Of a DNA stretch of 64,000 nucleotides, positions 1 through 64,000 are shown piece after piece (within the stretch, counting starts at the first letter, position 1; each line of letters begins with the position of its first letter). The DNA is from Candidatus Nomurabacteria bacterium. GTDB taxonomy: Bacteria > Patescibacteriota > Minisyncoccia > Phycocordibacterales > UBA9973. The DNA is taken from the NCBI GenBank assembly GCA_052035405.1, contig JBPOHQ010000008.1, positions 32,893 to 96,892 of the forward strand. The letters are read 5' to 3'. The translations under genes and the position numbers were made by a program. Below the pieces are notes generated by a model. It was not told the DNA's origin, made no database searches, and saw only the letters and a program-made list of their open reading frames with translations.

Positions 1-1078
1 TTATATGAAAATATGAACCATTATAATGATTTATGGAGTTTATTCCAACGGCACCATTGGTTCCTGAACCACCATGAACTTCTATATACTGTCCACCACC
101 TATATACATAACCACATGCCCCGCACTTGTATATTGGCTACTTTCTCCTTGTATCCAACCCAATAAATCACCAACTTGTAACGGAATACCATTTACTGAG
201 TTATTGATGACAGACCCACTTACCGTTTCAGATGATGGAAACATTGTTGCTGTGGTGTCCCCAGGTAAACTCATTCCAGCACAAGCGTAAACTTGTTTTA
301 CAAAAGAAGAACAATCTAAATATACTGTTGATGGTGATGTTCCGATAGTACCTCGCTGAGAATTACTATAAGTAACTTTACCATTAAAACTTTGGGCAAT
401 TGAAGCAATTTGGGATTCTCCCCCACTACCGGGACAATTAATACCCATAGCTGTAAGAGCAGAGGGTGATATAGCTGAAAAAGAACCAGCAGCACCTTCT
501 TGAGCTGGTCCTATAACTATTTTTGCTTTAGGTATATTTGGACAAAGATTTAAAAGTTGAGGGTTTATTGTATTTAATATTGCATAAGCTCCGAGTGCTA
601 GAATAAGTCCAAATACTGCATTTCTTGCTTGTTCTAGGCCTGCACCTTTAGCTGAAATACTCTCACTCGTCATGTACTGAATACCACCAATAACTATCAT
701 AATCATCGCTAATACAGCAGAGATTCCTATAAACAATTTTATCAAAACATTAAAATATTTACTTAACGCACAACCTTCTCCACCCACAGCATTAACATTG
801 TAGTTTTCTAAACCCGGCAAAGGTGCAAGCAGTGTATATGTTCCAGGGTTTGAATTACTACTTGTTGGAGAAAGAGTTTGAGTATTTGAACTTGTCCCTG
901 TGTCGTTTAAGACATCTGGATTTGGTGATGGGTCAACAATATTTCCATCTATAGTTAACCCTTCCCCTGTTTGTGCAAACACAAACGTTGAAGTAAAAAT
1001 AAATATAAAAAAACTAACTAGAAAAACAACAAAAAATTCCTTTATATATATTTTTTTTCTTGAATTAAAAATTAACAT
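1..1078 (-). CDS. Membrane-anchored cell-wall hydrolase with a C-terminal NlpC/P60-CHAP-like domain, partial (C-terminus runs off the window start); candidate T4SS-associated VirB1/CwlT-type lytic enzyme
   Basis: Not in the ORF track because no stop falls in the window. Hand translation of the minus strand gives MLIFNSRKKIYIKEFFVVFLVSFFIFIFTSTFVFAQT (signal/anchor), a TM stretch LIKLFIGISAVLAMIMIVIGGIQYM, then ...GIPLQVGDLLGWIQGESSQYTSAGHVVMYIGGGQYIEVHGG... typical of NlpC/P60-CHAP Cys-His peptidases; ATG at 1076-1078. Confidence 0.6.
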   Translation of the reverse strand, partial: MLIFNSRKKIYIKEFFVVFLVSFFIFIFTSTFVFAQTGEGLTIDGNIVDPSPNPDVLNDTGTSSNTQTLSPTSSNSNPGTYTLLAPLPGLENYNVNAVGGEGCALSKYFNVLIKLFIGISAVLAMIMIVIGGIQYMTSESISAKGAGLEQARNAVFGLILALGAYAILNTINPQLLNLCPNIPKAKIVIGPAQEGAAGSFSAISPSALTAMGINCPGSGGESQIASIAQSFNGKVTYSNSQRGTIGTSPSTVYLDCSSFVKQVYACAGMSLPGDTTATMFPSSETVSGSVINNSVNGIPLQVGDLLGWIQGESSQYTSAGHVVMYIGGGQYIEVHGGSGTNGAVGINSINHYNGSYFHI

Positions 1079-2051
1079 TAATTTCTTTGCTTGCTTCTTG
1101 AAAAAGAGTTTTTATATTACTAATAACTATTTTTATTTTAGCACTACCATTTTTACCTTCTTCTGGTTTAATACGTAATTCATTTTTTTGTAAGTTGTCT
1201 AACTGTCTTTCACCTAGTGTCCAAGTAATTTTAACCTTATCTGAAGACAGGTTTTTGGAAGAGAAAAAATAAGGTATAGCTATAAAATCTTCTCCGTTTT
1301 TATCTAAGGTAATACCATTTTTTACCTCTTGATTGAACATAATGCCAAAAACAGGATCTTTTTTATAAATCACAATTTTAGGAGTAATTCCAGAAACTGT
1401 TAAGCTATCTTTTGCCTGCAGGTTTCCAGATATATCAGACACCTTTACTGTTATTGTATCACTTGGGTCTAAATAACTATTTTTAAAACTAAAAGATGTT
1501 TTACCCCAACCAGATGAACTTGGCCTACCTTCTCCATTTTGTTCCCAGGTATAAGAAAGGTTGTTTGGATTAATTTTATTTAACTGTGTTCCAATAGTTG
1601 GTATTGCTACCATCTTAAAAGAACCTTCTTTACTAACTAGAGTTTTACCTTTGTAAAAAGGTGGCTTAAAAGAGTCCACTGCCTCCCAAAGAATATCAAC
1701 ATCTGAAGCGGTTAATAAAATCGATTTTCTAACACTTTGTCCATCAATAGTATCAACAACAACACTTAAATTTGTTTGTGTGCCAAATTCCCCAACATTA
1801 AATGAAAAGCTTTTTTTTCCAATACCGATAGATATAAGTTGATTGTTTACTAACCAAGAGATGTTTGATTTGTTTAAATCAAAAACGTAACTAGTTAACG
1901 TTGCTTTTACTTCTTCGTTTGGTTTTGGGTTTTCTGGAGATAATAGTAGTGTTACATCTGTGTTGTTTAATTGTGCAAAAGTATGTATTCCGGTAAAAGT
2001 ATAAATACATATAACACTCAGAATAAAAATTTTTAAAACACCAGTTTTCAT
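1065..2051 (-). CDS. Hypothetical secreted protein (N-terminal signal peptide) within the T4SS-like cluster
   Basis: ORF track; N-terminus MKTGVLKIFILSVICIYTFTGIHTFAQ is signal-peptide-like; no recognised catalytic motif. Confidence 0.5.
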   Translation of the reverse strand: MKTGVLKIFILSVICIYTFTGIHTFAQLNNTDVTLLLSPENPKPNEEVKATLTSYVFDLNKSNISWLVNNQLISIGIGKKSFSFNVGEFGTQTNLSVVVDTIDGQSVRKSILLTASDVDILWEAVDSFKPPFYKGKTLVSKEGSFKMVAIPTIGTQLNKINPNNLSYTWEQNGEGRPSSSGWGKTSFSFKNSYLDPSDTITVKVSDISGNLQAKDSLTVSGITPKIVIYKKDPVFGIMFNQEVKNGITLDKNGEDFIAIPYFFSSKNLSSDKVKITWTLGERQLDNLQKNELRIKPEEGKNGSAKIKIVISNIKTLFQEASKEINVNF

Positions 2052-2089
2052 GAGTTTATTATACCTAAAACAGACTAATTATCCAAAAC

Positions 2090-3952
2090 TTATCTAGCAA
2101 TAACTGTATTTGTTCCCGAAACTTCAGACTCTTCTAAGTCAGCTTTTGCCTTTTTAATGGACAGTATTTGAGAAGGATCTGAAGTTATAATTTGGTCTTC
2201 TGTGTAAGAAGAGACTATCTTAATAGCTACGTGTTTTAGTCCCGCAAAGAATATACCCTCACCTACTCCAGACTCCAAAAGGAGATATTTTTCTTCATCA
2301 GTGAGGTTAAAGGTTGATTGGAGTATTTCTATGGTACTTGGAGACTGTTTTAAGAGAAGTTGGATTGAAGAGTTGGTAACAATTGGTATTCCATAAGGAG
2401 ATTTCATGAAGTCAGCTGCGTCTTGAGTGATAGTAGCAAGACCTAAGTAATATTTTCTTCCTCTTTTTGCTAAAGAATACAAGAAAGAAGCAGTATCTTC
2501 TGATTTCATCATCCACCACGCCTCATCCACTACAAGAAGTCTCTTCTTTAAGTTTTTACGAATAGTATTCCAGATGTAGTGGGTAACGATATACATAGCA
2601 ATAGGCTTCAACTCGTCTTCCATATCTCGTACAGAGAAAACAACGAATTTTTTGTTGATATCTACATTACTTGGTTTATTGATAAATGTAGACCAAGAAC
2701 CTTTCGTGTATTTTACCAATCTTTGGACCACAGACTCACTTCCCTCCATTCCAGAAAGAACCATTTCAAAGTCTGACAAAAGCGGTGGCTCTATATTAGA
2801 AAAATCAGAATCAGGGGTGATGTCTTTTATGGCATATGTTTCAGATATTGCTCGGTCTACGATAGAATCTTCTTCTGGAGTAAGTCCACCCAACATGAGT
2901 CTGAAGAGACCTACGAGGTTTATAATATTACTTCTCAGCACATCCTCTGTGGTTTCATCTTCTCTTGGAATTGGTAAATCAAAAGGATTGATATGATGAT
3001 CAGAAGAAAGTGAGATATTGAAATATCTTCCACCTACTGTCTCAGCAAGGTACTCATATTCCCTTTCAGGGTCAATCACAATAACATCAATATCAAACAT
3101 GAGCGAACGAAGTATCTCGAGTTTTGTTGCGTAACTTTTTCCAGAACCAGATTTTGCAAAAGTGACAGAATTGTAGTTCTCAAGAGAGAATCTATCAAAT
3201 ACTACCAAACTGGAATTGTGTCTATTAATACCATACAATATTCCTTTATCTGAAGTTAGGTCAAAAGAAACAAAAGGAAAAATACTTGAAAGCGGCTCAG
3301 AATTTAACTTCTGATGTATGCTGATTAAATCGGTTCCAGTAGGAATAACACTTTTAAAACCTTCTTCTTGTTGAAAAAGTGCTGGTTTAATATATATTAA
3401 CTTTGACTCAAGAATGGATTTAATTTCATTCTCTACTTTAAAGAGCTCTAAGTCATTATCTGCATAGACAGTGATATAGACCCCAACATCAAAAAGCTTT
3501 TCTTGTGCTTGAATAAGACTATCACGAAGACCTTCGAGATCTTGATAGGCAGTATCGAGCATCGGGTCACGAACAACCCCTTTTGATTCTCTAATTCCGA
3601 TCTGGCTTTGTACTTCAGCAACTTTTTTCTGGAATTGTCGTAATGCAAGAGAGGTGTCTATCGGATGGATAAATATTGAAACATCAAAAACCTTATCGAG
3701 GTTAATAATAGGAGAAAACCAGTTATCTATAAGAAAACGAGGATAAGAAATTATAAAAAAAGTACGAGCAATTTTGTCCCCCAAGTCTAGGGACTTAGGG
3801 GCAATTTTTAAAGCAGATGGTGCGATAATATCTTGCAGTTCGAGGTTTGCAGATTCATATATTTCTTCAGGCATCACTGACAAAATAGAAGCACCCGCTT
3901 CTGTTTTTTTACCTTCTTCTTTTTTACCTAACAATTTATCGAGAATTCCCAT
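2090..3952 (-). CDS. VirB4/TrbE/ConE-family type IV secretion ATPase
   Basis: Walker A FAKSGSGKSYATK, DPEREYEYL, Walker-B-like LLVVDEAWWMM (DEAW motif typical of VirB4), IYSLAKRGRKYYLGLATITQ. Confidence 0.8.
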   Translation of the reverse strand: MGILDKLLGKKEEGKKTEAGASILSVMPEEIYESANLELQDIIAPSALKIAPKSLDLGDKIARTFFIISYPRFLIDNWFSPIINLDKVFDVSIFIHPIDTSLALRQFQKKVAEVQSQIGIRESKGVVRDPMLDTAYQDLEGLRDSLIQAQEKLFDVGVYITVYADNDLELFKVENEIKSILESKLIYIKPALFQQEEGFKSVIPTGTDLISIHQKLNSEPLSSIFPFVSFDLTSDKGILYGINRHNSSLVVFDRFSLENYNSVTFAKSGSGKSYATKLEILRSLMFDIDVIVIDPEREYEYLAETVGGRYFNISLSSDHHINPFDLPIPREDETTEDVLRSNIINLVGLFRLMLGGLTPEEDSIVDRAISETYAIKDITPDSDFSNIEPPLLSDFEMVLSGMEGSESVVQRLVKYTKGSWSTFINKPSNVDINKKFVVFSVRDMEDELKPIAMYIVTHYIWNTIRKNLKKRLLVVDEAWWMMKSEDTASFLYSLAKRGRKYYLGLATITQDAADFMKSPYGIPIVTNSSIQLLLKQSPSTIEILQSTFNLTDEEKYLLLESGVGEGIFFAGLKHVAIKIVSSYTEDQIITSDPSQILSIKKAKADLEESEVSGTNTVIAR

Positions 3953-4036
3953 GAATTATATTCTAGGTTCCATACTTAAAACACAAACAATATAAATTAT
4001 AATATATTTACAGAATATAACCTAGGCACTAATTAC

Positions 4037-4684
4037 CTAGCTTTGCTTTTCAAGCTCTATCTTACCCTCCAACTCTCCTGGGTTAAAAACTTTATAGAAT
4101 ACTTCTATGACTTCTTCTGTTCCTAGTTGTGCTGATTTTATACCGCAACGAGAAAGTCCTTGCTGAATTACACTTACGCGTTGTTCTAATTGAGAACGCT
4201 TTTCTTCAAAATCAAGCTCTGCTTCCAGTTTTAATTTCTTTTTGTCTTTTTTACCAAAGAACTTATCAAATAAATCAGACTCCGGTTTCAAGCTTGTTTG
4301 AGAATATGGGACTACAATAAAAAAACTTTTTGTCATAATACTTACTGTTTCTGTGAAATTCCTTATAAATTCTATATATTCTTTTGTTTGAAGTTTAAGG
4401 AGTGGCTCAGTTTGTAACTTCATTCTGTTTTCTAAAAGTAAAAGATATGGTCGTATGTCTAGCTTTCTAGATTGTATTGATATTTGTACAGCAAAGTCTA
4501 GGGTGTTTATAAAACTTTGGAATTGTAAAATTGTGGCTCGCTGTTCATCAGCAGATTTTAATGAAAGATTTATAGAATTAGCTAGTATAATCGCACGAAG
4601 TCCACCATCTTTAAGGACAACAACACCATCACGGACTTCCTTGATTGGTACAAACTCTTGAGTTGCTTTTGCATGTATTGCCAT
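4037..4684 (-). CDS. Hypothetical protein immediately upstream of virB4; possibly a separately encoded VirB4 N-terminal-domain-like module
   Basis: ORF track; EVRDGVVVLKDGGLRAIILANSINLSLKSADEQRATILQFQSFINTLDFAVQISIQSRKLD resembles the kdG..l..a.....g.d.e..s.ee pattern of VirB4 N-terminal domains (inference); no TM segment. Confidence 0.4.
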   Translation of the reverse strand: MAIHAKATQEFVPIKEVRDGVVVLKDGGLRAIILANSINLSLKSADEQRATILQFQSFINTLDFAVQISIQSRKLDIRPYLLLLENRMKLQTEPLLKLQTKEYIEFIRNFTETVSIMTKSFFIVVPYSQTSLKPESDLFDKFFGKKDKKKLKLEAELDFEEKRSQLEQRVSVIQQGLSRCGIKSAQLGTEEVIEVFYKVFNPGELEGKIELEKQS

Positions 4685-4687
4685 GTT

Positions 4688-5107
4688 TTAATTTTGTGTT
4701 TCTTTTTGAAGATCTAAAACGTCTAAACTCCAGGCTAAGTCTCGAAGTTTTCCACCGTTTAGTCTCGGGTTGTGAATTTCTTGGGTGCTTGTTTCTGCTT
4801 GTATTGATTGCTGTTTTTTAACTTTTTTAACTTTTCTTTTCCATATAAAAAGTTTATCTTGTAGGGCATATTTAATTCCTGCTTCAAGCATAAAAACAAA
4901 GGGCTTACTGTTTGGTTTATAGAAAGTAAGTGCTAGTGAAAAAGCTGCAACGGCAAGCATGGGAATGATTCCAAAGATTAAACCAAGAAGTCTATATAGT
5001 ACAAAACAAATTCCAGCTCCACCAGCTAAATAAACAAACTCACTAAAGGTGAATGGTCCAAATATTTTATCTTCAATATCTAAAAATTGTGGAACTTTAA
5101 ATTGCAT
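4688..5107 (-). CDS. VirB3/PrgI/ConD-like small two-TM membrane protein
   Basis: 139 aa; two hydrophobic helices (FVYLAGGAGICFVLYRLLGLIFGIIPMLAVAAFSLALTFY); position directly upstream of the virB4-region genes matches Gram-positive T4SS gene order. Confidence 0.5.
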   Translation of the reverse strand: MQFKVPQFLDIEDKIFGPFTFSEFVYLAGGAGICFVLYRLLGLIFGIIPMLAVAAFSLALTFYKPNSKPFVFMLEAGIKYALQDKLFIWKRKVKKVKKQQSIQAETSTQEIHNPRLNGGKLRDLAWSLDVLDLQKETQN

Positions 5108-5170
5108 ATTGTAAACGAATCTTAAACAAGACTGCTATACATATATTGTAATAGTAAATCAATAAAAAGA

Positions 5171-5887
5171 CTACTCGTTTGGGTCTAGTCTGTATGGATC
5201 TACTTTTTTTGTTTCTGTTTTTTGACTCAATTCGTCTGTATTTTGCTTTGTTATGTTGTTCAAAGAATACTCTGTTTGGGTTTTTGTCATTTTAAATGGT
5301 TCAGCTAATTTCTGTGCAGATATTGAATTTGTTGTTTTTGGTATTGTTGTTGGTACGGGGTTTTCTACTTTCACTAGCATGTCTTCCCTGTTTTCTAAGG
5401 GTTCTTCTTTTTTTACATTTGATTCTTTTTTGTCTGATACAACTTCAATACCAGCATTTGTTAAGACTTCTTTTTCCTCTTGTTTTATATTATTAATAGT
5501 AAAATCTCTTTTTGGAACTACAGTCTCTATTTCGATAGATGAAACGTTTTTCTTTTTACTAGAGATACTAATTAAAGAATCTTTTATTTTCTTAAAAATA
5601 AGTTCGTTTAGTTCATTCACCAGGATTTCTGACTGAGATTTATGTATACCCATCCTCATCTCTAGTTCTTGTTGGTAGTTGAGAGGATTTACTAACCCAC
5701 AAAGCAAGAGTTCAGTCTCTAGTTCTAGAGCTGAAAGCTGCTCTAAGTTGTAACCTTTCTTATCTTTCATTGATAGGATCACTCCTCTCCAGTTCACAGA
5801 ACTAATAGCTTCCCTAGTTTCTTTCGGGAGTTTTTCTCGAGCTTTTTCAATTTTTACTTGTAGTAGGTCTATATTTTCGTCTATCAT
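5171..5887 (-). CDS. Hypothetical protein, paralog of the adjacent 165-aa ORF
   Basis: N-terminus KLPKETREAISSVNW...LETELLLCGLVNPLNY parallels MLPKETQEVLSIFPW...TETALLLTGITDSEDY of the 5913..6410 ORF. Confidence 0.45.
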   Translation of the reverse strand: MIDENIDLLQVKIEKAREKLPKETREAISSVNWRGVILSMKDKKGYNLEQLSALELETELLLCGLVNPLNYQQELEMRMGIHKSQSEILVNELNELIFKKIKDSLISISSKKKNVSSIEIETVVPKRDFTINNIKQEEKEVLTNAGIEVVSDKKESNVKKEEPLENREDMLVKVENPVPTTIPKTTNSISAQKLAEPFKMTKTQTEYSLNNITKQNTDELSQKTETKKVDPYRLDPNE

Positions 5888-5912
5888 ATGTTTATTTTAA
5901 CACAGCTTCGTT

Positions 5913-6410
5913 TTATATTTTGAACTGACTAACCAAATTTGTTTTTATAGGAGAGGTGGGGGTTTTTGGTGCAAAACTTTTATCAATTTTTTTTCTTAAA
6001 CTATCGGTAAGATAAATATAATTTCCCCCGGATAAGATAAAACTAATATTCTGATCTATGTCAGTGTTTCTTTGATTTACACCCTGTTTAATCTTTGAAG
6101 TTATCTGTTCGGCTATAGGTTCTAATATTTTGGTCGTTATGACAATTAATATTTTTTCAGTTTCATTTTTAGTTAGACCAACCTCATTCAATAGATTATA
6201 TTTATAATCTTCTGAATCTGTAATTCCAGTAAGCAAAAGAGCTGTTTCTGTTTGAAGTCTAATAATTTCATCTTCAGTAAGAATGAATTCATTACCTATT
6301 TCAGCTAATTTTTCAAACCAAGGAAAAATACTTAAGACTTCTTGAGTTTCCTTTGGAAGCATTAATAATTCTTCTTGTATAGCTTTTTGTAATTTGTTTT
6401 TTGTATCCAT
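5913..6410 (-). CDS. Hypothetical protein, paralog of the adjacent 238-aa ORF
   Basis: Shared LPKET.E...ET.LLL.G motif with the 5171..5887 ORF. Confidence 0.45.
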   Translation of the reverse strand: MDTKNKLQKAIQEELLMLPKETQEVLSIFPWFEKLAEIGNEFILTEDEIIRLQTETALLLTGITDSEDYKYNLLNEVGLTKNETEKILIVITTKILEPIAEQITSKIKQGVNQRNTDIDQNISFILSGGNYIYLTDSLRKKIDKSFAPKTPTSPIKTNLVSQFKI

Positions 6411-6421
6411 ATTAATTTATC

Positions 6422-8746
6422 TTAATGTCCACCTCCTGCCGTAGGTGCTACAGACATTCTTATTTTTCTAGCGGCTTCATCTCCTCCACGAACACTGTAT
6501 TGACCTAGACCTGTTATTTGATCTGTAATATTACTAAATGTACTATTTATATATTTAGCAAACTTATCTTTTCTAGTCTTATTTAGCGATTTAATTTTAC
6601 TTTTTGCTTCTTTGATGTCTTTTGTTTCTATCTCATAGATACTTTTACCACCCATTTTTGAACCTGGATCCGTTTTAGCGTTAGCATCATTTGAATATTT
6701 CTTGTTTATTCTTTCTATAATTAATTCTCCTTTTGGACTGTAGTCAAAATACTCGACATCAATATTCTTTCCTTTTTTAAGAGCATCCATTTCCTGCTTA
6801 AATGCAGATATTTGTGAATCAAAATGGGAAATCTTACTTTTTGAATCTAAGGTGCCATTGTCTGCGTTTTTTGCGTCTTGCAAATTTTTTCTTGCCGCTT
6901 CTATTTGTTTTTCTATTCTTTCTACTTCACCACCAAATTTATTATTCCAAGCATCTTGTACTTCTTCCGCTTCGTGTAGTTTTCTTTTTACTGGTTCGTC
7001 TTCACCTACTTCAAGTTCTTTTGCTCTCTTTAATCTCTTGGCTACCTTTTCTTCTCTCATTTGTGTAAAGCCTCCTTTTCTAGCTTCTCCAAGGTTTGCT
7101 CCAGTAACACCTGCTAAGTTTTTACCGGCAATTTTAAGGGAGCGAATGTCTAGGTTTGATGATCCAAGCTTCATCATAGATTTCTGGAATACGTCACCAA
7201 AAGCATTTTTAGCGGCAAAGTTTTTAACTGCACTATTATTAGCAAGTGCAGCCCCTGCTCTACCGAGAGTAGCACGTCCTGCTACAGCTGCCGCACCAAG
7301 CACCGCTCCCCCCGCAACACCTCCAAGTAATTTCGTTCCAGAAAGTATGGCTTGACCCATTTCACCAGAGTATTTTACTGCAAGCTCTTTTGCTTTCATG
7401 AGAAGTATATATATAAGCATGAATGGTATAATATTTTTCATTAAACCATCAAGCCAGTCTGTTGAGTCGGTTACATCATAGGGAATTTCTTTTAAGAATC
7501 CTCCAAACAAGATAACTACATACAAGAAAAATACAAATATGGGTGCCATGAAGGCGTGTTGGAACAGATCCCCCCAGAATTTTTTGTGTCCAAATCCAGG
7601 TATTTCAAAGGGTACTGTATATGAAGCAAAAGCGAGAGGTGAGAATATCATAAGTATCCAAAGAGAAGCAACTCTAGCAACAAAGAGTATTGCAACAGAA
7701 AGAAACATAAATATCATATAACCCATTATTAGTATGGAAATAATCATGAGAAGGAAAAATTCTCCCAAGTTGCTTGAAATAGGTTGCACCATAACTTCTT
7801 GTGGGTCAAATTGTCTTACTAGTCCAACCGTTATAGACCTCTCACCATTTTCATTTTCTGGCAAAGGTTCACCATTTTTATTCTCAGGGGTTATATTGTT
7901 GTAAAAAACTTTAGTTAATATATTTGATGCGTCTATTACTATTTTTGTTACAAAAAGACTAAAATTTATAATGAGTGCTATGACAACAATCGTTCCAATG
8001 AGTTTTTTATTGTTACCAACGTTGAGGCTAAGTATAGTTTTTATGGCTACATACAATAATGCAACTATAAAAAATATATTTGCAATATCTCTTACAACAC
8101 CCCAAGCTTTTTCTGTAAAACCACTGGTATATGCCGTACTACTTATAGAATAAAATATAAAAAAATCTAAAACACTTGCTGCTAGTCTTGTAAGTGCTGC
8201 AAACGGACGCCATACGAGATTATAAATCATGGATACAATACAATTTGTAAACCATGTACGTGGGTCTGCACTACAACCTATGTCGTCATCATCAGAACTG
8301 ATGCTGGATTGAGAGGCTCCAGGAACACCTGTGCCTGCTTGGATGGATGGGTTGAAATTTATTTGTGTCTGTGCCGTAGTTCCAAGCCAAGTACTGGATG
8401 GAGTAAAGTTACCAGTCCAGGTTCCTTGGGTAATAACTCCATTTACGACAGTTGCATTCCATGTACCTACAACATCATTTGATGTTCCATTCCAGACGGT
8501 AATATCTCCAGAATATGTCCCGTCAGTATAATTAGTGGTCGTACCCGTAAAGGTACCATCAGGGTTAAGTGTTCCACTTCCGTAAATACCATCAAAACGA
8601 GTTGCTGCTGTTTGAGCTAAAGCCTGTTTTAGGTTTGATTCTAATACAATCTTATTATTTTTTATTTCAAAACTAGGAGTTAAAGGCAACAGAAAAATAC
8701 CTAATGTAACAATCAGTATTAAAATTTTTGATGAAATTTTATTCAT
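6422..8746 (-). CDS. VirB6/TrbL-like polytopic membrane protein with an N-terminal secreted domain and a long C-terminal charged coiled-coil tail
   Basis: Signal peptide MNKISSKILILIVTLGIFLLPL, about 6 hydrophobic helices in the middle (FFIVALLYVAIKTIL, IGTIVVIALIINFSLFVTKIVI, FFLLMIISILIMGYMIFMFLSVAILFV...), K/E-rich C-terminus; the architecture matches Gram-positive VirB6 analogues. Confidence 0.5.
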   Translation of the reverse strand: MNKISSKILILIVTLGIFLLPLTPSFEIKNNKIVLESNLKQALAQTAATRFDGIYGSGTLNPDGTFTGTTTNYTDGTYSGDITVWNGTSNDVVGTWNATVVNGVITQGTWTGNFTPSSTWLGTTAQTQINFNPSIQAGTGVPGASQSSISSDDDDIGCSADPRTWFTNCIVSMIYNLVWRPFAALTRLAASVLDFFIFYSISSTAYTSGFTEKAWGVVRDIANIFFIVALLYVAIKTILSLNVGNNKKLIGTIVVIALIINFSLFVTKIVIDASNILTKVFYNNITPENKNGEPLPENENGERSITVGLVRQFDPQEVMVQPISSNLGEFFLLMIISILIMGYMIFMFLSVAILFVARVASLWILMIFSPLAFASYTVPFEIPGFGHKKFWGDLFQHAFMAPIFVFFLYVVILFGGFLKEIPYDVTDSTDWLDGLMKNIIPFMLIYILLMKAKELAVKYSGEMGQAILSGTKLLGGVAGGAVLGAAAVAGRATLGRAGAALANNSAVKNFAAKNAFGDVFQKSMMKLGSSNLDIRSLKIAGKNLAGVTGANLGEARKGGFTQMREEKVAKRLKRAKELEVGEDEPVKRKLHEAEEVQDAWNNKFGGEVERIEKQIEAARKNLQDAKNADNGTLDSKSKISHFDSQISAFKQEMDALKKGKNIDVEYFDYSPKGELIIERINKKYSNDANAKTDPGSKMGGKSIYEIETKDIKEAKSKIKSLNKTRKDKFAKYINSTFSNITDQITGLGQYSVRGGDEAARKIRMSVAPTAGGGH

Positions 8747-8837
8747 GTGTACACAGAAAACTTCTGTACTTTTCTCTGCTGTTTTCTTATTTGTTTATTA
8801 TAGCAAAACTAAATAAACTTACCTCTTTCTGAGTATC

Positions 8838-11243
8838 TTATCTTTTGTTGAAATAATATTCGTACGGATTTTTTGTCTTGAACGGTGAATTTATTCTTCG
8901 GGCATCGATAACTTTATTCTTGTAGTACTCGTATACGGTTAATTTATTTCCAGAGAGCCACAATTGATACGCAGATACATCAGGACGACTTACACGAATC
9001 TCTCTTAGGTCCGGACCTACGTATCCAAATGCTTTACCGAATACGTGTGCAAGGTCCCATGCGAATTGTTGCAAGTTGTCCCCCTCGGTGTAGCCATATT
9101 TTCTTTGGAATATTGGACTCTTTTTAATTCTTCTTGCGAAGACAGTCTCTACTCCTTCGTGATATCTGACAATATCATCATTGTCTGGTTCAAGAGTTTG
9201 TCCAATGATTGGTAAGTGTGGGCCAACAGGACCAACTGGTGTTGTATCTTGCCCATCCGGTATTCCATCATTATCATCATCAGTGTCTAAGTTGTTAGGT
9301 ATTCCATCTCCATCTGCATCATCATCGTCTACATTTGGTATACCGTCACCATCAAGATCTGTGTCTAAGGTGTTTGGCGTACCTCCTCCATCATAGTCTG
9401 TTGGAGTCCCAATTCCAGTAGGACTTCCGTCTAATAAATCAGGTATTCCATCATTGTCATCATCAGTATCAGTAGTATTAGGAATTCCATCTCCGTCAGT
9501 ATCATTGTCTAGGATGTTAGGAATTCCATCCCCGTCCATATCGGAATCTAGGATATTCGGTATTCCTCCACCGTCATAGTCAAAGGGTGTTCCTGTTGCC
9601 GTAGGACTACCATCAAGGAGATCCGGTATTCCATCATTGTCATCATCAGTATCAGTAGTATTAGGAATTCCATCTCCGTCAGTATCATTGTCTAGGATGT
9701 TAGGAATTCCATCCCCGTCTATATCAGAGTCAACAGTATTTAAAAAGCCATCCCCGTCAAAATCTGTAGGGTTCCCTCCATTAGTATTTCCGTCGCCATT
9801 TGGATTTGTTCCGTTTCCATTTCCATTTCCACTATCACTTCCTGTGCCATCATCTCCAACTCCATCGTCTCCAGGATTTCCATCGTCTCCGTTTCCTGTA
9901 TCGGTATACCCACCTGTTTCATTTGGTCCGTTTCCATTATTGTTTCCGCCAGTATTGTTACCACCAGTATTTCCTCCTCCTGGGTCATTTGGTCCACCTG
10001 GATCTATTGCTGGATCATTTCCATAATCAATGTTGTTTCCATTACCGTCGTTTCCTACACCGTTGCCAGGATTATATGGAGTTCCGATATAATCAACAGC
10101 ATCAGTCAGTCTAGTTTTAAAATCCAAAGTAGCACCATAAAATGTTTGTGTTGGACTACTACTGCCTGTTGTGTTTATTGTTTCAGCTACTGCACGGACA
10201 TTGTAAGGAGTGTTTTTTGTTAAACCAGAAAGCTTAAAGCTCATGGTTCCATAACTTTTTGTTTCATGAGTCACTTCTCCAACTTTAATCCAATTTAACT
10301 CGCTCTCTTTTTTATATTCAAAAAATGTTTTTACTTTTCTACTGGAACCATAAGAACCCTTTAAAAAAGCAGATTTTGAAGTTATTTCTGAAGGAAAATA
10401 AGTTATCACAGAAGTATGAGGACAAGATTGACATGGGTCTGTGTGAAAAGTAACGACGCCACCATACTTTATTTCAGTTGGTTTGCGTGCATCATTTGAA
10501 ACAACAGCACAGTATGAATACAGTGTGTCTGGTTCTAAGTTCGTTACATTAGCAAAAAAATTTCCTCCACCAGAAACTTTTCCATAAGCATCTGGTACTG
10601 TTGAAATTATTCCTATCATCTGAGAACCAAATATTTCATTGCAGAAAATAGGTGGTTTGTCTACTCTAGACAATCTAAAGTATCCATAGGCCAAGGATCC
10701 AGTACCACCGACTGAACCCTTTAGTACAACATCAGTATCAGTAAGACCTGTTACTGTGTGGGTTGTTACACCGCTTATTTGATTTCCACTACCGCTACCA
10801 GTGCTTCCTCCACCAGAAGGTGGAGTGACAAGAGTTTTAAAGTTTTTTACACTACCATAATATACTTCACTTCCACCAAAATAAAGTTGATTTTGGTCTG
10901 TTGTTGCTACCGCACAGTAATAATAAGTTGTATCTTGTTGTAAGTTACCTATTTGCTGATTAAGAGTATTTAGTGTTCCTGTTGTTGATGTGTTAAAAGT
11001 AATTGTAGAACTAGAGTAAAAGTTTGTCATATTATAACAACTAGTACTAGCTACTGTTGTATATCTGAAATTAGCATATACAGGAAAATTGTTATAGTTT
11101 GTGACTGTTCCAGAAAGTGTAGCCTGTGTGTCAGTTATGTTTGATGCTGAGTTGGTGTTTACTATCATATACCCAAAAGTTATTGCTGGTACAAGCAATA
11201 ACAGTAGCATGAGTATTTTTTTGTATATTTTTTTACCGTACAC
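8838..11243 (-). CDS. Large secreted or surface repeat protein with thrombospondin-type-3-like calcium-binding repeats (DTDGDGIPN / DDDNDGIPD)
   Basis: N-terminal anchor MYGKKIYKKILMLLLLLVPAITFG; a Gly/Asn-rich tract; repeated D-x-D-x-D-G-IP motifs; near-identical internal duplication. Confidence 0.6.
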   Translation of the reverse strand: MYGKKIYKKILMLLLLLVPAITFGYMIVNTNSASNITDTQATLSGTVTNYNNFPVYANFRYTTVASTSCYNMTNFYSSSTITFNTSTTGTLNTLNQQIGNLQQDTTYYYCAVATTDQNQLYFGGSEVYYGSVKNFKTLVTPPSGGGSTGSGSGNQISGVTTHTVTGLTDTDVVLKGSVGGTGSLAYGYFRLSRVDKPPIFCNEIFGSQMIGIISTVPDAYGKVSGGGNFFANVTNLEPDTLYSYCAVVSNDARKPTEIKYGGVVTFHTDPCQSCPHTSVITYFPSEITSKSAFLKGSYGSSRKVKTFFEYKKESELNWIKVGEVTHETKSYGTMSFKLSGLTKNTPYNVRAVAETINTTGSSSPTQTFYGATLDFKTRLTDAVDYIGTPYNPGNGVGNDGNGNNIDYGNDPAIDPGGPNDPGGGNTGGNNTGGNNNGNGPNETGGYTDTGNGDDGNPGDDGVGDDGTGSDSGNGNGNGTNPNGDGNTNGGNPTDFDGDGFLNTVDSDIDGDGIPNILDNDTDGDGIPNTTDTDDDNDGIPDLLDGSPTATGTPFDYDGGGIPNILDSDMDGDGIPNILDNDTDGDGIPNTTDTDDDNDGIPDLLDGSPTGIGTPTDYDGGGTPNTLDTDLDGDGIPNVDDDDADGDGIPNNLDTDDDNDGIPDGQDTTPVGPVGPHLPIIGQTLEPDNDDIVRYHEGVETVFARRIKKSPIFQRKYGYTEGDNLQQFAWDLAHVFGKAFGYVGPDLREIRVSRPDVSAYQLWLSGNKLTVYEYYKNKVIDARRINSPFKTKNPYEYYFNKR
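9421..9780. repeat. Tandem direct DNA repeat of about 180 bp (two copies, roughly 100 bp near-identical) encoding the DNDTDGDGIPNTTDTDDDNDGIPDLLDGSPT block
   Basis: 9421-9536 and 9601-9716 are almost identical by eye (ggaattccatctccgtcagtatcattgtctaggatgttaggaattccatccccgtc...). Confidence 0.7.
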
Positions 11244-11291
11244 TTTTTATTTTTTCTGTCTTATTTTGGTACTGTATATTTTAACACTTCT

Positions 11292-13874
11292 TTAATAAAT
11301 ACCGAACATTTTTTCAAACTTACGAGTCACAACTCCGCAAACATTTGCGTTGTATGGGCCAACTGGGTAAGACTCCAGTCCTCCAAGATCGGTAGTATTT
11401 CCAGTATCTTTGTCTATATTTGGCAGAGATATTTCCACCCATCCTACAAATTCAGGGCAAGTTGTAGGAGTTACTACCCAGTTATTGACGTACACACTAC
11501 CGTATAAGAATCCTTCGTTTGTGCTCCATGATTGAACTGCATTTTGACTCCATGGAGTTGTGGTGTTTGGATTTAATGGAGCTGTACTTTGTCCTGGTGC
11601 ACCGTATAGGTAATACACAGGAGTACCATAAGGTTGTCTTCTGTAGAATTTACTATAAACAGTATTGTTACTTGAATAAATATTTTTTACTTCTTCTTCA
11701 CACCCACCTGGGCCTTTCAACAGATCATCCCAGACGTACTTTTTTTGACTTTCAAGTTCTTTTAGTAAAGAGTCTGCTTTTGCTACATCATCTCCCGTAA
11801 CCATATCTTTGGTTAATCTTCCAAAGAAAGAAATCCAAGGTCTTAGATCATCCTCGTTTGCGTTTGCTCCACCGAGTGCCTCAATTGCTTCTTTTATTTG
11901 GACAAGTCTGACTACAACACTTTTCTTGAAGGTAATTTCTTCAAAATTATCTTCACCTATTTGTTCGTATCCAACTATTTTATTGTATTCATTGCGTGCT
12001 TCAGTTGTTACCAACGGCATAGGTGCTAAAGAATTTGCCCCACTGTTGTACATTTTGTAAATCTGTTTTCTGTATGTTTCAAAAGTGTTTTCTATAACAT
12101 TTCTTATTCCATCTTCATCTAGAACTTGGTCTTGTTCATTGTTATCACCGGCACCAATAGCACCATAAATGTGTACATCGTAGAGTTTACTAAGGTACGT
12201 TGCAACCTGCCTTTTTACTTGTCTTTCTTTTGAGTTTTCAAGTATTGCTGTAGCTATACCAGACACTATACCCGTAGGGTCAAATGCAGGGAGAAGATCA
12301 AGAAGGGGTGTTTCAAGTCCTACAGGGCTGTATTTTATGGTGTCATAGAAATTATCAACACTAGCTGCACTTTCCCAATCTGGACGTGGTCCAGGAATAC
12401 AGTAATCTAATTGTCTGATTGATTTTACTAACTCTGGAATTACTTCATTTTGTTTTTCTAATTTTTCTATGTAAATTCTTTGTTCATCAATGATTGCCTG
12501 ATTGAGATCTGTTCTGATGTTAAAATCAGGATGTTGTTCAAGCCAATCACTACCAAGTTGCCATGATGGAAAATCTCTTTCTGTTTGTGGATCTGAGTAA
12601 CCACTTGCAGAAGCCGCATCGTTATCTAACACAAAAGCACCACCAGAACCTTCGTTTGAGAAATCAGCAAAACCTTTATTTGTAATATCGCTTGACCATT
12701 TATTTAATAGAGCATCAAGGATTGCCCCTATTGCATCATTTAAATCATCTGCATTTAGAAGATTATTATCAGGATAATTTATGGCTTTAGTTGCAGCCTG
12801 AGCCACCATTTGTCCTGGGGTAACATATTCCCATCTTTTACATATACCGATAATGTTTCCTGAGGAGTCTCTTTCTCCATCTATTAGGGCTTTTTGGTGC
12901 ATTTCTTTGGTTATACCTTCTGGTTCTGCACAACGTTCATCTCCAAGATATCCATTTGCTTGGTCGAGAGCTTTTTGAATTTTGGTAGCAGGTGAAGTTT
13001 GAGTACCTTCAAGTCTGAAGCGTAATTCATTTGACGCCATTAATTGGAAACCTAAAGGATTGTTTGCTGGTACCGAGGTTAAAGATCTCCAAGCATTCCA
13101 ACCACCTTTTGAAAAGTCTGAACTAAAAGTAATAGCATTATATTGTGGTGTTGTTTCAGCGATTAATTCATTTAAAGAATATTGAGCATTGTCTGCAAAT
13201 TTTCTATTGTAAGCGTTTACTTGATTTCTGAGCCAATTTTTTGCATAAGGATATTTTACTGGATCGTCTATTTCGAGTCCAAAAGCTCGTATTTCATTTT
13301 TTGCGATATCTTCAAAGAATTTTCCAGGGTTCTGTAAGAAAAGAGGCTTACCTTCAAAACCATTATTTATCCATGCCACAGTACTTAAAGTTATTTTTTG
13401 AAGCATGAGCTTTATTACCATTCTACCAATACTTTTCAGACAAGTGTCGTTTCTTGCTATGTCATCAACACCCTTTTGGGTTGCGGTGGCCTTATCAAGT
13501 GTTTTTTTTACGTCATTTTTTAACTCTTTTCCAACATCAACGCCAATAGTTTGAGAGTCAGAAACTGCATCAGAGGCTGTTTGTGCAAAACTACTAAGTG
13601 TACCTTTTACACCAAGAACCTCTCCGGCTTTTCCTAAATTTACTCCACCAAAAAGACTTTTTACCGCTCCAGTTATTTTACCCTTACATAACGGTAGTTG
13701 TTTTATTACAGGACCTACATTTTTTAGGTAACTACCTACACCATAAGAACCCCCACTGCTATATCCACCAGCACTCTGGGCATTTACATTTTCTACAAAT
13801 ATAAAATAGGGCGTAGACAAAAAGCTTACAATAAGAAGTGAAGTTATAAAATTTTTAAAATATTTTTTCCCCAC
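11292..13874 (-). CDS. Large (860 aa) secreted hypothetical protein
   Basis: Signal peptide MGKKYFKNFITSLLIVSFLSTPYFIFVENVNAQS; no recognised catalytic motif. Confidence 0.5.
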   Translation of the reverse strand: MGKKYFKNFITSLLIVSFLSTPYFIFVENVNAQSAGGYSSGGSYGVGSYLKNVGPVIKQLPLCKGKITGAVKSLFGGVNLGKAGEVLGVKGTLSSFAQTASDAVSDSQTIGVDVGKELKNDVKKTLDKATATQKGVDDIARNDTCLKSIGRMVIKLMLQKITLSTVAWINNGFEGKPLFLQNPGKFFEDIAKNEIRAFGLEIDDPVKYPYAKNWLRNQVNAYNRKFADNAQYSLNELIAETTPQYNAITFSSDFSKGGWNAWRSLTSVPANNPLGFQLMASNELRFRLEGTQTSPATKIQKALDQANGYLGDERCAEPEGITKEMHQKALIDGERDSSGNIIGICKRWEYVTPGQMVAQAATKAINYPDNNLLNADDLNDAIGAILDALLNKWSSDITNKGFADFSNEGSGGAFVLDNDAASASGYSDPQTERDFPSWQLGSDWLEQHPDFNIRTDLNQAIIDEQRIYIEKLEKQNEVIPELVKSIRQLDYCIPGPRPDWESAASVDNFYDTIKYSPVGLETPLLDLLPAFDPTGIVSGIATAILENSKERQVKRQVATYLSKLYDVHIYGAIGAGDNNEQDQVLDEDGIRNVIENTFETYRKQIYKMYNSGANSLAPMPLVTTEARNEYNKIVGYEQIGEDNFEEITFKKSVVVRLVQIKEAIEALGGANANEDDLRPWISFFGRLTKDMVTGDDVAKADSLLKELESQKKYVWDDLLKGPGGCEEEVKNIYSSNNTVYSKFYRRQPYGTPVYYLYGAPGQSTAPLNPNTTTPWSQNAVQSWSTNEGFLYGSVYVNNWVVTPTTCPEFVGWVEISLPNIDKDTGNTTDLGGLESYPVGPYNANVCGVVTRKFEKMFGIY

Positions 13875-13955
13875 GTTTATTTTTATCTAGAAAGATAGAT
13901 AGTATTATTATACTCTGTTTTTACTTTAAATAAAGTAAAAATGTTTAAAAACAGA

Positions 13956-14894
13956 CTATTCTTGAAGTGAACCTTCTAATTCTTCTACTGCCGTTATTAA
14001 ATCATTACTGTATTTTTCATACTGAGAAAGTCCAGAGAGTCCAACGAGTGGGTCAGTGATGATTTTTGTCATGTTTAATACACTTATACCTGTATTGTTT
14101 GCACCATTTGCTATTGCAAGATGTATGTCTAATAAACCTGTTGGAACAGAAACTTTCATGACAGATTTACTAAAATCTTGATATGCTTGAGCTATTTTGA
14201 TTAGTTCTTGGTTTTGTCCTGTGTTTGTGCTTGTTGAAGAATATATAGATAAATCACTGTTTACTATATCCAACTCATCCCCTAATCCTTCTTTTTCGTA
14301 TTTTTGAAACAGGTTTTTCAATTCTCTGTAATATTCAACCCTATTGAATTCAGTGTCTTCTGTGTTTATGGTCGTTTCTGTATCTTTATATTTGTCTATA
14401 AGCGTAGGGTTTGCAATTCTTTGACCTAAAGCATCAGAAAATGCATTGATCGACTGGTTATCAACTTCTCCTGAGGCTTTCAAAGCTGTATAAGCACTGA
14501 AAAATTCTCTAGCAAATCTTTCTGTTTCTGTAAGTGTTAAATCATTTTTTTCTTGCTCTATGTCCAACTCTTTCTTTTTGTTTTTTACATATATGTTGTC
14601 TGGTATTCCGTTAAAAGTAACTTTCTTATTTTTATCTGTTCCCCAAAGTGCTTCTTCCCAGTCTAAAAGACCATCTCCATCAGTGTCTGTGTTTATAAGT
14701 CCTATAATTGTTTGATTTTCTACTTCTAGTCCATCTACCCCCTTTTTAGAATTAAAGCTTTCTTTTTTTGAAAAAATAAAAAATATTAAAAATAACACAC
14801 AAAATACCAACGCCCAAACGCCTATCATTTTTGTAAATTCTTTACTCGGTAAATATTTTCTGTATTTTTCTGGTATTTTAAATGAGTATTTCAT
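13956..14894 (-). CDS. Membrane-anchored hypothetical protein with a DTDGDGLLDWEE calcium-binding-like motif
   Basis: N-terminal TM VWALVFCVLFLIFFIF; DTDGDGLLDWEEALWGTD motif; start overlaps the stop of the upstream ORF (TAATG). Confidence 0.5.
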   Translation of the reverse strand: MKYSFKIPEKYRKYLPSKEFTKMIGVWALVFCVLFLIFFIFSKKESFNSKKGVDGLEVENQTIIGLINTDTDGDGLLDWEEALWGTDKNKKVTFNGIPDNIYVKNKKKELDIEQEKNDLTLTETERFAREFFSAYTALKASGEVDNQSINAFSDALGQRIANPTLIDKYKDTETTINTEDTEFNRVEYYRELKNLFQKYEKEGLGDELDIVNSDLSIYSSTSTNTGQNQELIKIAQAYQDFSKSVMKVSVPTGLLDIHLAIANGANNTGISVLNMTKIITDPLVGLSGLSQYEKYSNDLITAVEELEGSLQE

Positions 14895-15280
14895 TATTTT
14901 TTTGATGTACCCCAGATGGTTATGGTATCTAGGTTAACTGTTTCTTCTGATGGTGGTTCTATTCTTGTGCAGCTAACGGTTGTTTTACCCTGATATTTTC
15001 CTATAATTTTTTGACCACTATGTGCCGTTGTTCTCGTTTTAGACATTGTCAGTGCTGGTATGAAATATTCTTTAGGCATTCCCACTTTTTGGGGTTTTAT
15101 TTGTATTGTTGTTCCTACCACTATACAGGTATATCCTTGTTGTTCCAGTCTTTCTATGCTTTGTGCCTTTGGTTTTATTATTGTTCCACCAAAAACATTA
15201 CCAAAACCGGCTTGAGCAATATCCCAAAAAAGTAAAGAAATAAAAAGTATTAAAAAAGCATAGACCGTATTTTTCTGCAT
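14894..15280 (-). CDS. Small secreted hypothetical protein; first gene of the minus-strand cluster
   Basis: Signal peptide MQKNTVYAFLILFISLLFWDIAQA; stop overlaps the downstream ATG. Confidence 0.45.
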   Translation of the reverse strand: MQKNTVYAFLILFISLLFWDIAQAGFGNVFGGTIIKPKAQSIERLEQQGYTCIVVGTTIQIKPQKVGMPKEYFIPALTMSKTRTTAHSGQKIIGKYQGKTTVSCTRIEPPSEETVNLDTITIWGTSKK

Positions 15281-15322
15281 TTATATATTATATCAATACT
15301 TGGTTAAAAGAAAAAGGAAAGT

Positions 15323-16108
15323 TTATTTTACAAGAGAAAGTAGTTTAATCCATTCTTCTAGACGTATATCCTCAGCTCGAGTGTTTTTTGTGAGTCCTAC
15401 CTTTTCTAAAATTTCTAACCAGTTGTTCTTTTTATATACACCCTTTAGGTTGCCAATCAGAACTTTTCTTTTATGTGCAAAACCAGCATGAATAATTCCC
15501 CAGAATTTTTCTTCTTTTATACTGTTATCAGTAAATAAATTTCTTGAGATTGAGTGTATTTTAATGACAGCAGAATCCACTTTCGGTGCTGGAGAAAAAT
15601 ATCTTGCGGGTACCTTCATTATCATCTTTGGTGTACCATAAGCTTTAACTGATACAGATAAAATACTTTCTTTTTTATCTTGTGCGACAATTCTTTTTGC
15701 TACTTCATGCTGCACCATAAGCACCATGAGCTCTGGCTGGTATATTTCTGTTAGAAATTTTTTTAAAATTGCACCGGTTATGTTGTATGGAATGTTTGCG
15801 ATTACCTTATATTTTTTTTCTTTTACGGAAAATAGGAGTATATCCTCTTCTAGTAATAGTAATTTCTTACTCATTATTTCTTCTTTAAATTTTTCTTGTA
15901 GAAATGCGAAAAGCTCTCGATCTTTTTCTATGGCAATGACGTGATCAGAGTTCTCCAGTAATCTTTCCGTAAGTGCTCCTTTTCCAGGACCTATTTCTAG
16001 GATTACATCTTCTTTTTTTATTTCTCCAGCTTTTATTATTTCCCTGAGTGCAAGTTCTGATTTCAAGAAATTTTGGCCGAGAGATTTTTTTGCTTTATGT
16101 ACTTTCAT
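15323..16108 (-). CDS. rsmA: 16S rRNA (adenine1518-N6/adenine1519-N6)-dimethyltransferase
   Basis: SLGQNFL, EIGPGKGALT and NIPYNI motifs. Confidence 0.9.
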   Translation of the reverse strand: MKVHKAKKSLGQNFLKSELALREIIKAGEIKKEDVILEIGPGKGALTERLLENSDHVIAIEKDRELFAFLQEKFKEEIMSKKLLLLEEDILLFSVKEKKYKVIANIPYNITGAILKKFLTEIYQPELMVLMVQHEVAKRIVAQDKKESILSVSVKAYGTPKMIMKVPARYFSPAPKVDSAVIKIHSISRNLFTDNSIKEEKFWGIIHAGFAHKRKVLIGNLKGVYKKNNWLEILEKVGLTKNTRAEDIRLEEWIKLLSLVK

Positions 16109-16219
16109 ATTATTTGAGTAAAGTTATAAAATTTTTGAATGGTCTGGCCGAGCCCGAAGCAGAATGCTAGGGCGAGGAGATCTGAGGACCTGAAAAAATT
16201 TTGATAACTTTAGAAATGA

Positions 16220-18181
16220 TTAAATATAAATTGTTTTCACATTTGGATTCTCGTCTCCTCGCTCTATGATATCAGGTGGGATGTCAGATATAAACTCACT
16301 TGGGGAATTTATCTGTCTTGATCCGAAAATAGTTCTGAAATTTGCAAAGGATAAAAATAATTTTTCTTTTGCACGAGTAAGTGCCACATAAAAAAGTCTT
16401 CGCTCTTCTTCGCTGTCTTCAGTACTTTTACTATCACCTATTTTTGAATGTGGGAAGAGTCCGTCTTCAAGTCCGGTAATAAAAACGTATTTAAATTCAA
16501 GGCCTTTTGATGCATGCACTGTCATAAGTTTTACCCCATTTACTTTCTCCTTATTTTTTTCTTCAGCGAGCATGATGGAATCCTGATCTCCTGCAAGTGA
16601 AGCATCTTCCAAAAGTTTTTCTGCCCCCCGACCTCCTTCTAAGTTGTCATACTTTAATGCAAGGGTTACAAGCTCTTTTATATTTTCGAGTCTCTCAAGC
16701 CCTTCATCTCCTCCTTCTAATAATTCATTTTCAATTCCAGTTTTTTTAATGACTAGTTTTATGACGTTAGAGATTTTTTCGTTTTCAATACTGTTTTTTA
16801 TCTCACTGAGAAGTTCATAAAAAGAATTTATTTTTAACTGCATCTTTACTGGTAATCCTTCTCGGTCCCCTGAGAAAAGTTTTGCTAAGGTCGTCTTACC
16901 GATACCTCTCGCTGGGAAGTTTATAATTCTTTTTATGTCTGCTAAATTTTCAGGATTAAGTGCTGCTCGAAGATACGCGAGTGTGTCCTTGATTTCTTTT
17001 CTTTCAAAGAATTTTATTCCTAAGACTTGGTATGGAATGTTGTGTCTCAAGAGAGCTTCTTCTAGTATTCTAGATTGAAAATTTGCCCGATAGAGGATAG
17101 CTATTTCAGAGAGAATATTACTATCAGTGGAACTCGAAGACTTGTCCCACAGTTCCACTATCTTTGTCGCCACAAACTCTGCTTCATCACTTTCCTCTAT
17201 TGCTTCATAGAGAGAGATTTTTTCGCCTTGTGCATTTTTGGTAAATAGGTTTTTATCTGGACGGTATTTATTTTTCTTAATTACTTCATTTGCTGCTTCA
17301 AGAATATTTTGAGTTGAACGGTAATTCTCTTCAAGTGTAACAATCTTTGCTCCTGCGTAGTCTTTTTCAAAACTTAAAATATTTTTTAAATTTGCTCCAC
17401 GCCAAGAATAGATGTTTTGATCTGCATCTCCAACAACACAAATATTTTTATTGTTCTCTGCGAGTAATTTACTCATTAAGTATTGGACTTCATTCGTATC
17501 CTGATACTCATCTATGTGCACATAGTCCCATTTTTGTTGATAGTAGGTCCGGACTTGTTCATTTTCTTTCAATAGTTTTACTGCTTTTAGCAACAGGTCA
17601 TCGAAGTCGAGGCTGTTTCCTTCTGATTTTGCTTTTTCATATTTCCTCCAAACTTGTGCCACGATCTTGCCTAGATAGTCATTAGAATTCTCTACTCGTT
17701 CTTCGTAGTTTTCGAGTTTAGTAAATTTGCCTTTTTCTCGAGAAATAATATTTTTAATTTTTCTGGGTTCGTATTGTTTTGGATCGAGATTGAGTTCTTT
17801 GATGGCGTCTTTGACGATTGAAGTTGTGTCACTGTCGTCGAGGATAGTGAAGTACTTGGTGAGTCCAAGTAGCTGAGCGTTTTCTTTAATTATGTAGACA
17901 CCAAGACTATGAAAAGTAGACACAAAAGGAATCTGGTCTTGTCCTTTTGCGTTTTTCTCTATCTCTAGGATTACTCGTTCTCGCATTTCTTTTGCGGCCT
18001 TATTGGTAAAGGTTACAGCAAGGATTTTTTCTGGAGCAACGCCGTGTTTTATAAGGTTTACAATTCTATGAGTTATTGTTTTAGTCTTACCTGCTCCTGC
18101 TCCAGCGACGATGAGTAGTGGTCCATCTCGGTGTAGAGCTGCTTCTTTTTGTTTGTCATTGAGACCGTGTAGATGTTCCAT
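16220..18181 (-). CDS. uvrD: UvrD/PcrA-family ATP-dependent DNA helicase (start adjusted to MEHLHGLNDKQ)
   Basis: LNDKQKEAA..GPLLIVAGAGAGKTKTITHRI, AVTFTNKAAKEMRERV, VHIDEYQDTN, C-terminal VALTRAKEKL. Confidence 0.9.
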   Translation of the reverse strand: MEHLHGLNDKQKEAALHRDGPLLIVAGAGAGKTKTITHRIVNLIKHGVAPEKILAVTFTNKAAKEMRERVILEIEKNAKGQDQIPFVSTFHSLGVYIIKENAQLLGLTKYFTILDDSDTTSIVKDAIKELNLDPKQYEPRKIKNIISREKGKFTKLENYEERVENSNDYLGKIVAQVWRKYEKAKSEGNSLDFDDLLLKAVKLLKENEQVRTYYQQKWDYVHIDEYQDTNEVQYLMSKLLAENNKNICVVGDADQNIYSWRGANLKNILSFEKDYAGAKIVTLEENYRSTQNILEAANEVIKKNKYRPDKNLFTKNAQGEKISLYEAIEESDEAEFVATKIVELWDKSSSSTDSNILSEIAILYRANFQSRILEEALLRHNIPYQVLGIKFFERKEIKDTLAYLRAALNPENLADIKRIINFPARGIGKTTLAKLFSGDREGLPVKMQLKINSFYELLSEIKNSIENEKISNVIKLVIKKTGIENELLEGGDEGLERLENIKELVTLALKYDNLEGGRGAEKLLEDASLAGDQDSIMLAEEKNKEKVNGVKLMTVHASKGLEFKYVFITGLEDGLFPHSKIGDSKSTEDSEEERRLFYVALTRAKEKLFLSFANFRTIFGSRQINSPSEFISDIPPDIIERGDENPNVKTIYI

Positions 18182-18250
18182 GACATTAAATATATCACAC
18201 AAACTAAAAGTAGCCTCGATGAGTAACATCGAGGCTACTTTTATGAAATA

Positions 18251-18577
18251 TTATTTTATTTTACTCAATACTTCTCTTGCATCTTTTTTAAAACTTTCTC
18301 CTTCTTCGGCTACAATAGATAGAAAATTTGGTACTTTTGCAAAAAAGAATTCCATCAAATCTTCTGCAGGTACGTTCTTTTCAAGAAGTGCATCGTATTC
18401 AGCAAGGTCACCTTCTGACATTTTTGGTAGAATTCTTATAAGTACTGATTGAAAGATAAGTTTACCAATTTTATTGATAGATTCTTCTTGTTGTTCTTCT
18501 GGTAATTTGTCTATCTCAAACATCGTGATAATGTTTTCCCTTATTTCACTTTGAGCTTTTTTTGTATTTGTATCCAT
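18251..18577 (-). CDS. Hypothetical small protein
   Basis: ORF track only. Confidence 0.35.
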   Translation of the reverse strand: MDTNTKKAQSEIRENIITMFEIDKLPEEQQEESINKIGKLIFQSVLIRILPKMSEGDLAEYDALLEKNVPAEDLMEFFFAKVPNFLSIVAEEGESFKKDAREVLSKIK

Positions 18578-18587
18578 GATTGTTATG

Positions 18588-20777
18588 TTATTTTATAATT
18601 TTAATTTGGTCTAATTTGTTTTGTTTAGCTGCTTCTTTTAGGGCCCTATTGACGTATTCTTCAATTGTTTCATCGTGTGAACCTACAGTGAAGGCACTTT
18701 TTTCTAAGGGTTCAAGTCCTGTTATATTATGAAGCTCAATAAAATATTTTATTAGACGAGAATATTCTGGGCTCCATGTTTCAGGTTTGTCTTTCATAAG
18801 TCCATAAATTACTTCAGCTTTAGTTTCTTTGATTGCATTCCAGTAATCCCCTTTAGGAAAAATTTGATCTAAATCATTATCTAGTTTTAATTCTACTTTT
18901 TTATCAATATCTGCCATAGACAATTCTGTATGTTCTACTGTTTCATATGAACCATGTCCCCCATATGTTGGATTGATTGCATATGAGTTTACGTTTTGAC
19001 CTTCTAGACTTTGAAAAGAGCCTGTTGCGTTTGCTTGTACAATTTCTTCATACGTTGGTTTAAACATTTGATCTGCTTCACTCGGCACAATGAGCTTTGG
19101 GGTAGAAGCAAAACGGACTTCGTTATTTTTAAGAAGTTCTTTATCTCTTATTTGTTCCTCCTCGTACATTGGATTAATCTTCTGAGTTGCATTAACTACT
19201 GCTTCAGGTTCTATATTTTCTTGTAAAAATGCATCTCGTTCTACGGGAACTCCGTTTATGTCAGCTAATGAGGATTCAGTTGGTGCATTTGAATGAACTG
19301 AGTTGGAAGATCCTCCTCCCTCAAAGGCTTTTATAACTTTCTCGCGATAGTATTCATAATCTTTTTCTATTCCTTGTTTTGTGTTAGGTTCAAAAAGATC
19401 TCCTTCTTTGTGAATTTCACTCGCTATACCATTTTGGTATTCTTGAACAATTGCTTTTCCTTCTTGATCTATTTTCAACACATATGCAGCTCCACCTTCG
19501 GCTTTTACTCGTACATCGCCGTCTTCTCCGATGTATCCGAGCTTCTTTCCTAGTTCTGCAAGGAATTTTACTTTATCAGGTGCTTGATCATAACCCAGAG
19601 CTTCAGCAAGCTTCGGATCAGCTTCGAGCTGTGACTTAAATGCATAGGTAATACCAATATTATTTTTACCATCTACTAGAGCTTCTTTTGGAATTTCAAA
19701 ATTTTCACTGTTAGTGGTAGACACTGCTGAAGTTGCAGGAGTTTCATTTGAAATTTGGGTACCGTCTTGTCCTTCTAAAATAGTTGGATCAGGAGTTGAT
19801 GTCTTAAATTCGTGAACTGGAATTTCTTCTGCTTCAGTATTCTCAAAGAGATGTATGTTTTTTATACCTTGTATTACCGCCTTTTTCGGTAAATTATCAA
19901 CACCAGTAGCTTGTATAGTAGTAGTTAAAAGTCCTGTACCCATACTGAAGGCTCCACCTGCAATCCTTTTCTTCCATTCCAGACCCTTGAGTTGTTTTTC
20001 TTTTTCTTCTACCTTTTTTGCAAGTTCAGGAAGTTTGTTGAGTACAGTATTTATATCAAAGATTTGTCCCGATGAGCCAAGTAACTCATTGGAAAAAACT
20101 TGCTCTTTTTCGGATTCACTTTCTTCAATTTTGTCTTTGAAATACTCATTTATTGTGAATCGCCCCAAAAAATTAGTAGCACTTAGCATTGTTGTAAGTG
20201 GACCTAATACCATTATTGCTACTGTCGCACCTCCTGTTGCCAGAGCAATTTTTAACCATTTTTTTTGTTTGGGTGTTAGTCCGTCATACCAGTCTTTAAG
20301 TTTTTTAGCGAATTCTTGTGCTTCGTTTGAGGCCATAACGGTATTTAGTCCAACCGCCGCGATTATTTTTGTAGAGATTTTAAATCCAGCTCCAAATAGG
20401 GTCGTAGCTGCTCCGAGTACGTCAGCTGTAGCTAGGGTTGCACCAGTGGTCATAGCCATACTTAGGATTGTCCTGGTTTTATTCTGGGCAGGGTCAAGTA
20501 TCCATTTTTCTGTTTTGAGCCACGTTTGCTTAAAAAAATTGCTAGATTCTAGTGTATCCTCTTGGAATTTTTGCCTTTCCTCAGTAAAGATTCTTTGGGC
20601 TATAAGTATTTTTTGTCCATTATTTAGTTGAGTGTTATTTGTAGATTCTTGTAGATTTATTTCGTTTCTTATTAGTGTTGCTACTTGTTCAAGGTCCATC
20701 TCTGGTTTTGCTTCTATGTTTGATTTAGGAGCAAATATATTTAATTTACTAAAAAATGGTTTTTTAGGGATAGACAT
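18588..20777 (-). CDS. Hypothetical large membrane-associated protein
   Basis: Ala/Gly/Thr-rich hydrophobic segments (ILSMAMTTGATLATADVLGAATTLFGAGF, IALATGGATVAIMVLGPLTTML); no enzymatic motif recognised. Confidence 0.45.
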   Translation of the reverse strand: MSIPKKPFFSKLNIFAPKSNIEAKPEMDLEQVATLIRNEINLQESTNNTQLNNGQKILIAQRIFTEERQKFQEDTLESSNFFKQTWLKTEKWILDPAQNKTRTILSMAMTTGATLATADVLGAATTLFGAGFKISTKIIAAVGLNTVMASNEAQEFAKKLKDWYDGLTPKQKKWLKIALATGGATVAIMVLGPLTTMLSATNFLGRFTINEYFKDKIEESESEKEQVFSNELLGSSGQIFDINTVLNKLPELAKKVEEKEKQLKGLEWKKRIAGGAFSMGTGLLTTTIQATGVDNLPKKAVIQGIKNIHLFENTEAEEIPVHEFKTSTPDPTILEGQDGTQISNETPATSAVSTTNSENFEIPKEALVDGKNNIGITYAFKSQLEADPKLAEALGYDQAPDKVKFLAELGKKLGYIGEDGDVRVKAEGGAAYVLKIDQEGKAIVQEYQNGIASEIHKEGDLFEPNTKQGIEKDYEYYREKVIKAFEGGGSSNSVHSNAPTESSLADINGVPVERDAFLQENIEPEAVVNATQKINPMYEEEQIRDKELLKNNEVRFASTPKLIVPSEADQMFKPTYEEIVQANATGSFQSLEGQNVNSYAINPTYGGHGSYETVEHTELSMADIDKKVELKLDNDLDQIFPKGDYWNAIKETKAEVIYGLMKDKPETWSPEYSRLIKYFIELHNITGLEPLEKSAFTVGSHDETIEEYVNRALKEAAKQNKLDQIKIIK

Positions 20778-20879
20778 AATAGATATATTATATAGTTTTA
20801 TGTTTAATAATACTAAATTCTAAGTTTAAGTCTTATATATTATGCATTAAATGTTTGATTCTGTCAATGAAATCTTTTC

Positions 20880-21030
20880 CACACTAGGGTTGACTTGCCC
20901 GTCCGTATGGGCTACCCTTTATATGTACCTGGCAAGGCATCAGCCTTTCCTTCTGGTACACCCCCGTCTAGGAGCACGATTTTACGGATGAAAGGTAGTA
21001 TGACAGTAACCATCGCAAGAATTTTTTTAT
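20880..21030. other. GC-enriched, strongly self-complementary non-coding segment in the divergent intergenic region; candidate cis-regulatory RNA, class unassigned
   Basis: Nested inverted repeats agggt..gccc(gtccgtat)gggc..accct and gtacc..aggc(atca)gcct..ggtac within an otherwise AT-rich 360-bp spacer. Confidence 0.3.
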
Positions 21031-21139
21031 GAGTACAATAGGGTCGCCCTGTATTCTATCCTTGTTTTACAAGGTTTAGGAAGAATTCTTACGACATTTT
21101 GTTTGTTTTATAAAATCTCATTCTAAAATATTCCGAGCT

Positions 21140-22225
21140 ATGCTGATGTTGCCGTTATGCTTAACGGTTTTTGCTAGTGCTTCTCCTGTTGAAGCGAGTC
21201 TTTTATCTTCTCTTCTTGGTGATGATGCTTCAGCCTCTGCCCCAGAGACCATTTCTACTCCAAATTCTATTGCTAATTCTCAAAACATGTCTCTGCTCCA
21301 AGCCAACGCTTCTTCTGCCTCTTTCCTCGATAAGAAAACCAAAACTAAAGACGATGAAGAAGATGTTAAAGAAGATGCAAGTATTACCATTACCGATAAC
21401 GCCCTCTCTCCAGTCACGAATCCTTTAGGTGTATCAGACGGAACAGACTCTAAAGACCCCTCATTTGATCAAATAAGTATATATGTGGTCAGAGGAGGAG
21501 ACTCTATAGCCAAGATAGCTGAGATGTATGATGTCTCGGTAAATACTATTATGTGGGCGAACGACCTTAAGTCCAAGAAGCTAACCGTCGGTGATACCCT
21601 TATCATTCTTCCTGTTTCAGGCTTACAATATAAGGTTCAAAAAGGTGACACCTTAAAAGGTCTTGCAAAAGAGTATAAAGTAGATGTTGCAGACATTATT
21701 GACTATAACAACCTCACTGAAGATTCAAAACTTTCTGTTGGAGACGAGCTGATTATTCCGGGTGCAGAGGTTGAAGTAAAAGCAGCTATTCCAGTAAAAG
21801 TAAAATCTACAAGCAAGACTGGTAGTATACCTAATAATTTTAATAATGCTGATAGCAGTAAGTCAGTAAGTGGTTTCTTGAAGCCAATCCCTTGCCGTCA
21901 GAGTCAAGGCAGACATGACAAGTATGCTGTCGATCTTGCGTGTGGTAAAGCTGGTGTTTCTATCCAAGCATCTATGTCTGGAAAGGTTATCTTTGCTAAA
22001 AAAGGTTGGAACGGTGCTTTCGGAAATCTTACGATTATTGAAAACAATGGAATCCAGACATTTTATGCCCACCAACAAGACATCTTTGTATCCGTCGGTC
22101 AGCAAGTCTCACAAGGTCAAATCATCGGAACTGTTGGAAATACAGGGCGATCTACGGGTCCACACCTACACTTTGAGGTTCGTGGAGCGAAAAATCCAGG
22201 GTTTGATAACTCTTGGGCAAAATAG
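21140..22225 (+). CDS. Secreted LysM-domain (two copies) peptidase M23 family murein hydrolase
   Basis: Signal peptide; two LysM-like blocks (YVVRGGDSIAKIAEMYDVSVNTIMWAN; YKVQKGDTLKGLAKEYKVDVADIIDYN); C-terminal M23 motifs HQQDIFVSVGQQV..GNTGRSTGPHLHFEV. Confidence 0.85.
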   Translation: MLMLPLCLTVFASASPVEASLLSSLLGDDASASAPETISTPNSIANSQNMSLLQANASSASFLDKKTKTKDDEEDVKEDASITITDNALSPVTNPLGVSDGTDSKDPSFDQISIYVVRGGDSIAKIAEMYDVSVNTIMWANDLKSKKLTVGDTLIILPVSGLQYKVQKGDTLKGLAKEYKVDVADIIDYNNLTEDSKLSVGDELIIPGAEVEVKAAIPVKVKSTSKTGSIPNNFNNADSSKSVSGFLKPIPCRQSQGRHDKYAVDLACGKAGVSIQASMSGKVIFAKKGWNGAFGNLTIIENNGIQTFYAHQQDIFVSVGQQVSQGQIIGTVGNTGRSTGPHLHFEVRGAKNPGFDNSWAK

Positions 22226-22268
22226 TACAAGCACAAAAGCACACAAAAACTTTTCTGAGGAATACTTT

Positions 22269-23018
22269 TTATTCGAGTAAAGTTAATGCGATCATTGCTC
22301 CGATACCAAGGAGAAGCATGATGACTTGGAGGATAAAATATCTTCCTCCTTTGGTCCTTTGTAGTTCTGGGATGAGGTCTCCTACGGCTATGTAAATAAA
22401 TCCTCCAGCCGCTATGGGTAAGATTATTTTTATGAAGTTTTCGCTCATGTCTCCTATTATAAAAACAAGGGCAAGTCCGAGCATGGCGGTCAATGCAGAC
22501 AGAAAATTAAGCCAAAGAGCTCGTGTTTTGCTGTAGCCACTATGAATAAGTACCGCAAAATCTCCTATCTCTTGGGGTATTTCGTGAAGTACGACCGCAA
22601 TGGTCGTTGCTATTCCGACAGGAATACTGATTAAAAAACTTGCTCCAATGACTATACCATCGACAAAATTATGAATACCATCTGAGAAGAGAACTAACTT
22701 ACCCACAGGGTGTATGTGGTATTCATCTGTGTCATCTTCGTGATGGTGCCAGTGTAAAAATTTCTCCAATATAAAAAATATAAATATCCCTAGTATGATA
22801 TACAGTCCAATTGTTGTTGGATTTGTCGCCTCTACGAAAGCTTCAGGAATCAGGTGGATAAAGGCATCTCCGAGTAATGCTCCAACTGCCAGACTAATAA
22901 AAAGAGAAATATATTTTTTAATTAAATCAGCTCGAAGAGAGAGTGTAAAAACTCCAACAAGTGAGATGAGACTTATCGCCGTGACACTTAAGAAAGAATA
23001 TAGATATGTTTCGTTCAT
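22269..23018 (-). CDS. zupT: ZIP-family zinc transporter
   Basis: HNFVDGIVIGASF and HEIPQEIGDFAVL motifs; polytopic membrane protein. Confidence 0.85.
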   Translation of the reverse strand: MNETYLYSFLSVTAISLISLVGVFTLSLRADLIKKYISLFISLAVGALLGDAFIHLIPEAFVEATNPTTIGLYIILGIFIFFILEKFLHWHHHEDDTDEYHIHPVGKLVLFSDGIHNFVDGIVIGASFLISIPVGIATTIAVVLHEIPQEIGDFAVLIHSGYSKTRALWLNFLSALTAMLGLALVFIIGDMSENFIKIILPIAAGGFIYIAVGDLIPELQRTKGGRYFILQVIMLLLGIGAMIALTLLE

Positions 23019-23099
23019 GTGATAAAGATACTATATCCTTAATGCAGTTTATTTGCAAGTAAAAGTTTGTTCAACTTTGATTATTTATGTGGATAAACA

Positions 23100-23660
23100 A
23101 AAGTGACAAGTGTTTTAGTCTCTGGTAGGATGTGCTTATAGTATTGGTTTTTTGATAATTAAAACTTGGCTAGGGCAAAAGAAATAGTGTTTAATATAGT
23201 TATTGAGTACTATTTCTTTTGTCTTGCCATGACAAAGAAAGTATCCAGATGGGTTGTGTCCCATTTTCTGTTTCCGCCTGGAGACAAAAATTAACCCAAT
23301 GACAGGGTTAGTCTGGTGCTTTCTTTTAAGAAAGATATTTGTTTTGGGGTTCCCCCAGGTAAGCGTGTGACGCCCTATCGTCACACAAACTGCCTGGGGT
23401 TTCCAGAACTAAAAAGAATGTTAGATAAGTAAGCACTCAGGGGGAGCCTGGTACAAAGGTTCTGGGTTCCCTTTTTGCTTCATCTGACAAGAGGTAAGAT
23501 TAGCGGTTCTTCCAGCTCTGCTGAAAAGTGGTGGCTGGATTTGTTGAAAAATCCTCTCCATTTTGGAGAGTAAAGATACGAGACAGAAGAAAAGATCCAA
23601 ATAAAATGTGTTGTGCGACTTGGTAGCAATTATCAAGTCGCATTTTTATTTATTTAATTA
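23100..23660 (+). ncRNA. Candidate structured non-coding RNA of unknown class, ending at an intrinsic terminator
   Basis: About 550 nt with no credible ORF; multiple nested helices (ccccagg...cctgggg, gtgtgacg..cgtcacac, ctttctt..aagaaag); terminator gcgactt-N13-aagtcgc followed by a T-run at 23615-23652. Confidence 0.25.
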
Positions 23661-23681
23661 ATTGAATTGTGGATAACTATT

Positions 23682-23708
23682 TTGCATACTTTTTTAAAGT
23701 GGTATAAT
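23682..23708 (+). promoter_or_regulatory. Sigma70-like promoter (TTGCAT-N15-TGgTATAAT, extended -10) driving the multi-hairpin RNA
   Basis: ttgcat at 23682-23687; tggtataat at 23700-23708. Confidence 0.5.
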
Positions 23709-23714
23709 TAATAC

Positions 23715-24090
23715 AGAGATAAAAAAGTTGTTCGACAAACAAGAAGAGAGAGATGTAGGAAATAGTATTTAATTCTTTGAATACTGCTTCCTATATCTAC
23801 CCCTTCTATGATATAGAAAAAAATGCATCTAACGATGCAAACTATCGCCACCACGTGGCAACCAAAAAACTGTTACAATTGTAACAATTTAATTTAATCG
23901 CTAATTATATTAGCAAACCGTTTCCCGCTCTTTCGAGCAAAAAAATTGTTGATTATTATCAACACCTGTTCTTTCTAAAAATAGCTAACATCTGTTAGCA
24001 AAACTCATATAGTCACTTCGGTGACAACATCTATCGCATATTTTATATGCACTACAACCCAGCAAAAAATCGCTGGGTTTTTTGTTTGTA
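23715..24090 (+). ncRNA. Candidate novel non-coding RNA of about 375 nt made of about 12 different short hairpins (12-26 nt palindromes) at roughly 27-nt spacing, bounded by a promoter and a terminator
   Basis: No ORF; palindromes at 23764, 23791, 23824, 23847, 23871, 23900, 23927, 23948, 23984, 24012, 24036 and 24058, including a perfect 16-mer tgttacaattgtaaca and a UUCG-loop hairpin gtcacttcggtgac. Confidence 0.4.
24058..24086 (+). terminator. Rho-independent terminator (cccagc-N8-gctggg followed by TTTTTT)
   Basis: Hairpin plus T-run read directly. Confidence 0.75.
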
Positions 24091-24100
24091 TTTTTAAATT

Positions 24101-24129
24101 TTGCTAAAAAACCAATAACAAGCTATAAT
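24101..24129 (+). promoter_or_regulatory. Consensus sigma70-like promoter TTGCTA-N17-TATAAT upstream of tRNA-Pro
   Basis: ttgcta at 24101-24106; tataat at 24124-24129. Confidence 0.55.
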
Positions 24130-24154
24130 CATAGAGTTTTCAGTAAGAAGTATT

Positions 24155-24225
24155 CGGGCTGTAGTATACCGGTAGTACAAGCGCTTTGGGAGCGTTTAGA
24201 CTGGGTTCGATTCCCAGCAGCCCGA
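24155..24225 (+). tRNA. tRNA-Pro (anticodon UGG); CCA not encoded
   Basis: Cloverleaf by hand: acceptor cgggctg/cagcccg, anticodon loop tttggga, T-arm ctggg-ttcgatt-cccag. Confidence 0.85.
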
Positions 24226-24269
24226 CAAAGATTGAATTATTTAATCTTATTTGATAATATAAAAATATT

Positions 24270-24340
24270 GCGGGATTAGTTTAATGGTAAAATAACAGTT
24301 TTCCAAACTGTGGTTGGGAGTTCGATTCCCCCATCCCGCA
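24270..24340 (+). tRNA. tRNA-Gly (anticodon UCC); CCA not encoded
   Basis: Acceptor gcgggat/atcccgc, anticodon stem acagt/actgt with loop tttccaa, T-loop ttcgatt. Confidence 0.8.
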
Positions 24341-24364
24341 CACCAATAGGCATGTTTTAGACAA

Positions 24365-25273
24365 CTACTTGCTGTTTAATTCATTAACTCTTTTATTGTA
24401 AATATTTATAAAAGCATCAAGTGTTTCCGTTTTAAATGCTAATATTTTTAGCATTACTGGGTCACCTTGTTTTATTTTATCAGCCAAGAGAAGAGATTCT
24501 CTTTGATCTTGAAGCGAAGTTATAAAAGAATAAAATATACTCAATTCTGTTTTTGTTATTGTATTTTCTTCGGCAGGATTATTTTCAGCTAGTTTTTTAT
24601 ATTGTTTATCTGAAAGGTCAAAGTAAAACACAGGCATGTTTTTTAAGGGTGTTAAAATCATTTCTTTATTCTTTATCTTGATTCCATATTTTAAGTCTGC
24701 ACCTCCACTCTCAACAATGGCAAGAGTTTTATCAGCTTTTTTAATTGTAAGAGGCAACGCTCCTTCTGATAGTTCTCTATTGTCTTCAAGTAGACTATCA
24801 AGAGCACAAATTGTTTTACCTGTTTTTTTATTTACAATAATAAAGTCTGTGCCAGCCTCGTAGTCATCATAGCTTGCAGTACGCATAACCAGAAAGTCAT
24901 CGCCCAGCACTTTATTTAAAAGTATAGTTACCATAATTTCTGTTTGAGTACCATTCCTCCTCATCTTATCTTCTCGCCATCTGTTTAAGCAACGATCTTG
25001 TGAAGTAGGATCTTCCGAGTGACATTTTGCAAAACTTAATTCCCTTTTTCTTATAGTTGCTTTATCTTTCTCAATTTCTTCTTTTGAATAAATTCCACCA
25101 TTATCTAGCATAAAGGCATCCATTGAAACGGACCCATCTGTTTTTATTAAATTTTGCTTTCCGTACTCTTCCTCTATTCTTTTATTATTTTCGTTAGAAA
25201 TAAACGAAAGCCTTTTTCGTAGCTTTACACTTAGGTGCTCTAAGGCACTTTGTTCAGGTTTAAATTCTCCCAT
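24365..25273 (-). CDS. Hypothetical protein (302 aa)
   Basis: ORF track only; no motif recognised. Confidence 0.45.
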   Translation of the reverse strand: MGEFKPEQSALEHLSVKLRKRLSFISNENNKRIEEEYGKQNLIKTDGSVSMDAFMLDNGGIYSKEEIEKDKATIRKRELSFAKCHSEDPTSQDRCLNRWREDKMRRNGTQTEIMVTILLNKVLGDDFLVMRTASYDDYEAGTDFIIVNKKTGKTICALDSLLEDNRELSEGALPLTIKKADKTLAIVESGGADLKYGIKIKNKEMILTPLKNMPVFYFDLSDKQYKKLAENNPAEENTITKTELSIFYSFITSLQDQRESLLLADKIKQGDPVMLKILAFKTETLDAFINIYNKRVNELNSK

Positions 25274-25292
25274 TTATGTATTATACCTTATA

Positions 25293-25766
25293 TCATAAAA
25301 CAATATCAGAAATTACATTTATTTTTGCTTTTTTATGAGCTAGATCTAGATAAACCACCAGTAGATCCACTTGCCACCCCGTATCTTCTGAGATTCTATT
25401 GGACATAAGGTATGTCTGGATTGTCCGTGATAGACGCTTCAGTTTCCAAGGGTGCATGTTATCTTCAGGCCGATAATCATCCTTCTCGAACGTTTCATGT
25501 GGAACATTCTTTCCTTCTGTTTCATGAGAAACATTAGTTTTTGATGTTTCACGTGGCACAAATGAAGGTAATGTTACGCGTGAAACGCTTTTTACCTCAA
25601 TAAAATAGAGTTTTCCTTGTTTTTCAGCTATTATATCTATTTCACCCCATTTTTTAGTGTAGTTACGATCAATTACTGAGTAACCGTGTTTCACAAGAAA
25701 ATTAACGGCGATATTCTCGCCAATTTCTCCTGTTTTCTGGGTTTTTGAAGTAAAAACCTTTGGCAT
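25293..25766 (-). CDS. yraN: YraN/UPF0102-family endonuclease-like protein carrying an in-frame repeat insertion
   Basis: GEIGENIAVNFLVKHGYSVIDRNY..GEIDIIAEKQGKLYFIEVKS and a C-terminal GWQVDLLVV block fit UPF0102; an inserted segment VTLPSFVPRETSKTNVSHETEGKNVPHETFEKDDY is encoded by the palindrome array. Confidence 0.65.
   Translation of the reverse strand: MPKVFTSKTQKTGEIGENIAVNFLVKHGYSVIDRNYTKKWGEIDIIAEKQGKLYFIEVKSVSRVTLPSFVPRETSKTNVSHETEGKNVPHETFEKDDYRPEDNMHPWKLKRLSRTIQTYLMSNRISEDTGWQVDLLVVYLDLAHKKAKINVISDIVL
25491..25585. repeat. Array of four 14-bp palindromic elements at exact 27-bp spacing inside yraN (gtttcatgtggaac, gtttcatgagaaac, gtttcacgtggcac, gttacgcgtgaaac)
   Basis: Copies start at 25491, 25518, 25545 and 25572; the 27-bp period keeps the reading frame (9 codons). 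Confidence 0.8.
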
Positions 25767-25842
25767 GTATTAATTATACAAACAAAACGATAAAAATGTT
25801 ATATGTGTAACAAATCACAACTACGTTTTATAAATAATTAGT

Positions 25843-25856
25843 GTTTCATGTGGAAC
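25843..25856. repeat. Solo intergenic copy of the 14-bp palindromic element (gtttcatgtggaac, identical to the 25491 copy)
   Basis: Exact 14/14 match to the copy at 25491. Confidence 0.6.
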
Positions 25857-26039
25857 AAGAAGTTGGAAATGACAATTAGAGCCAATTCTATATTTTATAA
25901 GGGTTTTTTAGGTTACTTTGGTCTAAAAGACAAGATTTTTATGTCCGTTATGCACAATACCAACATAGTTATCCACAGTCTGTTAGTAAGTCCTTATTTT
26001 TTAATAACCACAAATATCAGTCATCAGAGACAAAATTTG

Positions 26040-26111
26040 TGCACCCGGAGGGATTCGAACCCCCAACGACGGTTCCGAAGACCGGCGTGATATCCATTTC
26101 ACTACGGGTGC
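26040..26111 (-). tRNA. tRNA-Arg (anticodon UCG, tentative); CCA not encoded
   Basis: Minus-strand cloverleaf: acceptor gcacccg/cgggtgc, D-arm gtga-aatggata-tcac, anticodon loop cttcgga with one C:U mismatch at the base of the anticodon stem, T-arm ggggg-ttcgaat-ccctc. Confidence 0.65.
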
Positions 26112-26132
26112 ATGGAATTAATCAACTTACAA

Positions 26133-26161
26133 AGTATAGCTTATTATGGTTTTTTAATCAA
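26133..26161 (-). promoter_or_regulatory. Sigma70-like promoter (TTGATT-N17-TATACT on the minus strand) upstream of tRNA-Arg
   Basis: Reverse complement of 26133-26161 reads ttgatt-aaaaaaccataataagc-tatact. Confidence 0.4.
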
Positions 26162-26224
26162 AAATATTTAGTGATGAAAGCTGAAACGCTATAATATTCA
26201 TATTTAATATGCTAAAAAAGAAAA

Positions 26225-26253
26225 TTGCAAATCGATAAGCAAAGTAATATAAT
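26225..26253 (+). promoter_or_regulatory. Consensus sigma70-like promoter TTGCAA-N17-TATAAT upstream of tRNA-Gly(GCC) and cca
   Basis: ttgcaa at 26225-26230; tataat at 26248-26253. Confidence 0.55.
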
Positions 26254-26289
26254 GATTTAGTTCTTTTATTTTTTATTATACATAACTAA

Positions 26290-26360
26290 GCGGTTATGGT
26301 TTAGTGGTAGAACACGTCCTTGCCAAGGATGAGACGGGAGTTCGATTCTCCCTAGCCGCA
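26290..26360 (+). tRNA. tRNA-Gly (anticodon GCC); CCA not encoded
   Basis: gcggtta...cacgtccttgccaaggatg... close to the canonical tRNA-Gly(GCC) anticodon arm; T-loop ttcgatt. Confidence 0.85.
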
Positions 26361-26371
26361 CAAATTCCAAG

Positions 26372-27964
26372 GTGGAACAAAATACTAAAAATTTAAAAAC
26401 AAAGATACCTAAAGAGGTTTCACATGTAACAAAAAACCTAGAAGAAGCTGGTTTTGATGTTTTTCTTGTTGGAGGGTGCGTAAGAGATATTTTAATGAAT
26501 AAAGAGCCTAAAGATTGGGATCTGACTACCAACGCTACTCCAGAACAGATTATTCCATTGTTCGACAAGACTGTGTACGAGAATAACTTCGGAACGGTAG
26601 CTGTTTGCGTGCCACGTGAAACAAAAAATACCTTTGTTCCGCATGAAACAGGAGTTTTTGATGTTTCACGTGGCACAAATGGTTCAACTAATAAAAATGT
26701 TACACATGTAACAGAAGAAAGTGTTCCACATGAAACGCTAGAATATGAGATAATTGAGGTTACTCCATATAGAACCGAGACAAAATACAGTGATTTTAGA
26801 CATCCCGATGAAGTAAAATTCAGCGATAAACTAGAAGATGATCTAAAAAGACGTGATTTTACAGTAAATGCTATGGTTATGGACTCTCAGGGTCATGTGC
26901 AGGATCTGTATAATGGTTTAACGGACATAAAGGACAAAATTTTAAGGACAGTAGGAGAGCCAGACGAGAGATTTAACGAAGATGCACTTAGAATGTTAAG
27001 AGCTGTTCGTTTTGCTTGCCAGCTTGGATTTTCTATTTCACATGAAACATCTGAAAGCATGTTTCGAAATGCCGATTTAATAAAAAAGATATCCACAGAG
27101 AGGATTCGTGATGAATTTTCAAAGATAATCATGTCACCGACTCCGGCCGCTGGAGTGGTTATGTTACAAAAATTTGGATTATTAAAACATGTTATTCCTG
27201 AGTTAGAGGAGGGTATAGGATGTGTTCAAGGTGGTGCACATATATACGATGTGTGGGAACATTTGTTAATGGCTCTCCAGCACGCTGCAGATAAAAATTG
27301 GCCATTTGAAATTCGTTTTGCCGCACTTATGCATGACATAGGTAAACCGAGAACTCGAAGACCTGGAGAAAAGAAAGCCTATACTTTCTACGGACATGAA
27401 GTCGTGGGTGCACGAATGGCGAAGAAAATAATGGAGAGATTAAAATATTCTAGAAAAGAAACAGAACTAGTGGAGATTTTTGTCCGAACTCACATGTTTT
27501 TCTCTGATACAGAGAAAATAACTCTCTCTGCTGTACGGAGAATTATTGCGAAAGTTGGAAAAGAAAATATTTGGTTACTTATGAATATTCGTGAGTGTGA
27601 CCGAGTCGGCATGAAAAAAACAGAAGCACCGTATAGATTACGTAAATACTTTGCCATGATAGAAGAAGCTCTTCGTGATCCTATTTCTGTGAAACAGCTT
27701 AAAATTGACGGAAGTTACATGATTAACATGTTACACATGAAACCTGGACCCCGCATGGGCTGGATGTTAAACGCTTTACTTGAAGAAGTTCTAGAAGATC
27801 CGACAAAGAATGAAATTGAGTATTTAAAAAATAAAATTCTAGAATTAGAAAAACTTGAGGATAAAGATTTACGAGAACTTGGCGAGAAAGGGAAAGAAGC
27901 AAAAGAAGAATTAGAAGAAGAAGAAATAGAAAAATTACATGCTAAGCATGGGGTAAAAAAATAA
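26372..27964 (+). CDS. cca: CCA-adding tRNA nucleotidyltransferase (polymerase-beta head plus HD domain) with in-frame palindromic-repeat insertions; GTG start 12 nt after tRNA-Gly
   Basis: FLVGGCVRDILMNKEPKDWDLTT, RRDFTVNAM, HD motif LMHDIGKP; an atypical inserted segment VCVPRETKNTFVPHETGVFDVSRGTNGSTNKNVTHVTEESVPHETLEYE. Confidence 0.85.
   Translation: MEQNTKNLKTKIPKEVSHVTKNLEEAGFDVFLVGGCVRDILMNKEPKDWDLTTNATPEQIIPLFDKTVYENNFGTVAVCVPRETKNTFVPHETGVFDVSRGTNGSTNKNVTHVTEESVPHETLEYEIIEVTPYRTETKYSDFRHPDEVKFSDKLEDDLKRRDFTVNAMVMDSQGHVQDLYNGLTDIKDKILRTVGEPDERFNEDALRMLRAVRFACQLGFSISHETSESMFRNADLIKKISTERIRDEFSKIIMSPTPAAGVVMLQKFGLLKHVIPELEEGIGCVQGGAHIYDVWEHLLMALQHAADKNWPFEIRFAALMHDIGKPRTRRPGEKKAYTFYGHEVVGARMAKKIMERLKYSRKETELVEIFVRTHMFFSDTEKITLSAVRRIIAKVGKENIWLLMNIRECDRVGMKKTEAPYRLRKYFAMIEEALRDPISVKQLKIDGSYMINMLHMKPGPRMGWMLNALLEEVLEDPTKNEIEYLKNKILELEKLEDKDLRELGEKGKEAKEELEEEEIEKLHAKHGVKK
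26417..26430. repeat. Single copy of the 14-bp palindromic element (gtttcacatgtaac) near the 5' end of cca
   Basis: Encodes VSHVT in the cca frame. Confidence 0.55.
26609..26736. repeat. Array of five 14-bp palindromic elements inside cca (starts 26609, 26636, 26663, 26699, 26723; spacings 27, 27, 36, 24, all multiples of 3)
   Basis: gtgccacgtgaaac, gttccgcatgaaac, gtttcacgtggcac, gttacacatgtaac, gttccacatgaaac. Confidence 0.8.
27714..27743. repeat. Degenerate copy plus intact copy of the palindromic element (gttacatgattaac ... gttacacatgaaac) near the 3' end of cca
   Basis: Read directly; encodes MINMLHMKPG. Confidence 0.5.
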
Positions 27965-27994
27965 AACACCACACACGTGGTGTTTTATTTTTTA
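27964..27994. terminator. Bidirectional intrinsic terminator (caccac-acac-gtggtg flanked by A-run and T-run) between convergent cca and the DUF1211 gene
   Basis: Hairpin with flanking runs. Confidence 0.7.
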
Positions 27995-27996
27995 GA

Positions 27997-28617
27997 CTAC
28001 TTAATTATTTTCTCAACTAATCGAGTGCTGTACGGAAACAAGTTAAAGATTACTGCGAGGGTGAAGAGTGTTAAAGAAAAAGTTGTACTGTAAAAAGACA
28101 GAGGAATAGCGATGAGTGCAAATATCATAGGTACGAGTGTGCGAATAGTACTTCCTTTTATTTCATGAGCACTTATTTCTGGATTTTTTATATGAGGAGA
28201 GAAAAGTACATATCGACGCATCCAATATAAACAAAGTCCTATGAGGATAATATGGATTCCGAATATAGTGATAGCGAGCTCGTTGGTATTAAAGTGTCCG
28301 AGTAAACTAGCTGAAAAAGGAAGGAGTGAAACAAACATGAAAAAGAGACCATTTATATTGGTAAGTGTTGCATCTATATTTTTTGCGTAGACTGAATTAA
28401 AAAAGTGGTGTGCTTTCCAGTATGTGAAAAGCAAAGAGAAGGTGAGTAGGTATGTTAGGAACGAAGGAACCAAAGAGATTACTTCATTTAAAAGTTCTAA
28501 ATTTGTTGCTTGTCCTAAATAAGATAAATAAGTGGGAACTTTTATTTCGAAAACAAGTATGGTCATAACGATGGCAAATATACCGTCGGATAGCTGGTCT
28601 AATCTTGAGTGGTTCAT
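27997..28617 (-). CDS. DUF1211/TMEM175-like multi-pass membrane protein (putative K+ channel family)
   Basis: RLDQLSDGIFAIVMTILVFEI matches the RxxxFSDGVFAIAITLLVLE signature; about 6 TM helices. Confidence 0.55.
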   Translation of the reverse strand: MNHSRLDQLSDGIFAIVMTILVFEIKVPTYLSYLGQATNLELLNEVISLVPSFLTYLLTFSLLFTYWKAHHFFNSVYAKNIDATLTNINGLFFMFVSLLPFSASLLGHFNTNELAITIFGIHIILIGLCLYWMRRYVLFSPHIKNPEISAHEIKGSTIRTLVPMIFALIAIPLSFYSTTFSLTLFTLAVIFNLFPYSTRLVEKIIK

Positions 28618-28722
28618 GTTTTGATTATATCAAATAAAAGAATTATTAAAACAAGACTGTTCGGGTTTGGTCTCTATAAATGCTATAATGGAGTATTAAT
28701 ATAAATAAAAAGATATAAAATC

Positions 28723-29211
28723 ATGATTTCAAAAGAACAATACTTAGAAGCAATAAAAAAGGAGATTTCAATAATTAAACACCTAGGAGAAAAAATTACA
28801 GAGGAACAGCTTGCTTTTAAGCCGACAGAAGGTCAGCGTACCATGCAGGAATTAATGCAATATTTAACGACTATATTTGTTATGGGTGCAGATAGCGTGG
28901 CAACTGGTGACGGTGAGGCGTATAAGAAATACATTGGTTCACCTATGCCTACACGAGAGAACTTCAGTTCGATGATGGATGAAGAGCTTGCTAAATTTGT
29001 GGGATTCGTAGAGCCTCTCAGTGAAGAAGATATGAAAGTTGAAATCTCTATGTGGGGGATGAATCAGTCTCGTGCGAAGCATCTCCTTGGACTTCTCAAC
29101 ATTGCATCTGCATATAAAATGCAAATGTTTTTGTACATGAAACAGACGGGGATGACGCACTTAAATACCATGAATCTTTGGGCGGGAATGGATACTCCAC
29201 CAAAAGAGTAA
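28723..29211 (+). CDS. Hypothetical protein, possibly DinB/YfiT-like helical bundle
   Basis: Weak C-terminal resemblance (HLLGLLNIASAYKMQMFLYMKQTG); low confidence. Confidence 0.35.
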   Translation: MISKEQYLEAIKKEISIIKHLGEKITEEQLAFKPTEGQRTMQELMQYLTTIFVMGADSVATGDGEAYKKYIGSPMPTRENFSSMMDEELAKFVGFVEPLSEEDMKVEISMWGMNQSRAKHLLGLLNIASAYKMQMFLYMKQTGMTHLNTMNLWAGMDTPPKE

Positions 29212-29216
29212 TTTAT

Positions 29217-30008
29217 TTAAATCTCAATCATCACAGGGCAATGATCTGATCCCAATACTTCTGGTAGGATTTTCGCATCTTTAACTTTCTGTTTTAACTT
29301 TTCACTTACAAAAAAGTAATCTATTCTCCATCCGGCGTTTCGCTCTCGTGCTTTTGCAAAGTGACTCCACCAAGTATAGTGACCACTCCCTTGTGTAAAC
29401 ATTCTAAATGTATCTACGAATCCAAGTTTTATCATGTTGTCTATACCCTCCCGCTCTTCTTCGGTGAATCCTTTTACTCCAACGTTTTGTTTTGGTCGAG
29501 CGAGGTCGTCTGGAGTGTGGGCGACATTTAAGTCTCCGCAAAAGATGACAGGTTTATTTTTTTCTAACTCTTTCATATACGCGAGGAACGCAGGGTCCCA
29601 ACTTTTATGACGGAGGGGGATACGAGAAAGGTCATCTTTTGCGTTTGGGGTGTACACATTTGCGATGTAAAAGTTTTTATATTCTGCTACGATGACACGG
29701 CCTTCTTTATTTGGATCCCCGTAGCCATCATCTTTAATCTTGTACTTTTTAGCAATTTTTTCTGGAAGGTCAAAGACTACAGAAATAGGTTTTTCTTTAG
29801 TAAATATTGCCGTGCCGCTGTAGCCTTTGCGAGTAGCGGAATTCCAATACTCTTCGTAGTCTGTTAGATCTACTTCACTTTGGTGTTGTTCTGCTTTTGT
29901 CTCTTGGAGACAGAGAATATCTGGCTGATATGTTTCAATAAAAGAAACAAAAAGTCCTTTTCTGTGCACTGCTCGTATGCCGTTTACATTCCAAGAAATT
30001 ATTTTCAT
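29217..30008 (-). CDS. xth: Exodeoxyribonuclease III / AP endonuclease
   Basis: MKIISWNVNGIRA, LCLQETK, C-terminal SDHCPV. Confidence 0.9.
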   Translation of the reverse strand: MKIISWNVNGIRAVHRKGLFVSFIETYQPDILCLQETKAEQHQSEVDLTDYEEYWNSATRKGYSGTAIFTKEKPISVVFDLPEKIAKKYKIKDDGYGDPNKEGRVIVAEYKNFYIANVYTPNAKDDLSRIPLRHKSWDPAFLAYMKELEKNKPVIFCGDLNVAHTPDDLARPKQNVGVKGFTEEEREGIDNMIKLGFVDTFRMFTQGSGHYTWWSHFAKARERNAGWRIDYFFVSEKLKQKVKDAKILPEVLGSDHCPVMIEI

Positions 30009-30142
30009 TACTCAAATAATAGCATATCTAGTTTATCAATACTTAAAAATAAAGTAGACAAAAAGTTATATATATATTAGTCTTTGAATGAAAGATCTTG
30101 AAAAATAGATCTAATTTCTTTTAACTAACATTTCTTTTGTTT

Positions 30143-30310
30143 ATGAAAAAGAAAGTATTTGAACGATTACTAATAATCCTATTTATCCTATTAATAGTTA
30201 TCCATTTTTCCGGTTATCTTCTACTTTCTTATCAAATGGGAGAAATTGATCGACTTAAAGAAAAAAGGGATACAGTTGTAACTAATATAAAAATTTTACA
30301 AAGGGAGTGA
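30143..30310 (+). CDS. Unannotated small membrane protein (55 aa, below the ORF-track cutoff); single TM plus charged tail
   Basis: MKKKVFERLLIILFILLIVIHFSGYLLLSYQMGEIDRLKEKRDTVVTNIKILQRE, followed by a strong terminator. Confidence 0.35.
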   Translation: MKKKVFERLLIILFILLIVIHFSGYLLLSYQMGEIDRLKEKRDTVVTNIKILQRE

Positions 30311-30322
30311 TTATTTTAACTT

Positions 30323-30360
30323 CGCCGGAGACCTCAACGTTCTCCGGCGTTTCTGTCTTT
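30323..30360 (+). terminator. Rho-independent terminator (cgccggaga-N9-tctccggcg followed by a T-rich tract)
   Basis: 9-bp GC-rich stem. Confidence 0.65.
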
Positions 30361-30375
30361 ACTTGGTTTTTTATC

Positions 30376-31311
30376 TTATCTCTTACTATGATATTTTTTA
30401 TGAGTCTCTAAAAGTTTTTTGTCGGTGACGTGAGTGTATATCTGCGTAGTAGAAATACTTGAGTGTCCAAGCATCATCTGTACAGAACGTAAGTCTGCAC
30501 CGTTACCGAGCAAGTCCGTTGCAAACATATGACGCATAACGTGAGGAGTAACCTTTTTAGATATTCCAGCCTTAGTCGCATGTTGTTTAACAATCCTTTC
30601 TATTGATCTTTTCCCTAGACCTTTCATATCCATATTTTTCTTTGAAATATTTTTTTTATCAATATCGTTCCCAACTTGTACAAATAACGCTTCGGACATG
30701 TCTTTACGTAATGCTAAATATTTCTTTACTGCTTCTTTGGCTGTATCAGAAATAAATACTACGCGAACTTTACCACCTTTACCTCGCACAGATAATTCGT
30801 CTGTAGTTAAATCGATATCAGCCGTTAAGGAACAAAGTTCTGAAACACGTAATCCGGTGGAGAATAGAAGCTCTAGAATGGCCTTATCTCTCACATCTTT
30901 TATGTCCGAACCTTTTGGGGAATCTAAAAGTCTGTTTAATTCTGTTTCAGTAATGAGGTCAAGTTGACGTTCTCCAACTTTTGCGAGCTCTATTTTCTCT
31001 GCGGACATTGTCCTTATCTCTTGACGTGTGAGATATTTAAGGAATGCACGTAACGCTATCAGGTAATAATTTTGAGTTTTTTTAGAAAGAGTTTCTCCTT
31101 TATCTTTATGGTGACCTGTACTTTGTCTATTGAGCCATAGTCTAAATTCACGGACCATGGTGTCATTTATTTTTTCTGGATCATCATTTTTTGTGTAGTC
31201 TAAAAATCTACTGAGATAATGGTCATAATTCTCGACTGTTTTGAGCGATCTACCTTTTTCTATCTCTACGTATTCTAGAAATTGAGTCTTTAGTTTTTTA
31301 AGGGATGCCAT
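30376..31311 (-). CDS. xerD: Tyrosine site-specific recombinase XerC/XerD family
   Basis: R..GLRVSEL, HVMRHMFATDLL, LGHSSISTTQIYTHV catalytic motifs. Confidence 0.85.
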   Translation of the reverse strand: MASLKKLKTQFLEYVEIEKGRSLKTVENYDHYLSRFLDYTKNDDPEKINDTMVREFRLWLNRQSTGHHKDKGETLSKKTQNYYLIALRAFLKYLTRQEIRTMSAEKIELAKVGERQLDLITETELNRLLDSPKGSDIKDVRDKAILELLFSTGLRVSELCSLTADIDLTTDELSVRGKGGKVRVVFISDTAKEAVKKYLALRKDMSEALFVQVGNDIDKKNISKKNMDMKGLGKRSIERIVKQHATKAGISKKVTPHVMRHMFATDLLGNGADLRSVQMMLGHSSISTTQIYTHVTDKKLLETHKKYHSKR

Positions 31312-31388
31312 GGATGTATTTTATCATACTATTGTGCGACATAGACATGGGCTTGCTTTTTTTCGTGATATATGATAGTATACTAATC

Positions 31389-31652
31389 ATGTTAGCAACA
31401 AAGAAAAAACAAGCAGTTATAAAGAAACATCAAATTCACGATAAAGATACAGGGTCTACTGTGGTTCAGGTGGCTATTTTGTCTACTAAAATTGATGAAT
31501 TGGCAAAACATTTAAAGAAACACAAGAAAGATAATCATTCTCGACGTGGCTTAATAAAAATGGTTGCAGATCGAAGAACTCATTTAAAATACTTAGAGCG
31601 AAAAGACAAGACTCAACACGCTGCTCTCTTAAAAAAGATGGACCTTGCTTAA
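31389..31652 (+). CDS. rpsO: 30S ribosomal protein S15 (start adjusted to MLATKKK)
   Basis: DTGSTVVQVAILSTKIDELAKHLKKHKKDNHSRRGLIKMVADRRTHLKYL. Confidence 0.9.
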   Translation: MLATKKKQAVIKKHQIHDKDTGSTVVQVAILSTKIDELAKHLKKHKKDNHSRRGLIKMVADRRTHLKYLERKDKTQHAALLKKMDLA

Positions 31653-31666
31653 AAGCAAGGTTTTTC
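31643..31666 (+). terminator. Hairpin overlapping the rpsO stop codon plus a T-run; terminator/attenuator in the rpsO-pnp region
   Basis: ccttgctt-aa-aagcaagg-ttttt. Confidence 0.5.
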
Positions 31667-31761
31667 TTTACTTCTATTTTCTATATAGTGATATACTTAG
31701 ATAAGTTTTTTACACGTTTTGTTTTCAATTTTTTTTAATAATATTAATCTAATTTTTATAT

Positions 31762-32271
31762 ATGACAGTTATAAAACACAAAGAGCAAAGAGTAGGGGTT
31801 TTTATAGATACTCAAAATCTATATCACTCAGCTCGTAATTTATACAAAGCTCGAGTTAACTTTGGTGCAGTATTAAAGGACGCCGTTGCAGGACGCAAAC
31901 TGGTCCGTGCAGTAGCGTACGTCATCACCACAGAAGCAGGGGATGAGAAAAACTTTTTTGAAGCTCTTACTAAGCTAGGTATAGAGACTAAGACAAAAGA
32001 TCTACAAGTGTTTCACACTGGTACAAAAAAGGGTGACTGGGATGTGGGGCTCACAGTGGACGCTATCAAAATGGCTCCACGACTAGACTCTGTTGTAATC
32101 ATCTCTGGAGATGGGGATTTTATTCCGCTCGTAGAATACTTACAGACTATGGGAGTACAAGTCGAAGTTGTTTCTTTTGGAAAATCAACATCTTCTAATC
32201 TTCGTGACACAGTAGACGACTTTGTAGACCTCTCTGAGAATCCAAAGAAGTATCTTATAGGGCTGCACTAA
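31762..32271 (+). CDS. NYN-domain (LabA-like) predicted RNA nuclease family protein
   Basis: VGVFIDTQNLYHSAR ... VVIISGDGDFIPLVEYLQTMGVQVEVVSF. Confidence 0.7.
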   Translation: MTVIKHKEQRVGVFIDTQNLYHSARNLYKARVNFGAVLKDAVAGRKLVRAVAYVITTEAGDEKNFFEALTKLGIETKTKDLQVFHTGTKKGDWDVGLTVDAIKMAPRLDSVVIISGDGDFIPLVEYLQTMGVQVEVVSFGKSTSSNLRDTVDDFVDLSENPKKYLIGLH

Positions 32272-32453
32272 GAAGAAACTCTTATAAGGTTTTTTACAAA
32301 AAAGCATTAAAATGCTACTATCTTACTATATTTACTAGTTAATCAGGTTCGTCTTTAGATAGAGATAATGTTAATCAGGCAGAATGTGTCTGTGAAACAA
32401 TACTTTATTCTAAAGAGGAATCAAACACTAGGTACATTGCCTAGGAATTATAT

Positions 32454-34577
32454 ATGCAAAAGAAAGAATATGAAGTGGAAATTGGCGGCAAGAAATTGAC
32501 TGCTATTTTTAGTGATTTAGCAGATCAAGCTCACGGATCAGTGATGCTTAAATATGGAGAGACTATAGTACTCGCGACAGCTTGTATGTCTAAAGACAAA
32601 CAAGCGGGACTCGGATTTTTTAATCTGACTGTAGATTATGCAGAGAAGTTTTATGCAACAGGTAAAATTCTTGGCTCTCAATATGTCCGTCGCGAAGGTA
32701 AACCTTCAACAGAAGCAATTCTAGCAAGTCGTGTGATTGACCGAACACTCCGACCACTTTTTGATCAGAAACTCAGACATGCGGTACAAGTTATCGTGAC
32801 GGTTATTGCCTGTGATGATAACGATCCAGCCATGCTTGCGGTGAATGCTGCATCACTTGCACTTTCTGTATCTAATATTCCTTGGAAAGGTCCAGTAGGA
32901 TGCGTCAGAATTGGTAAGTATGACAGTGATACATTAACTGTAAATGCATCGACAACTTTACGGGGAGAAGAGTATCCATACAAATTTGATTTAACTGTAT
33001 GTGGACAAAACGGCACTATTAATATGATAGAAGCAGCAGCGAGACAAGCAAAGGAGGAAGATTTAAAAGAAGCACTAGAAGTAGCAAGTCTTGAAATAAC
33101 TAAACTCGAAGAATTCCAGAAAAATATTGTAAAAGAAATTGGTAAAGAAAAAAGAGTAATCACTCATGAGAAAATTAGCGATGAATCTGTGAATTTATTT
33201 AATCAACACATCCTACCAAAAATGGAAGAAGCAATATTCGCAGGTGCAGGAAAAGCAAAAATAGACATGTTGCATACGGAATGGAATGACTTAGTGAAAG
33301 AATATTACGCAGAAAAAAATCCAGACAAAAAAGACTTTTCTTTAGAGGATGATTTATTTGATGATACTGAAAACGACATGCTCCATGAGAAAGCTATCAA
33401 AGAAAACAAGAGAGCTGATGGAAGAAGAATGGATGAAGTCCGTGAACTGTATGCACAAGCTGGTGGGCTTTCAAGTATTCTACATGGCTCAGGAATATTT
33501 TACCGTGGAGGGACCCATGTACTTTCAGTGCTCACACTTGGTGGACCTGGAGATAAACAAGAGGTGAATGGTATGGATGTCACCGCTTCACGAAGATTTA
33601 TGCATCACTATAACTTCCCTCCATTCTCAGCTGGAGAGCCTGGACGATCAGGATTTACCAATCGTCGTGAAGTAGGACATGGAGCTCTTGCTGAGAAGGC
33701 AATACTGATGGTTCTTCCAGATAAAGAAACTTTCCCTTATACAATCCGTGTTGTGTCTGAATCTATGGCATCCAACGGTTCTACTTCACAAGCTTCTATT
33801 TGTGCGACAACACTTGCACTTATGGATGGAGGTGTGCCGATACTTGCACCAGTTGCTGGTATTGCAATGGGACTTATGTATGAAAATGATACTGCATACA
33901 AAGTGCTTACCGATATTCAAGGACCAGAAGATCATCATGGAGATATGGACTTCAAAGTTGCTGGAACACGTGATGGAATTACTGCAATACAACTTGATGT
34001 AAAAGTAGATGGAGTGCCAATTAAAATATTAGGCGAAGCGATGATCCAAGCGAAAGCTGCACGTATGACTATTTTAGACAGGATCGAAAAAGAAATAGCA
34101 CAACCACGAAAAGAAATTTCTCCAAACGCACCAAAAATAATTTCTATTAAAATAAATCCAGAAAAGATAGGTCTGGTTATCGGTTCTGGAGGCAAGACAA
34201 TTAAAGATATAAAAGAAAGAACTGGAGCAGAAATAACCATAGAAGATGATGGAACTGTATACTTTACTGGTACAGGAGAAGCACCTGTATTAGCTCAAAA
34301 GATAGTAGAAGAGATGACTCATGAGTTTAAAGTTGGTGAAGTTTTAAAAGGTGAGGTGGTAAAAATAGCTGACTTCGGAGCTTTTATACGATTAAATGAT
34401 TTTTCTGACGGGATGGTTCACATTTCTGAATTGGCACCATTTCGTGTAGACCGAGTAGCTGATATAATGAAAGAAGGGATGATTGTGCCGATAAAGGTTA
34501 TTGGTATTGATACACAAAAAGGTAAAATTAGTTTGTCTATAAAAGAAGCAGATCAAAACTTTTTCAAAAAAGTTTGA
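32454..34577 (+). CDS. pnp: Polyribonucleotide nucleotidyltransferase (PNPase)
   Basis: Two RNase PH domains, KH (GLVIGSGGKTIKDI) and S1 C-terminus; FMHHYNFPPFSAGE. Confidence 0.95.
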   Translation: MQKKEYEVEIGGKKLTAIFSDLADQAHGSVMLKYGETIVLATACMSKDKQAGLGFFNLTVDYAEKFYATGKILGSQYVRREGKPSTEAILASRVIDRTLRPLFDQKLRHAVQVIVTVIACDDNDPAMLAVNAASLALSVSNIPWKGPVGCVRIGKYDSDTLTVNASTTLRGEEYPYKFDLTVCGQNGTINMIEAAARQAKEEDLKEALEVASLEITKLEEFQKNIVKEIGKEKRVITHEKISDESVNLFNQHILPKMEEAIFAGAGKAKIDMLHTEWNDLVKEYYAEKNPDKKDFSLEDDLFDDTENDMLHEKAIKENKRADGRRMDEVRELYAQAGGLSSILHGSGIFYRGGTHVLSVLTLGGPGDKQEVNGMDVTASRRFMHHYNFPPFSAGEPGRSGFTNRREVGHGALAEKAILMVLPDKETFPYTIRVVSESMASNGSTSQASICATTLALMDGGVPILAPVAGIAMGLMYENDTAYKVLTDIQGPEDHHGDMDFKVAGTRDGITAIQLDVKVDGVPIKILGEAMIQAKAARMTILDRIEKEIAQPRKEISPNAPKIISIKINPEKIGLVIGSGGKTIKDIKERTGAEITIEDDGTVYFTGTGEAPVLAQKIVEEMTHEFKVGEVLKGEVVKIADFGAFIRLNDFSDGMVHISELAPFRVDRVADIMKEGMIVPIKVIGIDTQKGKISLSIKEADQNFFKKV

Positions 34578-34594
34578 TTAATCTAAATTCTTAG

Positions 34595-35509
34595 ATGATA
34601 AAAGACGAAAAACTACAAACAAAAGTTATAGAAACATATACTGGTGATATGCTGAAGGCTATCAACCAAAACGAAGGCGGGCTCATACAGAAAATAATTC
34701 ACGAACAAGAAGCTCATGAAGCAGAAAAACAAAATTTTTCTCCACAATCGAAACAAAATAGAATTTTTACTATTGTTGGTTTTGTTTTAATCCTTGCTGC
34801 TCTCTCTGGTATTGGATATGTTTTTCTGAAGAAGGATGACGGTACCGTAGCTATTGCACCACAATTTACACCACTGATTTTTACAGATAAGACTCGGTTC
34901 TTGGATATAACTGGTATGGGTAAAGAAAAAATTATAGACTCTATTCTTGTGGCAAGTAAAACTGCAGAGCTGAAACCAGGAGGAATTCATGCTCTATACA
35001 CAATGAGAAACAATAGGGTTCTAGGACTTACAGATTTCCTTAAAGCTATCCAATCAAATTTAATATTTGGACCAAATGACTTTGTAAACGAGAATTTCCT
35101 TCTAGGAATATCGAGTCCTCAATCAAGGTTTGAGACTGAAGTGGTAGTAGACCCTACCAAAATAATTGCTCCGCCACCTACTGTAATAGGGGGAAACTTG
35201 TTTATTCTCTTAAAAATTCGCTCCTTTACTGACATTTTTAAGACTATGCAAGATTGGGAAAAGAAAATGTTTGTCGATATGCATGATTTTTTTGGTATTC
35301 CTATCTCCACAGAAACAAGCTACCTTATAACTAAAGACTTTGAGAATGATATTATTCAGAATAAAAATGCTCGAGTATTACGTGACAAAGAAGCAAATAT
35401 TGTAATGATGTATGTTTTTGCTGATGATAATACTATTGTTATATCCAACAAAGAAGAAACTGTTCGTGAAATTATAGGAAGATTGGCGGGAAGTAAGGTT
35501 AAAAAATAA
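34595..35509 (+). CDS. Hypothetical membrane-anchored protein
   Basis: Single TM IFTIVGFVLILAALSGIGYVFL. Confidence 0.45.
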   Translation: MIKDEKLQTKVIETYTGDMLKAINQNEGGLIQKIIHEQEAHEAEKQNFSPQSKQNRIFTIVGFVLILAALSGIGYVFLKKDDGTVAIAPQFTPLIFTDKTRFLDITGMGKEKIIDSILVASKTAELKPGGIHALYTMRNNRVLGLTDFLKAIQSNLIFGPNDFVNENFLLGISSPQSRFETEVVVDPTKIIAPPPTVIGGNLFILLKIRSFTDIFKTMQDWEKKMFVDMHDFFGIPISTETSYLITKDFENDIIQNKNARVLRDKEANIVMMYVFADDNTIVISNKEETVREIIGRLAGSKVKK

Positions 35510-35524
35510 GGCTTTAAAAGTTGT

Positions 35525-35552
35525 TTGCCTTTCATGTTCGACGTGATATGAT
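35525..35552 (+). promoter_or_regulatory. Promoter TTGCCT-N16-TGaTATGAT placed 6 nt before the ATG (leaderless arrangement)
   Basis: tatgat at 35547-35552; ATG at 35559. Confidence 0.45.
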
Positions 35553-35558
35553 ACGTCT

Positions 35559-35918
35559 ATGCCACTAGATAAAAAGAAAATTAAAGAAAAATTAGAAAAA
35601 GAAAGAGATGTTTTAATAGAACAGCTGAAAGATATGGGTAAAATGAACCCAAAGACCGGTGAATGGGAGGTGACTCAAGAAGATTTAGGTTATAAAGATA
35701 CAGACCAGAATGACCTCGCTGACAAATTTGAAGACTTTGAATCCAAAAGTTCAATGATGGAAGTTTTAGAACCTAGACTCAATAGTATTTTAGGAGCGTT
35801 AAAAAACATAAACAAAGAGTCTTTTGGTGTTTGTAAAGTTTGTAAAAAAGACATCGAAGCAGCACGACTTGCAGCAAACCCTGCAGCACGGACTTGTAAA
35901 AAACATTTAGAAAGTTAA
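35559..35918 (+). CDS. DksA/TraR-family C4 zinc-finger protein
   Basis: C-terminal CKVCKKDIEAARLAANPAARTCKKH four-Cys finger and coiled-coil N-terminus. Confidence 0.7.
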   Translation: MPLDKKKIKEKLEKERDVLIEQLKDMGKMNPKTGEWEVTQEDLGYKDTDQNDLADKFEDFESKSSMMEVLEPRLNSILGALKNINKESFGVCKVCKKDIEAARLAANPAARTCKKHLES

Positions 35919-35930
35919 TTTGAATTAAAC

Positions 35931-37484
35931 ATGAGCTTTGCACGGGTTTACTCTGCACAAGTACATCTATTAACAGGAGTCATCGTCACCATAGAGGTGG
36001 ATTTGTCTCGTGGACTTCATGCTTTTAATGTTGTTGGCTTGCCTGATAAAGCAGTAGATGAGGCAAAAGATAGAGTGAGTAGTGCAATAAAAAACTCAGG
36101 TTTTAAGTCTCCAAAAGCTCAAAATCAAAAGATAATAGTTTCTCTGTCTCCGGCGGACCTTAAAAAAGAGGGTCCGTCTTTTGATTTACCCATAGCTCTC
36201 GCGTATATGCTTTCCTCTGGGGATATAGAGTTTGATAGCGAGAAGAAGATATTTTTCGGAGAGCTCGGACTCGATGGGACCCTCCGACCAATTAAAGGCA
36301 CACTACCTCTCGTCCAAGAAGCCAAAAAAGTAGGCTTTGAAGAAATCTACCTACCAATAGAAAATGCTGTTGAGGCAGCTCTCATAGAAGGAGTAAAAAT
36401 ATTTGGTGCAAAGAACCTCAAAGAAGTAGTAGGGCATTTGGATGAGAGTAATAAAAATTTTGAAAATAAAGAAATAAGTAAAATTGAAATTCAACCGAAG
36501 ACAGAAATAGTATACGAAGAAGTTTTTCGTGGTACAGACTTTTCAGATATTCGTGGACAAGAAGGTGCAAAGAGAGGACTTGAGATCGCTGCCGCAGGTG
36601 GTCACAATATCGCAATGTATGGACCACCAGGTACAGGTAAGACAATGCTCGCTCGTGCGTTCTCTGCAATTTTGCCAGAACTTTCGACTGATGATGTTTT
36701 GGAAATTACAGGGATACATTCTATTGTCGGAGCGAATCGTGGAGAGCTCGTGTGCACTCCGCCATTTCGTGCACCACATCATACTTCATCATATGTGTCT
36801 CTTATTGGTGGAGGAACATTTCCAAAACCCGGAGAGGTGACGCTCGCTCACAAGGGAGTTTTATTTTTGGATGAATTTCCTGAATTCGAAAAAAGAGTTA
36901 TTGAAAGTTTACGACAACCACTTGAAGATAATATTGTATCAATTTCTCGTGCTCGTGGTTCTGCGATTTTTCCATCAAATTTTATTTTAGTCGCAGCGAT
37001 GAATCCTTGCCCATGCGGTAACACTGGATCGAAAAATAAAAATTGTGTTTGTAAGCCAAGCGACCTCGATCGATATAAAAGAAAACTCTCTGGACCTATC
37101 ATGGATCGCATTGATCTCTGGGTATCTGTCGGAGATATTGATTACAAAAAGTTAGGTGACGTAGGTACCGGAGAGAAGAGTGAAACAATAAAAGAGAGAG
37201 TGAAGTCTGCGAGAGAAATCCAGAAAAAAAGATTTGAAAATTTTGAAAGAAAGATACACACAAATAGTGAGATGAATGTAAAAGATTTGTCGAGGGTGGT
37301 AAAACTAAAAGACGAGGTCCGAGATCTTCTCGACAAGTCCGCAGAGTCACTTGGACTCTCTGCTCGAGCATATCATCGAGTTATAAAAATTGCTCAGACT
37401 ATCGCTGACCTCGAAAATTCTTTGGAGATAAATTCAAACCACATCCTAGAAGCGATCCAATACCGCCCGAAGGTTAATTTATAA
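35931..37484 (+). CDS. comM: YifB/ComM-family Mg-chelatase-like AAA+ ATPase
   Basis: Lon-like N-terminal domain, Walker A GPPGTGKTMLA, LFLDEFPEF, C-terminal helix. Confidence 0.85.
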   Translation: MSFARVYSAQVHLLTGVIVTIEVDLSRGLHAFNVVGLPDKAVDEAKDRVSSAIKNSGFKSPKAQNQKIIVSLSPADLKKEGPSFDLPIALAYMLSSGDIEFDSEKKIFFGELGLDGTLRPIKGTLPLVQEAKKVGFEEIYLPIENAVEAALIEGVKIFGAKNLKEVVGHLDESNKNFENKEISKIEIQPKTEIVYEEVFRGTDFSDIRGQEGAKRGLEIAAAGGHNIAMYGPPGTGKTMLARAFSAILPELSTDDVLEITGIHSIVGANRGELVCTPPFRAPHHTSSYVSLIGGGTFPKPGEVTLAHKGVLFLDEFPEFEKRVIESLRQPLEDNIVSISRARGSAIFPSNFILVAAMNPCPCGNTGSKNKNCVCKPSDLDRYKRKLSGPIMDRIDLWVSVGDIDYKKLGDVGTGEKSETIKERVKSAREIQKKRFENFERKIHTNSEMNVKDLSRVVKLKDEVRDLLDKSAESLGLSARAYHRVIKIAQTIADLENSLEINSNHILEAIQYRPKVNL

Positions 37485-37504
37485 AAGTGTGTTAGTATCA
37501 AAAT

Positions 37505-38140
37505 ATGAAAAAGAAAATAATTATTTTTGATATGGATGGAGTGCTTTTTGATACAAATGAGATTGCTTCTCGGCACATGTCACTTCGATTCCCTGGTATC
37601 TCTGAAGAAATAAAATTAGAATTACTAACTGGAAATTTTCACGAAGAGTTAGAAAAACTTTCTTTAGAGCGAGTTCAAGAATCAGAAGAAGAAAAACTTG
37701 AAAGACAGGTTAGATATGTACATGAAAAATCACAAGCCCCGATGTATGATGGCATGAAAGAGTTGCTCAAAAAATTGCACGCAGAGGGATATTTTATTTG
37801 TCTGAATACTTCTGCGTGGGAGAGGAACACCTTGCCTCTTTTAGATAGGGTGGGGATAATTAGTTTATTTGATTTCCTTGGGACTGCTGAAGTTTCAAAA
37901 AGTAAATTAGAAAAATTTAAAATTATAAAGGACAAATATGAGGCAGACTTAAAGGACATGCTTTTTATAACGGACACCTCAGGAGACATCAGAGAGGCAA
38001 ACAGTGCTGGTGTTTCTACTGTCGCTGTAACATGGGGTGCACACGATGAAAGTTATTTTACTCGTGAACCATACGAACACCTACTTAAAATAATCCACTC
38101 TGTTCCCGAACTTGAGAGTTTCATAGAGAACTACCAGTAG
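37505..38140 (+). CDS. HAD-superfamily hydrolase (subfamily IA)
   Basis: IIFDMDGVLFDT motif I; LNTS; FITDTSGDIREANSAGV. Confidence 0.8.
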   Translation: MKKKIIIFDMDGVLFDTNEIASRHMSLRFPGISEEIKLELLTGNFHEELEKLSLERVQESEEEKLERQVRYVHEKSQAPMYDGMKELLKKLHAEGYFICLNTSAWERNTLPLLDRVGIISLFDFLGTAEVSKSKLEKFKIIKDKYEADLKDMLFITDTSGDIREANSAGVSTVAVTWGAHDESYFTREPYEHLLKIIHSVPELESFIENYQ

Positions 38141-38476
38141 CGTGTACCAGTTAACTAGTTATTCAAAAATAACCATCTGTTTAACAACATCTTATGTTAC
38201 ACAGGGATGTTAATCATGAATTGATTACCTATAAATGGGGGCATCAAAAAAGTTTTGTGTTACGTGTTTCACAAGAATTAAAAGACATATAAATAAAAAA
38301 GAACCGCTTTGCAACATGATGTGCTGGCAGTTCTTAAGGTTTTCACTTTTGAAGATGTTGTACAATAATAAGAATGTTTATTACTATAAATACCACTGTC
38401 CCATAAAAATTAAGTCCCGTTTTTCCATTTGTGTTATGGAGGGTACGGTGGGCGGGTGGGAAGAAGCATAAGATTT

Positions 38477-38887
38477 TTATTTATACATATAAGGAAATAC
38501 ATTCATCACATAATGCTTGAGCCCAGATATAAAAAGGGGGAGTTTTGCATTAATGTAGTTTCTGTAAGTTAAAACAAGCTCGGAATCCTCACTGGATACT
38601 TCTGTCTTACAGATATAGGCGATTGGTTTACCATCATCTATGTTTGTGTTTACAAAGTGAAGTGTTGCACCGGTGTATACTGGACTATTTTGTTGCCGAG
38701 CAAAAGCGATTGCATCTCCTACTGGATTTGCTCCACGGAAACAAAATGGTTCGTCTAATAAGGTTGGACCAGGATGGATGTTTAAAACTTTTCCATACAT
38801 ACCTAGTGTGCCAATAAGGTACTCGATAATAGCCATATAGGAATCGGATATAATTATATCCACCCCTATTTCGTTTGCTTTTTCCAA
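38477..38887 (-). CDS. Formyltransferase catalytic-core fragment (PurN/Fmt family) lacking the N-terminal Rossmann part; possibly disrupted gene; TTG start in the ORF track
   Basis: VLNIHPGPTLL...FRG...TGATLHFVNTNIDDGKPIA matches the N-10-formyl-THF transferase core (NIHPSLLP...HFV...D.G.II). Confidence 0.4.
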   Translation of the reverse strand: MEKANEIGVDIIISDSYMAIIEYLIGTLGMYGKVLNIHPGPTLLDEPFCFRGANPVGDAIAFARQQNSPVYTGATLHFVNTNIDDGKPIAYICKTEVSSEDSELVLTYRNYINAKLPLFISGLKHYVMNVFPYMYK

Positions 38888-39309
38888 AACTTTTTTTCAA
38901 AAGTCAGTTTAGCAATTTTGCGAGAATCTATATTCTGTTTCGGAAGTTCTCTAAAATGAGAAGGAATATTCCAAACAGGGATTCCTAAATCAAGTGGAAA
39001 AATCCACGGTCCACCATTTTCAGGTAGAAGCGGAAAGTTTCCTTTCAAGTCTTCTTCGGTGTCATCAACAATAACACCTCTAACTTCAACAAGTCCGTGT
39101 AGTATTCCTCCGTGTCTGGTTTCCTTTTTTGTTCTTTCAATGACTCCTTCCATGTATTGAAAGTTGCCGTCTACTAAAATTTTCTGCCCATTGTACTCTT
39201 CGAGAGCTATGTCTCGAAGAGAGGTTAAAAAAAGCACACCCAAAGGTTTGCCAGGAATCACGTCTTGGACAAGTGCTTCTTTTGCGAAGAAAAACAAGGC
39301 TCCTTCCAT
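38866..39309 (-). CDS. Hypothetical ORF overlapping the formyltransferase fragment in another frame; possibly the upstream part of a frameshifted gene
   Basis: ORF track only. Confidence 0.25.
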   Translation of the reverse strand: MEGALFFFAKEALVQDVIPGKPLGVLFLTSLRDIALEEYNGQKILVDGNFQYMEGVIERTKKETRHGGILHGLVEVRGVIVDDTEEDLKGNFPLLPENGGPWIFPLDLGIPVWNIPSHFRELPKQNIDSRKIAKLTFEKKFWKKQTK

Positions 39310-39449
39310 TTTTTTATTTTTAAGTAACGAGTCGGTTTTATCTGCCGAAACAGTTCCCAGAGAGTTCTAGTATTTTCTAAGTTTTTTATATCATATTAAT
39401 ATAAAAAGTAAAGTTTTATGAATATCTTTGTATCTGTTATACTCAAAAA

Positions 39450-40115
39450 ATGATTTTCCCAAAATTAAAAAATAAAGTTTTTGGTTATGTGGATCTAAAT
39501 CTGGAAGCAGAAGAGTGGATAGAGAAAAAAGGTTTGATTGTTTCAGAGTTAGAAAATCCATTGATTGATCCAAAAGTTTGTGAAGAATTTGTGAATGATG
39601 TACATAAAAAATATTCTTTGGATTTTTCTTATGGAGGGTGGATGGAAGATAGGTCTTTTTTATGGAAAGCTGGGTATTTAGAAAAAGAAAAAATGTTTAT
39701 TCATCTAGGTGTAGATATCAATGTGCCTGTAGGGACTGAAGTCGCCACAGATTTTAAAGCAGAAGTATTAAAAATAGACAATGACTATCCTCTCGATGGT
39801 GGTTGGGGCACACATGTTTTTTTAAAGAATTTAGAAAAAGACGTTTGTGTGTTGTACGCACACTTAGATCAAGAAGTTTTTTGTAAGGAAGGGGATGTTT
39901 TAGAAAAAGATACTATTTTTGCAAAAGTTGGAGAAGCCCCTTTTAATGGTAATTGGTTTCCTCATGTACACGTACAAACTATTAGTATAGAGTATTATGA
40001 ACAACTGAAACAAACAAATGATTGGGAACGTTTTGATGGTTATGGACTGAAAAACGATAGTAGAGAAAATGCTCGTAAGCATAGAGATCCTCTAGGGTTT
40101 ATTTCTCTCACTTAG
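39450..40115 (+). CDS. Peptidase M23 family protein
   Basis: HLGVDINVPVGTEVATDFKAEVL, YAHLD, HVHVQ. Confidence 0.75.
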   Translation: MIFPKLKNKVFGYVDLNLEAEEWIEKKGLIVSELENPLIDPKVCEEFVNDVHKKYSLDFSYGGWMEDRSFLWKAGYLEKEKMFIHLGVDINVPVGTEVATDFKAEVLKIDNDYPLDGGWGTHVFLKNLEKDVCVLYAHLDQEVFCKEGDVLEKDTIFAKVGEAPFNGNWFPHVHVQTISIEYYEQLKQTNDWERFDGYGLKNDSRENARKHRDPLGFISLT

Positions 40116-40135
40116 TTTATCCACAGGTGTTTTTG

Positions 40136-40164
40136 TTGACAGTGAACGAGCGTTCACCTATACT
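40136..40164 (+). promoter_or_regulatory. Promoter TTGACA-N17-TATACT whose spacer is a canonical Gram-positive-type SOS/LexA box GAAC-N4-GTTC (gtgaacgagcgttcac, 40142-40157)
   Basis: ttgaca at 40136-40141; palindrome 40142-40157; tatact at 40159-40164. Confidence 0.65.
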
Positions 40165-40251
40165 ATATGCATAGGTCGCTTTATAAAATTTAATAGACCG
40201 AGCCGTGTTTCTTTCTTTGACATACGGCTTGTGTCTGAATAAAAGTAACAC

Positions 40252-40455
40252 ATGTCACAAACACAATATTTAAGTTTCTTAGAAAGAGAGATAAACAAAC
40301 TAAATAAGATTATTGACTATAAAATAATTCATCAAGAAAATTATTCAAAAGAGGCGAGAGACCACAAACTTCTTTTAAAGAAAGTTCGCTATCACTCACG
40401 TTCCCGTTTGAACTTTTTTCAGAGGTTTTTTCAAGTTCAAAAGTTTCAATTTTAA
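40252..40455 (+). CDS. Small hypothetical ORF between the SOS-box promoter and lexA
   Basis: ORF track; basic protein; may be a leader peptide or spurious. Confidence 0.3.
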   Translation: MSQTQYLSFLEREINKLNKIIDYKIIHQENYSKEARDHKLLLKKVRYHSRSRLNFFQRFFQVQKFQF

Positions 40456-40458
40456 TAT

Positions 40459-41025
40459 ATGGAGAATTCGTATCAAGACAAAATTCAAAATTTTTATTCT
40501 AAGAATAAACGAATGCCGACATACTCGGAGATGATGAAGCTTTTCGGATTGAAGTCTAAAAATGCAATTTACAAAATTGTGAATAAATTAGAAGAAGCAG
40601 GAATGGTTGCAAAGGATCATCTAGGAAGACTCATTCCTACACAATCCTTTGGAGAGATTCCTATGCTTGGACTTGTGAAAGCAGGTTTCCCGTCTGATGC
40701 CGAAGAGCAAGTTCTCGACACTATGAGCCTTGATGACCTACTTATAGGGAAAAAAGAACTAACTTATATGCTTGAGGTAGATGGAGACTCGATGATCGAA
40801 GCACATATACAAAAAGGAGACACAGTGCTTGTCGAGAAAACTAATTCTGCAAAAGACGGAGAAATAGTCATCGCTGAAGTAGACGGAGAGTTTACTATGA
40901 AATATTTCAAAACTAAAAATGGCAAAGTCTGGCTCGAACCCGCTAATAAGAATTTTAAAAACATATACCCTACTCAGAGCCTAAACGTAATAGCAAAAGT
41001 AAAAGCGGTGATTAGGAAATATTAA
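40459..41025 (+). CDS. lexA: LexA-like repressor (N-terminal HTH plus S24 peptidase domain)
   Basis: MLEVDGDSMIEAHIQKGDTVLVEK...GEIVIAEVDGEFTMKYF with the Ser-Lys dyad region. Confidence 0.8.
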   Translation: MENSYQDKIQNFYSKNKRMPTYSEMMKLFGLKSKNAIYKIVNKLEEAGMVAKDHLGRLIPTQSFGEIPMLGLVKAGFPSDAEEQVLDTMSLDDLLIGKKELTYMLEVDGDSMIEAHIQKGDTVLVEKTNSAKDGEIVIAEVDGEFTMKYFKTKNGKVWLEPANKNFKNIYPTQSLNVIAKVKAVIRKY

Positions 41026-41049
41026 CCAAAAAATTGTTATAATGAGTAT

Positions 41050-42102
41050 ATGTCTGCAGTTACTGGGTTAAAATCTAATTTAATAAATTTGTCGAACAAG
41101 CGTCCTCTTTCAGGCACTAAAGAATCTCTGAAATTTATTGATTTTTGTGCTGGGATTGGTGCTGGACGTATCGGCTTGGAAAAAAATGGACTAACTTGTG
41201 TTGGATTTTCTGAAATAGACAAACAAGCTGAATTAACTTATAGAAAGCTTTTTGGTGATGAGGAAATAAATTACGGAGATTTGATGAAAATAGACGCAAA
41301 CAAGTTGCCTGATTTTGATATGATGATTGCCGGCTTTCCTTGTCAAAGTTTTTCCGTTATTGGTCAAAGAAAGGGTATGCAAGATGAACGTGGGCAGATT
41401 ATTTATGGCCTTACTAAGATAATGCGTTCAAAAAATCTCAAATACTTTATCTTAGAAAATGTGAAGGGGCTTACTAATCATGAAAAAGGTAATTCACTCA
41501 AGATTATTTTAAACGAATTAGACAGGGTTGGGTATAAAGTTTTCCATAAAGTGTTGAATAGCATTGACTACGGTGTACCGCAAATGCGTGAGAGAATTTA
41601 CCTTGTTGGTATTAGAAAGGATTTAGTGCCTAAAAATTTTGAATTTAATTTTCCAGAACCTCAATCAAAAGTAGACGTAAAACATTACTTAATTGATCCA
41701 AGGGAGTCTGAATTTAAAGAAAATAAAGTTGTTTATGCAACATTTTTAAGATATCTAAAAAATAAGTACAACAATAATCAGTATTCCGTTAAGAGTTTTC
41801 TTAAACAAGAATATGTAATATTGGACACAAGGCAGTCTGATTTAAGGATTTATCATAATAGAGTGCCTACTCTCAGGACAGGTAGACATGGTATTTTATA
41901 TGTAAGAGATGGAAAATTTAGAAAACTATCCGGAGTTGAGTCTTTGTTGTTGCAAGGTTTTCCTAAAGATCTTATTAAGAGAGTAGATGGATATATCAAT
42001 GAAAATTATCTGCTGAAGCAGGCTGGGAATGCTATGACTGTTAACACTATTGAAGCTATTTCTAGAGAGTTGTTTAAGACATTGAAAAAATATGAACAAT
42101 AA
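41050..42102 (+). CDS. DNA (cytosine-5)-methyltransferase
   Basis: Motif I DFCAGIGAG, motif IV GFPCQSFS, ENVKGL, QAGNAM; layout resembles M.MspI/HpaII-type enzymes (specificity not assigned). Confidence 0.9.
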   Translation: MSAVTGLKSNLINLSNKRPLSGTKESLKFIDFCAGIGAGRIGLEKNGLTCVGFSEIDKQAELTYRKLFGDEEINYGDLMKIDANKLPDFDMMIAGFPCQSFSVIGQRKGMQDERGQIIYGLTKIMRSKNLKYFILENVKGLTNHEKGNSLKIILNELDRVGYKVFHKVLNSIDYGVPQMRERIYLVGIRKDLVPKNFEFNFPEPQSKVDVKHYLIDPRESEFKENKVVYATFLRYLKNKYNNNQYSVKSFLKQEYVILDTRQSDLRIYHNRVPTLRTGRHGILYVRDGKFRKLSGVESLLLQGFPKDLIKRVDGYINENYLLKQAGNAMTVNTIEAISRELFKTLKKYEQ

Positions 42103-42871
42103 AAAGAAAAACCAGAAAGAAATGGTGGCTCTTGGCTCAAAAACCGCAAAGGGCGGGTTTGCAAACGAGCAGGACGTTATTAATCGATTTAATAATTGGA
42201 AGACCGATATGATTGCTCAAGAATGGTTAGCAGAAATGAATTACAAAATAGACGATATTGAGTTTGTGCAAGCTTCAAAAGTGAAAGGTCAATATAAAGC
42301 CGATATTCAGGTTAGGATAACTATATTAATAAAACAACAATCTCAAGAGGATGTGCAGAATTTACAGGTGAAGCTCGTGAGTAATCCGCAAGGATTTAAT
42401 CAAATAGATAAAAGATGGGTTGATAAATATGTGGAACTTTGGAATATCCCCGCTGACGTATCAAGGATACTTAAGCTTTTTACTGGTGAAATAGCTTCCT
42501 CAAAAAGCGGTTTAAGAGATCCGCGAAGAATGTTTTTAGATGAAATGAGTGTGTCTGACCAAGATAAACTTATAAAATTTATAGAGGGAAACAAGATCTT
42601 GATTATTTCAGATTTATTAAAAGGTAGAGGGGAATTTTCTGCAGATTGGACATTGGTTATTTTAAAAGTTACAGGAGATGATGCTTGGGTTTTAAGATCA
42701 GTAAATCACGTTATGAATGTTTTTGGTTCAGGTGAAGTCCTAATTACTCGTAAGGGTAGTTTGAATATTGGTAATATTACCATGCAAAGAAAAGGGGGAG
42801 ATGGAGGTCGCAAAACAGCTCAAATGCTTCAATTTAAAATAAATCCTGTCTTGTTATTTGATAGTAAATAA
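42092..42871 (+). CDS. Putative type II restriction endonuclease partner of the m5C methyltransferase (MspI-like?)
   Basis: Start overlaps the MTase stop by 11 nt; C-terminal RKGGDGGRKTAQMLQFK loosely resembles the MspI C-terminus; identity tentative. Confidence 0.45.
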   Translation: MNNKKKNQKEMVALGSKTAKGGFANEQDVINRFNNWKTDMIAQEWLAEMNYKIDDIEFVQASKVKGQYKADIQVRITILIKQQSQEDVQNLQVKLVSNPQGFNQIDKRWVDKYVELWNIPADVSRILKLFTGEIASSKSGLRDPRRMFLDEMSVSDQDKLIKFIEGNKILIISDLLKGRGEFSADWTLVILKVTGDDAWVLRSVNHVMNVFGSGEVLITRKGSLNIGNITMQRKGGDGGRKTAQMLQFKINPVLLFDSK

Positions 42872-42880
42872 ATAAATTTC

Positions 42881-42918
42881 AAAAACAAAAACCCCGATAA
42901 ACGGGGTTTTTGTTTTTG
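42881..42918. terminator. Bidirectional intrinsic terminator (ccccg-ataaa-cgggg flanked by A-run and T-run) between the convergent R-M operon and hup
   Basis: Read directly. Confidence 0.8.
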
Positions 42919-42945
42919 TCTCGAGACAAATAGTTTTTCCTAATA

Positions 42946-43218
42946 TTATTCGACTGCGTCTTTTAGAGCTTTTGCAGGTCGGAATTTTGGAACTTTCTTT
43001 GCAGCAACCTTAACTTGCTCTCCAGTCTTTGGATTACGAGCCATTCTTGCAGCACGTCCTTTTACAGAGAAGATTCCGAATCCAGCGATTGATACTTCAC
43101 CTCCTTTTTTTAAAGTTGCGATGATTGCATCAAACAATCCATCTACGATTTCTTCTGCTTGTACTTTTGTTCCTCCTAGTTTTCCTTGTACCCATTCAGC
43201 TAATGCTTGTTTATTCAT
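42946..43218 (-). CDS. hup: HU-family DNA-binding protein
   Basis: MNKQALAE...GFGIFSVKGRAARMARNPKTGEQVKVAAKKVPKFRPAKALK. Confidence 0.9.
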   Translation of the reverse strand: MNKQALAEWVQGKLGGTKVQAEEIVDGLFDAIIATLKKGGEVSIAGFGIFSVKGRAARMARNPKTGEQVKVAAKKVPKFRPAKALKDAVE

Positions 43219-43395
43219 ATGTTTTATATTTTTATTTTTTAAGTTAACCTAATACTTTTAGAAAGTATTAAGGCAAATATTTTTAATATCTCGACCTATG
43301 CTTACTTATACATTATACAATAAGGGTTTTTTAACGGCAATGATTTTATAAGTTGACTTATCTAATATATGTTGTTTAAAAAATGTATTTTTGTC

Positions 43396-43436
43396 ATTTT
43401 TTAAACGAAAAAGACCTTATTGTAAGGGTCTTTTTC
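43396..43436. terminator. Hairpin with flanking A-run and T-run downstream of rny
   Basis: aaaaagacctt-attgt-aagggtcttttt. Confidence 0.45.
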
Positions 43437-43449
43437 GTTGTTATATAGA

Positions 43450-44979
43450 TTATCTAGCGTATTCAATAATCTTTGTTTCACGGATGAGAGTTACCTTTAT
43501 TTCACCAGGGTATTTAAGTTCTTGTTCTATTTTTAGAGCTATATCTCGAGCCATGAGCTTGGATTCAACATCAGATATTTTCTCAGGGGTAACAAAGATT
43601 CTAATCTCACGTCCTGCTGAGAGAGCATAAGATTTTTCTACTCCTTCAAAGCCGTTTACTAATGCCTCTAATTCTTTTAATCTCTTTAGATAATTCTCCA
43701 CTGAGTCACGTCGTGCTCCAGGTCGTCCTCCGGAGATAGCGTCTGCTGTCTGCACAATGATAGATTCTATCGTTTCATAAGGGTAATCCTCATGGTGAGA
43801 TTTCATTGCGGTCACTATTCTTTCATCTGCACCAAATTTCTGAAGGATTCTCATACCTATTTCGACGTGTGTACCTTGTACTTCGTGGTCGAGAGCTTTT
43901 CCTATATCATGCACTAGTGCTCCAGCTTTTGCTATTGCTACGTCTGCACCGAGCTCTTCTGCAAGCATTCCAGCGATATGAGCCATTTCTATAGAGTGTT
44001 GGAGAACATTTTGTCCGTAACTAGTTCGGAAGTACAAACGTCCAATGATAGCGACTATGCGTGGGTCAAAGTTGAATATTCCACATTCATATACTGCTTG
44101 TTCTCCTTTTTCTTTTATTATCTTATTTATTTCTTCTTTTGCTTTTTCTACAAGTTCCTCAATTTTTGCTGGTTGAATTCGTCCATCTAAAATAAGATTC
44201 TCAAGAGCAAGACGAGCTACTTGTCTACGTACTGGGTCAAATGATGAGATAACTATTGAACCTGGAGTATCATCAACAATGAGTTCAACCCCTGCTGCTC
44301 TTTCAAATGATCGGATGTTTCTACCTTCTTTACCGATAATCTTACCTTTTATTTCATTATTCGGTATAGCGACAGTAGTTACCATAAGGTCTGCTGCAGT
44401 AGAAGAAGCAAGTCTCTGGATAGAAGTAGCGAGTATTTCTTTTGCTCTTCGGTCTAATTTTTCTTCATTGTTGTTTTCAACTTTAACCATACGAACAAGT
44501 AAGTCTTCTTCGTATTTCTTCTCAATCTCTTTCATGAGCTGTTCTTTTGCTTCTTCTTCAGAAAGTTTTGCTACTTTTTCAAGCTCAGCTCTCTTTTCAT
44601 TTTCAATATTTAAGACTTTCTCTTGAATTTTCTTGATCTCTTCGACTTTAAGCTTGATGTTTTCAACCTCTTTATCTATCTCTGTTTGACGACTATCTAG
44701 AAGTTCATCTTTCTTAATAAGTCTTTTTTCTGTCTCTTTAAATTCTTGCTCCCGCTTCTTTTCTTCTTCTGCTACTTTTGCAAGCTTTTCTTCAGATTTT
44801 GCCTTAGCTTCATCTGTGATTCTCTGTGCTTCTTCCTTTGCACCGATCATCATTTGCTTAATGTCTATTTCTATTGAGCGTCTCTTTCCAAGTGCTATGA
44901 AAAGTCGTAGGTAATATCCTATTACAACGCCCAAAAGAAGGAGTATCGCTCCTGTTATGATTATTGCTGTTAAACTCAT
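43450..44979 (-). CDS. rny: Ribonuclease Y
   Basis: N-terminal TM, coiled coil, KH (IIGKEGRNIRSFERAAGVELIVDDTP) and HD (HSIEMAHIAGMLA...VHDIGK) domains. Confidence 0.9.
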   Translation of the reverse strand: MSLTAIIITGAILLLLGVVIGYYLRLFIALGKRRSIEIDIKQMMIGAKEEAQRITDEAKAKSEEKLAKVAEEEKKREQEFKETEKRLIKKDELLDSRQTEIDKEVENIKLKVEEIKKIQEKVLNIENEKRAELEKVAKLSEEEAKEQLMKEIEKKYEEDLLVRMVKVENNNEEKLDRRAKEILATSIQRLASSTAADLMVTTVAIPNNEIKGKIIGKEGRNIRSFERAAGVELIVDDTPGSIVISSFDPVRRQVARLALENLILDGRIQPAKIEELVEKAKEEINKIIKEKGEQAVYECGIFNFDPRIVAIIGRLYFRTSYGQNVLQHSIEMAHIAGMLAEELGADVAIAKAGALVHDIGKALDHEVQGTHVEIGMRILQKFGADERIVTAMKSHHEDYPYETIESIIVQTADAISGGRPGARRDSVENYLKRLKELEALVNGFEGVEKSYALSAGREIRIFVTPEKISDVESKLMARDIALKIEQELKYPGEIKVTLIRETKIIEYAR

Positions 44980-45222
44980 GGGGCTTATACCAGCCTATAA
45001 AAACAAACCACTATATTTTGAGGCTCAATTTCCGGATAAAAAGGGCGGTAATATCAAGTTTTTTCTTTAGTGAAATGTGTTTCGAAAACATATGTGGAGT
45101 ATTCCTATAAACCAATTTGAATAAATTTTTAAAATGTAGAACAACCTCAATATATCAGATATATTAAGGTTTGTCTATTTTGGTATTTTTTGTTTTTAGG
45201 ATATTTCCTGTTTAAAAAAGTA

Positions 45223-45828
45223 TTATTCGGAGACTTTTGCAAGAGGGGTCTTTGATTTGTTGACTATTTCGTCTACAATACCGTATTTTTTAGCTTCGCT
45301 GGCGTCCATCCAATTGTCTCTCTCTACGTCTTTTTCTATAGTAGCCAATTTCTGTCCAGTATTTTTAGCTAAAATGTCATTTAATTGAGCTCGTAGTTTC
45401 AATATGTGCTTGGCAGAAATTTCGATATCTGTAGCTTGACCATCAGCACCACCATGTGGTTGGTGAATCATAACTTCTGAATTAGGTAAGGCAAACCTTT
45501 TACCCTTAGCACCGCCAGCAAGCAGGAACGCACCCATTGAAGCTGCCATGCCTACGCAGATAGTAGAAACATCTGGCTTTACAAACTGCATTGTGTCATA
45601 GATAGCCAAACCAGCTGATACGGAACCACCTGGTGAATTTATATATAAATAAATATCTTTTTTAGCATCTTCGTTAGCCAAGAAAAGTATTTGTGCAATA
45701 ACAATATTGGCTACATGGTCATCTATTGGACCACCTAGAAATATGATACGATCTCGTAGTAGGCGAGAGTATATATCATAAGCCCGTTCGCCAAATTGTG
45801 ATTTTTCTATAACTGTTGGTATTAACAT
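45223..45828 (-). CDS. clpP: ATP-dependent Clp protease proteolytic subunit
   Basis: [21 protein letters not shown], catalytic Ser and His context MIHQPHGG. Confidence 0.95.
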
Positions 45829-45892
45829 TCTTATATAATATATCTCTCAAACATTTTGCACAAGTTGTCTCTGTTTATATGAATGTAAATTT

Positions 45893-45921
45893 AAAAATCC
45901 TCCAGAATATGGAGGATTTTT
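45893..45921. terminator. Intrinsic terminator between tig and clpP (tcctcca-gaata-tggagga flanked by A-run and T-run)
   Basis: Read directly. Confidence 0.7.
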
Positions 45922-45934
45922 AAATAAAGTCACC

Positions 45935-46996
45935 TTATTGGATTTCTAAGAATTGAAATATCTTTTCGTTAGTTAAGATATTTTCTGCGTGAATAGTAGC
46001 TCTTTCTCGATCTGCATCTTTGTAGTGCTCTAATATATGATTAACTTCTTTTTCTACTTCAGCTTCATCTGCGACAATATTTTCTGTTTGAGATATTTTG
46101 TGAAGTACGAGACCGAGTTTTGCTTTTTTCTCAGCGTCATTTCTAAATTCTCCTTTTAAATCCTCAACAGTTTTGTTTAAATGCTTAAGGTAGTCTTCAA
46201 ATTTTAATCCCATTTGAGTTATGTCTGATTCCATTCTGTAAAGAATTTTATTGAGTTCAAGGTTAATCAGTACTTCAGGAACTTCTATCTTTGATTCGTC
46301 TATTATTTTTTCAACTATCTTCAGTCTATTTTTTTCTTTTGCAAGGTTTCCTTTTTCTAGGATAAGGTTTTCTTTTAGTTTTTCTTTAAAGTCAGCGACG
46401 TTTGCAAAGGGTCCCATTGATTGAACAAATTCATCTGTAAGTTCTGGTAGCTCTGGTTCTTTATTTTTTTCTTCTTCTGAAAGTTCAACTCCTTCTGTTA
46501 TGTGCTTCTTCGGAGTTCTAGATTTCTGAATGTCTTTTATGGTGTTTTCTAGTTCTTCGTCTGTAACAGTTATGTTCTTTTCCTCTGGTGTGATGCTTGA
46601 ATTGATATCTTTTGCAATTTTTTTGTAGTCGGGAAGAGTTACTTCTGGAATTGTTGCTGTTTTAATCTTAAATCCTAATGGATTATTTCTCCCTAGTTTA
46701 GTGATGGCTATTTCTGGTCTATCGATAACATCGAGCTTGTGTTCCTCAATCATTTTTGGATAGTGTTCACCGAGAGCGAGTTCTGCCATTTCTTCTAAAA
46801 TACTTATTTCAGGAATTTTTGAAATCATGATGTTTTCTGGAACTTTTCCTTTTCTAAAACCATCAATTTCTAAGTTTTTACCTAGATTTTCTAAAGCTTT
46901 TTTATAGTAAGATTCAAAGACGGTGGTCTCTATTTCTCCTTCAATTTCTATCTCACTTTTTGGTAATTTAGTTATTTTTATGTTCACAGTACTCAT
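45935..46996 (-). CDS. tig: Trigger factor (short form, apparently lacking the PPIase domain)
   Basis: Ribosome-binding signature IDGFRKGKVP in the N-terminal domain. Confidence 0.7.
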   Translation of the reverse strand: MSTVNIKITKLPKSEIEIEGEIETTVFESYYKKALENLGKNLEIDGFRKGKVPENIMISKIPEISILEEMAELALGEHYPKMIEEHKLDVIDRPEIAITKLGRNNPLGFKIKTATIPEVTLPDYKKIAKDINSSITPEEKNITVTDEELENTIKDIQKSRTPKKHITEGVELSEEEKNKEPELPELTDEFVQSMGPFANVADFKEKLKENLILEKGNLAKEKNRLKIVEKIIDESKIEVPEVLINLELNKILYRMESDITQMGLKFEDYLKHLNKTVEDLKGEFRNDAEKKAKLGLVLHKISQTENIVADEAEVEKEVNHILEHYKDADRERATIHAENILTNEKIFQFLEIQ

Positions 46997-47079
46997 ATAA
47001 GGGTATAATTGTATTTATTTCTAATAAGTACAGTAAATATATCTTTTTATTCTTATTTTGTCTATTTTTGATCTAAAAT

Positions 47080-47110
47080 AAAAAATCCACTCTAGTAGAG
47101 TGGATTTTTA
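47080..47110. terminator. Intrinsic terminator (atccactc-tagta-gagtggat followed by TTTT) downstream of the 47124 gene
   Basis: Read directly. Confidence 0.65.
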
Positions 47111-47123
47111 AAAAGATAACGGG

Positions 47124-47384
47124 TTACTGAATTGTTTCTACATCAACAGCAGTGTCAGTACTGTTAGTGTTATTCATGTCTTGTTCTAGGATTGTAAGTT
47201 CATCATATGCTTTAATCGCCGCAGCTTCTTCGCTAGAATTTGCTGTGGTGTTTTGTTCTTCTGCTGTCTCTGGTTTGTCTAATTTAGTCATCCATACGTA
47301 GATACCGCCAATAATTAATACAAGTACGACGATGATTGATCCGATTAATGCACCATTTGATTTTTTTTCCATTGTTGGTTCCAT
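47124..47384 (-). CDS. Small single-TM hypothetical protein
   Basis: ALIGSIIVVLVLIIGGIYVW. Confidence 0.4.
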   Translation of the reverse strand: MEPTMEKKSNGALIGSIIVVLVLIIGGIYVWMTKLDKPETAEEQNTTANSSEEAAAIKAYDELTILEQDMNNTNSTDTAVDVETIQ

Positions 47385-47415
47385 ATAATTTTTAGATTAA
47401 TTAAATTAATAATTT

Positions 47416-48150
47416 TTATTGATTCGCAGTAGCGTTTACGTTTGCATTAGTGTTTGCATTTACTTCAGATGTTGCTCTTTTTGCTTTTACAGAGTCCTTT
47501 AAAGCTTTCACTGCGTCATTTAACGTCTTGTAAGAATCTTTAAGGAGGTTTTCAGCATCAGTAATCATTGTCTTGAGTTTTGTTTTATTCTCCCCTTTAA
47601 TTTCATCTGTTGATGCTGCAAGCATTGTATGAATTTCAAGTACTTTTGTTTTTGCTTCTTCTAATTTAGTGTGAGCAGTATTAACATGAGTTTGTGCAAG
47701 AGTAGTGTCTATGCCAAGTTCTGCTACTTTATCCATTTGTACATTGACGCGACCTTCAAAAGTTGCAACTCTTTCTATTGCTAAATCAAATCGGATTAAT
47801 GCTTGCTCTCTACTCTTAAGTCTCTCTTCTTTTATTTTAGCTGTTGCTTTGTTTGTTTCTGCCTTTATCTTTGCTTTTAGAGCATCCATTTTAGCTGCTG
47901 CTTGTGCTCGAAGTATATCTATCTTACTTTTGACTTCTCCTTTGATTTCCTCTTTTTCGGTGCTGGTACCGAGATTTTGATCTAACGGTTTTGCATCTCG
48001 AATCATTCCATCTTGACCAACAATCCCTTGTTTTACAGAAGTTGTTGCAGTTGCGGAACCTTTTACGCTTGTTGAAAGCTCTGCTTGTGCTGCACTAACT
48101 CCAGTAGACAAGAACCCAACAATAACTAAAAATCCTAAATATTTTTTCAT
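47416..48150 (-). CDS. Secreted coiled-coil hypothetical protein
   Basis: Signal peptide ending AAQA; K/A/E-rich heptad-like sequence. Confidence 0.45.
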   Translation of the reverse strand: MKKYLGFLVIVGFLSTGVSAAQAELSTSVKGSATATTSVKQGIVGQDGMIRDAKPLDQNLGTSTEKEEIKGEVKSKIDILRAQAAAKMDALKAKIKAETNKATAKIKEERLKSREQALIRFDLAIERVATFEGRVNVQMDKVAELGIDTTLAQTHVNTAHTKLEEAKTKVLEIHTMLAASTDEIKGENKTKLKTMITDAENLLKDSYKTLNDAVKALKDSVKAKRATSEVNANTNANVNATANQ

Positions 48151-48264
48151 AATTTTTTAATATTAAATTTAATAATCTGACCTATACTATAGTATACCCT
48201 TTAAACAAAAATCACCCAAAGCAGTTTGGATGATTTTTGTGGATAGATAACTTATATTTCGCTT

Positions 48265-48852
48265 TTATTCTTCAAATTTTGATAGATATTGGGTTTTATA
48301 TCTTTCCTGGCATTCCTTGATTATTTTCATAGCTTCTTCTTTTCCGAAGAAGCCTAATACTTTACAGGTTCCAGGTTTTTTAAGGTCTTTATAGTGTTCA
48401 AAATAATGCTCTGTTTCTTTTTCCCAGTGACCTCCAAGTTCTTCAAAAGAGTTAATGTGGTCCATTCTTTTGTCGTCTGCTAATACAGTGATGATCTTGT
48501 CGTCTCTTTCTCCTCCATCTTCGAACTTCATTACTCCGATTACTCGAAGCTCAGCGAGAGATCCAGGTACAAGGGGTTCTGTAACATTCGCAATTACCAA
48601 ATCAAGCATATCATTATCTTGGTCCCAGGTTTGTGGAATAAGTCCGTATGCTACAGGGTATGCAAGAGATGAATACCCAACTCGGTCTAATTTGAGCTGT
48701 CCAGATTCAGTAATGAATTCGTATTTATTAATAGAATTAGAATTAATTTCTATGAGTCCGTTAACGATACCTTTTGATTCGTCTACATAAGATTCAAGTA
48801 CATGTTGTAAATTCAACATGAATTTTGAAGGTTTGTGATGTATATTTGCCAT
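48265..48852 (-). CDS. ppa: Inorganic pyrophosphatase (family I)
   Basis: DNDMLDLVI, EDGGERDDKIITVLADD, and EHYKDL near the C-terminus. Confidence 0.9.
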   Translation of the reverse strand: MANIHHKPSKFMLNLQHVLESYVDESKGIVNGLIEINSNSINKYEFITESGQLKLDRVGYSSLAYPVAYGLIPQTWDQDNDMLDLVIANVTEPLVPGSLAELRVIGVMKFEDGGERDDKIITVLADDKRMDHINSFEELGGHWEKETEHYFEHYKDLKKPGTCKVLGFFGKEEAMKIIKECQERYKTQYLSKFEE

Positions 48853-48875
48853 ATAATGTAATTATAGTCTTATTA

Positions 48876-50045
48876 TTATTTAGCTTCAACTTCTTCACCC
48901 ATATCCACTTCGTCTCCGTCGGTTGATACAACATCTGCACCGTTACCTTTGATGTCAATTCTCCAACCAGTGAGCTTTGCAGCAAGACGGACATTTTGTC
49001 CTCCTTTTCCGATTGCGAGTGAAAGTTGATCTTCGGTAACTTCTACTACAGCTTTGTGTTCTTTTTCGTCTATTTCAATAGAAGTTACTTTTGCAGGAGA
49101 CAAAGAGTTTGAGACAAGCACTTTTGGATCATCTGACCAAGGAATAATGTCTATTTTTTCACCACCGAGTTCGTTTGTGATTGTGTTTACTCGTGTACCT
49201 TTTTGTCCGACACAAGATCCTACTGGATCAATGTGATCATCATTTGAAAATACTGCAATTTTACTTCGTGCACCAGCTTCACGGGCTATAGATTTTATTT
49301 CTACTACTCCATTTTCTATTTCTGGAGCTTCAACAGCGAAAAGTTTCTCAATAAATTTTGGATGAGTTCTTGAGAGTCTTAGGTTGATTCCTCTTGGTGT
49401 GTCTTCTACAGAATATAGGTAAGCACGCAATCTTTGTCCACGAGCAAAATGCTCTCCTGGAATCTGTTCTTCTACTGGGAGTATGCCTGTAGCACGATTA
49501 AAATCAATATATACATTACCTCTTTCTATTTTTTGTACTATACCAGAAATAACTTCTCCTTCTTTTGTGCCATATTCATCAATAATTGAGTTTCTCTCAG
49601 CTTCACGAATTCTTTGAATGATAACTTGTTTCGCTGTTTGTGCTGCAATACGTCCATAATCTTCTTTATCCTCAAGAGGAAAGATGATTTCATCGTTTAA
49701 TTCAGCACCTTTTTTGATTTTCTTAGCATCTTCAAGAAGTATATGGTGTTCAGGATTGAAACGTACTCGTTCATCTCCGTCTTCTTTAATAGAATATTCT
49801 TCGTCTTCATCTGCCATATCCATACGTGCGATACTTTCATCGACAACGATTTTAACCTGGAAAAAGTCAGTTTTTCCTGTTTCGAGGTCAAATTTTGCAC
49901 GAACTATTTGTCCTTTCTTTCCGTAATCTTTCTTGTATGCTGCGGCCATTGCTTGTTCGATGGCATCTAATATTTTTTCTTTTGGAATTTTTCTCTCTTC
50001 CTCTAGCTGTTCCAATGCTGATTTAAATGTTTTTATGTCTAACAT
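48876..50045 (-). CDS. nusA: Transcription termination/antitermination factor NusA
   Basis: N-terminal domain, S1, two KH (AIGKGGQNVRLAAKLTGWRIDIK). Confidence 0.9.
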   Translation of the reverse strand: MLDIKTFKSALEQLEEERKIPKEKILDAIEQAMAAAYKKDYGKKGQIVRAKFDLETGKTDFFQVKIVVDESIARMDMADEDEEYSIKEDGDERVRFNPEHHILLEDAKKIKKGAELNDEIIFPLEDKEDYGRIAAQTAKQVIIQRIREAERNSIIDEYGTKEGEVISGIVQKIERGNVYIDFNRATGILPVEEQIPGEHFARGQRLRAYLYSVEDTPRGINLRLSRTHPKFIEKLFAVEAPEIENGVVEIKSIAREAGARSKIAVFSNDDHIDPVGSCVGQKGTRVNTITNELGGEKIDIIPWSDDPKVLVSNSLSPAKVTSIEIDEKEHKAVVEVTEDQLSLAIGKGGQNVRLAAKLTGWRIDIKGNGADVVSTDGDEVDMGEEVEAK

Positions 50046-50213
50046 ATATTTAATTGTTATTTAATTTTTAATTTTTCGACTATTAAATTTTTTAATTCTC
50101 ATCATTTTTATCTGATTAAGAAAAAATAAAAGCCCCGGTTTGACAGGACTTGTATATTTCAAAGTATATCATATCTTATCCACAGGTCAAATTAACTTCC
50201 TCAAAAACATATT

Positions 50214-50549
50214 ATGTTGTATAATTCTCGTATGTCTAGGCAAAATATTATTTTGTTACTTTCACTACTAATCATTTTAGTGATTTTTGCCAGTTTTTAT
50301 TTTTATAAAAAAAGTAAAGATACGTATGTTCCTCCAGTTGTAGAACAAACTCCCTTAGAAAAGAAAGAAGCAGCTGAAAGAGAAGAATTAAAGAAAATAA
50401 ATACATCGGTAAAGCCAGTAGAGCCAAAACAAGAAGAAAAAATGCGTAACGAGCTTGAAGAGTTTCAGCCTGCTCCATCTGCCAATACTCTGAGTGAAGA
50501 AGATATGAGAAAGGCTCTTTTGGAACTTAATTCACCGTCTAATCCTTAG
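50214..50549 (+). CDS. Hypothetical membrane-anchored protein
   Basis: TM IILLLSLLIILVIFASFYFY. Confidence 0.4.
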   Translation: MLYNSRMSRQNIILLLSLLIILVIFASFYFYKKSKDTYVPPVVEQTPLEKKEAAEREELKKINTSVKPVEPKQEEKMRNELEEFQPAPSANTLSEEDMRKALLELNSPSNP

Positions 50550-50556
50550 TTAAAAA

Positions 50557-52131
50557 ATGCAAAAATATTTTAAAAAATTTTTAAGTTTGGGATTTATAAC
50601 AGTATTTGCTTTTATTGCTGTTTCTTATTCCATTCCAGCTAAGGGTAGTGTAACAGACAATGTATCTGGTTTTGCTTGGGAGGCAAATGACTGGGTGGAT
50701 AAAAATAGTAATGGAGTTGTAGATGTAAACGAAGATATGACTGAACCTGGTGGAACAGGATGGATATCTTTCAATTGTACATCTGATGTGTCTGGAACTT
50801 GTGGTTCTTCTGATTACGGTGTAACAATCAATCCAACTACAGGGGACATCACTGGTTATGCTTGGTCTTCAAACTATGGATGGCTTAAATTTGGTGGACA
50901 CTCTGGGTTCCCTACAGGTGGAGGTACGGTAGCAGAAAATGCAAAGATAAACTTTAGTTCAGGTACCGCTAATGCGAGACCAATGACAGGCTGGGCACGT
51001 TTTTGTGCTGTATATTCATCTGGTTGTGACGGAGCCCTAGCTCCTAGTTCAGTCCGTGGAGGCTGGGATGGCTGGGTGAGCTTTTCTGGAACAGCTCCTA
51101 CCTATGGTGTAACTTTAAATACTTCGGTAACCCCAAATGTTTTCAGTGGTTATGCTTGGGGAGGAAATGGTGGTTCTGGTAATATAGGTAAAAACGTTGT
51201 TGGTTGGATATCTTTCAATTGTGCAAGTGGTGGCAACTGTGGAACTTCAGACTATAAAGTCTCATATAATCCACCTGGAACACCCACTGTAGATATTCAA
51301 GCTACTCCTGTTGCTGGTGGTGCAACAACTCTTTCTTGGACAGGTTCAAACTTAGCTTCAGGTAACTCTTGTGTTGGTAGTCAAACTGGACCAAGCTCTA
51401 CGAGTTGGACTGGGTCTCACCCTTCTCCATCAGGGTCTTTCCCTCTATCAGGCTTAGTTGATGGAACCTATGTATTCACTATAACTTGTGCGGGTAATCC
51501 TTTTGGTTCTGCAGTGGACAATGTTACTGTGGTGGTGGGTGCTGGGCTTGATTTGTACGCAGACTCTCTTACAGTGTTTGCACCTAGCTATCAGACCACT
51601 CTTCACTGGGATTCTGTTCCTTCTGGTTACCCTTTAACAAACTGTACTCCTAGTAGTAATCCAGCTGTGGCTGCGTGGGATAATTTAGCACCTTGGAACA
51701 TACCTCCAGCCGGATCTTTTGTAGTAACAGTACCTCCAGCTTCGAATCCTACTCGTTTTACACTTACTTGTTATGATAACGGAACTCCTATTGTTAAATT
51801 TGTTGACTTAAATAGAGGTTCTCTCAGTGAAGTTGTAAATCTTTCAAGTACTGCTGTTGTGAATAATTTAACTACTCTTTCTTATTCTTTTACTAACATT
51901 GATGAAAATACTTGTGTAGCTACTTCTAATCCATTAGTAAAGAGTTGGGATGGTAGATTTGAGATACCTCCTCCATATTCTCTTTCAGATGTCGCAGTTC
52001 CAGCTGGAGTAGATACAACGTATACATTAACCTGTATTGGTACTCAGACAGGAAATTCTATATCAGATAGCATAACCTTAAATGAAAATAGTGGAAATAC
52101 TGGTACACCGCCACAATATATCGAAAATTAA
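50557..52131 (+). CDS. Secreted hypothetical protein with internal repeats (GYAW..N.GWISFNC.S...CG.SDY..)
   Basis: Signal peptide; the motif recurs about three times. Confidence 0.5.
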   Translation: MQKYFKKFLSLGFITVFAFIAVSYSIPAKGSVTDNVSGFAWEANDWVDKNSNGVVDVNEDMTEPGGTGWISFNCTSDVSGTCGSSDYGVTINPTTGDITGYAWSSNYGWLKFGGHSGFPTGGGTVAENAKINFSSGTANARPMTGWARFCAVYSSGCDGALAPSSVRGGWDGWVSFSGTAPTYGVTLNTSVTPNVFSGYAWGGNGGSGNIGKNVVGWISFNCASGGNCGTSDYKVSYNPPGTPTVDIQATPVAGGATTLSWTGSNLASGNSCVGSQTGPSSTSWTGSHPSPSGSFPLSGLVDGTYVFTITCAGNPFGSAVDNVTVVVGAGLDLYADSLTVFAPSYQTTLHWDSVPSGYPLTNCTPSSNPAVAAWDNLAPWNIPPAGSFVVTVPPASNPTRFTLTCYDNGTPIVKFVDLNRGSLSEVVNLSSTAVVNNLTTLSYSFTNIDENTCVATSNPLVKSWDGRFEIPPPYSLSDVAVPAGVDTTYTLTCIGTQTGNSISDSITLNENSGNTGTPPQYIEN

Positions 52132-52183
52132 AATTATAAGTAACATTAAAAATTAACATTATCAACACAATTACCAAATTATT

Positions 52184-55100
52184 ATGAATTTAAAAAATAA
52201 CAACACAATAAAAACTTTATTAAAATCATTTTTCTTCTTAGCTTTAATTGCAGTGTCTATAAATGCAGTTGCTGTTTGGCAAGCACCGACAGCTGTACCT
52301 ACTTCTGGAAACGTTGCAACTCCGATAAACTCAGGTACTGATGCCCAGATAAAAAATGGTGGCTTGACCGTAGGATTTTTCCAGTCCAATGGTGTTTCTG
52401 TGTTGTCTGGTAGTGTTGATATTGGTGGCACTTTGACTATCTCGAGTGGTACTCCCGGAGCAAACAAGGTTCTGACTTCAAATGCCTCAGGCGTTGCTAC
52501 ATGGCAAACGCCGGCAGTGACAGGAGCTCCACTTAGTGCTTCTTTTATAACTCAAACAGCAGATGCTAGTTTGACTAACGAACAAGCTCTTGCAACACTA
52601 GGTACAGGATTACTTAAAAATACGACAGGTACAGGGGTGTTATCTATTGCAACTCCTGGTACAGATTATTATAATTCAGCGTCTTTTAACCTCACAGGTC
52701 CAGTAACTTCAGTTGGACTAGCTACTGCAATCACAGATGGAGCTATTGTAACAGCAGATTTAGCAAACAGTGCAGTAACCATAGCTAAGATAAGTGCTAC
52801 AGGAACTCCTTCTGCTACTACATATCTACGAGGTGATGGTACTTGGTCAACTCCTGCTGGAGGCGGAGGTGGAGGAGCTCTCTCTGATGGAGATTATGGT
52901 GATATCACAGTGACTGGTTCTGGAGGAATTTGGAATATAGATCCAAGTACTGTGGGCACTACTGAAATTGTAGATAATGCGATAAATAACCCTAAAATAC
53001 TTGATAATGCAGTAACAAATTCAAAAATTATAAATGGTGCCGTGACTATAAGTAAAATAGGTACCACTTCAGGTACAGCTTCAGCTTCTACTTTCTTACG
53101 AGGTGACGGTACGTGGTCTGCTGGTCCTGTTGGTCCGCAAGGTATACAAGGACCAGCTGGAGCTACTGGTGCCACCGGAGCAACTGGAGCACAGGGTGCA
53201 CAAGGACCTCAAGGTCCCCAAGGCCCTCAGGGACCACAAGGTCCTGCAGGTACAGGAAGTGGTATAGTCGGTCCAGGTACAATAAATCGTCTAGCTAAAT
53301 TTACAGCAACAGATACAGTGGATGATTCTATTATTTGGGACAATGGTACAAATATTGGTATAAATACGGTTGCGGCATCAGACGCACTAAATAGACTTAC
53401 GGTCAGACAGAGTGTAAATGCTACTCCAGCGGTTTTCTCATCTTATGGTTTTGGATTAATGAACCAATCAAGTGTGGAATTGACTCTTGGTGCTGATGCA
53501 AGTAATGCTTATTTACAAAGTTGGAATACAAAGCCATTAGTTATAAATGGTCAAGGAAATAATGTGGGTATTGGCGTAAGTCCAACTACAAAACTGGACG
53601 TTAACGGGGTGGTGAAAGCAACTGGTTTTCAGATAGGTACTTCTTCAACAAGCGGATGGGTTCTTACTACTAATGCTTCTGGAGTTGGTACATGGGCAGC
53701 ATTACCAGCAGCAACACAAGGCAATCTTTCTGGAGACATAACATCTTCAGGTCTTGTAACTAGCTATAATAATACAGTACCTGTAACTAAGGGTGGTACA
53801 GGACTTACTTCAATTGCAGCTAGGTCAATTTGGGTTGCTAACACCGCAAACACAATTACAACTCTTAATCCTGGAGCAGGTCAATCTATACGTATAAACG
53901 CGGCAAACACTGGTTGGGAAGTCTATACTCCTGCTACTGGTAGTGGAAGTGGAACAGTTACTTCAGTCGGACTTACAACAAATACAACAGGTGCGGATAT
54001 TAGTGTTTCTGGTTCACCTATTACTACAAGTGGATCATTTACTCTAAGTATTCCTACGGCTTCTGGTTCAGCTCGTGGTGCTCTGTCTTCTGCTGACTGG
54101 ACGACTTTCAACAATAAGATGTCTAATCCTATGACGACTACAGGAGATGTTATTGTAGGTGGTTCTTCAGGGTCTCCTACAAGGTTGGCTGCTGGTACAG
54201 CAGGACTTGTCCTTAAATCAAACGGACCCGGAGTGGCTCCAAGCTGGCAAGCAGATGCGACAGGTGGTGCGGGAGGAATAACCACTGTTGGTGCTATTGA
54301 TACTCAAACTAAATCAACAAATGGATTAGTCATAAACGGAACAAGTATTTATGCTCAAACAGCAGATTCCTCAAATCCAGGACTTGTTTCTATTTCTGGA
54401 CAGACTTTTTCTGGAGATAAAGCGTTTAACGGTAAGGTTGGTATAAATATGACTACTCCTTCTCGTAACTTGGATGTAACAGGAACTGGTCGTTTTACGG
54501 CTGGGTTTATATCAGTTTCAGGAAACGCAAACAGTACAAGCACTACTACAGTCACAGGTACAAGCACACAATTTACTACTCAATTAAGAATAGGGGATCT
54601 TATTACTATCAGCGGACAAACAAGAAGAGTCACAAACATATCAAACAACACACAACTCACAGTTAACTCTGCTTTTTCTGGAGCAAGCGGTGCTATAAGT
54701 GGATTTGCTCCAATTCTTATGGTTAGATCTTTGAGTGGTAATGAATTAATAGTTGACGCTGGTGGAGACGTAGGAATAGGATTAGGAAATGGTATTCCAA
54801 GTGCAAAGCTTGATGTTCGAGCAACAACTTCAAACCCTGCAGGTATAAATCTTTCACCATGGAGCACTTCAGCTGGAAATACTTCTGAATTAAGATTCTC
54901 TGAACTTACTGCAAATGGTATTAACTTTATAGGATTTAAATCTCCAGACTCTATCTCTACAGATACTACATATGTATGGCCGAGTGCAGTACCTACCGCA
55001 GGTCAAGTCTTAACAGCTGGTGCACCAGTTTCTGGGATTTCTACCTTATCATGGGCTGCTGGAGGAGGAGGTGGTGGTGCTATAAGTGCACTTACTGCGG

Positions 55101-55993
55101 CTACTGTTGCAAATACTATAAACAACTCTGCATGGATGCAAGAATGGCAATGGAATACACTTGGATCTGGAACAGGACTTAAACTTTCTTCTGCATCAAC
55201 AGCCGCACCTGGAGCCACACAAAGACTTTTTGAAATATCAGTTACAGGTACAGGCTCAGGAGGAAGTACTTCAACTGCATCACATGTAACAAACAGTAAG
55301 ACAAACAGTGGAGGCACAAATGTTGCAGGTTACTTCTCTGCATCAGGTGCTACTACCGCTAACTACGCTTTATATGTTGGAGCTGGAGTTATAGGAAATT
55401 TAAATGGAACTGCTGCAGCACCTAGCTATACATTTAGCGGTAGTGCAACTACCGGTATGTGGTCTTCAGCTGTAAACACACTAAACTTCGCAACAGCTGG
55501 TACAAACAGACTAACTATTGATTCTACTGGAGGGGTTACTGCTACAGGTCTTGCAGGTACTGGAGAAAGAAGAGTCTGTGTAGACAGTACGGGTAAATTT
55601 AAAGTATGTGCTTCGGAAATTAATAAGATTATATCTTTTGCACTTAAATATAATGGTGGTACAAGCTTTACCGCAGAGAACACTTCAGTCTTATGGACTG
55701 ATGATCCTACAGATGTCAGTGAAAACGTACTAGTTGTAAGTGCTACAAATCCTAGTACAGGACGTTATTTACTAAATGTCACTTTTGATGGATGGAGCAT
55801 GGATTCTGACGAGATGGTTTCTGCGACGTATGTAGCTCAATCAAACGGTCTACACAAAATGTCTTTGAAAGATGAGGATGGTAATAATAACTTAGAATTT
55901 CAAATATCAAATGACAACGTGCCATCAAATATGGATGTTGGAGATGAATTGTACTTTATTATGCAATGGCCTACTGTTGGTATAAATAACTAG
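52184..55993 (+). CDS. Giant (1269 aa) surface or fibre-like protein with a collagen-like Gly-X-Y tract and Thr/Ser/Gly-rich repeats
   Basis: N-terminal hydrophobic anchor; [45 protein letters not shown]; recurring [17 protein letters not shown] / [17 protein letters not shown] blocks. Confidence 0.6.
53123..53262 (+). repeat. Collagen-like (G-X-Y)n coding tract within the giant protein
   Basis: About 46 consecutive Gly-X-Y triplets. Confidence 0.8.
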
Positions 55994-56016
55994 TTTTTAT
56001 TTTCTTGGTACAAAAT

Positions 56017-56063
56017 TAACAAAAAAATCCTCTTAAGTTTTATCTTTTGAGGATTTTTTTGTT
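56017..56063 (+). terminator. Hairpin (aaatcctc ... gaggattt) followed by a T-run downstream of the giant protein gene
   Basis: Read directly; large loop, moderate confidence. Confidence 0.45.
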
Positions 56064-56068
56064 ATAAT
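56063..56068 (+). promoter_or_regulatory. -10 hexamer TATAAT 6 nt upstream of the pilB ATG (leaderless arrangement)
   Basis: ttgttataat-atatct-ATG. Confidence 0.4.
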
Positions 56069-56074
56069 ATATCT

Positions 56075-57820
56075 ATGCAAATTAATGAAGATCAACTCAA
56101 AAGATTTATTTTAGATGCTGGGCTGATTAAACGAGCAGATCTTGATGCTATTGAGAAAAAAGCAATAGAACAAAAACAAAAACTAGGGGACATGCTTCTA
56201 ACTGAAGGAAAAATATCTGAAGTTGATCTAAAGAGAATGGAAGCGTTTGTTTTAGGTATTCCTTTCATAAACCTTATAAATGAAAAAATAGAATTAGACA
56301 TATTGTCTTTGATCCCAGAACCCCTTGCACACAAATACAATATTATTGCCTACAAAAAATCTGATAAGGGGTTAGAGGTTGCGATGCTTGATGTTGATGA
56401 TTTACCAGTTATTGATTTTATTAAAAAGAAGTCTGGTTATAAAATATTACCAAGACTTACCGATACTGCATCTATCAAAAGTGCATTGTTGCAGTATAAA
56501 AAAAGTCTTCAGGCGGAATTTGATACTATTATTCAAAAAGAAGTTGGACCACTTTCGGTTGCAAAAGAAGAAGGTGAAAAATCAGAAGCAGAACTTAAAG
56601 AGATGGCTGAAGACTTGCCTGTCGTAAAAATAGTTGATTCACTCATCTTTCACGGAATTTTACAGGGAGCATCTGATATACATATCGAGCCAGGAGAAAA
56701 TGATTTAACAGTACGATATAGAATAGACGGTATTTTGCATGATGCAATGATACTTGATAAAAATGCTGGTAGTGGTATTACTGCTCGTATTAAAGTGTTG
56801 TCTAATCTAAAACTTGACGAAAAAAGATTACCTCAAGACGGTAGATTTAAGATTGAGCAAAATGGAGACAAGGTGTCTTTTCGTGTCTCAACACTTCCAA
56901 CATTTTTTGGAGAGAAAACTGTTATCAGAATCTTGCGTGAAAATGCACATGGTTTTTCTCTTGAGGGATTAGGTTTTCATGGTGAAGGACTAGAAAGAAT
57001 TTATGAATCATTGAAACAAAAAACAGGTATGGTGCTCGCGACCGGTCCGACTGGTTCTGGAAAGACTACGACTCTCTATACTATGCTGGATATTTTGAAT
57101 AAACCAGAAGTAAATATATCTACAGTAGAAGACCCTATTGAGTATCAGATGCCTAGAGTTAACCAAACTCAAGTTAAATCAGAGATAGGTTTATCTTTTG
57201 CCAACGGGCTTCGCTCACTTCTTCGTCAAGATCCTGATATTGTGATGGTGGGGGAGATTCGAGATGGAGAGACAGCAAGTATTGCGGTCAACGCTTCTCT
57301 TACTGGTCACTTGGTGCTTTCTACTATACACACAAACTCCGCAGCTGGAGCCATCCCAAGACTTGTAGATATGGGAGTATTACCTTTTCTTATTGTTTCT
57401 ACAGTGAAGACTATTATTGCTCAGCGTCTAGTAAGAAGACTTACTCCTAGTAAGGAAAAATATTTCTTGTCAGAGGCAGAACTAGAAAGTTTAAGTAAAA
57501 TTGTTGATTTAGATAGAATGTTGGTATTCCTTAAAAAAGAAAAGATTGTTGGCGAGAAAGATGACTGGAAAACAATTCCTTTCTATAAGGCTGTAAAAAG
57601 TGCTGATTCTGAATCTGGTTATGCGAGTCGTGTTGGAATTCATGAAGTTCTAAAAGTAAGCAACACTATCCGCGAGATGATTATCAAAGGTGCTTCTCAA
57701 GATGAAATAGAAAAACAAGCAAAAGAAGAGGGAATGATGACAATGATAGAAGATGGTGTTTTTCAGGCCGTGTTAGGACTTACTACGATAGAAGAAGTAT
57801 TTCGTGTTGTCTCTGAGTAA
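56075..57820 (+). CDS. pilB: Type IV pilus assembly ATPase PilB (GspE family)
   Basis: GspE N-terminal domain; Walker A ATGPTGSGKTTTLY; Asp box; His box VLSTIHTNSAAGAIPRL. Confidence 0.9.
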   Translation: MQINEDQLKRFILDAGLIKRADLDAIEKKAIEQKQKLGDMLLTEGKISEVDLKRMEAFVLGIPFINLINEKIELDILSLIPEPLAHKYNIIAYKKSDKGLEVAMLDVDDLPVIDFIKKKSGYKILPRLTDTASIKSALLQYKKSLQAEFDTIIQKEVGPLSVAKEEGEKSEAELKEMAEDLPVVKIVDSLIFHGILQGASDIHIEPGENDLTVRYRIDGILHDAMILDKNAGSGITARIKVLSNLKLDEKRLPQDGRFKIEQNGDKVSFRVSTLPTFFGEKTVIRILRENAHGFSLEGLGFHGEGLERIYESLKQKTGMVLATGPTGSGKTTTLYTMLDILNKPEVNISTVEDPIEYQMPRVNQTQVKSEIGLSFANGLRSLLRQDPDIVMVGEIRDGETASIAVNASLTGHLVLSTIHTNSAAGAIPRLVDMGVLPFLIVSTVKTIIAQRLVRRLTPSKEKYFLSEAELESLSKIVDLDRMLVFLKKEKIVGEKDDWKTIPFYKAVKSADSESGYASRVGIHEVLKVSNTIREMIIKGASQDEIEKQAKEEGMMTMIEDGVFQAVLGLTTIEEVFRVVSE

Positions 57821-57823
57821 TAT

Positions 57824-59041
57824 ATGCTCTTTTTTTATAAAGCAAAATTAAAGAATGGAGAAATTATAGAAGCAACAATGGAAGGTGATGATAAATTTTC
57901 TGTTTCTAGAGAATTAAAATCCAGAGGTTATGCCCCTGTCACTATAATTGAGAAAAAAGAAAGTAGTTTTGACCCACTCGCTGTATTTAAATCACTCTTT
58001 GGTGGTGTTAAAAACAGTGAATTAATTATTGTTACTAAAAATTTAAGTGGTATGATCAAGGCGGGATTGTCACTTTCTCGTGCCTTATCTGTGCTTGAAA
58101 AACAAACAAAAAACGATGCTCTTCAAAAGATTTTAAATGCTGTTGTTTTAGAGATAAACTCAGGAGGCACACTTTCTTCTGGTTTGAATAAATTTCCAAA
58201 AACTTTCTCTAAGTTGTTCGTATCTATGACACGTGCAGGGGAAGAGTCTGGTAATTTAGCAAATTCACTTTCTGAAGTTGGTTTGATTTTAGAAAAATCA
58301 AATAACCTTACAAAAAAAGTTAAAGGTGCATTGATATATCCTGGAGTAATTATCACTGCGATGATTGTCGTGGGTGTGCTAATGTTTGCATTTATTGTGC
58401 CTACTCTAGCTAAAACTTTCAAAGAGTTGAATGTAGCATTACCGAAATCAACTCAAGCCGTAATTGCTCTAGGAGATTTTTTTTCAAATAATTTAATTTT
58501 AGCATTTGTTATTTTAATTTTAGCCGGTTTTGGACTTTTTTCTTTTTTTAGGGCTAAATTTATGGCTAAATATATAGACTTTGTAATCATACGTTTACCC
58601 ATGCTTGGAACAATGGTAAAAGAGATTAATACTGCTCGTACTGCTCGTACGATGGCATCGCTGCTTGTTTCTGGTGTGTCTATCACTCGCGCAATTGAAA
58701 TTACAGAAGATGTTGTTCAAAACATTTATTATAAAAAAATTTTAGTTAAAGCTAAAGAAGAGATAGAGAAAGGTTCTCCTTTTTCTCAGGCGTTTAACGA
58801 AAGTAATGGACTTTATCCTGTTATGATGACTGAGATGGTTCAGGTAGGAGAAGAGACGGGTAAATTATCAGACATGCTTTTGCAAATTGCTATCTTTTAC
58901 GAAGAGGAAGTTGAAAATAAAACAAAAAATCTTTCGACTATTATTGAGCCAGTTCTGATGGTTTTTGTTGGAGGTGGTGTTGGTTTTTTTGCCATGTCGA
59001 TGATTACACCATTGTATTCTATCCTGGATAATATAAACTAG
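57824..59041 (+). CDS. pilC: Type IV pilus platform protein PilC (GspF family)
   Basis: Two GspF repeats and three TM segments. Confidence 0.85.
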   Translation: MLFFYKAKLKNGEIIEATMEGDDKFSVSRELKSRGYAPVTIIEKKESSFDPLAVFKSLFGGVKNSELIIVTKNLSGMIKAGLSLSRALSVLEKQTKNDALQKILNAVVLEINSGGTLSSGLNKFPKTFSKLFVSMTRAGEESGNLANSLSEVGLILEKSNNLTKKVKGALIYPGVIITAMIVVGVLMFAFIVPTLAKTFKELNVALPKSTQAVIALGDFFSNNLILAFVILILAGFGLFSFFRAKFMAKYIDFVIIRLPMLGTMVKEINTARTARTMASLLVSGVSITRAIEITEDVVQNIYYKKILVKAKEEIEKGSPFSQAFNESNGLYPVMMTEMVQVGEETGKLSDMLLQIAIFYEEEVENKTKNLSTIIEPVLMVFVGGGVGFFAMSMITPLYSILDNIN

Positions 59042-59045
59042 TATT

Positions 59046-60014
59046 ATGAATAAATCCAAAAAAAAAGGTATCTCCGCAATAGAAGTAATAACAACTGTTT
59101 CTATTGTTGTTTTGATTACCGTGGTTGTTTTACCTCAGTTTTCAAAGATAAAAGAGAGACAGTCTCTGAATAACTCAGCCTCAACTGTCATAACAGCTCT
59201 TAATAAGGCAAGCTCACAGAGTCTTGCATCTGTAGACTCTTACGTTTATGGAGTTCGTTTTAATGCGAATTCTATTGTTGTCTTTAGAGGTACTACATAT
59301 TCAGCCTCTACGTTAAATGAAACGTTAGATATACCTAGTCCTTCTAGTATTACAGATGTTACTTTAAATGGTGTTAGTGCAATTCCAGGTGAAATGTATT
59401 TCAATAGGCTTACCAACATACCTTCAAAAACTGGTACAGTCACCATAACTACAGGTTCTTCTCAAAAAATAATTACAATTGGTGCTACAGGTATCGTAAG
59501 TGTCAGTGGAGCTTCTGGTAGTTCAAATTACAATTTAAATGTAACTGTCTCTAGCGGAGGTTCAGTATCGTCAAGTCCAGGGACTATCAACTGTAATCCA
59601 ACTTGTTCAAATAGCCTGAGTTCTGGAACGGGAGTAATTTTAACCGCTACTCCAAGCGGAGGGTATACCTTTTCTGGATGGTCCGGAGATTGTACTGGTA
59701 CAGGGACTTGTAGCCTAAGTATGAATTCAAACAAAAGTACAACAGCAACTTTTGTTCCTTCTGTTACTAACTATGATTTAAATGTCACGGTTTTAAGTGA
59801 AGGGACTGTAACATCGGATATTGGTTCAATTAGTTGTGACCCTACTTGTACAGAGAGTTTTTCTTCCGGAGACATTGTGACTTTAACTGCCAGCCCAAGT
59901 AAGTTTCATGTATTTTCTGAATGGGAAGGATCTTGTAAGGGTCAAGAAACAAATACCTGTGAACTTACGATGGACTCTACAAAAAATGTAACTGCAATTT
60001 TTGCTCCCGAGTAA
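59046..60014 (+). CDS. Large type IV pilin-like protein (class III prepilin signal G|ISAIEV)
   Basis: MNKSKKKGISAIEVITTVSIVVLITVVVL. Confidence 0.65.
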   Translation: MNKSKKKGISAIEVITTVSIVVLITVVVLPQFSKIKERQSLNNSASTVITALNKASSQSLASVDSYVYGVRFNANSIVVFRGTTYSASTLNETLDIPSPSSITDVTLNGVSAIPGEMYFNRLTNIPSKTGTVTITTGSSQKIITIGATGIVSVSGASGSSNYNLNVTVSSGGSVSSSPGTINCNPTCSNSLSSGTGVILTATPSGGYTFSGWSGDCTGTGTCSLSMNSNKSTTATFVPSVTNYDLNVTVLSEGTVTSDIGSISCDPTCTESFSSGDIVTLTASPSKFHVFSEWEGSCKGQETNTCELTMDSTKNVTAIFAPE

Positions 60015-60070
60015 TCTTTGACTATAAATTATTTTCCTTCAATCTTAAAGATGTTATAATTAGTTAGTAA

Positions 60071-60574
60071 ATGAATTTTCTGCTAAAAACAAAAAATATT
60101 TCAACTACTAAAAAACAAAAAGGTTTTTTAGTAGTTGAAATATTGGTTGCAGCTTCTATTATTACTCTTACTATTTTATCTGCTACGGTTGTTGCCCAAA
60201 AGTCTATTTACGTATCCCGTCAGGCACTTAATGCTACACAAGCAGCATACCTTTTAGAAGAAGGAGCAGAAGCTGTGCGAATTTACAGAGATAATACCTG
60301 GACTAATATTTCTGGTATGACAGTAGGTACTAATTATTACCCGCTTTTTTCTGGTGGTACATGGACTTTTCCAACATCTGCGTCAACTATAGGTATATTT
60401 ACTCGCAAGGTTGTCATCTCAAATGTAAATCGTGACAATTCAACAAAAGATATTGTGACAAGTGGAGGTACCGTAGATGCTGGTACAAAACTTGTTACTG
60501 TCACAGTGAGTTGGAACGAGGGCACTAATGTTATTACGAAGACACTGCCTTTTTATATAACTAATATATTTTAA
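60071..60574 (+). CDS. Type IV pilin/pseudopilin-like protein
   Basis: KGFLVVEILVAASIITLTILSA prepilin motif. Confidence 0.6.
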   Translation: MNFLLKTKNISTTKKQKGFLVVEILVAASIITLTILSATVVAQKSIYVSRQALNATQAAYLLEEGAEAVRIYRDNTWTNISGMTVGTNYYPLFSGGTWTFPTSASTIGIFTRKVVISNVNRDNSTKDIVTSGGTVDAGTKLVTVTVSWNEGTNVITKTLPFYITNIF

Positions 60575-60587
60575 TAATAAAAAGATA

Positions 60588-61085
60588 ATGAAACTTTTTC
60601 ATAAAAAAACATCCGGATACACCATGATAGAGCTTCTCTTTTATATCTCTATTTTTGCTGTAGTTTTTTTAATTATGATTAACTCCATCATGGTGATGAC
60701 TCGATCTTTCAGAGAAACTTCAGTTAATACAGACATAATTCAGAGTTCTAATATAATGGATAGAATTTCTCGTGAGATAAGAAAAGCAGAGTCTATACAT
60801 ACAATCAGCACCAATAGTCTTAAATTAAATACAACAAATGACGCAGGTACAGCGACGACAGTTCAGTTCTCGCTCTCCGGTTCTAATATTGTTTTTTACG
60901 ATAATGATGTTTTGCTTGGTAATTTAAATTCACCCAACGTATCGGTGACCGCACTAACTTTTACTCAGATAACAACAGCTAAAGGGGCTGCTGTAAAAGT
61001 ATTTATGACTGTTGTGTCTAATAATTATGGATCTACCCGTGCGGAGAATTTTTATGACACTATAGTATTAAGAGGTAATTATTAG
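60588..61085 (+). CDS. Type IV pilin/pseudopilin-like protein
   Basis: SGYTMIELLFYISIFAVVFLIM prepilin motif. Confidence 0.6.
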   Translation: MKLFHKKTSGYTMIELLFYISIFAVVFLIMINSIMVMTRSFRETSVNTDIIQSSNIMDRISREIRKAESIHTISTNSLKLNTTNDAGTATTVQFSLSGSNIVFYDNDVLLGNLNSPNVSVTALTFTQITTAKGAAVKVFMTVVSNNYGSTRAENFYDTIVLRGNY

Positions 61086-61098
61086 TATTTATATAAAA

Positions 61099-62388
61099 AT
61101 GATTTTTAATAAAAAATATAATTTCAGAAATAAAAAGCAAGGAGGTCAAGTAATGATACTTTCTGTTGTATTTTTTGTTTCTATTACACTCACTGTCATT
61201 GCTGGTCTAGTATCTCCTGCGGTAAGAGAGTTTAAAATATCTACTGATGCTATTCGTTCAAGGCAAAGTCTGTATTTGTCAGAGTCTGGAGCAGAAGATG
61301 CATATTATCGCTTAAAAAATCTTATGACTATTGGTTCCTCTGAGGTTATTACTCTAAATGGAAATACAGTTACGACAACGATCGATAGTTCTGTTCAAAA
61401 TGAAAATAATATTATTTCGCTTGCAGATGTTTCTTCTCGTCAACGCAAAACACAGTTAAAGCTCGTTTCTACTGATGGTGTTTCTTTTCAGTATGGAGTA
61501 CAGATTGGAGATGGGGGTATTCAGTTGTTTGGCACATCAAAGCTTGGGGGAAGTACATTTACCAACGGAAACATACAAGGACTTTCAAGTGCTTCACGCA
61601 ATATCATAGAAGGAGACGCTATTTCAGCTGGAGGTTCAATGCTTTATATAACGACCGATACTGTAGGTAAGGCTAATTTTATTTCAAACTCAACTATTGG
61701 TACTGACGCATACTACAATAGTATTATTAATACCACAGCTGGTACGTATCATCCTGGTTCACCAGATGTAGCTGATCTACCAATGCCAATCCTTGACCCT
61801 GTTATTGATGACTGGGAGGCAGATGCAGTAGCTGGAGGTACTGTAACTACTCCTTGTCCCGCTGGAAGATATACAATAAACAGTAATACTACTCTTGGAC
61901 CATTAAAAATAAATTGTAATTTTTTGTATATTGAAAGTAACGCTGTGCTTACTTTAACAGGGCCTGTATGGGTAACAGGTGACATTGTGATTAGGCAAAA
62001 CGCCTCTGTTATATCAAATGGGCCTACTGGTTTTGCTTTAATAGCGGACAAAACAAGTGATCACACTAATTCAAGTAGAGTTACAATAAATACAACACTC
62101 AGTACTAATTCAAATCCTACATACCATGTGGTACTTGTTTCTAGAAATTCTAGCACCTCTCAGGCTGCTATTGATGTTACTAATTCCAATAGTAGTTATA
62201 CACTTCCTTATATCTTATATGCACCAGATGGTAAGGCAGCTTTTAACTCAAGTATGAATATTAAAGTTATATCGGTGAAAGGTTTAAACGTATTAAATAA
62301 TGCATTTTTAGAATTTACTACGGGACCAATAGATCCATATTTTCCAACCTTTGGTTGGAGTTCCTCAATCTGGAAAGAAATTCAATGA
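61099..62388 (+). CDS. Pilus-associated hypothetical protein with an N-terminal TM (PilX-like position)
   Basis: VMILSVVFFVSITLTVIAGL; follows the pilin genes. Confidence 0.4.
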   Translation: MIFNKKYNFRNKKQGGQVMILSVVFFVSITLTVIAGLVSPAVREFKISTDAIRSRQSLYLSESGAEDAYYRLKNLMTIGSSEVITLNGNTVTTTIDSSVQNENNIISLADVSSRQRKTQLKLVSTDGVSFQYGVQIGDGGIQLFGTSKLGGSTFTNGNIQGLSSASRNIIEGDAISAGGSMLYITTDTVGKANFISNSTIGTDAYYNSIINTTAGTYHPGSPDVADLPMPILDPVIDDWEADAVAGGTVTTPCPAGRYTINSNTTLGPLKINCNFLYIESNAVLTLTGPVWVTGDIVIRQNASVISNGPTGFALIADKTSDHTNSSRVTINTTLSTNSNPTYHVVLVSRNSSTSQAAIDVTNSNSSYTLPYILYAPDGKAAFNSSMNIKVISVKGLNVLNNAFLEFTTGPIDPYFPTFGWSSSIWKEIQ

Positions 62389-62415
62389 CACTTTTCTTGT
62401 GTGGTATAATGACGT

Positions 62416-63177
62416 ATGTCTAAAAATATTGTAATCGGAAATTGGAAAATGCACCCTTTAACCCTAAAAGAAGGGGAGAAATTATTTGCAGATATTGCAA
62501 AACAAGTGCAAGCGTTTAAAAAAACAGATATCGTTATTTGCCCTCCTTTTTTATATATAGAAAAATTAAAAAAAATATCTAAAAAAATATATCTTGGATC
62601 TCAAAATGGATACCATGGGGATGTTGGTGCTTCCACAGGAGAGATCTCTTTTGGAATGCTAAGTAACTTAGGTGTTAGATATGTAATCTTGGGTCACTCT
62701 GAGAGAAGAACCCTAGGAGAATCAAATTTTGATATAAACAGAAAAATAAAATCAGCACTTTCTTTTAAAATTACTCCAATTTTGTGTGTTGGAGAGAGTG
62801 TTAGAGATGAAAACCATGAGTATTTAAATTTTATTAAAACTCAAGTAGAAGAGTGTTTGCTAGGTATTACAAAGATTTCTTTATCCAAAATTGTAATAGC
62901 ATATGAGCCTGTGTGGGCGATAGGTAAAGACGCTGCTCGTGTGGCCACCCCAGGGGAGTTTTTAGAAATCAGTATTTTTATTAAAAAGATACTTATTGAT
63001 AAGTTCGGCAAATTGGCAACACAGGATCTTCGCATTATTTACGGTGGGTCAGTTCACCCAGAAAATGCAGCATCTTTTCTAATAGAGGGCAAAGCCCAAG
63101 GCTTTCTGCCGGGGCGAGATTCTCTGAATGCAAAGAAGTTTTTAGAAATAATTAAAATTACAGAAAATACAAAATAG
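62416..63177 (+). CDS. tpiA: Triosephosphate isomerase
   Basis: GNWKMH, ILGHSERR, AYEPVWAIG. Confidence 0.9.
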   Translation: MSKNIVIGNWKMHPLTLKEGEKLFADIAKQVQAFKKTDIVICPPFLYIEKLKKISKKIYLGSQNGYHGDVGASTGEISFGMLSNLGVRYVILGHSERRTLGESNFDINRKIKSALSFKITPILCVGESVRDENHEYLNFIKTQVEECLLGITKISLSKIVIAYEPVWAIGKDAARVATPGEFLEISIFIKKILIDKFGKLATQDLRIIYGGSVHPENAASFLIEGKAQGFLPGRDSLNAKKFLEIIKITENTK

Positions 63178-63178
63178 T

Positions 63179-64000
63179 ATGCAAAGTATTAAAAAAATAA
63201 AAAATTTTAAAGGTAAAAAGGTAGTAGTAAGAGTCGATTTCAATGTACCTGTTAAAGATGGCAAGGTAGAAGACAATTTTAGAATTAAAAAAGGTATACC
63301 AACTATAGAATATCTAGTAAAAAAAGGAGCACAAGTTGTGATATTGATGCATTTAGGTAAAGATGGAAATAGTGATATAAATCCTGTGATTAAAGAGTTT
63401 TTCAGATTATCGAAGTTTTCAAAAGATAAAGTAGAGTTTTATAAAAATGTGAGGAGTTTTAAAGGCGAAGAAGAAAACAGTAAAGAGCTCGCAAAAGAGT
63501 TTGCTAAGTTAGGAGATATTTATGTAAATGATGCTTTCTCTGTCTCGCACCGAGCACATGCATCTGTCGTGGGTATTACTAAGTTTTTGCCGAGCTATGC
63601 AGGGCTCCAACTTGAAGAAGAAGTAAAGAATTTATCTGTTGTCTTTAATAAACCAAAACATCCATTTTTATTTATCTTGGGTGGTTCAAAGTTTTCTACA
63701 AAAATGCCTTTAATAAAAAAGTATTTAAAATTAGCAGACGCAGTATTTGTCGGCGGTGCACTTGCTAATGATTTCCTTAAAGCAAATGGTTGCGAGGTTG
63801 GTCAGTCTCTCGTAGACGGGGAAGGGTATGGTATCGAGAAATTACTAAAAGATAAAAAACTACTACTCCCTATAGATGTTGTTGTTCAAACAAAAAATGG
63901 TTTGATAACTAAAAATTCGCACCAAGTTCTAAAAGAGGAGACAATAATTGATATTGGTGAACAATCAGTACAATATCTCAATGGGTTAGTAAAAAGTTCA
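63179..64000 (+). CDS. pgk: Phosphoglycerate kinase, partial (runs off the window end); not in the ORF track
   Basis: Hand translation MQSIKKIKNFKGKKVVVRVDFNVP..., LMHLGKDG, VNDAFSVSHRAHAS; ATG 2 nt after the tpiA stop. Confidence 0.85.
   Translation, partial: MQSIKKIKNFKGKKVVVRVDFNVPVKDGKVEDNFRIKKGIPTIEYLVKKGAQVVILMHLGKDGNSDINPVIKEFFRLSKFSKDKVEFYKNVRSFKGEEENSKELAKEFAKLGDIYVNDAFSVSHRAHASVVGITKFLPSYAGLQLEEEVKNLSVVFNKPKHPFLFILGGSKFSTKMPLIKKYLKLADAVFVGGALANDFLKANGCEVGQSLVDGEGYGIEKLLKDKKLLLPIDVVVQTKNGLITKNSHQVLKEETIIDIGEQSVQYLNGLVKSS

What the first reader, a model, noticed from the sequence alone, without database searches (positions are those of the whole stretch)
50557..62388. Type IV pilus locus preceded by a giant collagen-like fibre protein and a repeat-rich secreted protein
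pilB, pilC and three or four prepilin-signal proteins (G|xxxxE) are preceded by a 524-aa secreted protein with three GYAW..GWISFNC..CG.SDY repeats. They are also preceded by a 1269-aa protein with a roughly 46-triplet collagen Gly-X-Y tract and phage-tail-fibre-like T/S/G repeats. The layout suggests a pilus-tip or co-expressed adhesin for host or surface attachment. No pilD, pilT or pilMNO genes are in the window.
Basis: partly seen in the sequence, partly recalled or inferred. Interest (0 to 1): 0.55.

Follow-up and report, generated by a model that had tools for sequence, protein, structure and literature searches.

The report
Swappable tail-fibre-like adhesin beside pilus genes
An ultra-small (Patescibacteria) bacterium encodes, next to its type IV pilus genes, a secreted fibre built like a phage tail fibre; its outer half has been swapped wholesale between near-identical strains, which makes it a candidate for the part that decides what the cell sticks to.

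Summary
The genes are real and at the stated coordinates. PilB, PilC, three canonical prepilins and a fourth pilin-like protein without Glu5 are confirmed. The collagen tract is 15 Gly-X-Y triplets (45 residues), not about 46.

The window is chromosomal DNA of a Nomurabacteria/Paceibacteria-type bacterium, not a prophage. The order NusA | ~105-aa membrane protein | "GYAW" protein | 1-2 fibre genes | pilB-pilC-pilins recurs across related genomes.

The 1269-aa protein belongs to a family of Sec-exported, tail-fibre-like proteins. They share a mature N-terminus (xWxxP[TS]..P...N...P[IV]N.....Q.K.G) and have very variable distal parts.

In a strain about 91% identical, residues 1-598 are 97% identical. 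The last ~675 residues (window 53965-56012) are unrelated and end in a Peptidase_S74 chaperone domain. That cassette lies inside a block that is otherwise 100% identical, pilB and pilC included.

The window's ~125-aa tip domain has no Pfam or PDB match. It is rare, always C-terminal, and also occurs on two type IV pilin-like proteins.

A strong conserved terminator hairpin and a -10 box separate the fibre gene from pilB, so co-transcription is doubtful. Best reading: a polymorphic surface adhesin fibre working beside the pilus, not a pilin.

The parts
50214..50549 (+). 111-aa small bitopic membrane protein (one TM helix, then a charged Glu/Lys/Pro-rich tail). It is the first gene of the fibre module.
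   Evidence: ORF; no significant family. A 101-114-aa counterpart sits in the same position in L001, L005, L007, L008, L009 and L014, and one gene after the GYAW gene in L010. dN/dS against L001 is 0.12.
50557..52131 (+). 524-aa 'GYAW-family' secreted protein: N-terminal signal/TM helix (aa 5-23), W/G-rich beta-barrel-like domain (aa ~30-240), three Ig-like domains, and a conserved C-terminal P.Y.EN tail.
52184..55993 (+). 1269-aa tail-fibre-like, collagen-containing secreted fibre protein.
   Evidence: ORF; composition and motifs. Family relatives: P0121-P0123, and L001, L005, L007-L011. The N-half is under purifying selection, dN/dS 0.06.
52184..52423 (+). Sec-type signal peptide (aa 1-30, ..NAVA|VW) plus the conserved mature N-terminus xWxxP[TS]..P...N...P[IV]N.....Q.K.G.L. 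This is the proposed docking end.
   Evidence: Alignment of 15 family members gives invariant P47, N49, Q55, K57, G59 and near-invariant A30, W32, P35, P39, N43. The segment is shared by fibres of 192 to 1772 aa. Cleavage itself is inferred, not tested.
53123..53257 (+). Collagen-like tract, 15 uninterrupted Gly-X-Y triplets (aa 314-358).
   Evidence: Regex count; Pfam Collagen E 3.8e-6, 27.0 bits against cut-off 27.2; matches to collagen chains in PDB.
53965..56012 (+). Replaceable distal cassette: codons ~595-1269 of the fibre gene plus 19 nt after the stop codon.
   Evidence: There is no DNA similarity to L001/L003 here. The flanks are 100% identical (53657-53964 and 56313-~59300). The protein is 97% identical over aa 1-598 and unrelated after that. 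The left breakpoint falls at the start of the widespread VTSVGL...[11 protein letters not shown] module.
55616..55990 (+). ~125-aa C-terminal tip domain (ends ..WPTVGINN), the proposed receptor-binding head.
   Evidence: Exhaustive phmmer finds 13 clusters at E<1e-10 among 1.84 billion representatives; in the 13 strongest matches (E<=4e-11) the match ends at the C-terminus. Carriers are fibres with the same N-motif, collagen-stalked proteins, and two pilin-like proteins. No Pfam or PDB sequence match. L008 carries a 488-aa fibre with the same tip.
56017..56064 (+). Terminator-like hairpin (A-run, 16-bp stem, T-run) between the fibre gene and pilB.
   Evidence: Inverted repeat I5. dG -23.5 kcal/mol, z -7.1, 0 of 200 shuffles fold as well. 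Equivalent hairpins with different stem sequences occur in L001, L007 and L009, z -5.9 to -6.7.
56060..56068 (+). Extended -10-like box TGTTATAAT, 6 nt before the pilB start codon (predicted own promoter, near-leaderless mRNA).
   Evidence: Four matches in the window against 1.4 expected. Three of them lie 6-10 nt upstream of a start codon: pilB, the 167-aa pilin (60052-60060) and the methylase gene (41035-41043). TATAAT is also present before pilB in L001, L007 and L009.
56075..57820 (+). PilB-type extension ATPase (MshEN N-domain plus T2SSE).
   Evidence: Pfam T2SSE 5e-121 and MshEN 1.6e-9; TIGR02538 1e-153. The protein is 100% identical in L001.
57824..59041 (+). PilC/GspF platform protein.
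   Evidence: Pfam T2SSF 2.3e-55 (two copies); GspF 4e-89. 100% identical in L001.
59046..60014 (+). 322-aa prepilin (G|ISAIE) with two C-terminal divergent InlB B-repeat (Ig-like) domains.
   Evidence: Flg_new_2 E 1.6e-21 (2 copies); ComGE/PilA weak hits; phrog_3433 pilin; leader found. 88.5% aa identity to L001.
60071..60574 (+). 167-aa minor prepilin (G|FLVVE).
   Evidence: weak PilV/ComGE hits.
60588..61085 (+). 165-aa minor prepilin (G|YTMIE).
   Evidence: N_methyl E 8e-5; ComGF 6e-6.
61099..62388 (+). 429-aa protein with a pilin-like hydrophobic N-terminus lacking Glu5 and a large C-terminal part. It is analogous to PilX/GspK-type non-canonical minor pilins.
   Evidence: Sequence; no family. 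A counterpart of ~431 aa is present in L001-L004. The analogy to Saccharibacteria PilX1/PilX2 rests on PMC12206443.

Best explanation
The locus holds two adjacent modules on the chromosome of a Nomurabacteria/Paceibacteria-type (Patescibacteria) bacterium.

Module 1 (50214-55993) encodes three proteins. The first is a small membrane protein. The second is a secreted beta-barrel-plus-Ig-like protein of the 'GYAW family'. The third is a Sec-exported fibre made of phage-tail-fibre-type sequence modules and a short collagen triple-helix segment, so it is presumably trimeric.

The fibre's conserved mature N-terminus is proposed to fix it to the cell envelope, most likely through the co-conserved GYAW protein. 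The variable C-terminal half would project outward and end in a receptor-binding tip. That distal half behaves as an exchangeable cassette. It has been replaced by homologous recombination between conserved arms (fibre shaft on the left, terminator/pilB on the right), much as phages swap receptor-binding proteins. The exchange would change what the cell adheres to, such as a host cell or a surface.

Module 2 (56075-62388) is a type IV filament machine (PilB, PilC, four pilin-like proteins), probably transcribed from its own promoters. The two modules are proposed to cooperate in attachment: pilus for reach, fibre for close, specific binding. The fibre is not itself a pilin.

Shown here: gene content, family membership of PilB/PilC/pilins, conserved neighbourhood, the N-terminal motif, the cassette swap, the rarity and carriers of the tip domain, and the hairpin.

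Inferred: signal-peptide cleavage, trimer state, docking partner, adhesin function and cooperation with the pilus.
For: 1. Chromosomal, non-phage context, conserved over family-level divergence.
2. The fibre family is defined by a shared signal peptide plus N-motif on proteins of 192-1772 aa with unrelated distal parts.
3. Trimeric tail-fibre nature. The allelic L001 protein and relatives carry Peptidase_S74 (E 7e-15 to 3e-18). The window protein has 15 collagen triplets. Short modules match annotated phage tail fibres. An L010 relative hits the PilV Shufflon_N constant region (E 4e-14).
4. Cassette swap. The protein is 97% identical over aa 1-598 and unrelated afterwards. The breakpoints at 53964/53965 and ~56013 are sharp and lie inside a 100%-identical block that includes pilB and pilC.
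5. All genes are under purifying selection, dN/dS 0.02-0.14, so the fibre gene is functional and varies by replacement.
6. The tip domain is rare; in the 13 strongest matches it ends at the C-terminus. It occurs on same-family fibres, directly after collagen stalks, and on two pilin-like proteins (G|FGLVEV, G|VSLIEV).
7. Fibre and GYAW genes lie within 8 kb of each other in every fibre-seeded locus with enough flanking sequence (L013-L016, L019), and in L005 and L007-L011.
8. In Saccharibacteria, type IV pili and separate adhesins are both needed for epibiotic growth (PMC10633639, PMC12206443).
Against: - There is no experimental or expression data.
Trimer state and head fold are therefore inferred.
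- The fibre-pilus linkage could partly reflect inherited synteny. The whole RNase Y...NusA | ... | pilB...tpiA region is collinear in these genomes. In L008, L011 and L015, fibre and GYAW genes occur with no pilB within ~10 kb.
- The predicted terminator and promoter between the fibre gene and pilB argue against strict co-expression.
- No cell-wall anchor (LPXTG, S-layer homology) is present, so how the fibre stays on the cell is unknown.
Confidence: 0.55

Rival explanations
1. The fibre is physically part of the pilus. It would be carried at the tip or along the shaft by binding to the minor pilins or to the 429-aa PilX-like protein. Pilus extension would present it and retraction would pull the cell to its target.
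For: Adjacency to pilB/pilC/pilins in most loci. The same tip domain occurs on two type IV pilin-like proteins. A family member matches the constant region of PilV, the variable tip adhesin of the R64 thin pilus.
Against: The fibre has a Sec-type signal with a conserved AxA site and no G|xxxxE signal, so it cannot be polymerised as a pilin. A terminator and a separate promoter are predicted before pilB. Fibre plus GYAW genes occur without pilB nearby in L008, L011 and L015. The fibre's most constant partner is the GYAW protein, not a pilin.
Confidence: 0.15
2. The fibre forms a protective or identity-giving surface coat, a hair-like nap like BclA on Bacillus spores. Its polymorphism would be driven by escape from phages, predators or grazers rather than by choice of a host.
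For: Collagen tract plus globular C-terminal domain, as in BclA-type proteins. Wholesale allele replacement is also typical of phage-exposed surface structures. No receptor is known.
Against: The modules are those of receptor-binding proteins: S74-chaperoned tips, tail-fibre motifs, and a tip shared with pilins. The gene sits in an attachment-machinery locus. Only 1-2 fibre genes are present and there is no sign of an abundant lattice-forming protein.
Confidence: 0.15
3. The giant gene is a remnant of a prophage or tailocin (a domesticated or decaying tail-fibre gene) with no link to the pilus.
For: Peptidase_S74 in the allelic form; PHROG 'tail fiber' hit; short module matches to phage tail fibres and IMG/VR contigs.
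Against: There are no phage genes in the 64 kb or in any related locus. The PHROG hit covers only the collagen tract. An N-terminal secretion signal is present, which phage fibres assembled in the cytoplasm lack. The position is the same across genomes only ~40-60% identical in neighbouring proteins. dN/dS is 0.06. The GenBank phage and IMG/VR searches found only short-module matches, covering no more than 7-8% of the query.
Confidence: 0.05
4. PilB, PilC and the pseudopilins act as a type II-secretion-like or Com-like piston. The GYAW protein and the fibre would be its cargo, pushed through the wall or S-layer.
For: No PilT is present in the window. PilB scores almost equally as GspE (1.5e-152) and PilB (1.1e-153). 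The pilins give weak ComG/GspI hits. The cargo-like secreted proteins are encoded next door.
Against: The organism is expected to be monoderm, so no outer membrane has to be crossed (established knowledge of Patescibacteria, not tested here). Type IV pili are seen and needed for motility and host binding in cultivated relatives. Absence of PilT from 64 kb says little about the whole genome.
Confidence: 0.07

Closest known systems
Phage tail fibres and tailspikes with a C-terminal intramolecular chaperone (Peptidase_S74; e.g. K1F endosialidase, T5 L-shaped fibre pb1)
   Same: Long modular fibre rich in T/S/G/A with an optional collagen tract. The allelic form in L001 and the relatives in L007-L009 and L011 end in a Peptidase_S74 domain. 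Short shaft modules are shared with annotated phage tail fibres. Specificity changes by swapping the distal part at conserved module boundaries.
   Different: It is encoded on the chromosome among housekeeping and pilus genes, with no virion genes nearby. It has a Sec signal peptide and a family-specific N-terminus instead of a baseplate-attachment domain. The window allele lacks S74 and ends in a different, undescribed tip domain.
Bacterial collagen-like surface proteins (BclA of the Bacillus exosporium; Scl1/Scl2 of Streptococcus pyogenes)
   Same: Secreted protein with a Gly-X-Y triple-helix segment and a globular C-terminal domain. In some carriers the tip domain follows collagen directly (P0365, P0368). 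NCBIfam gives weak Scl hits over the collagen tract.
   Different: Collagen makes up only 45 of 1269 residues. There is no LPXTG anchor and no BclA N-terminal exosporium-targeting motif. The hits are far below the family cut-offs (24 bits against 325). The shaft is tail-fibre-like.
PilV shufflon adhesin of the R64/IncI1 thin (type IVb) pilus
   Same: An attachment protein linked to a type IV pilus, with a constant N-part and alternative C-terminal parts that set partner specificity. A family member (L010, 316 aa) matches Pfam Shufflon_N positions 189-278, E 4e-14.
   Different: PilV is a true prepilin and switches by site-specific inversion (Rci) within one genome. Here there is no prepilin signal, no inverted repeats and no adjacent recombinase. 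Variation is between strains, by allele replacement. The window protein itself does not hit Shufflon_N.
Type IV pili of Saccharibacteria (T4P-1/T4P-2, with PilX-type large minor pilins)
   Same: The same phylum-level group and the same core machine (PilB, PilC, several pilins). It includes a large pilin-like protein without a canonical PilD site, comparable to the 429-aa protein. In Saccharibacteria, pili and separate adhesins are both needed for host binding (PMC12206443, PMC10633639).
   Different: The four papers opened and the four text searches made here mention no fibre or GYAW module for those systems. This locus lacks pilD, pilT and pilMNO within the window.
Ig-like/FN3 stalk adhesins (e.g. 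Lap repeats-in-toxin adhesin extender domains, invasin)
   Different: Fold-level similarity only (6-18% identity). The N-terminal W/G-rich barrel has no family and only a generic likeness to 8-stranded meander barrels.

Membership tests
Type IV filament system (type IV pilus / T2SS / Com) | Extension ATPase of the PilB/GspE family | tested here: met
   Pfam T2SSE 5e-121 and MshEN 1.6e-9; TIGR02538 1.1e-153 (below the equivalog cut-off, so the subtype stays open).
Type IV filament system (type IV pilus / T2SS / Com) | Polytopic platform protein PilC/GspF | tested here: met
   T2SSF 2.3e-55, two repeats; GspF 4e-89.
Type IV filament system (type IV pilus / T2SS / Com) | Prepilins with a class III signal (Gly-1, Glu+5, hydrophobic helix) | tested here: met
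   Three proteins (322, 167 and 165 aa) have it. A fourth (429 aa) lacks Glu5.
Type IV filament system (type IV pilus / T2SS / Com) | Prepilin peptidase PilD | tested here: not met
   No GxGDxK motif or candidate ORF in the 64-kb window. The rest of the genome cannot be examined.
Type IV filament system (type IV pilus / T2SS / Com) | Retraction ATPase PilT and alignment proteins PilM/N/O (type IVa pili) | tested here: not met
   phmmer with PilB finds only PilB in the six-frame translation. No PilM/N/O family was found among the 20 ORFs scanned; the other window ORFs were read by eye only. This applies to the window only.
Collagen-like proteins (Pfam PF01391; BclA/Scl type) | Uninterrupted Gly-X-Y repeats | tested here: met
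   15 triplets, aa 314-358. The Pfam score of 27.0 is just under the 27.2 cut-off.
Collagen-like proteins (Pfam PF01391; BclA/Scl type) | LPXTG cell-wall anchor (Scl) or full-length match to SclA/SclB | tested here: not met
   The C-terminus is ..WPTVGINN. NF038329/NF038330 score 23-24 bits against cut-offs of 325-400.
Phage tail fibre / tailspike with intramolecular chaperone | C-terminal Peptidase_S74 domain | tested here: not met
   Absent from the window protein. Present in the allelic L001 protein (aa 1179-1230, E 6.9e-15) and in the L008, L009 and L011 relatives.
Phage tail fibre / tailspike with intramolecular chaperone | Encoded within a phage, prophage or tailocin gene set | tested here: not met
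   Housekeeping and pilus genes flank it in the window and in 11 related loci. The GenBank phage and IMG/VR searches found only short-module matches, covering no more than 7-8% of the query.
Type IV pilin / PilV shufflon adhesin | Class III (prepilin) signal on the fibre or on the 524-aa protein | tested here: not met
   Both have Sec-like signals; the fibre has a conserved A-x-A|xW site.
Type IV pilin / PilV shufflon adhesin | Shufflon_N constant region; invertible segments with inverted repeats and an Rci-type recombinase | tested here: not met
   No Shufflon_N hit for the window protein, only for the L010 relative. No long inverted repeats in or around the gene. The only tyrosine recombinase in the window (XerC/D-like, 30376-31311) is 20 kb away.
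Diversity-generating retroelement target | Template/variable repeat pair and a nearby reverse transcriptase | tested here: not met
   No direct repeat longer than 38 nt in 50000-62500. No reverse-transcriptase-like ORF was recognised in the window translations (by inspection only).
GYAW-family protein (provisional family, defined here) | Signal peptide, then ..DN.SG[YWF]AW.., invariant G/W columns forming one barrel domain, followed by 1-3 Ig-like domains | tested here: met
   Alignments A1 and A2: invariant G38, W41, G100, W109, G145, W146, W201, W217 and others. 540 homologues. Models.

The most novel reading that the evidence does not exclude
Paceibacteria-type Patescibacteria may carry a dedicated, phage-like host-range module next to their pilus genes. 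It would consist of a small membrane protein, a barrel-plus-Ig 'socket' protein (GYAW family) and one or two trimeric fibres that plug into it through a conserved N-terminal peptide. The fibre tips (S74-chaperoned, the new WPxVxN tip domain, and others) would be traded horizontally between strains and even with pilins. An episymbiont could then switch partner specificity in one recombination event, as phages do with receptor-binding proteins.
Probability: 0.3. Interest if true: 0.75.

Novelty: new variant of a known kind. Interest (0 to 1): 0.6.

Why it matters
Most Patescibacteria are uncultivated and are thought to live attached to other microbes. What decides their partner choice is an open question. 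So far only pili and a few unnamed adhesins in Saccharibacteria have been tied to attachment.

This locus offers a concrete and widespread candidate for a specificity determinant in the much larger Paceibacteria group. It is a tail-fibre-like surface protein with a constant base and an exchangeable tip. One clear natural allele swap is seen between near-identical strains.

It also defines three undescribed sequence elements that can be searched for and tested: the GYAW barrel family, the fibre N-terminal motif, and a rare tip domain shared with pilins. If fibre alleles track partner organisms in metagenomes, host range could be predicted from sequence.

Tried and rejected
1. The full-length homology search with the 1269-aa protein was swamped by collagen words. 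It missed even the 97%-identical relative, which was recovered through the neighbouring gene.
2. PHROGs, PDB and NCBIfam hits to the fibre cover only the collagen tract. They are not evidence for a phage origin.
3. Prophage idea rejected: there are no phage genes in the window or in any related locus.
4. Shufflon, DGR or silent-cassette mechanisms within this genome: no suitable repeats were found.
5. Donor of the distal cassette. No close match in 5.8 billion proteins, GenBank phages or IMG/VR. Only the 60-aa VTSVGL...DWTTFNNK module recurs.
6. Tip domain: no Pfam or PDB sequence match, even with a 15-sequence profile.
The narrower alignment returned only 9 loci, so the taxonomic spread is undersampled.
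9. Gene-wide positive selection: not seen, dN/dS 0.02-0.14.
10. The consensus terminator scan missed the fibre-pilB hairpin because its stem is AT-rich. It was found with the repeat finder and by folding.

Full report
WHAT IS THERE

The region 50214-62388 holds nine same-strand ORFs with gaps of 3-81 nt. Upstream lie NusA, inorganic pyrophosphatase, trigger factor, ClpP and RNase Y on the other strand. Triose-phosphate isomerase lies downstream. G+C is about 35% throughout and 41% in the Gly/Ala/Thr-rich fibre gene. The closest named relatives of the proteins are from Candidatus Nomurabacteria and Paceibacterota/Patescibacteria metagenome genomes. The window also carries a monoderm-type T4SS cluster typical of this group (PMC12102498). 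No phage gene was recognised.

THE PILUS GENES

PilB (T2SSE E 5e-121, MshEN, TIGR02538 E 1e-153) and PilC (T2SSF, two copies) are unambiguous.

Three downstream proteins have canonical prepilin leaders: G|ISAIE, G|FLVVE and G|YTMIE. One reaches the N_methyl threshold. The first carries two divergent InlB B-repeat domains (E 1.6e-21).

The 429-aa protein has a pilin-like hydrophobic N-terminus without Glu5. It resembles the large non-canonical PilX proteins of Saccharibacteria.

The window has no PilT paralogue and no prepilin-peptidase motif. No PilM/N/O family was found among the 20 ORFs scanned; the other window ORFs were read by eye only. The subtype (T4aP, Com-like or T2SS-like) cannot be fixed, because PilB scores equally as GspE.

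THE 524-aa PROTEIN

It has 3x G[FY]AW, 3x GW[IV]SF and 2x C..CG.SDY. It has 540 homologues at E <= 1e-3, all hypothetical Patescibacteria proteins. These share a signal peptide, then ..DN.SG[YW]AW.., and a 210-residue domain with invariant Gly and Trp columns, followed by one to three Ig-like domains. No Pfam or NCBIfam family covers the N-domain.

So the 'three repeats' are strands of one barrel on an Ig-like stalk. The barrel's function is unknown. I treat it as a binding or docking domain, and that is inference.

THE 1269-aa PROTEIN

The Gly-X-Y run is 15 triplets (aa 314-358), not 46. The rest is T/G/S/A-rich and is built of motifs that recur in tail-fibre-like proteins..[12 protein letters not shown]....YLRGDGTW....GNNVGIG...KLDV....VTSVGL...[11 protein letters not shown]...

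The full-length database search was swamped by collagen matches. Relatives were therefore found through the neighbouring gene.

Every relative starts with a Sec-type signal peptide ending A-x-A. The conserved mature N-terminus then follows: xWxxP[TS]..P...N...P[IV]N.....Q.K.G.L. After that the proteins differ in length (192-1772 aa) and content. Several end in a Peptidase_S74 intramolecular-chaperone domain (E 1e-12 to 3e-18). One matches the PilV Shufflon_N constant region (E 4e-14). Collagen tracts of 15-23 triplets are optional. S74 domains and collagen both imply trimers. That is established knowledge of those families and was not tested here.

THE KEY COMPARATIVE RESULT

Contigs L001-L004 are about 91% identical to the window and have the same gene order.

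- The fibre proteins are 97% identical over residues 1-598 and unrelated afterwards.
- At DNA level the break is sharp at 53964/53965. Similarity resumes at ~56013, 19 nt after the stop codon.
- The 300 bp to the left of the cassette is 100% identical. To the right, after a 95%-identical 300-nt stretch (56013-56312), about 3 kb is 100% identical. This includes all of pilB and pilC, which have dS = 0. Other genes nearby have dS of 0.09-1.4.

So a 2.05-kb cassette encoding the distal half of the fibre was replaced very recently, inside an otherwise identical block.

The left breakpoint coincides with the start of the most widely shared module of the protein (aa 585-660). This module is a plausible recombination anchor.

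The L001 allele ends in Peptidase_S74 (aa 1179-1230, E 7e-15). The window allele ends in a different ~125-aa domain.

All genes, including the fibre N-half (dN/dS 0.06) and the GYAW gene (0.11), are under purifying selection.

THE TIP DOMAIN

The distal half has no close relative among 5.8 billion proteins, GenBank phages or IMG/VR.

An exhaustive phmmer search of 1.84 billion representatives with aa 1100-1269 found 20 proteins, 13 of them at E < 1e-10. In the 13 strongest matches (E <= 4e-11) the match ends at the C-terminus. The carriers fall into three groups:
- short fibres with the same N-motif (P0362, P0363, P0373, P0367; also the 488-aa protein of L008);
- proteins in which the domain follows a collagen stalk directly (P0365, P0368);
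- two type IV pilin-like proteins (P0370 G|FGLVEV, P0371 G|VSLIEV).

P0371 lies on a 1.26-Mb contig whose neighbouring genes include a cytochrome-c family protein, an RCC1-repeat protein and FHA-domain proteins.

A 15-sequence profile finds nothing in PDB or Pfam. A distal, always-terminal domain that is mounted on either fibres or pilins is what one expects of a receptor-binding head.

NEIGHBOURHOOD

- NusA | ~105-aa TM protein | GYAW | fibre(s) | pilB | pilC occurs in L007 (fibre 1772 aa, S74) and in L009 (409-aa S74 fibre plus 1244-aa collagen fibre).
- L005 has two tandem fibres that share only the N-terminal ~110 aa with the window protein (70-77% identity).
- L008 has a 488-aa fibre with the window-type tip plus a 1577-aa S74 fibre, and no pilB within 10 kb.
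- In more distant Paceibacteria (L010-L012) the GYAW gene still lies 0-2 genes before pilB, or, in L011, near a 192-aa mini-fibre.

A scan of species-representative genomes with the N-motif returned 9 loci, in Nomurabacteria, Yonathbacteria, Wildermuthbacteria and other Patescibacteria. Every locus with enough flanking sequence has a GYAW gene within 8 kb. Three have pilB, and two of those also pilC.

The fibre-GYAW pairing is therefore the tightest association. The link to pilB is frequent but not universal, and it may partly reflect inherited synteny of the whole region.

TRANSCRIPTION UNITS

Between the fibre stop codon and pilB lies a hairpin with A- and T-runs (56017-56064; dG -23.5 kcal/mol, z -7.1). 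Equivalent hairpins with different stem sequences are present in L001, L007 and L009 (z -5.9 to -6.7).

Its 3' arm overlaps a TGTTATAAT box that ends 6 nt before the pilB ATG. The same 9-mer precedes the 167-aa pilin gene.

I therefore predict three units: 111-GYAW-fibre; pilB-pilC-322; and 167-165-429. This argues against the 'co-expressed operon' reading. It does not argue against a functional link.

INTERPRETATION

Best supported (confidence 0.55): a Sec-exported, presumably trimeric, tail-fibre-like surface adhesin. Its conserved N-terminus fixes it to the envelope, probably through the GYAW protein. Its exchangeable distal half sets binding specificity. It acts beside the type IV pilus but is not part of it.

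Rivals:
- display on the pilus (0.15);
- a protective, variable surface coat (0.15);
- cargo of a secretion-type pseudopilus (0.07);
- a phage remnant (0.05).

COMPARISON WITH KNOWN SYSTEMS

The fibre works like a phage receptor-binding protein, and like the PilV shufflon adhesin in having a constant base and variable tips. It fails their membership tests. It has no phage context, the window allele has no S74 domain, it has no prepilin signal, and there is no inversion system. It shares a collagen tract with BclA/Scl proteins but not their anchors.

Four full-text searches and the four Patescibacteria papers opened mention no such fibre module. Literature coverage is limited to the held library.

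VERDICT

I rate it a new variant of a known kind. Interest is 0.6, mainly for three reasons: the clean natural cassette swap, the conserved fibre-GYAW-pilus neighbourhood in a large uncultivated lineage, and a new tip domain shared between fibres and pilins.

Noticed in passing
window 25490-25590, 25843-25856 and 26605-26740: A 14-nt motif GT[TG]CC[AG]C[AG]TGAAAC occurs 11 times (0.28 expected), on both strands. The copies are often 27 nt apart. Nine copies lie inside or next to two unrelated housekeeping genes (a YraN/UPF0102-like gene, 25293-25766 minus strand, and a CCA-adding/HD enzyme gene, 26372-27964); the last of these, at 27730, is about 1 kb from the cluster. One is intergenic, and one lies at 10261, inside the T4SS cluster. 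Where the motif lies within those two genes it is read in frame as VPHET/VPRET/VSHET peptide repeats. tRNA genes lie between them. It resembles in-frame palindromic repeat elements such as those of Rickettsia.
   Followed up: partly
window 1065-14894 (minus strand): A type IV secretion-like cluster: a VirB4-like ATPase (2090-3952), a PrgI-family protein (4688-5107, Pfam E 3.5e-8), a 774-aa polytopic VirB6-like protein, an 801-aa secreted protein with thrombospondin type 3 repeats, and further large secreted proteins. It matches the monoderm-type T4SS described for Patescibacteria in PMC12102498.
   Followed up: partly
window 41050-42871 (match covers 41863-42864): A cytosine methylase plus R.HinP1I-like restriction enzyme pair. 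It is 99.4% identical over the 1 kb shared with L001, while the surroundings are about 91% identical. L001 has about 1.3 kb of extra genes right after it. This suggests a recently moved restriction-modification cassette.
   Followed up: no
window 60090-60149: A 22-bp perfect hairpin (dG -28 kcal/mol) lies within the codons for the leader peptide and cleavage site of the 167-aa prepilin. The leader differs in L001, where only a weaker hairpin forms.
   Followed up: partly
window 52108-52128; L007, L010, L011 and L012 gene ends: GYAW-family proteins end in a conserved P.[YF].E[NQI]-COOH tail (invariant E523, near-invariant P519). The same tail ends the unrelated large secreted proteins encoded just upstream in L010-L012. 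It may be a shared sorting or docking signal.
   Followed up: no
window 59300-62388 compared with L001: The pilin genes diverge much more than their neighbours (dS 0.5-1.4, 87-88% aa identity), whereas pilB and pilC are identical. The switch from 100% identity to about 85% falls about 250 bp into the 322-aa pilin gene, which marks another recombination boundary.
   Followed up: partly
L025 (ENA ERZ25039505 contig_8936) 8001-9734: A 577-aa type IV pilin-like protein carries the same C-terminal tip domain. It lies on a 1.26-Mb contig next to genes for a cytochrome-c family protein, an RCC1-repeat protein and FHA-domain proteins. That gene content suggests the tip domain may also occur outside Patescibacteria, but the organism was not identified.
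   Followed up: partly
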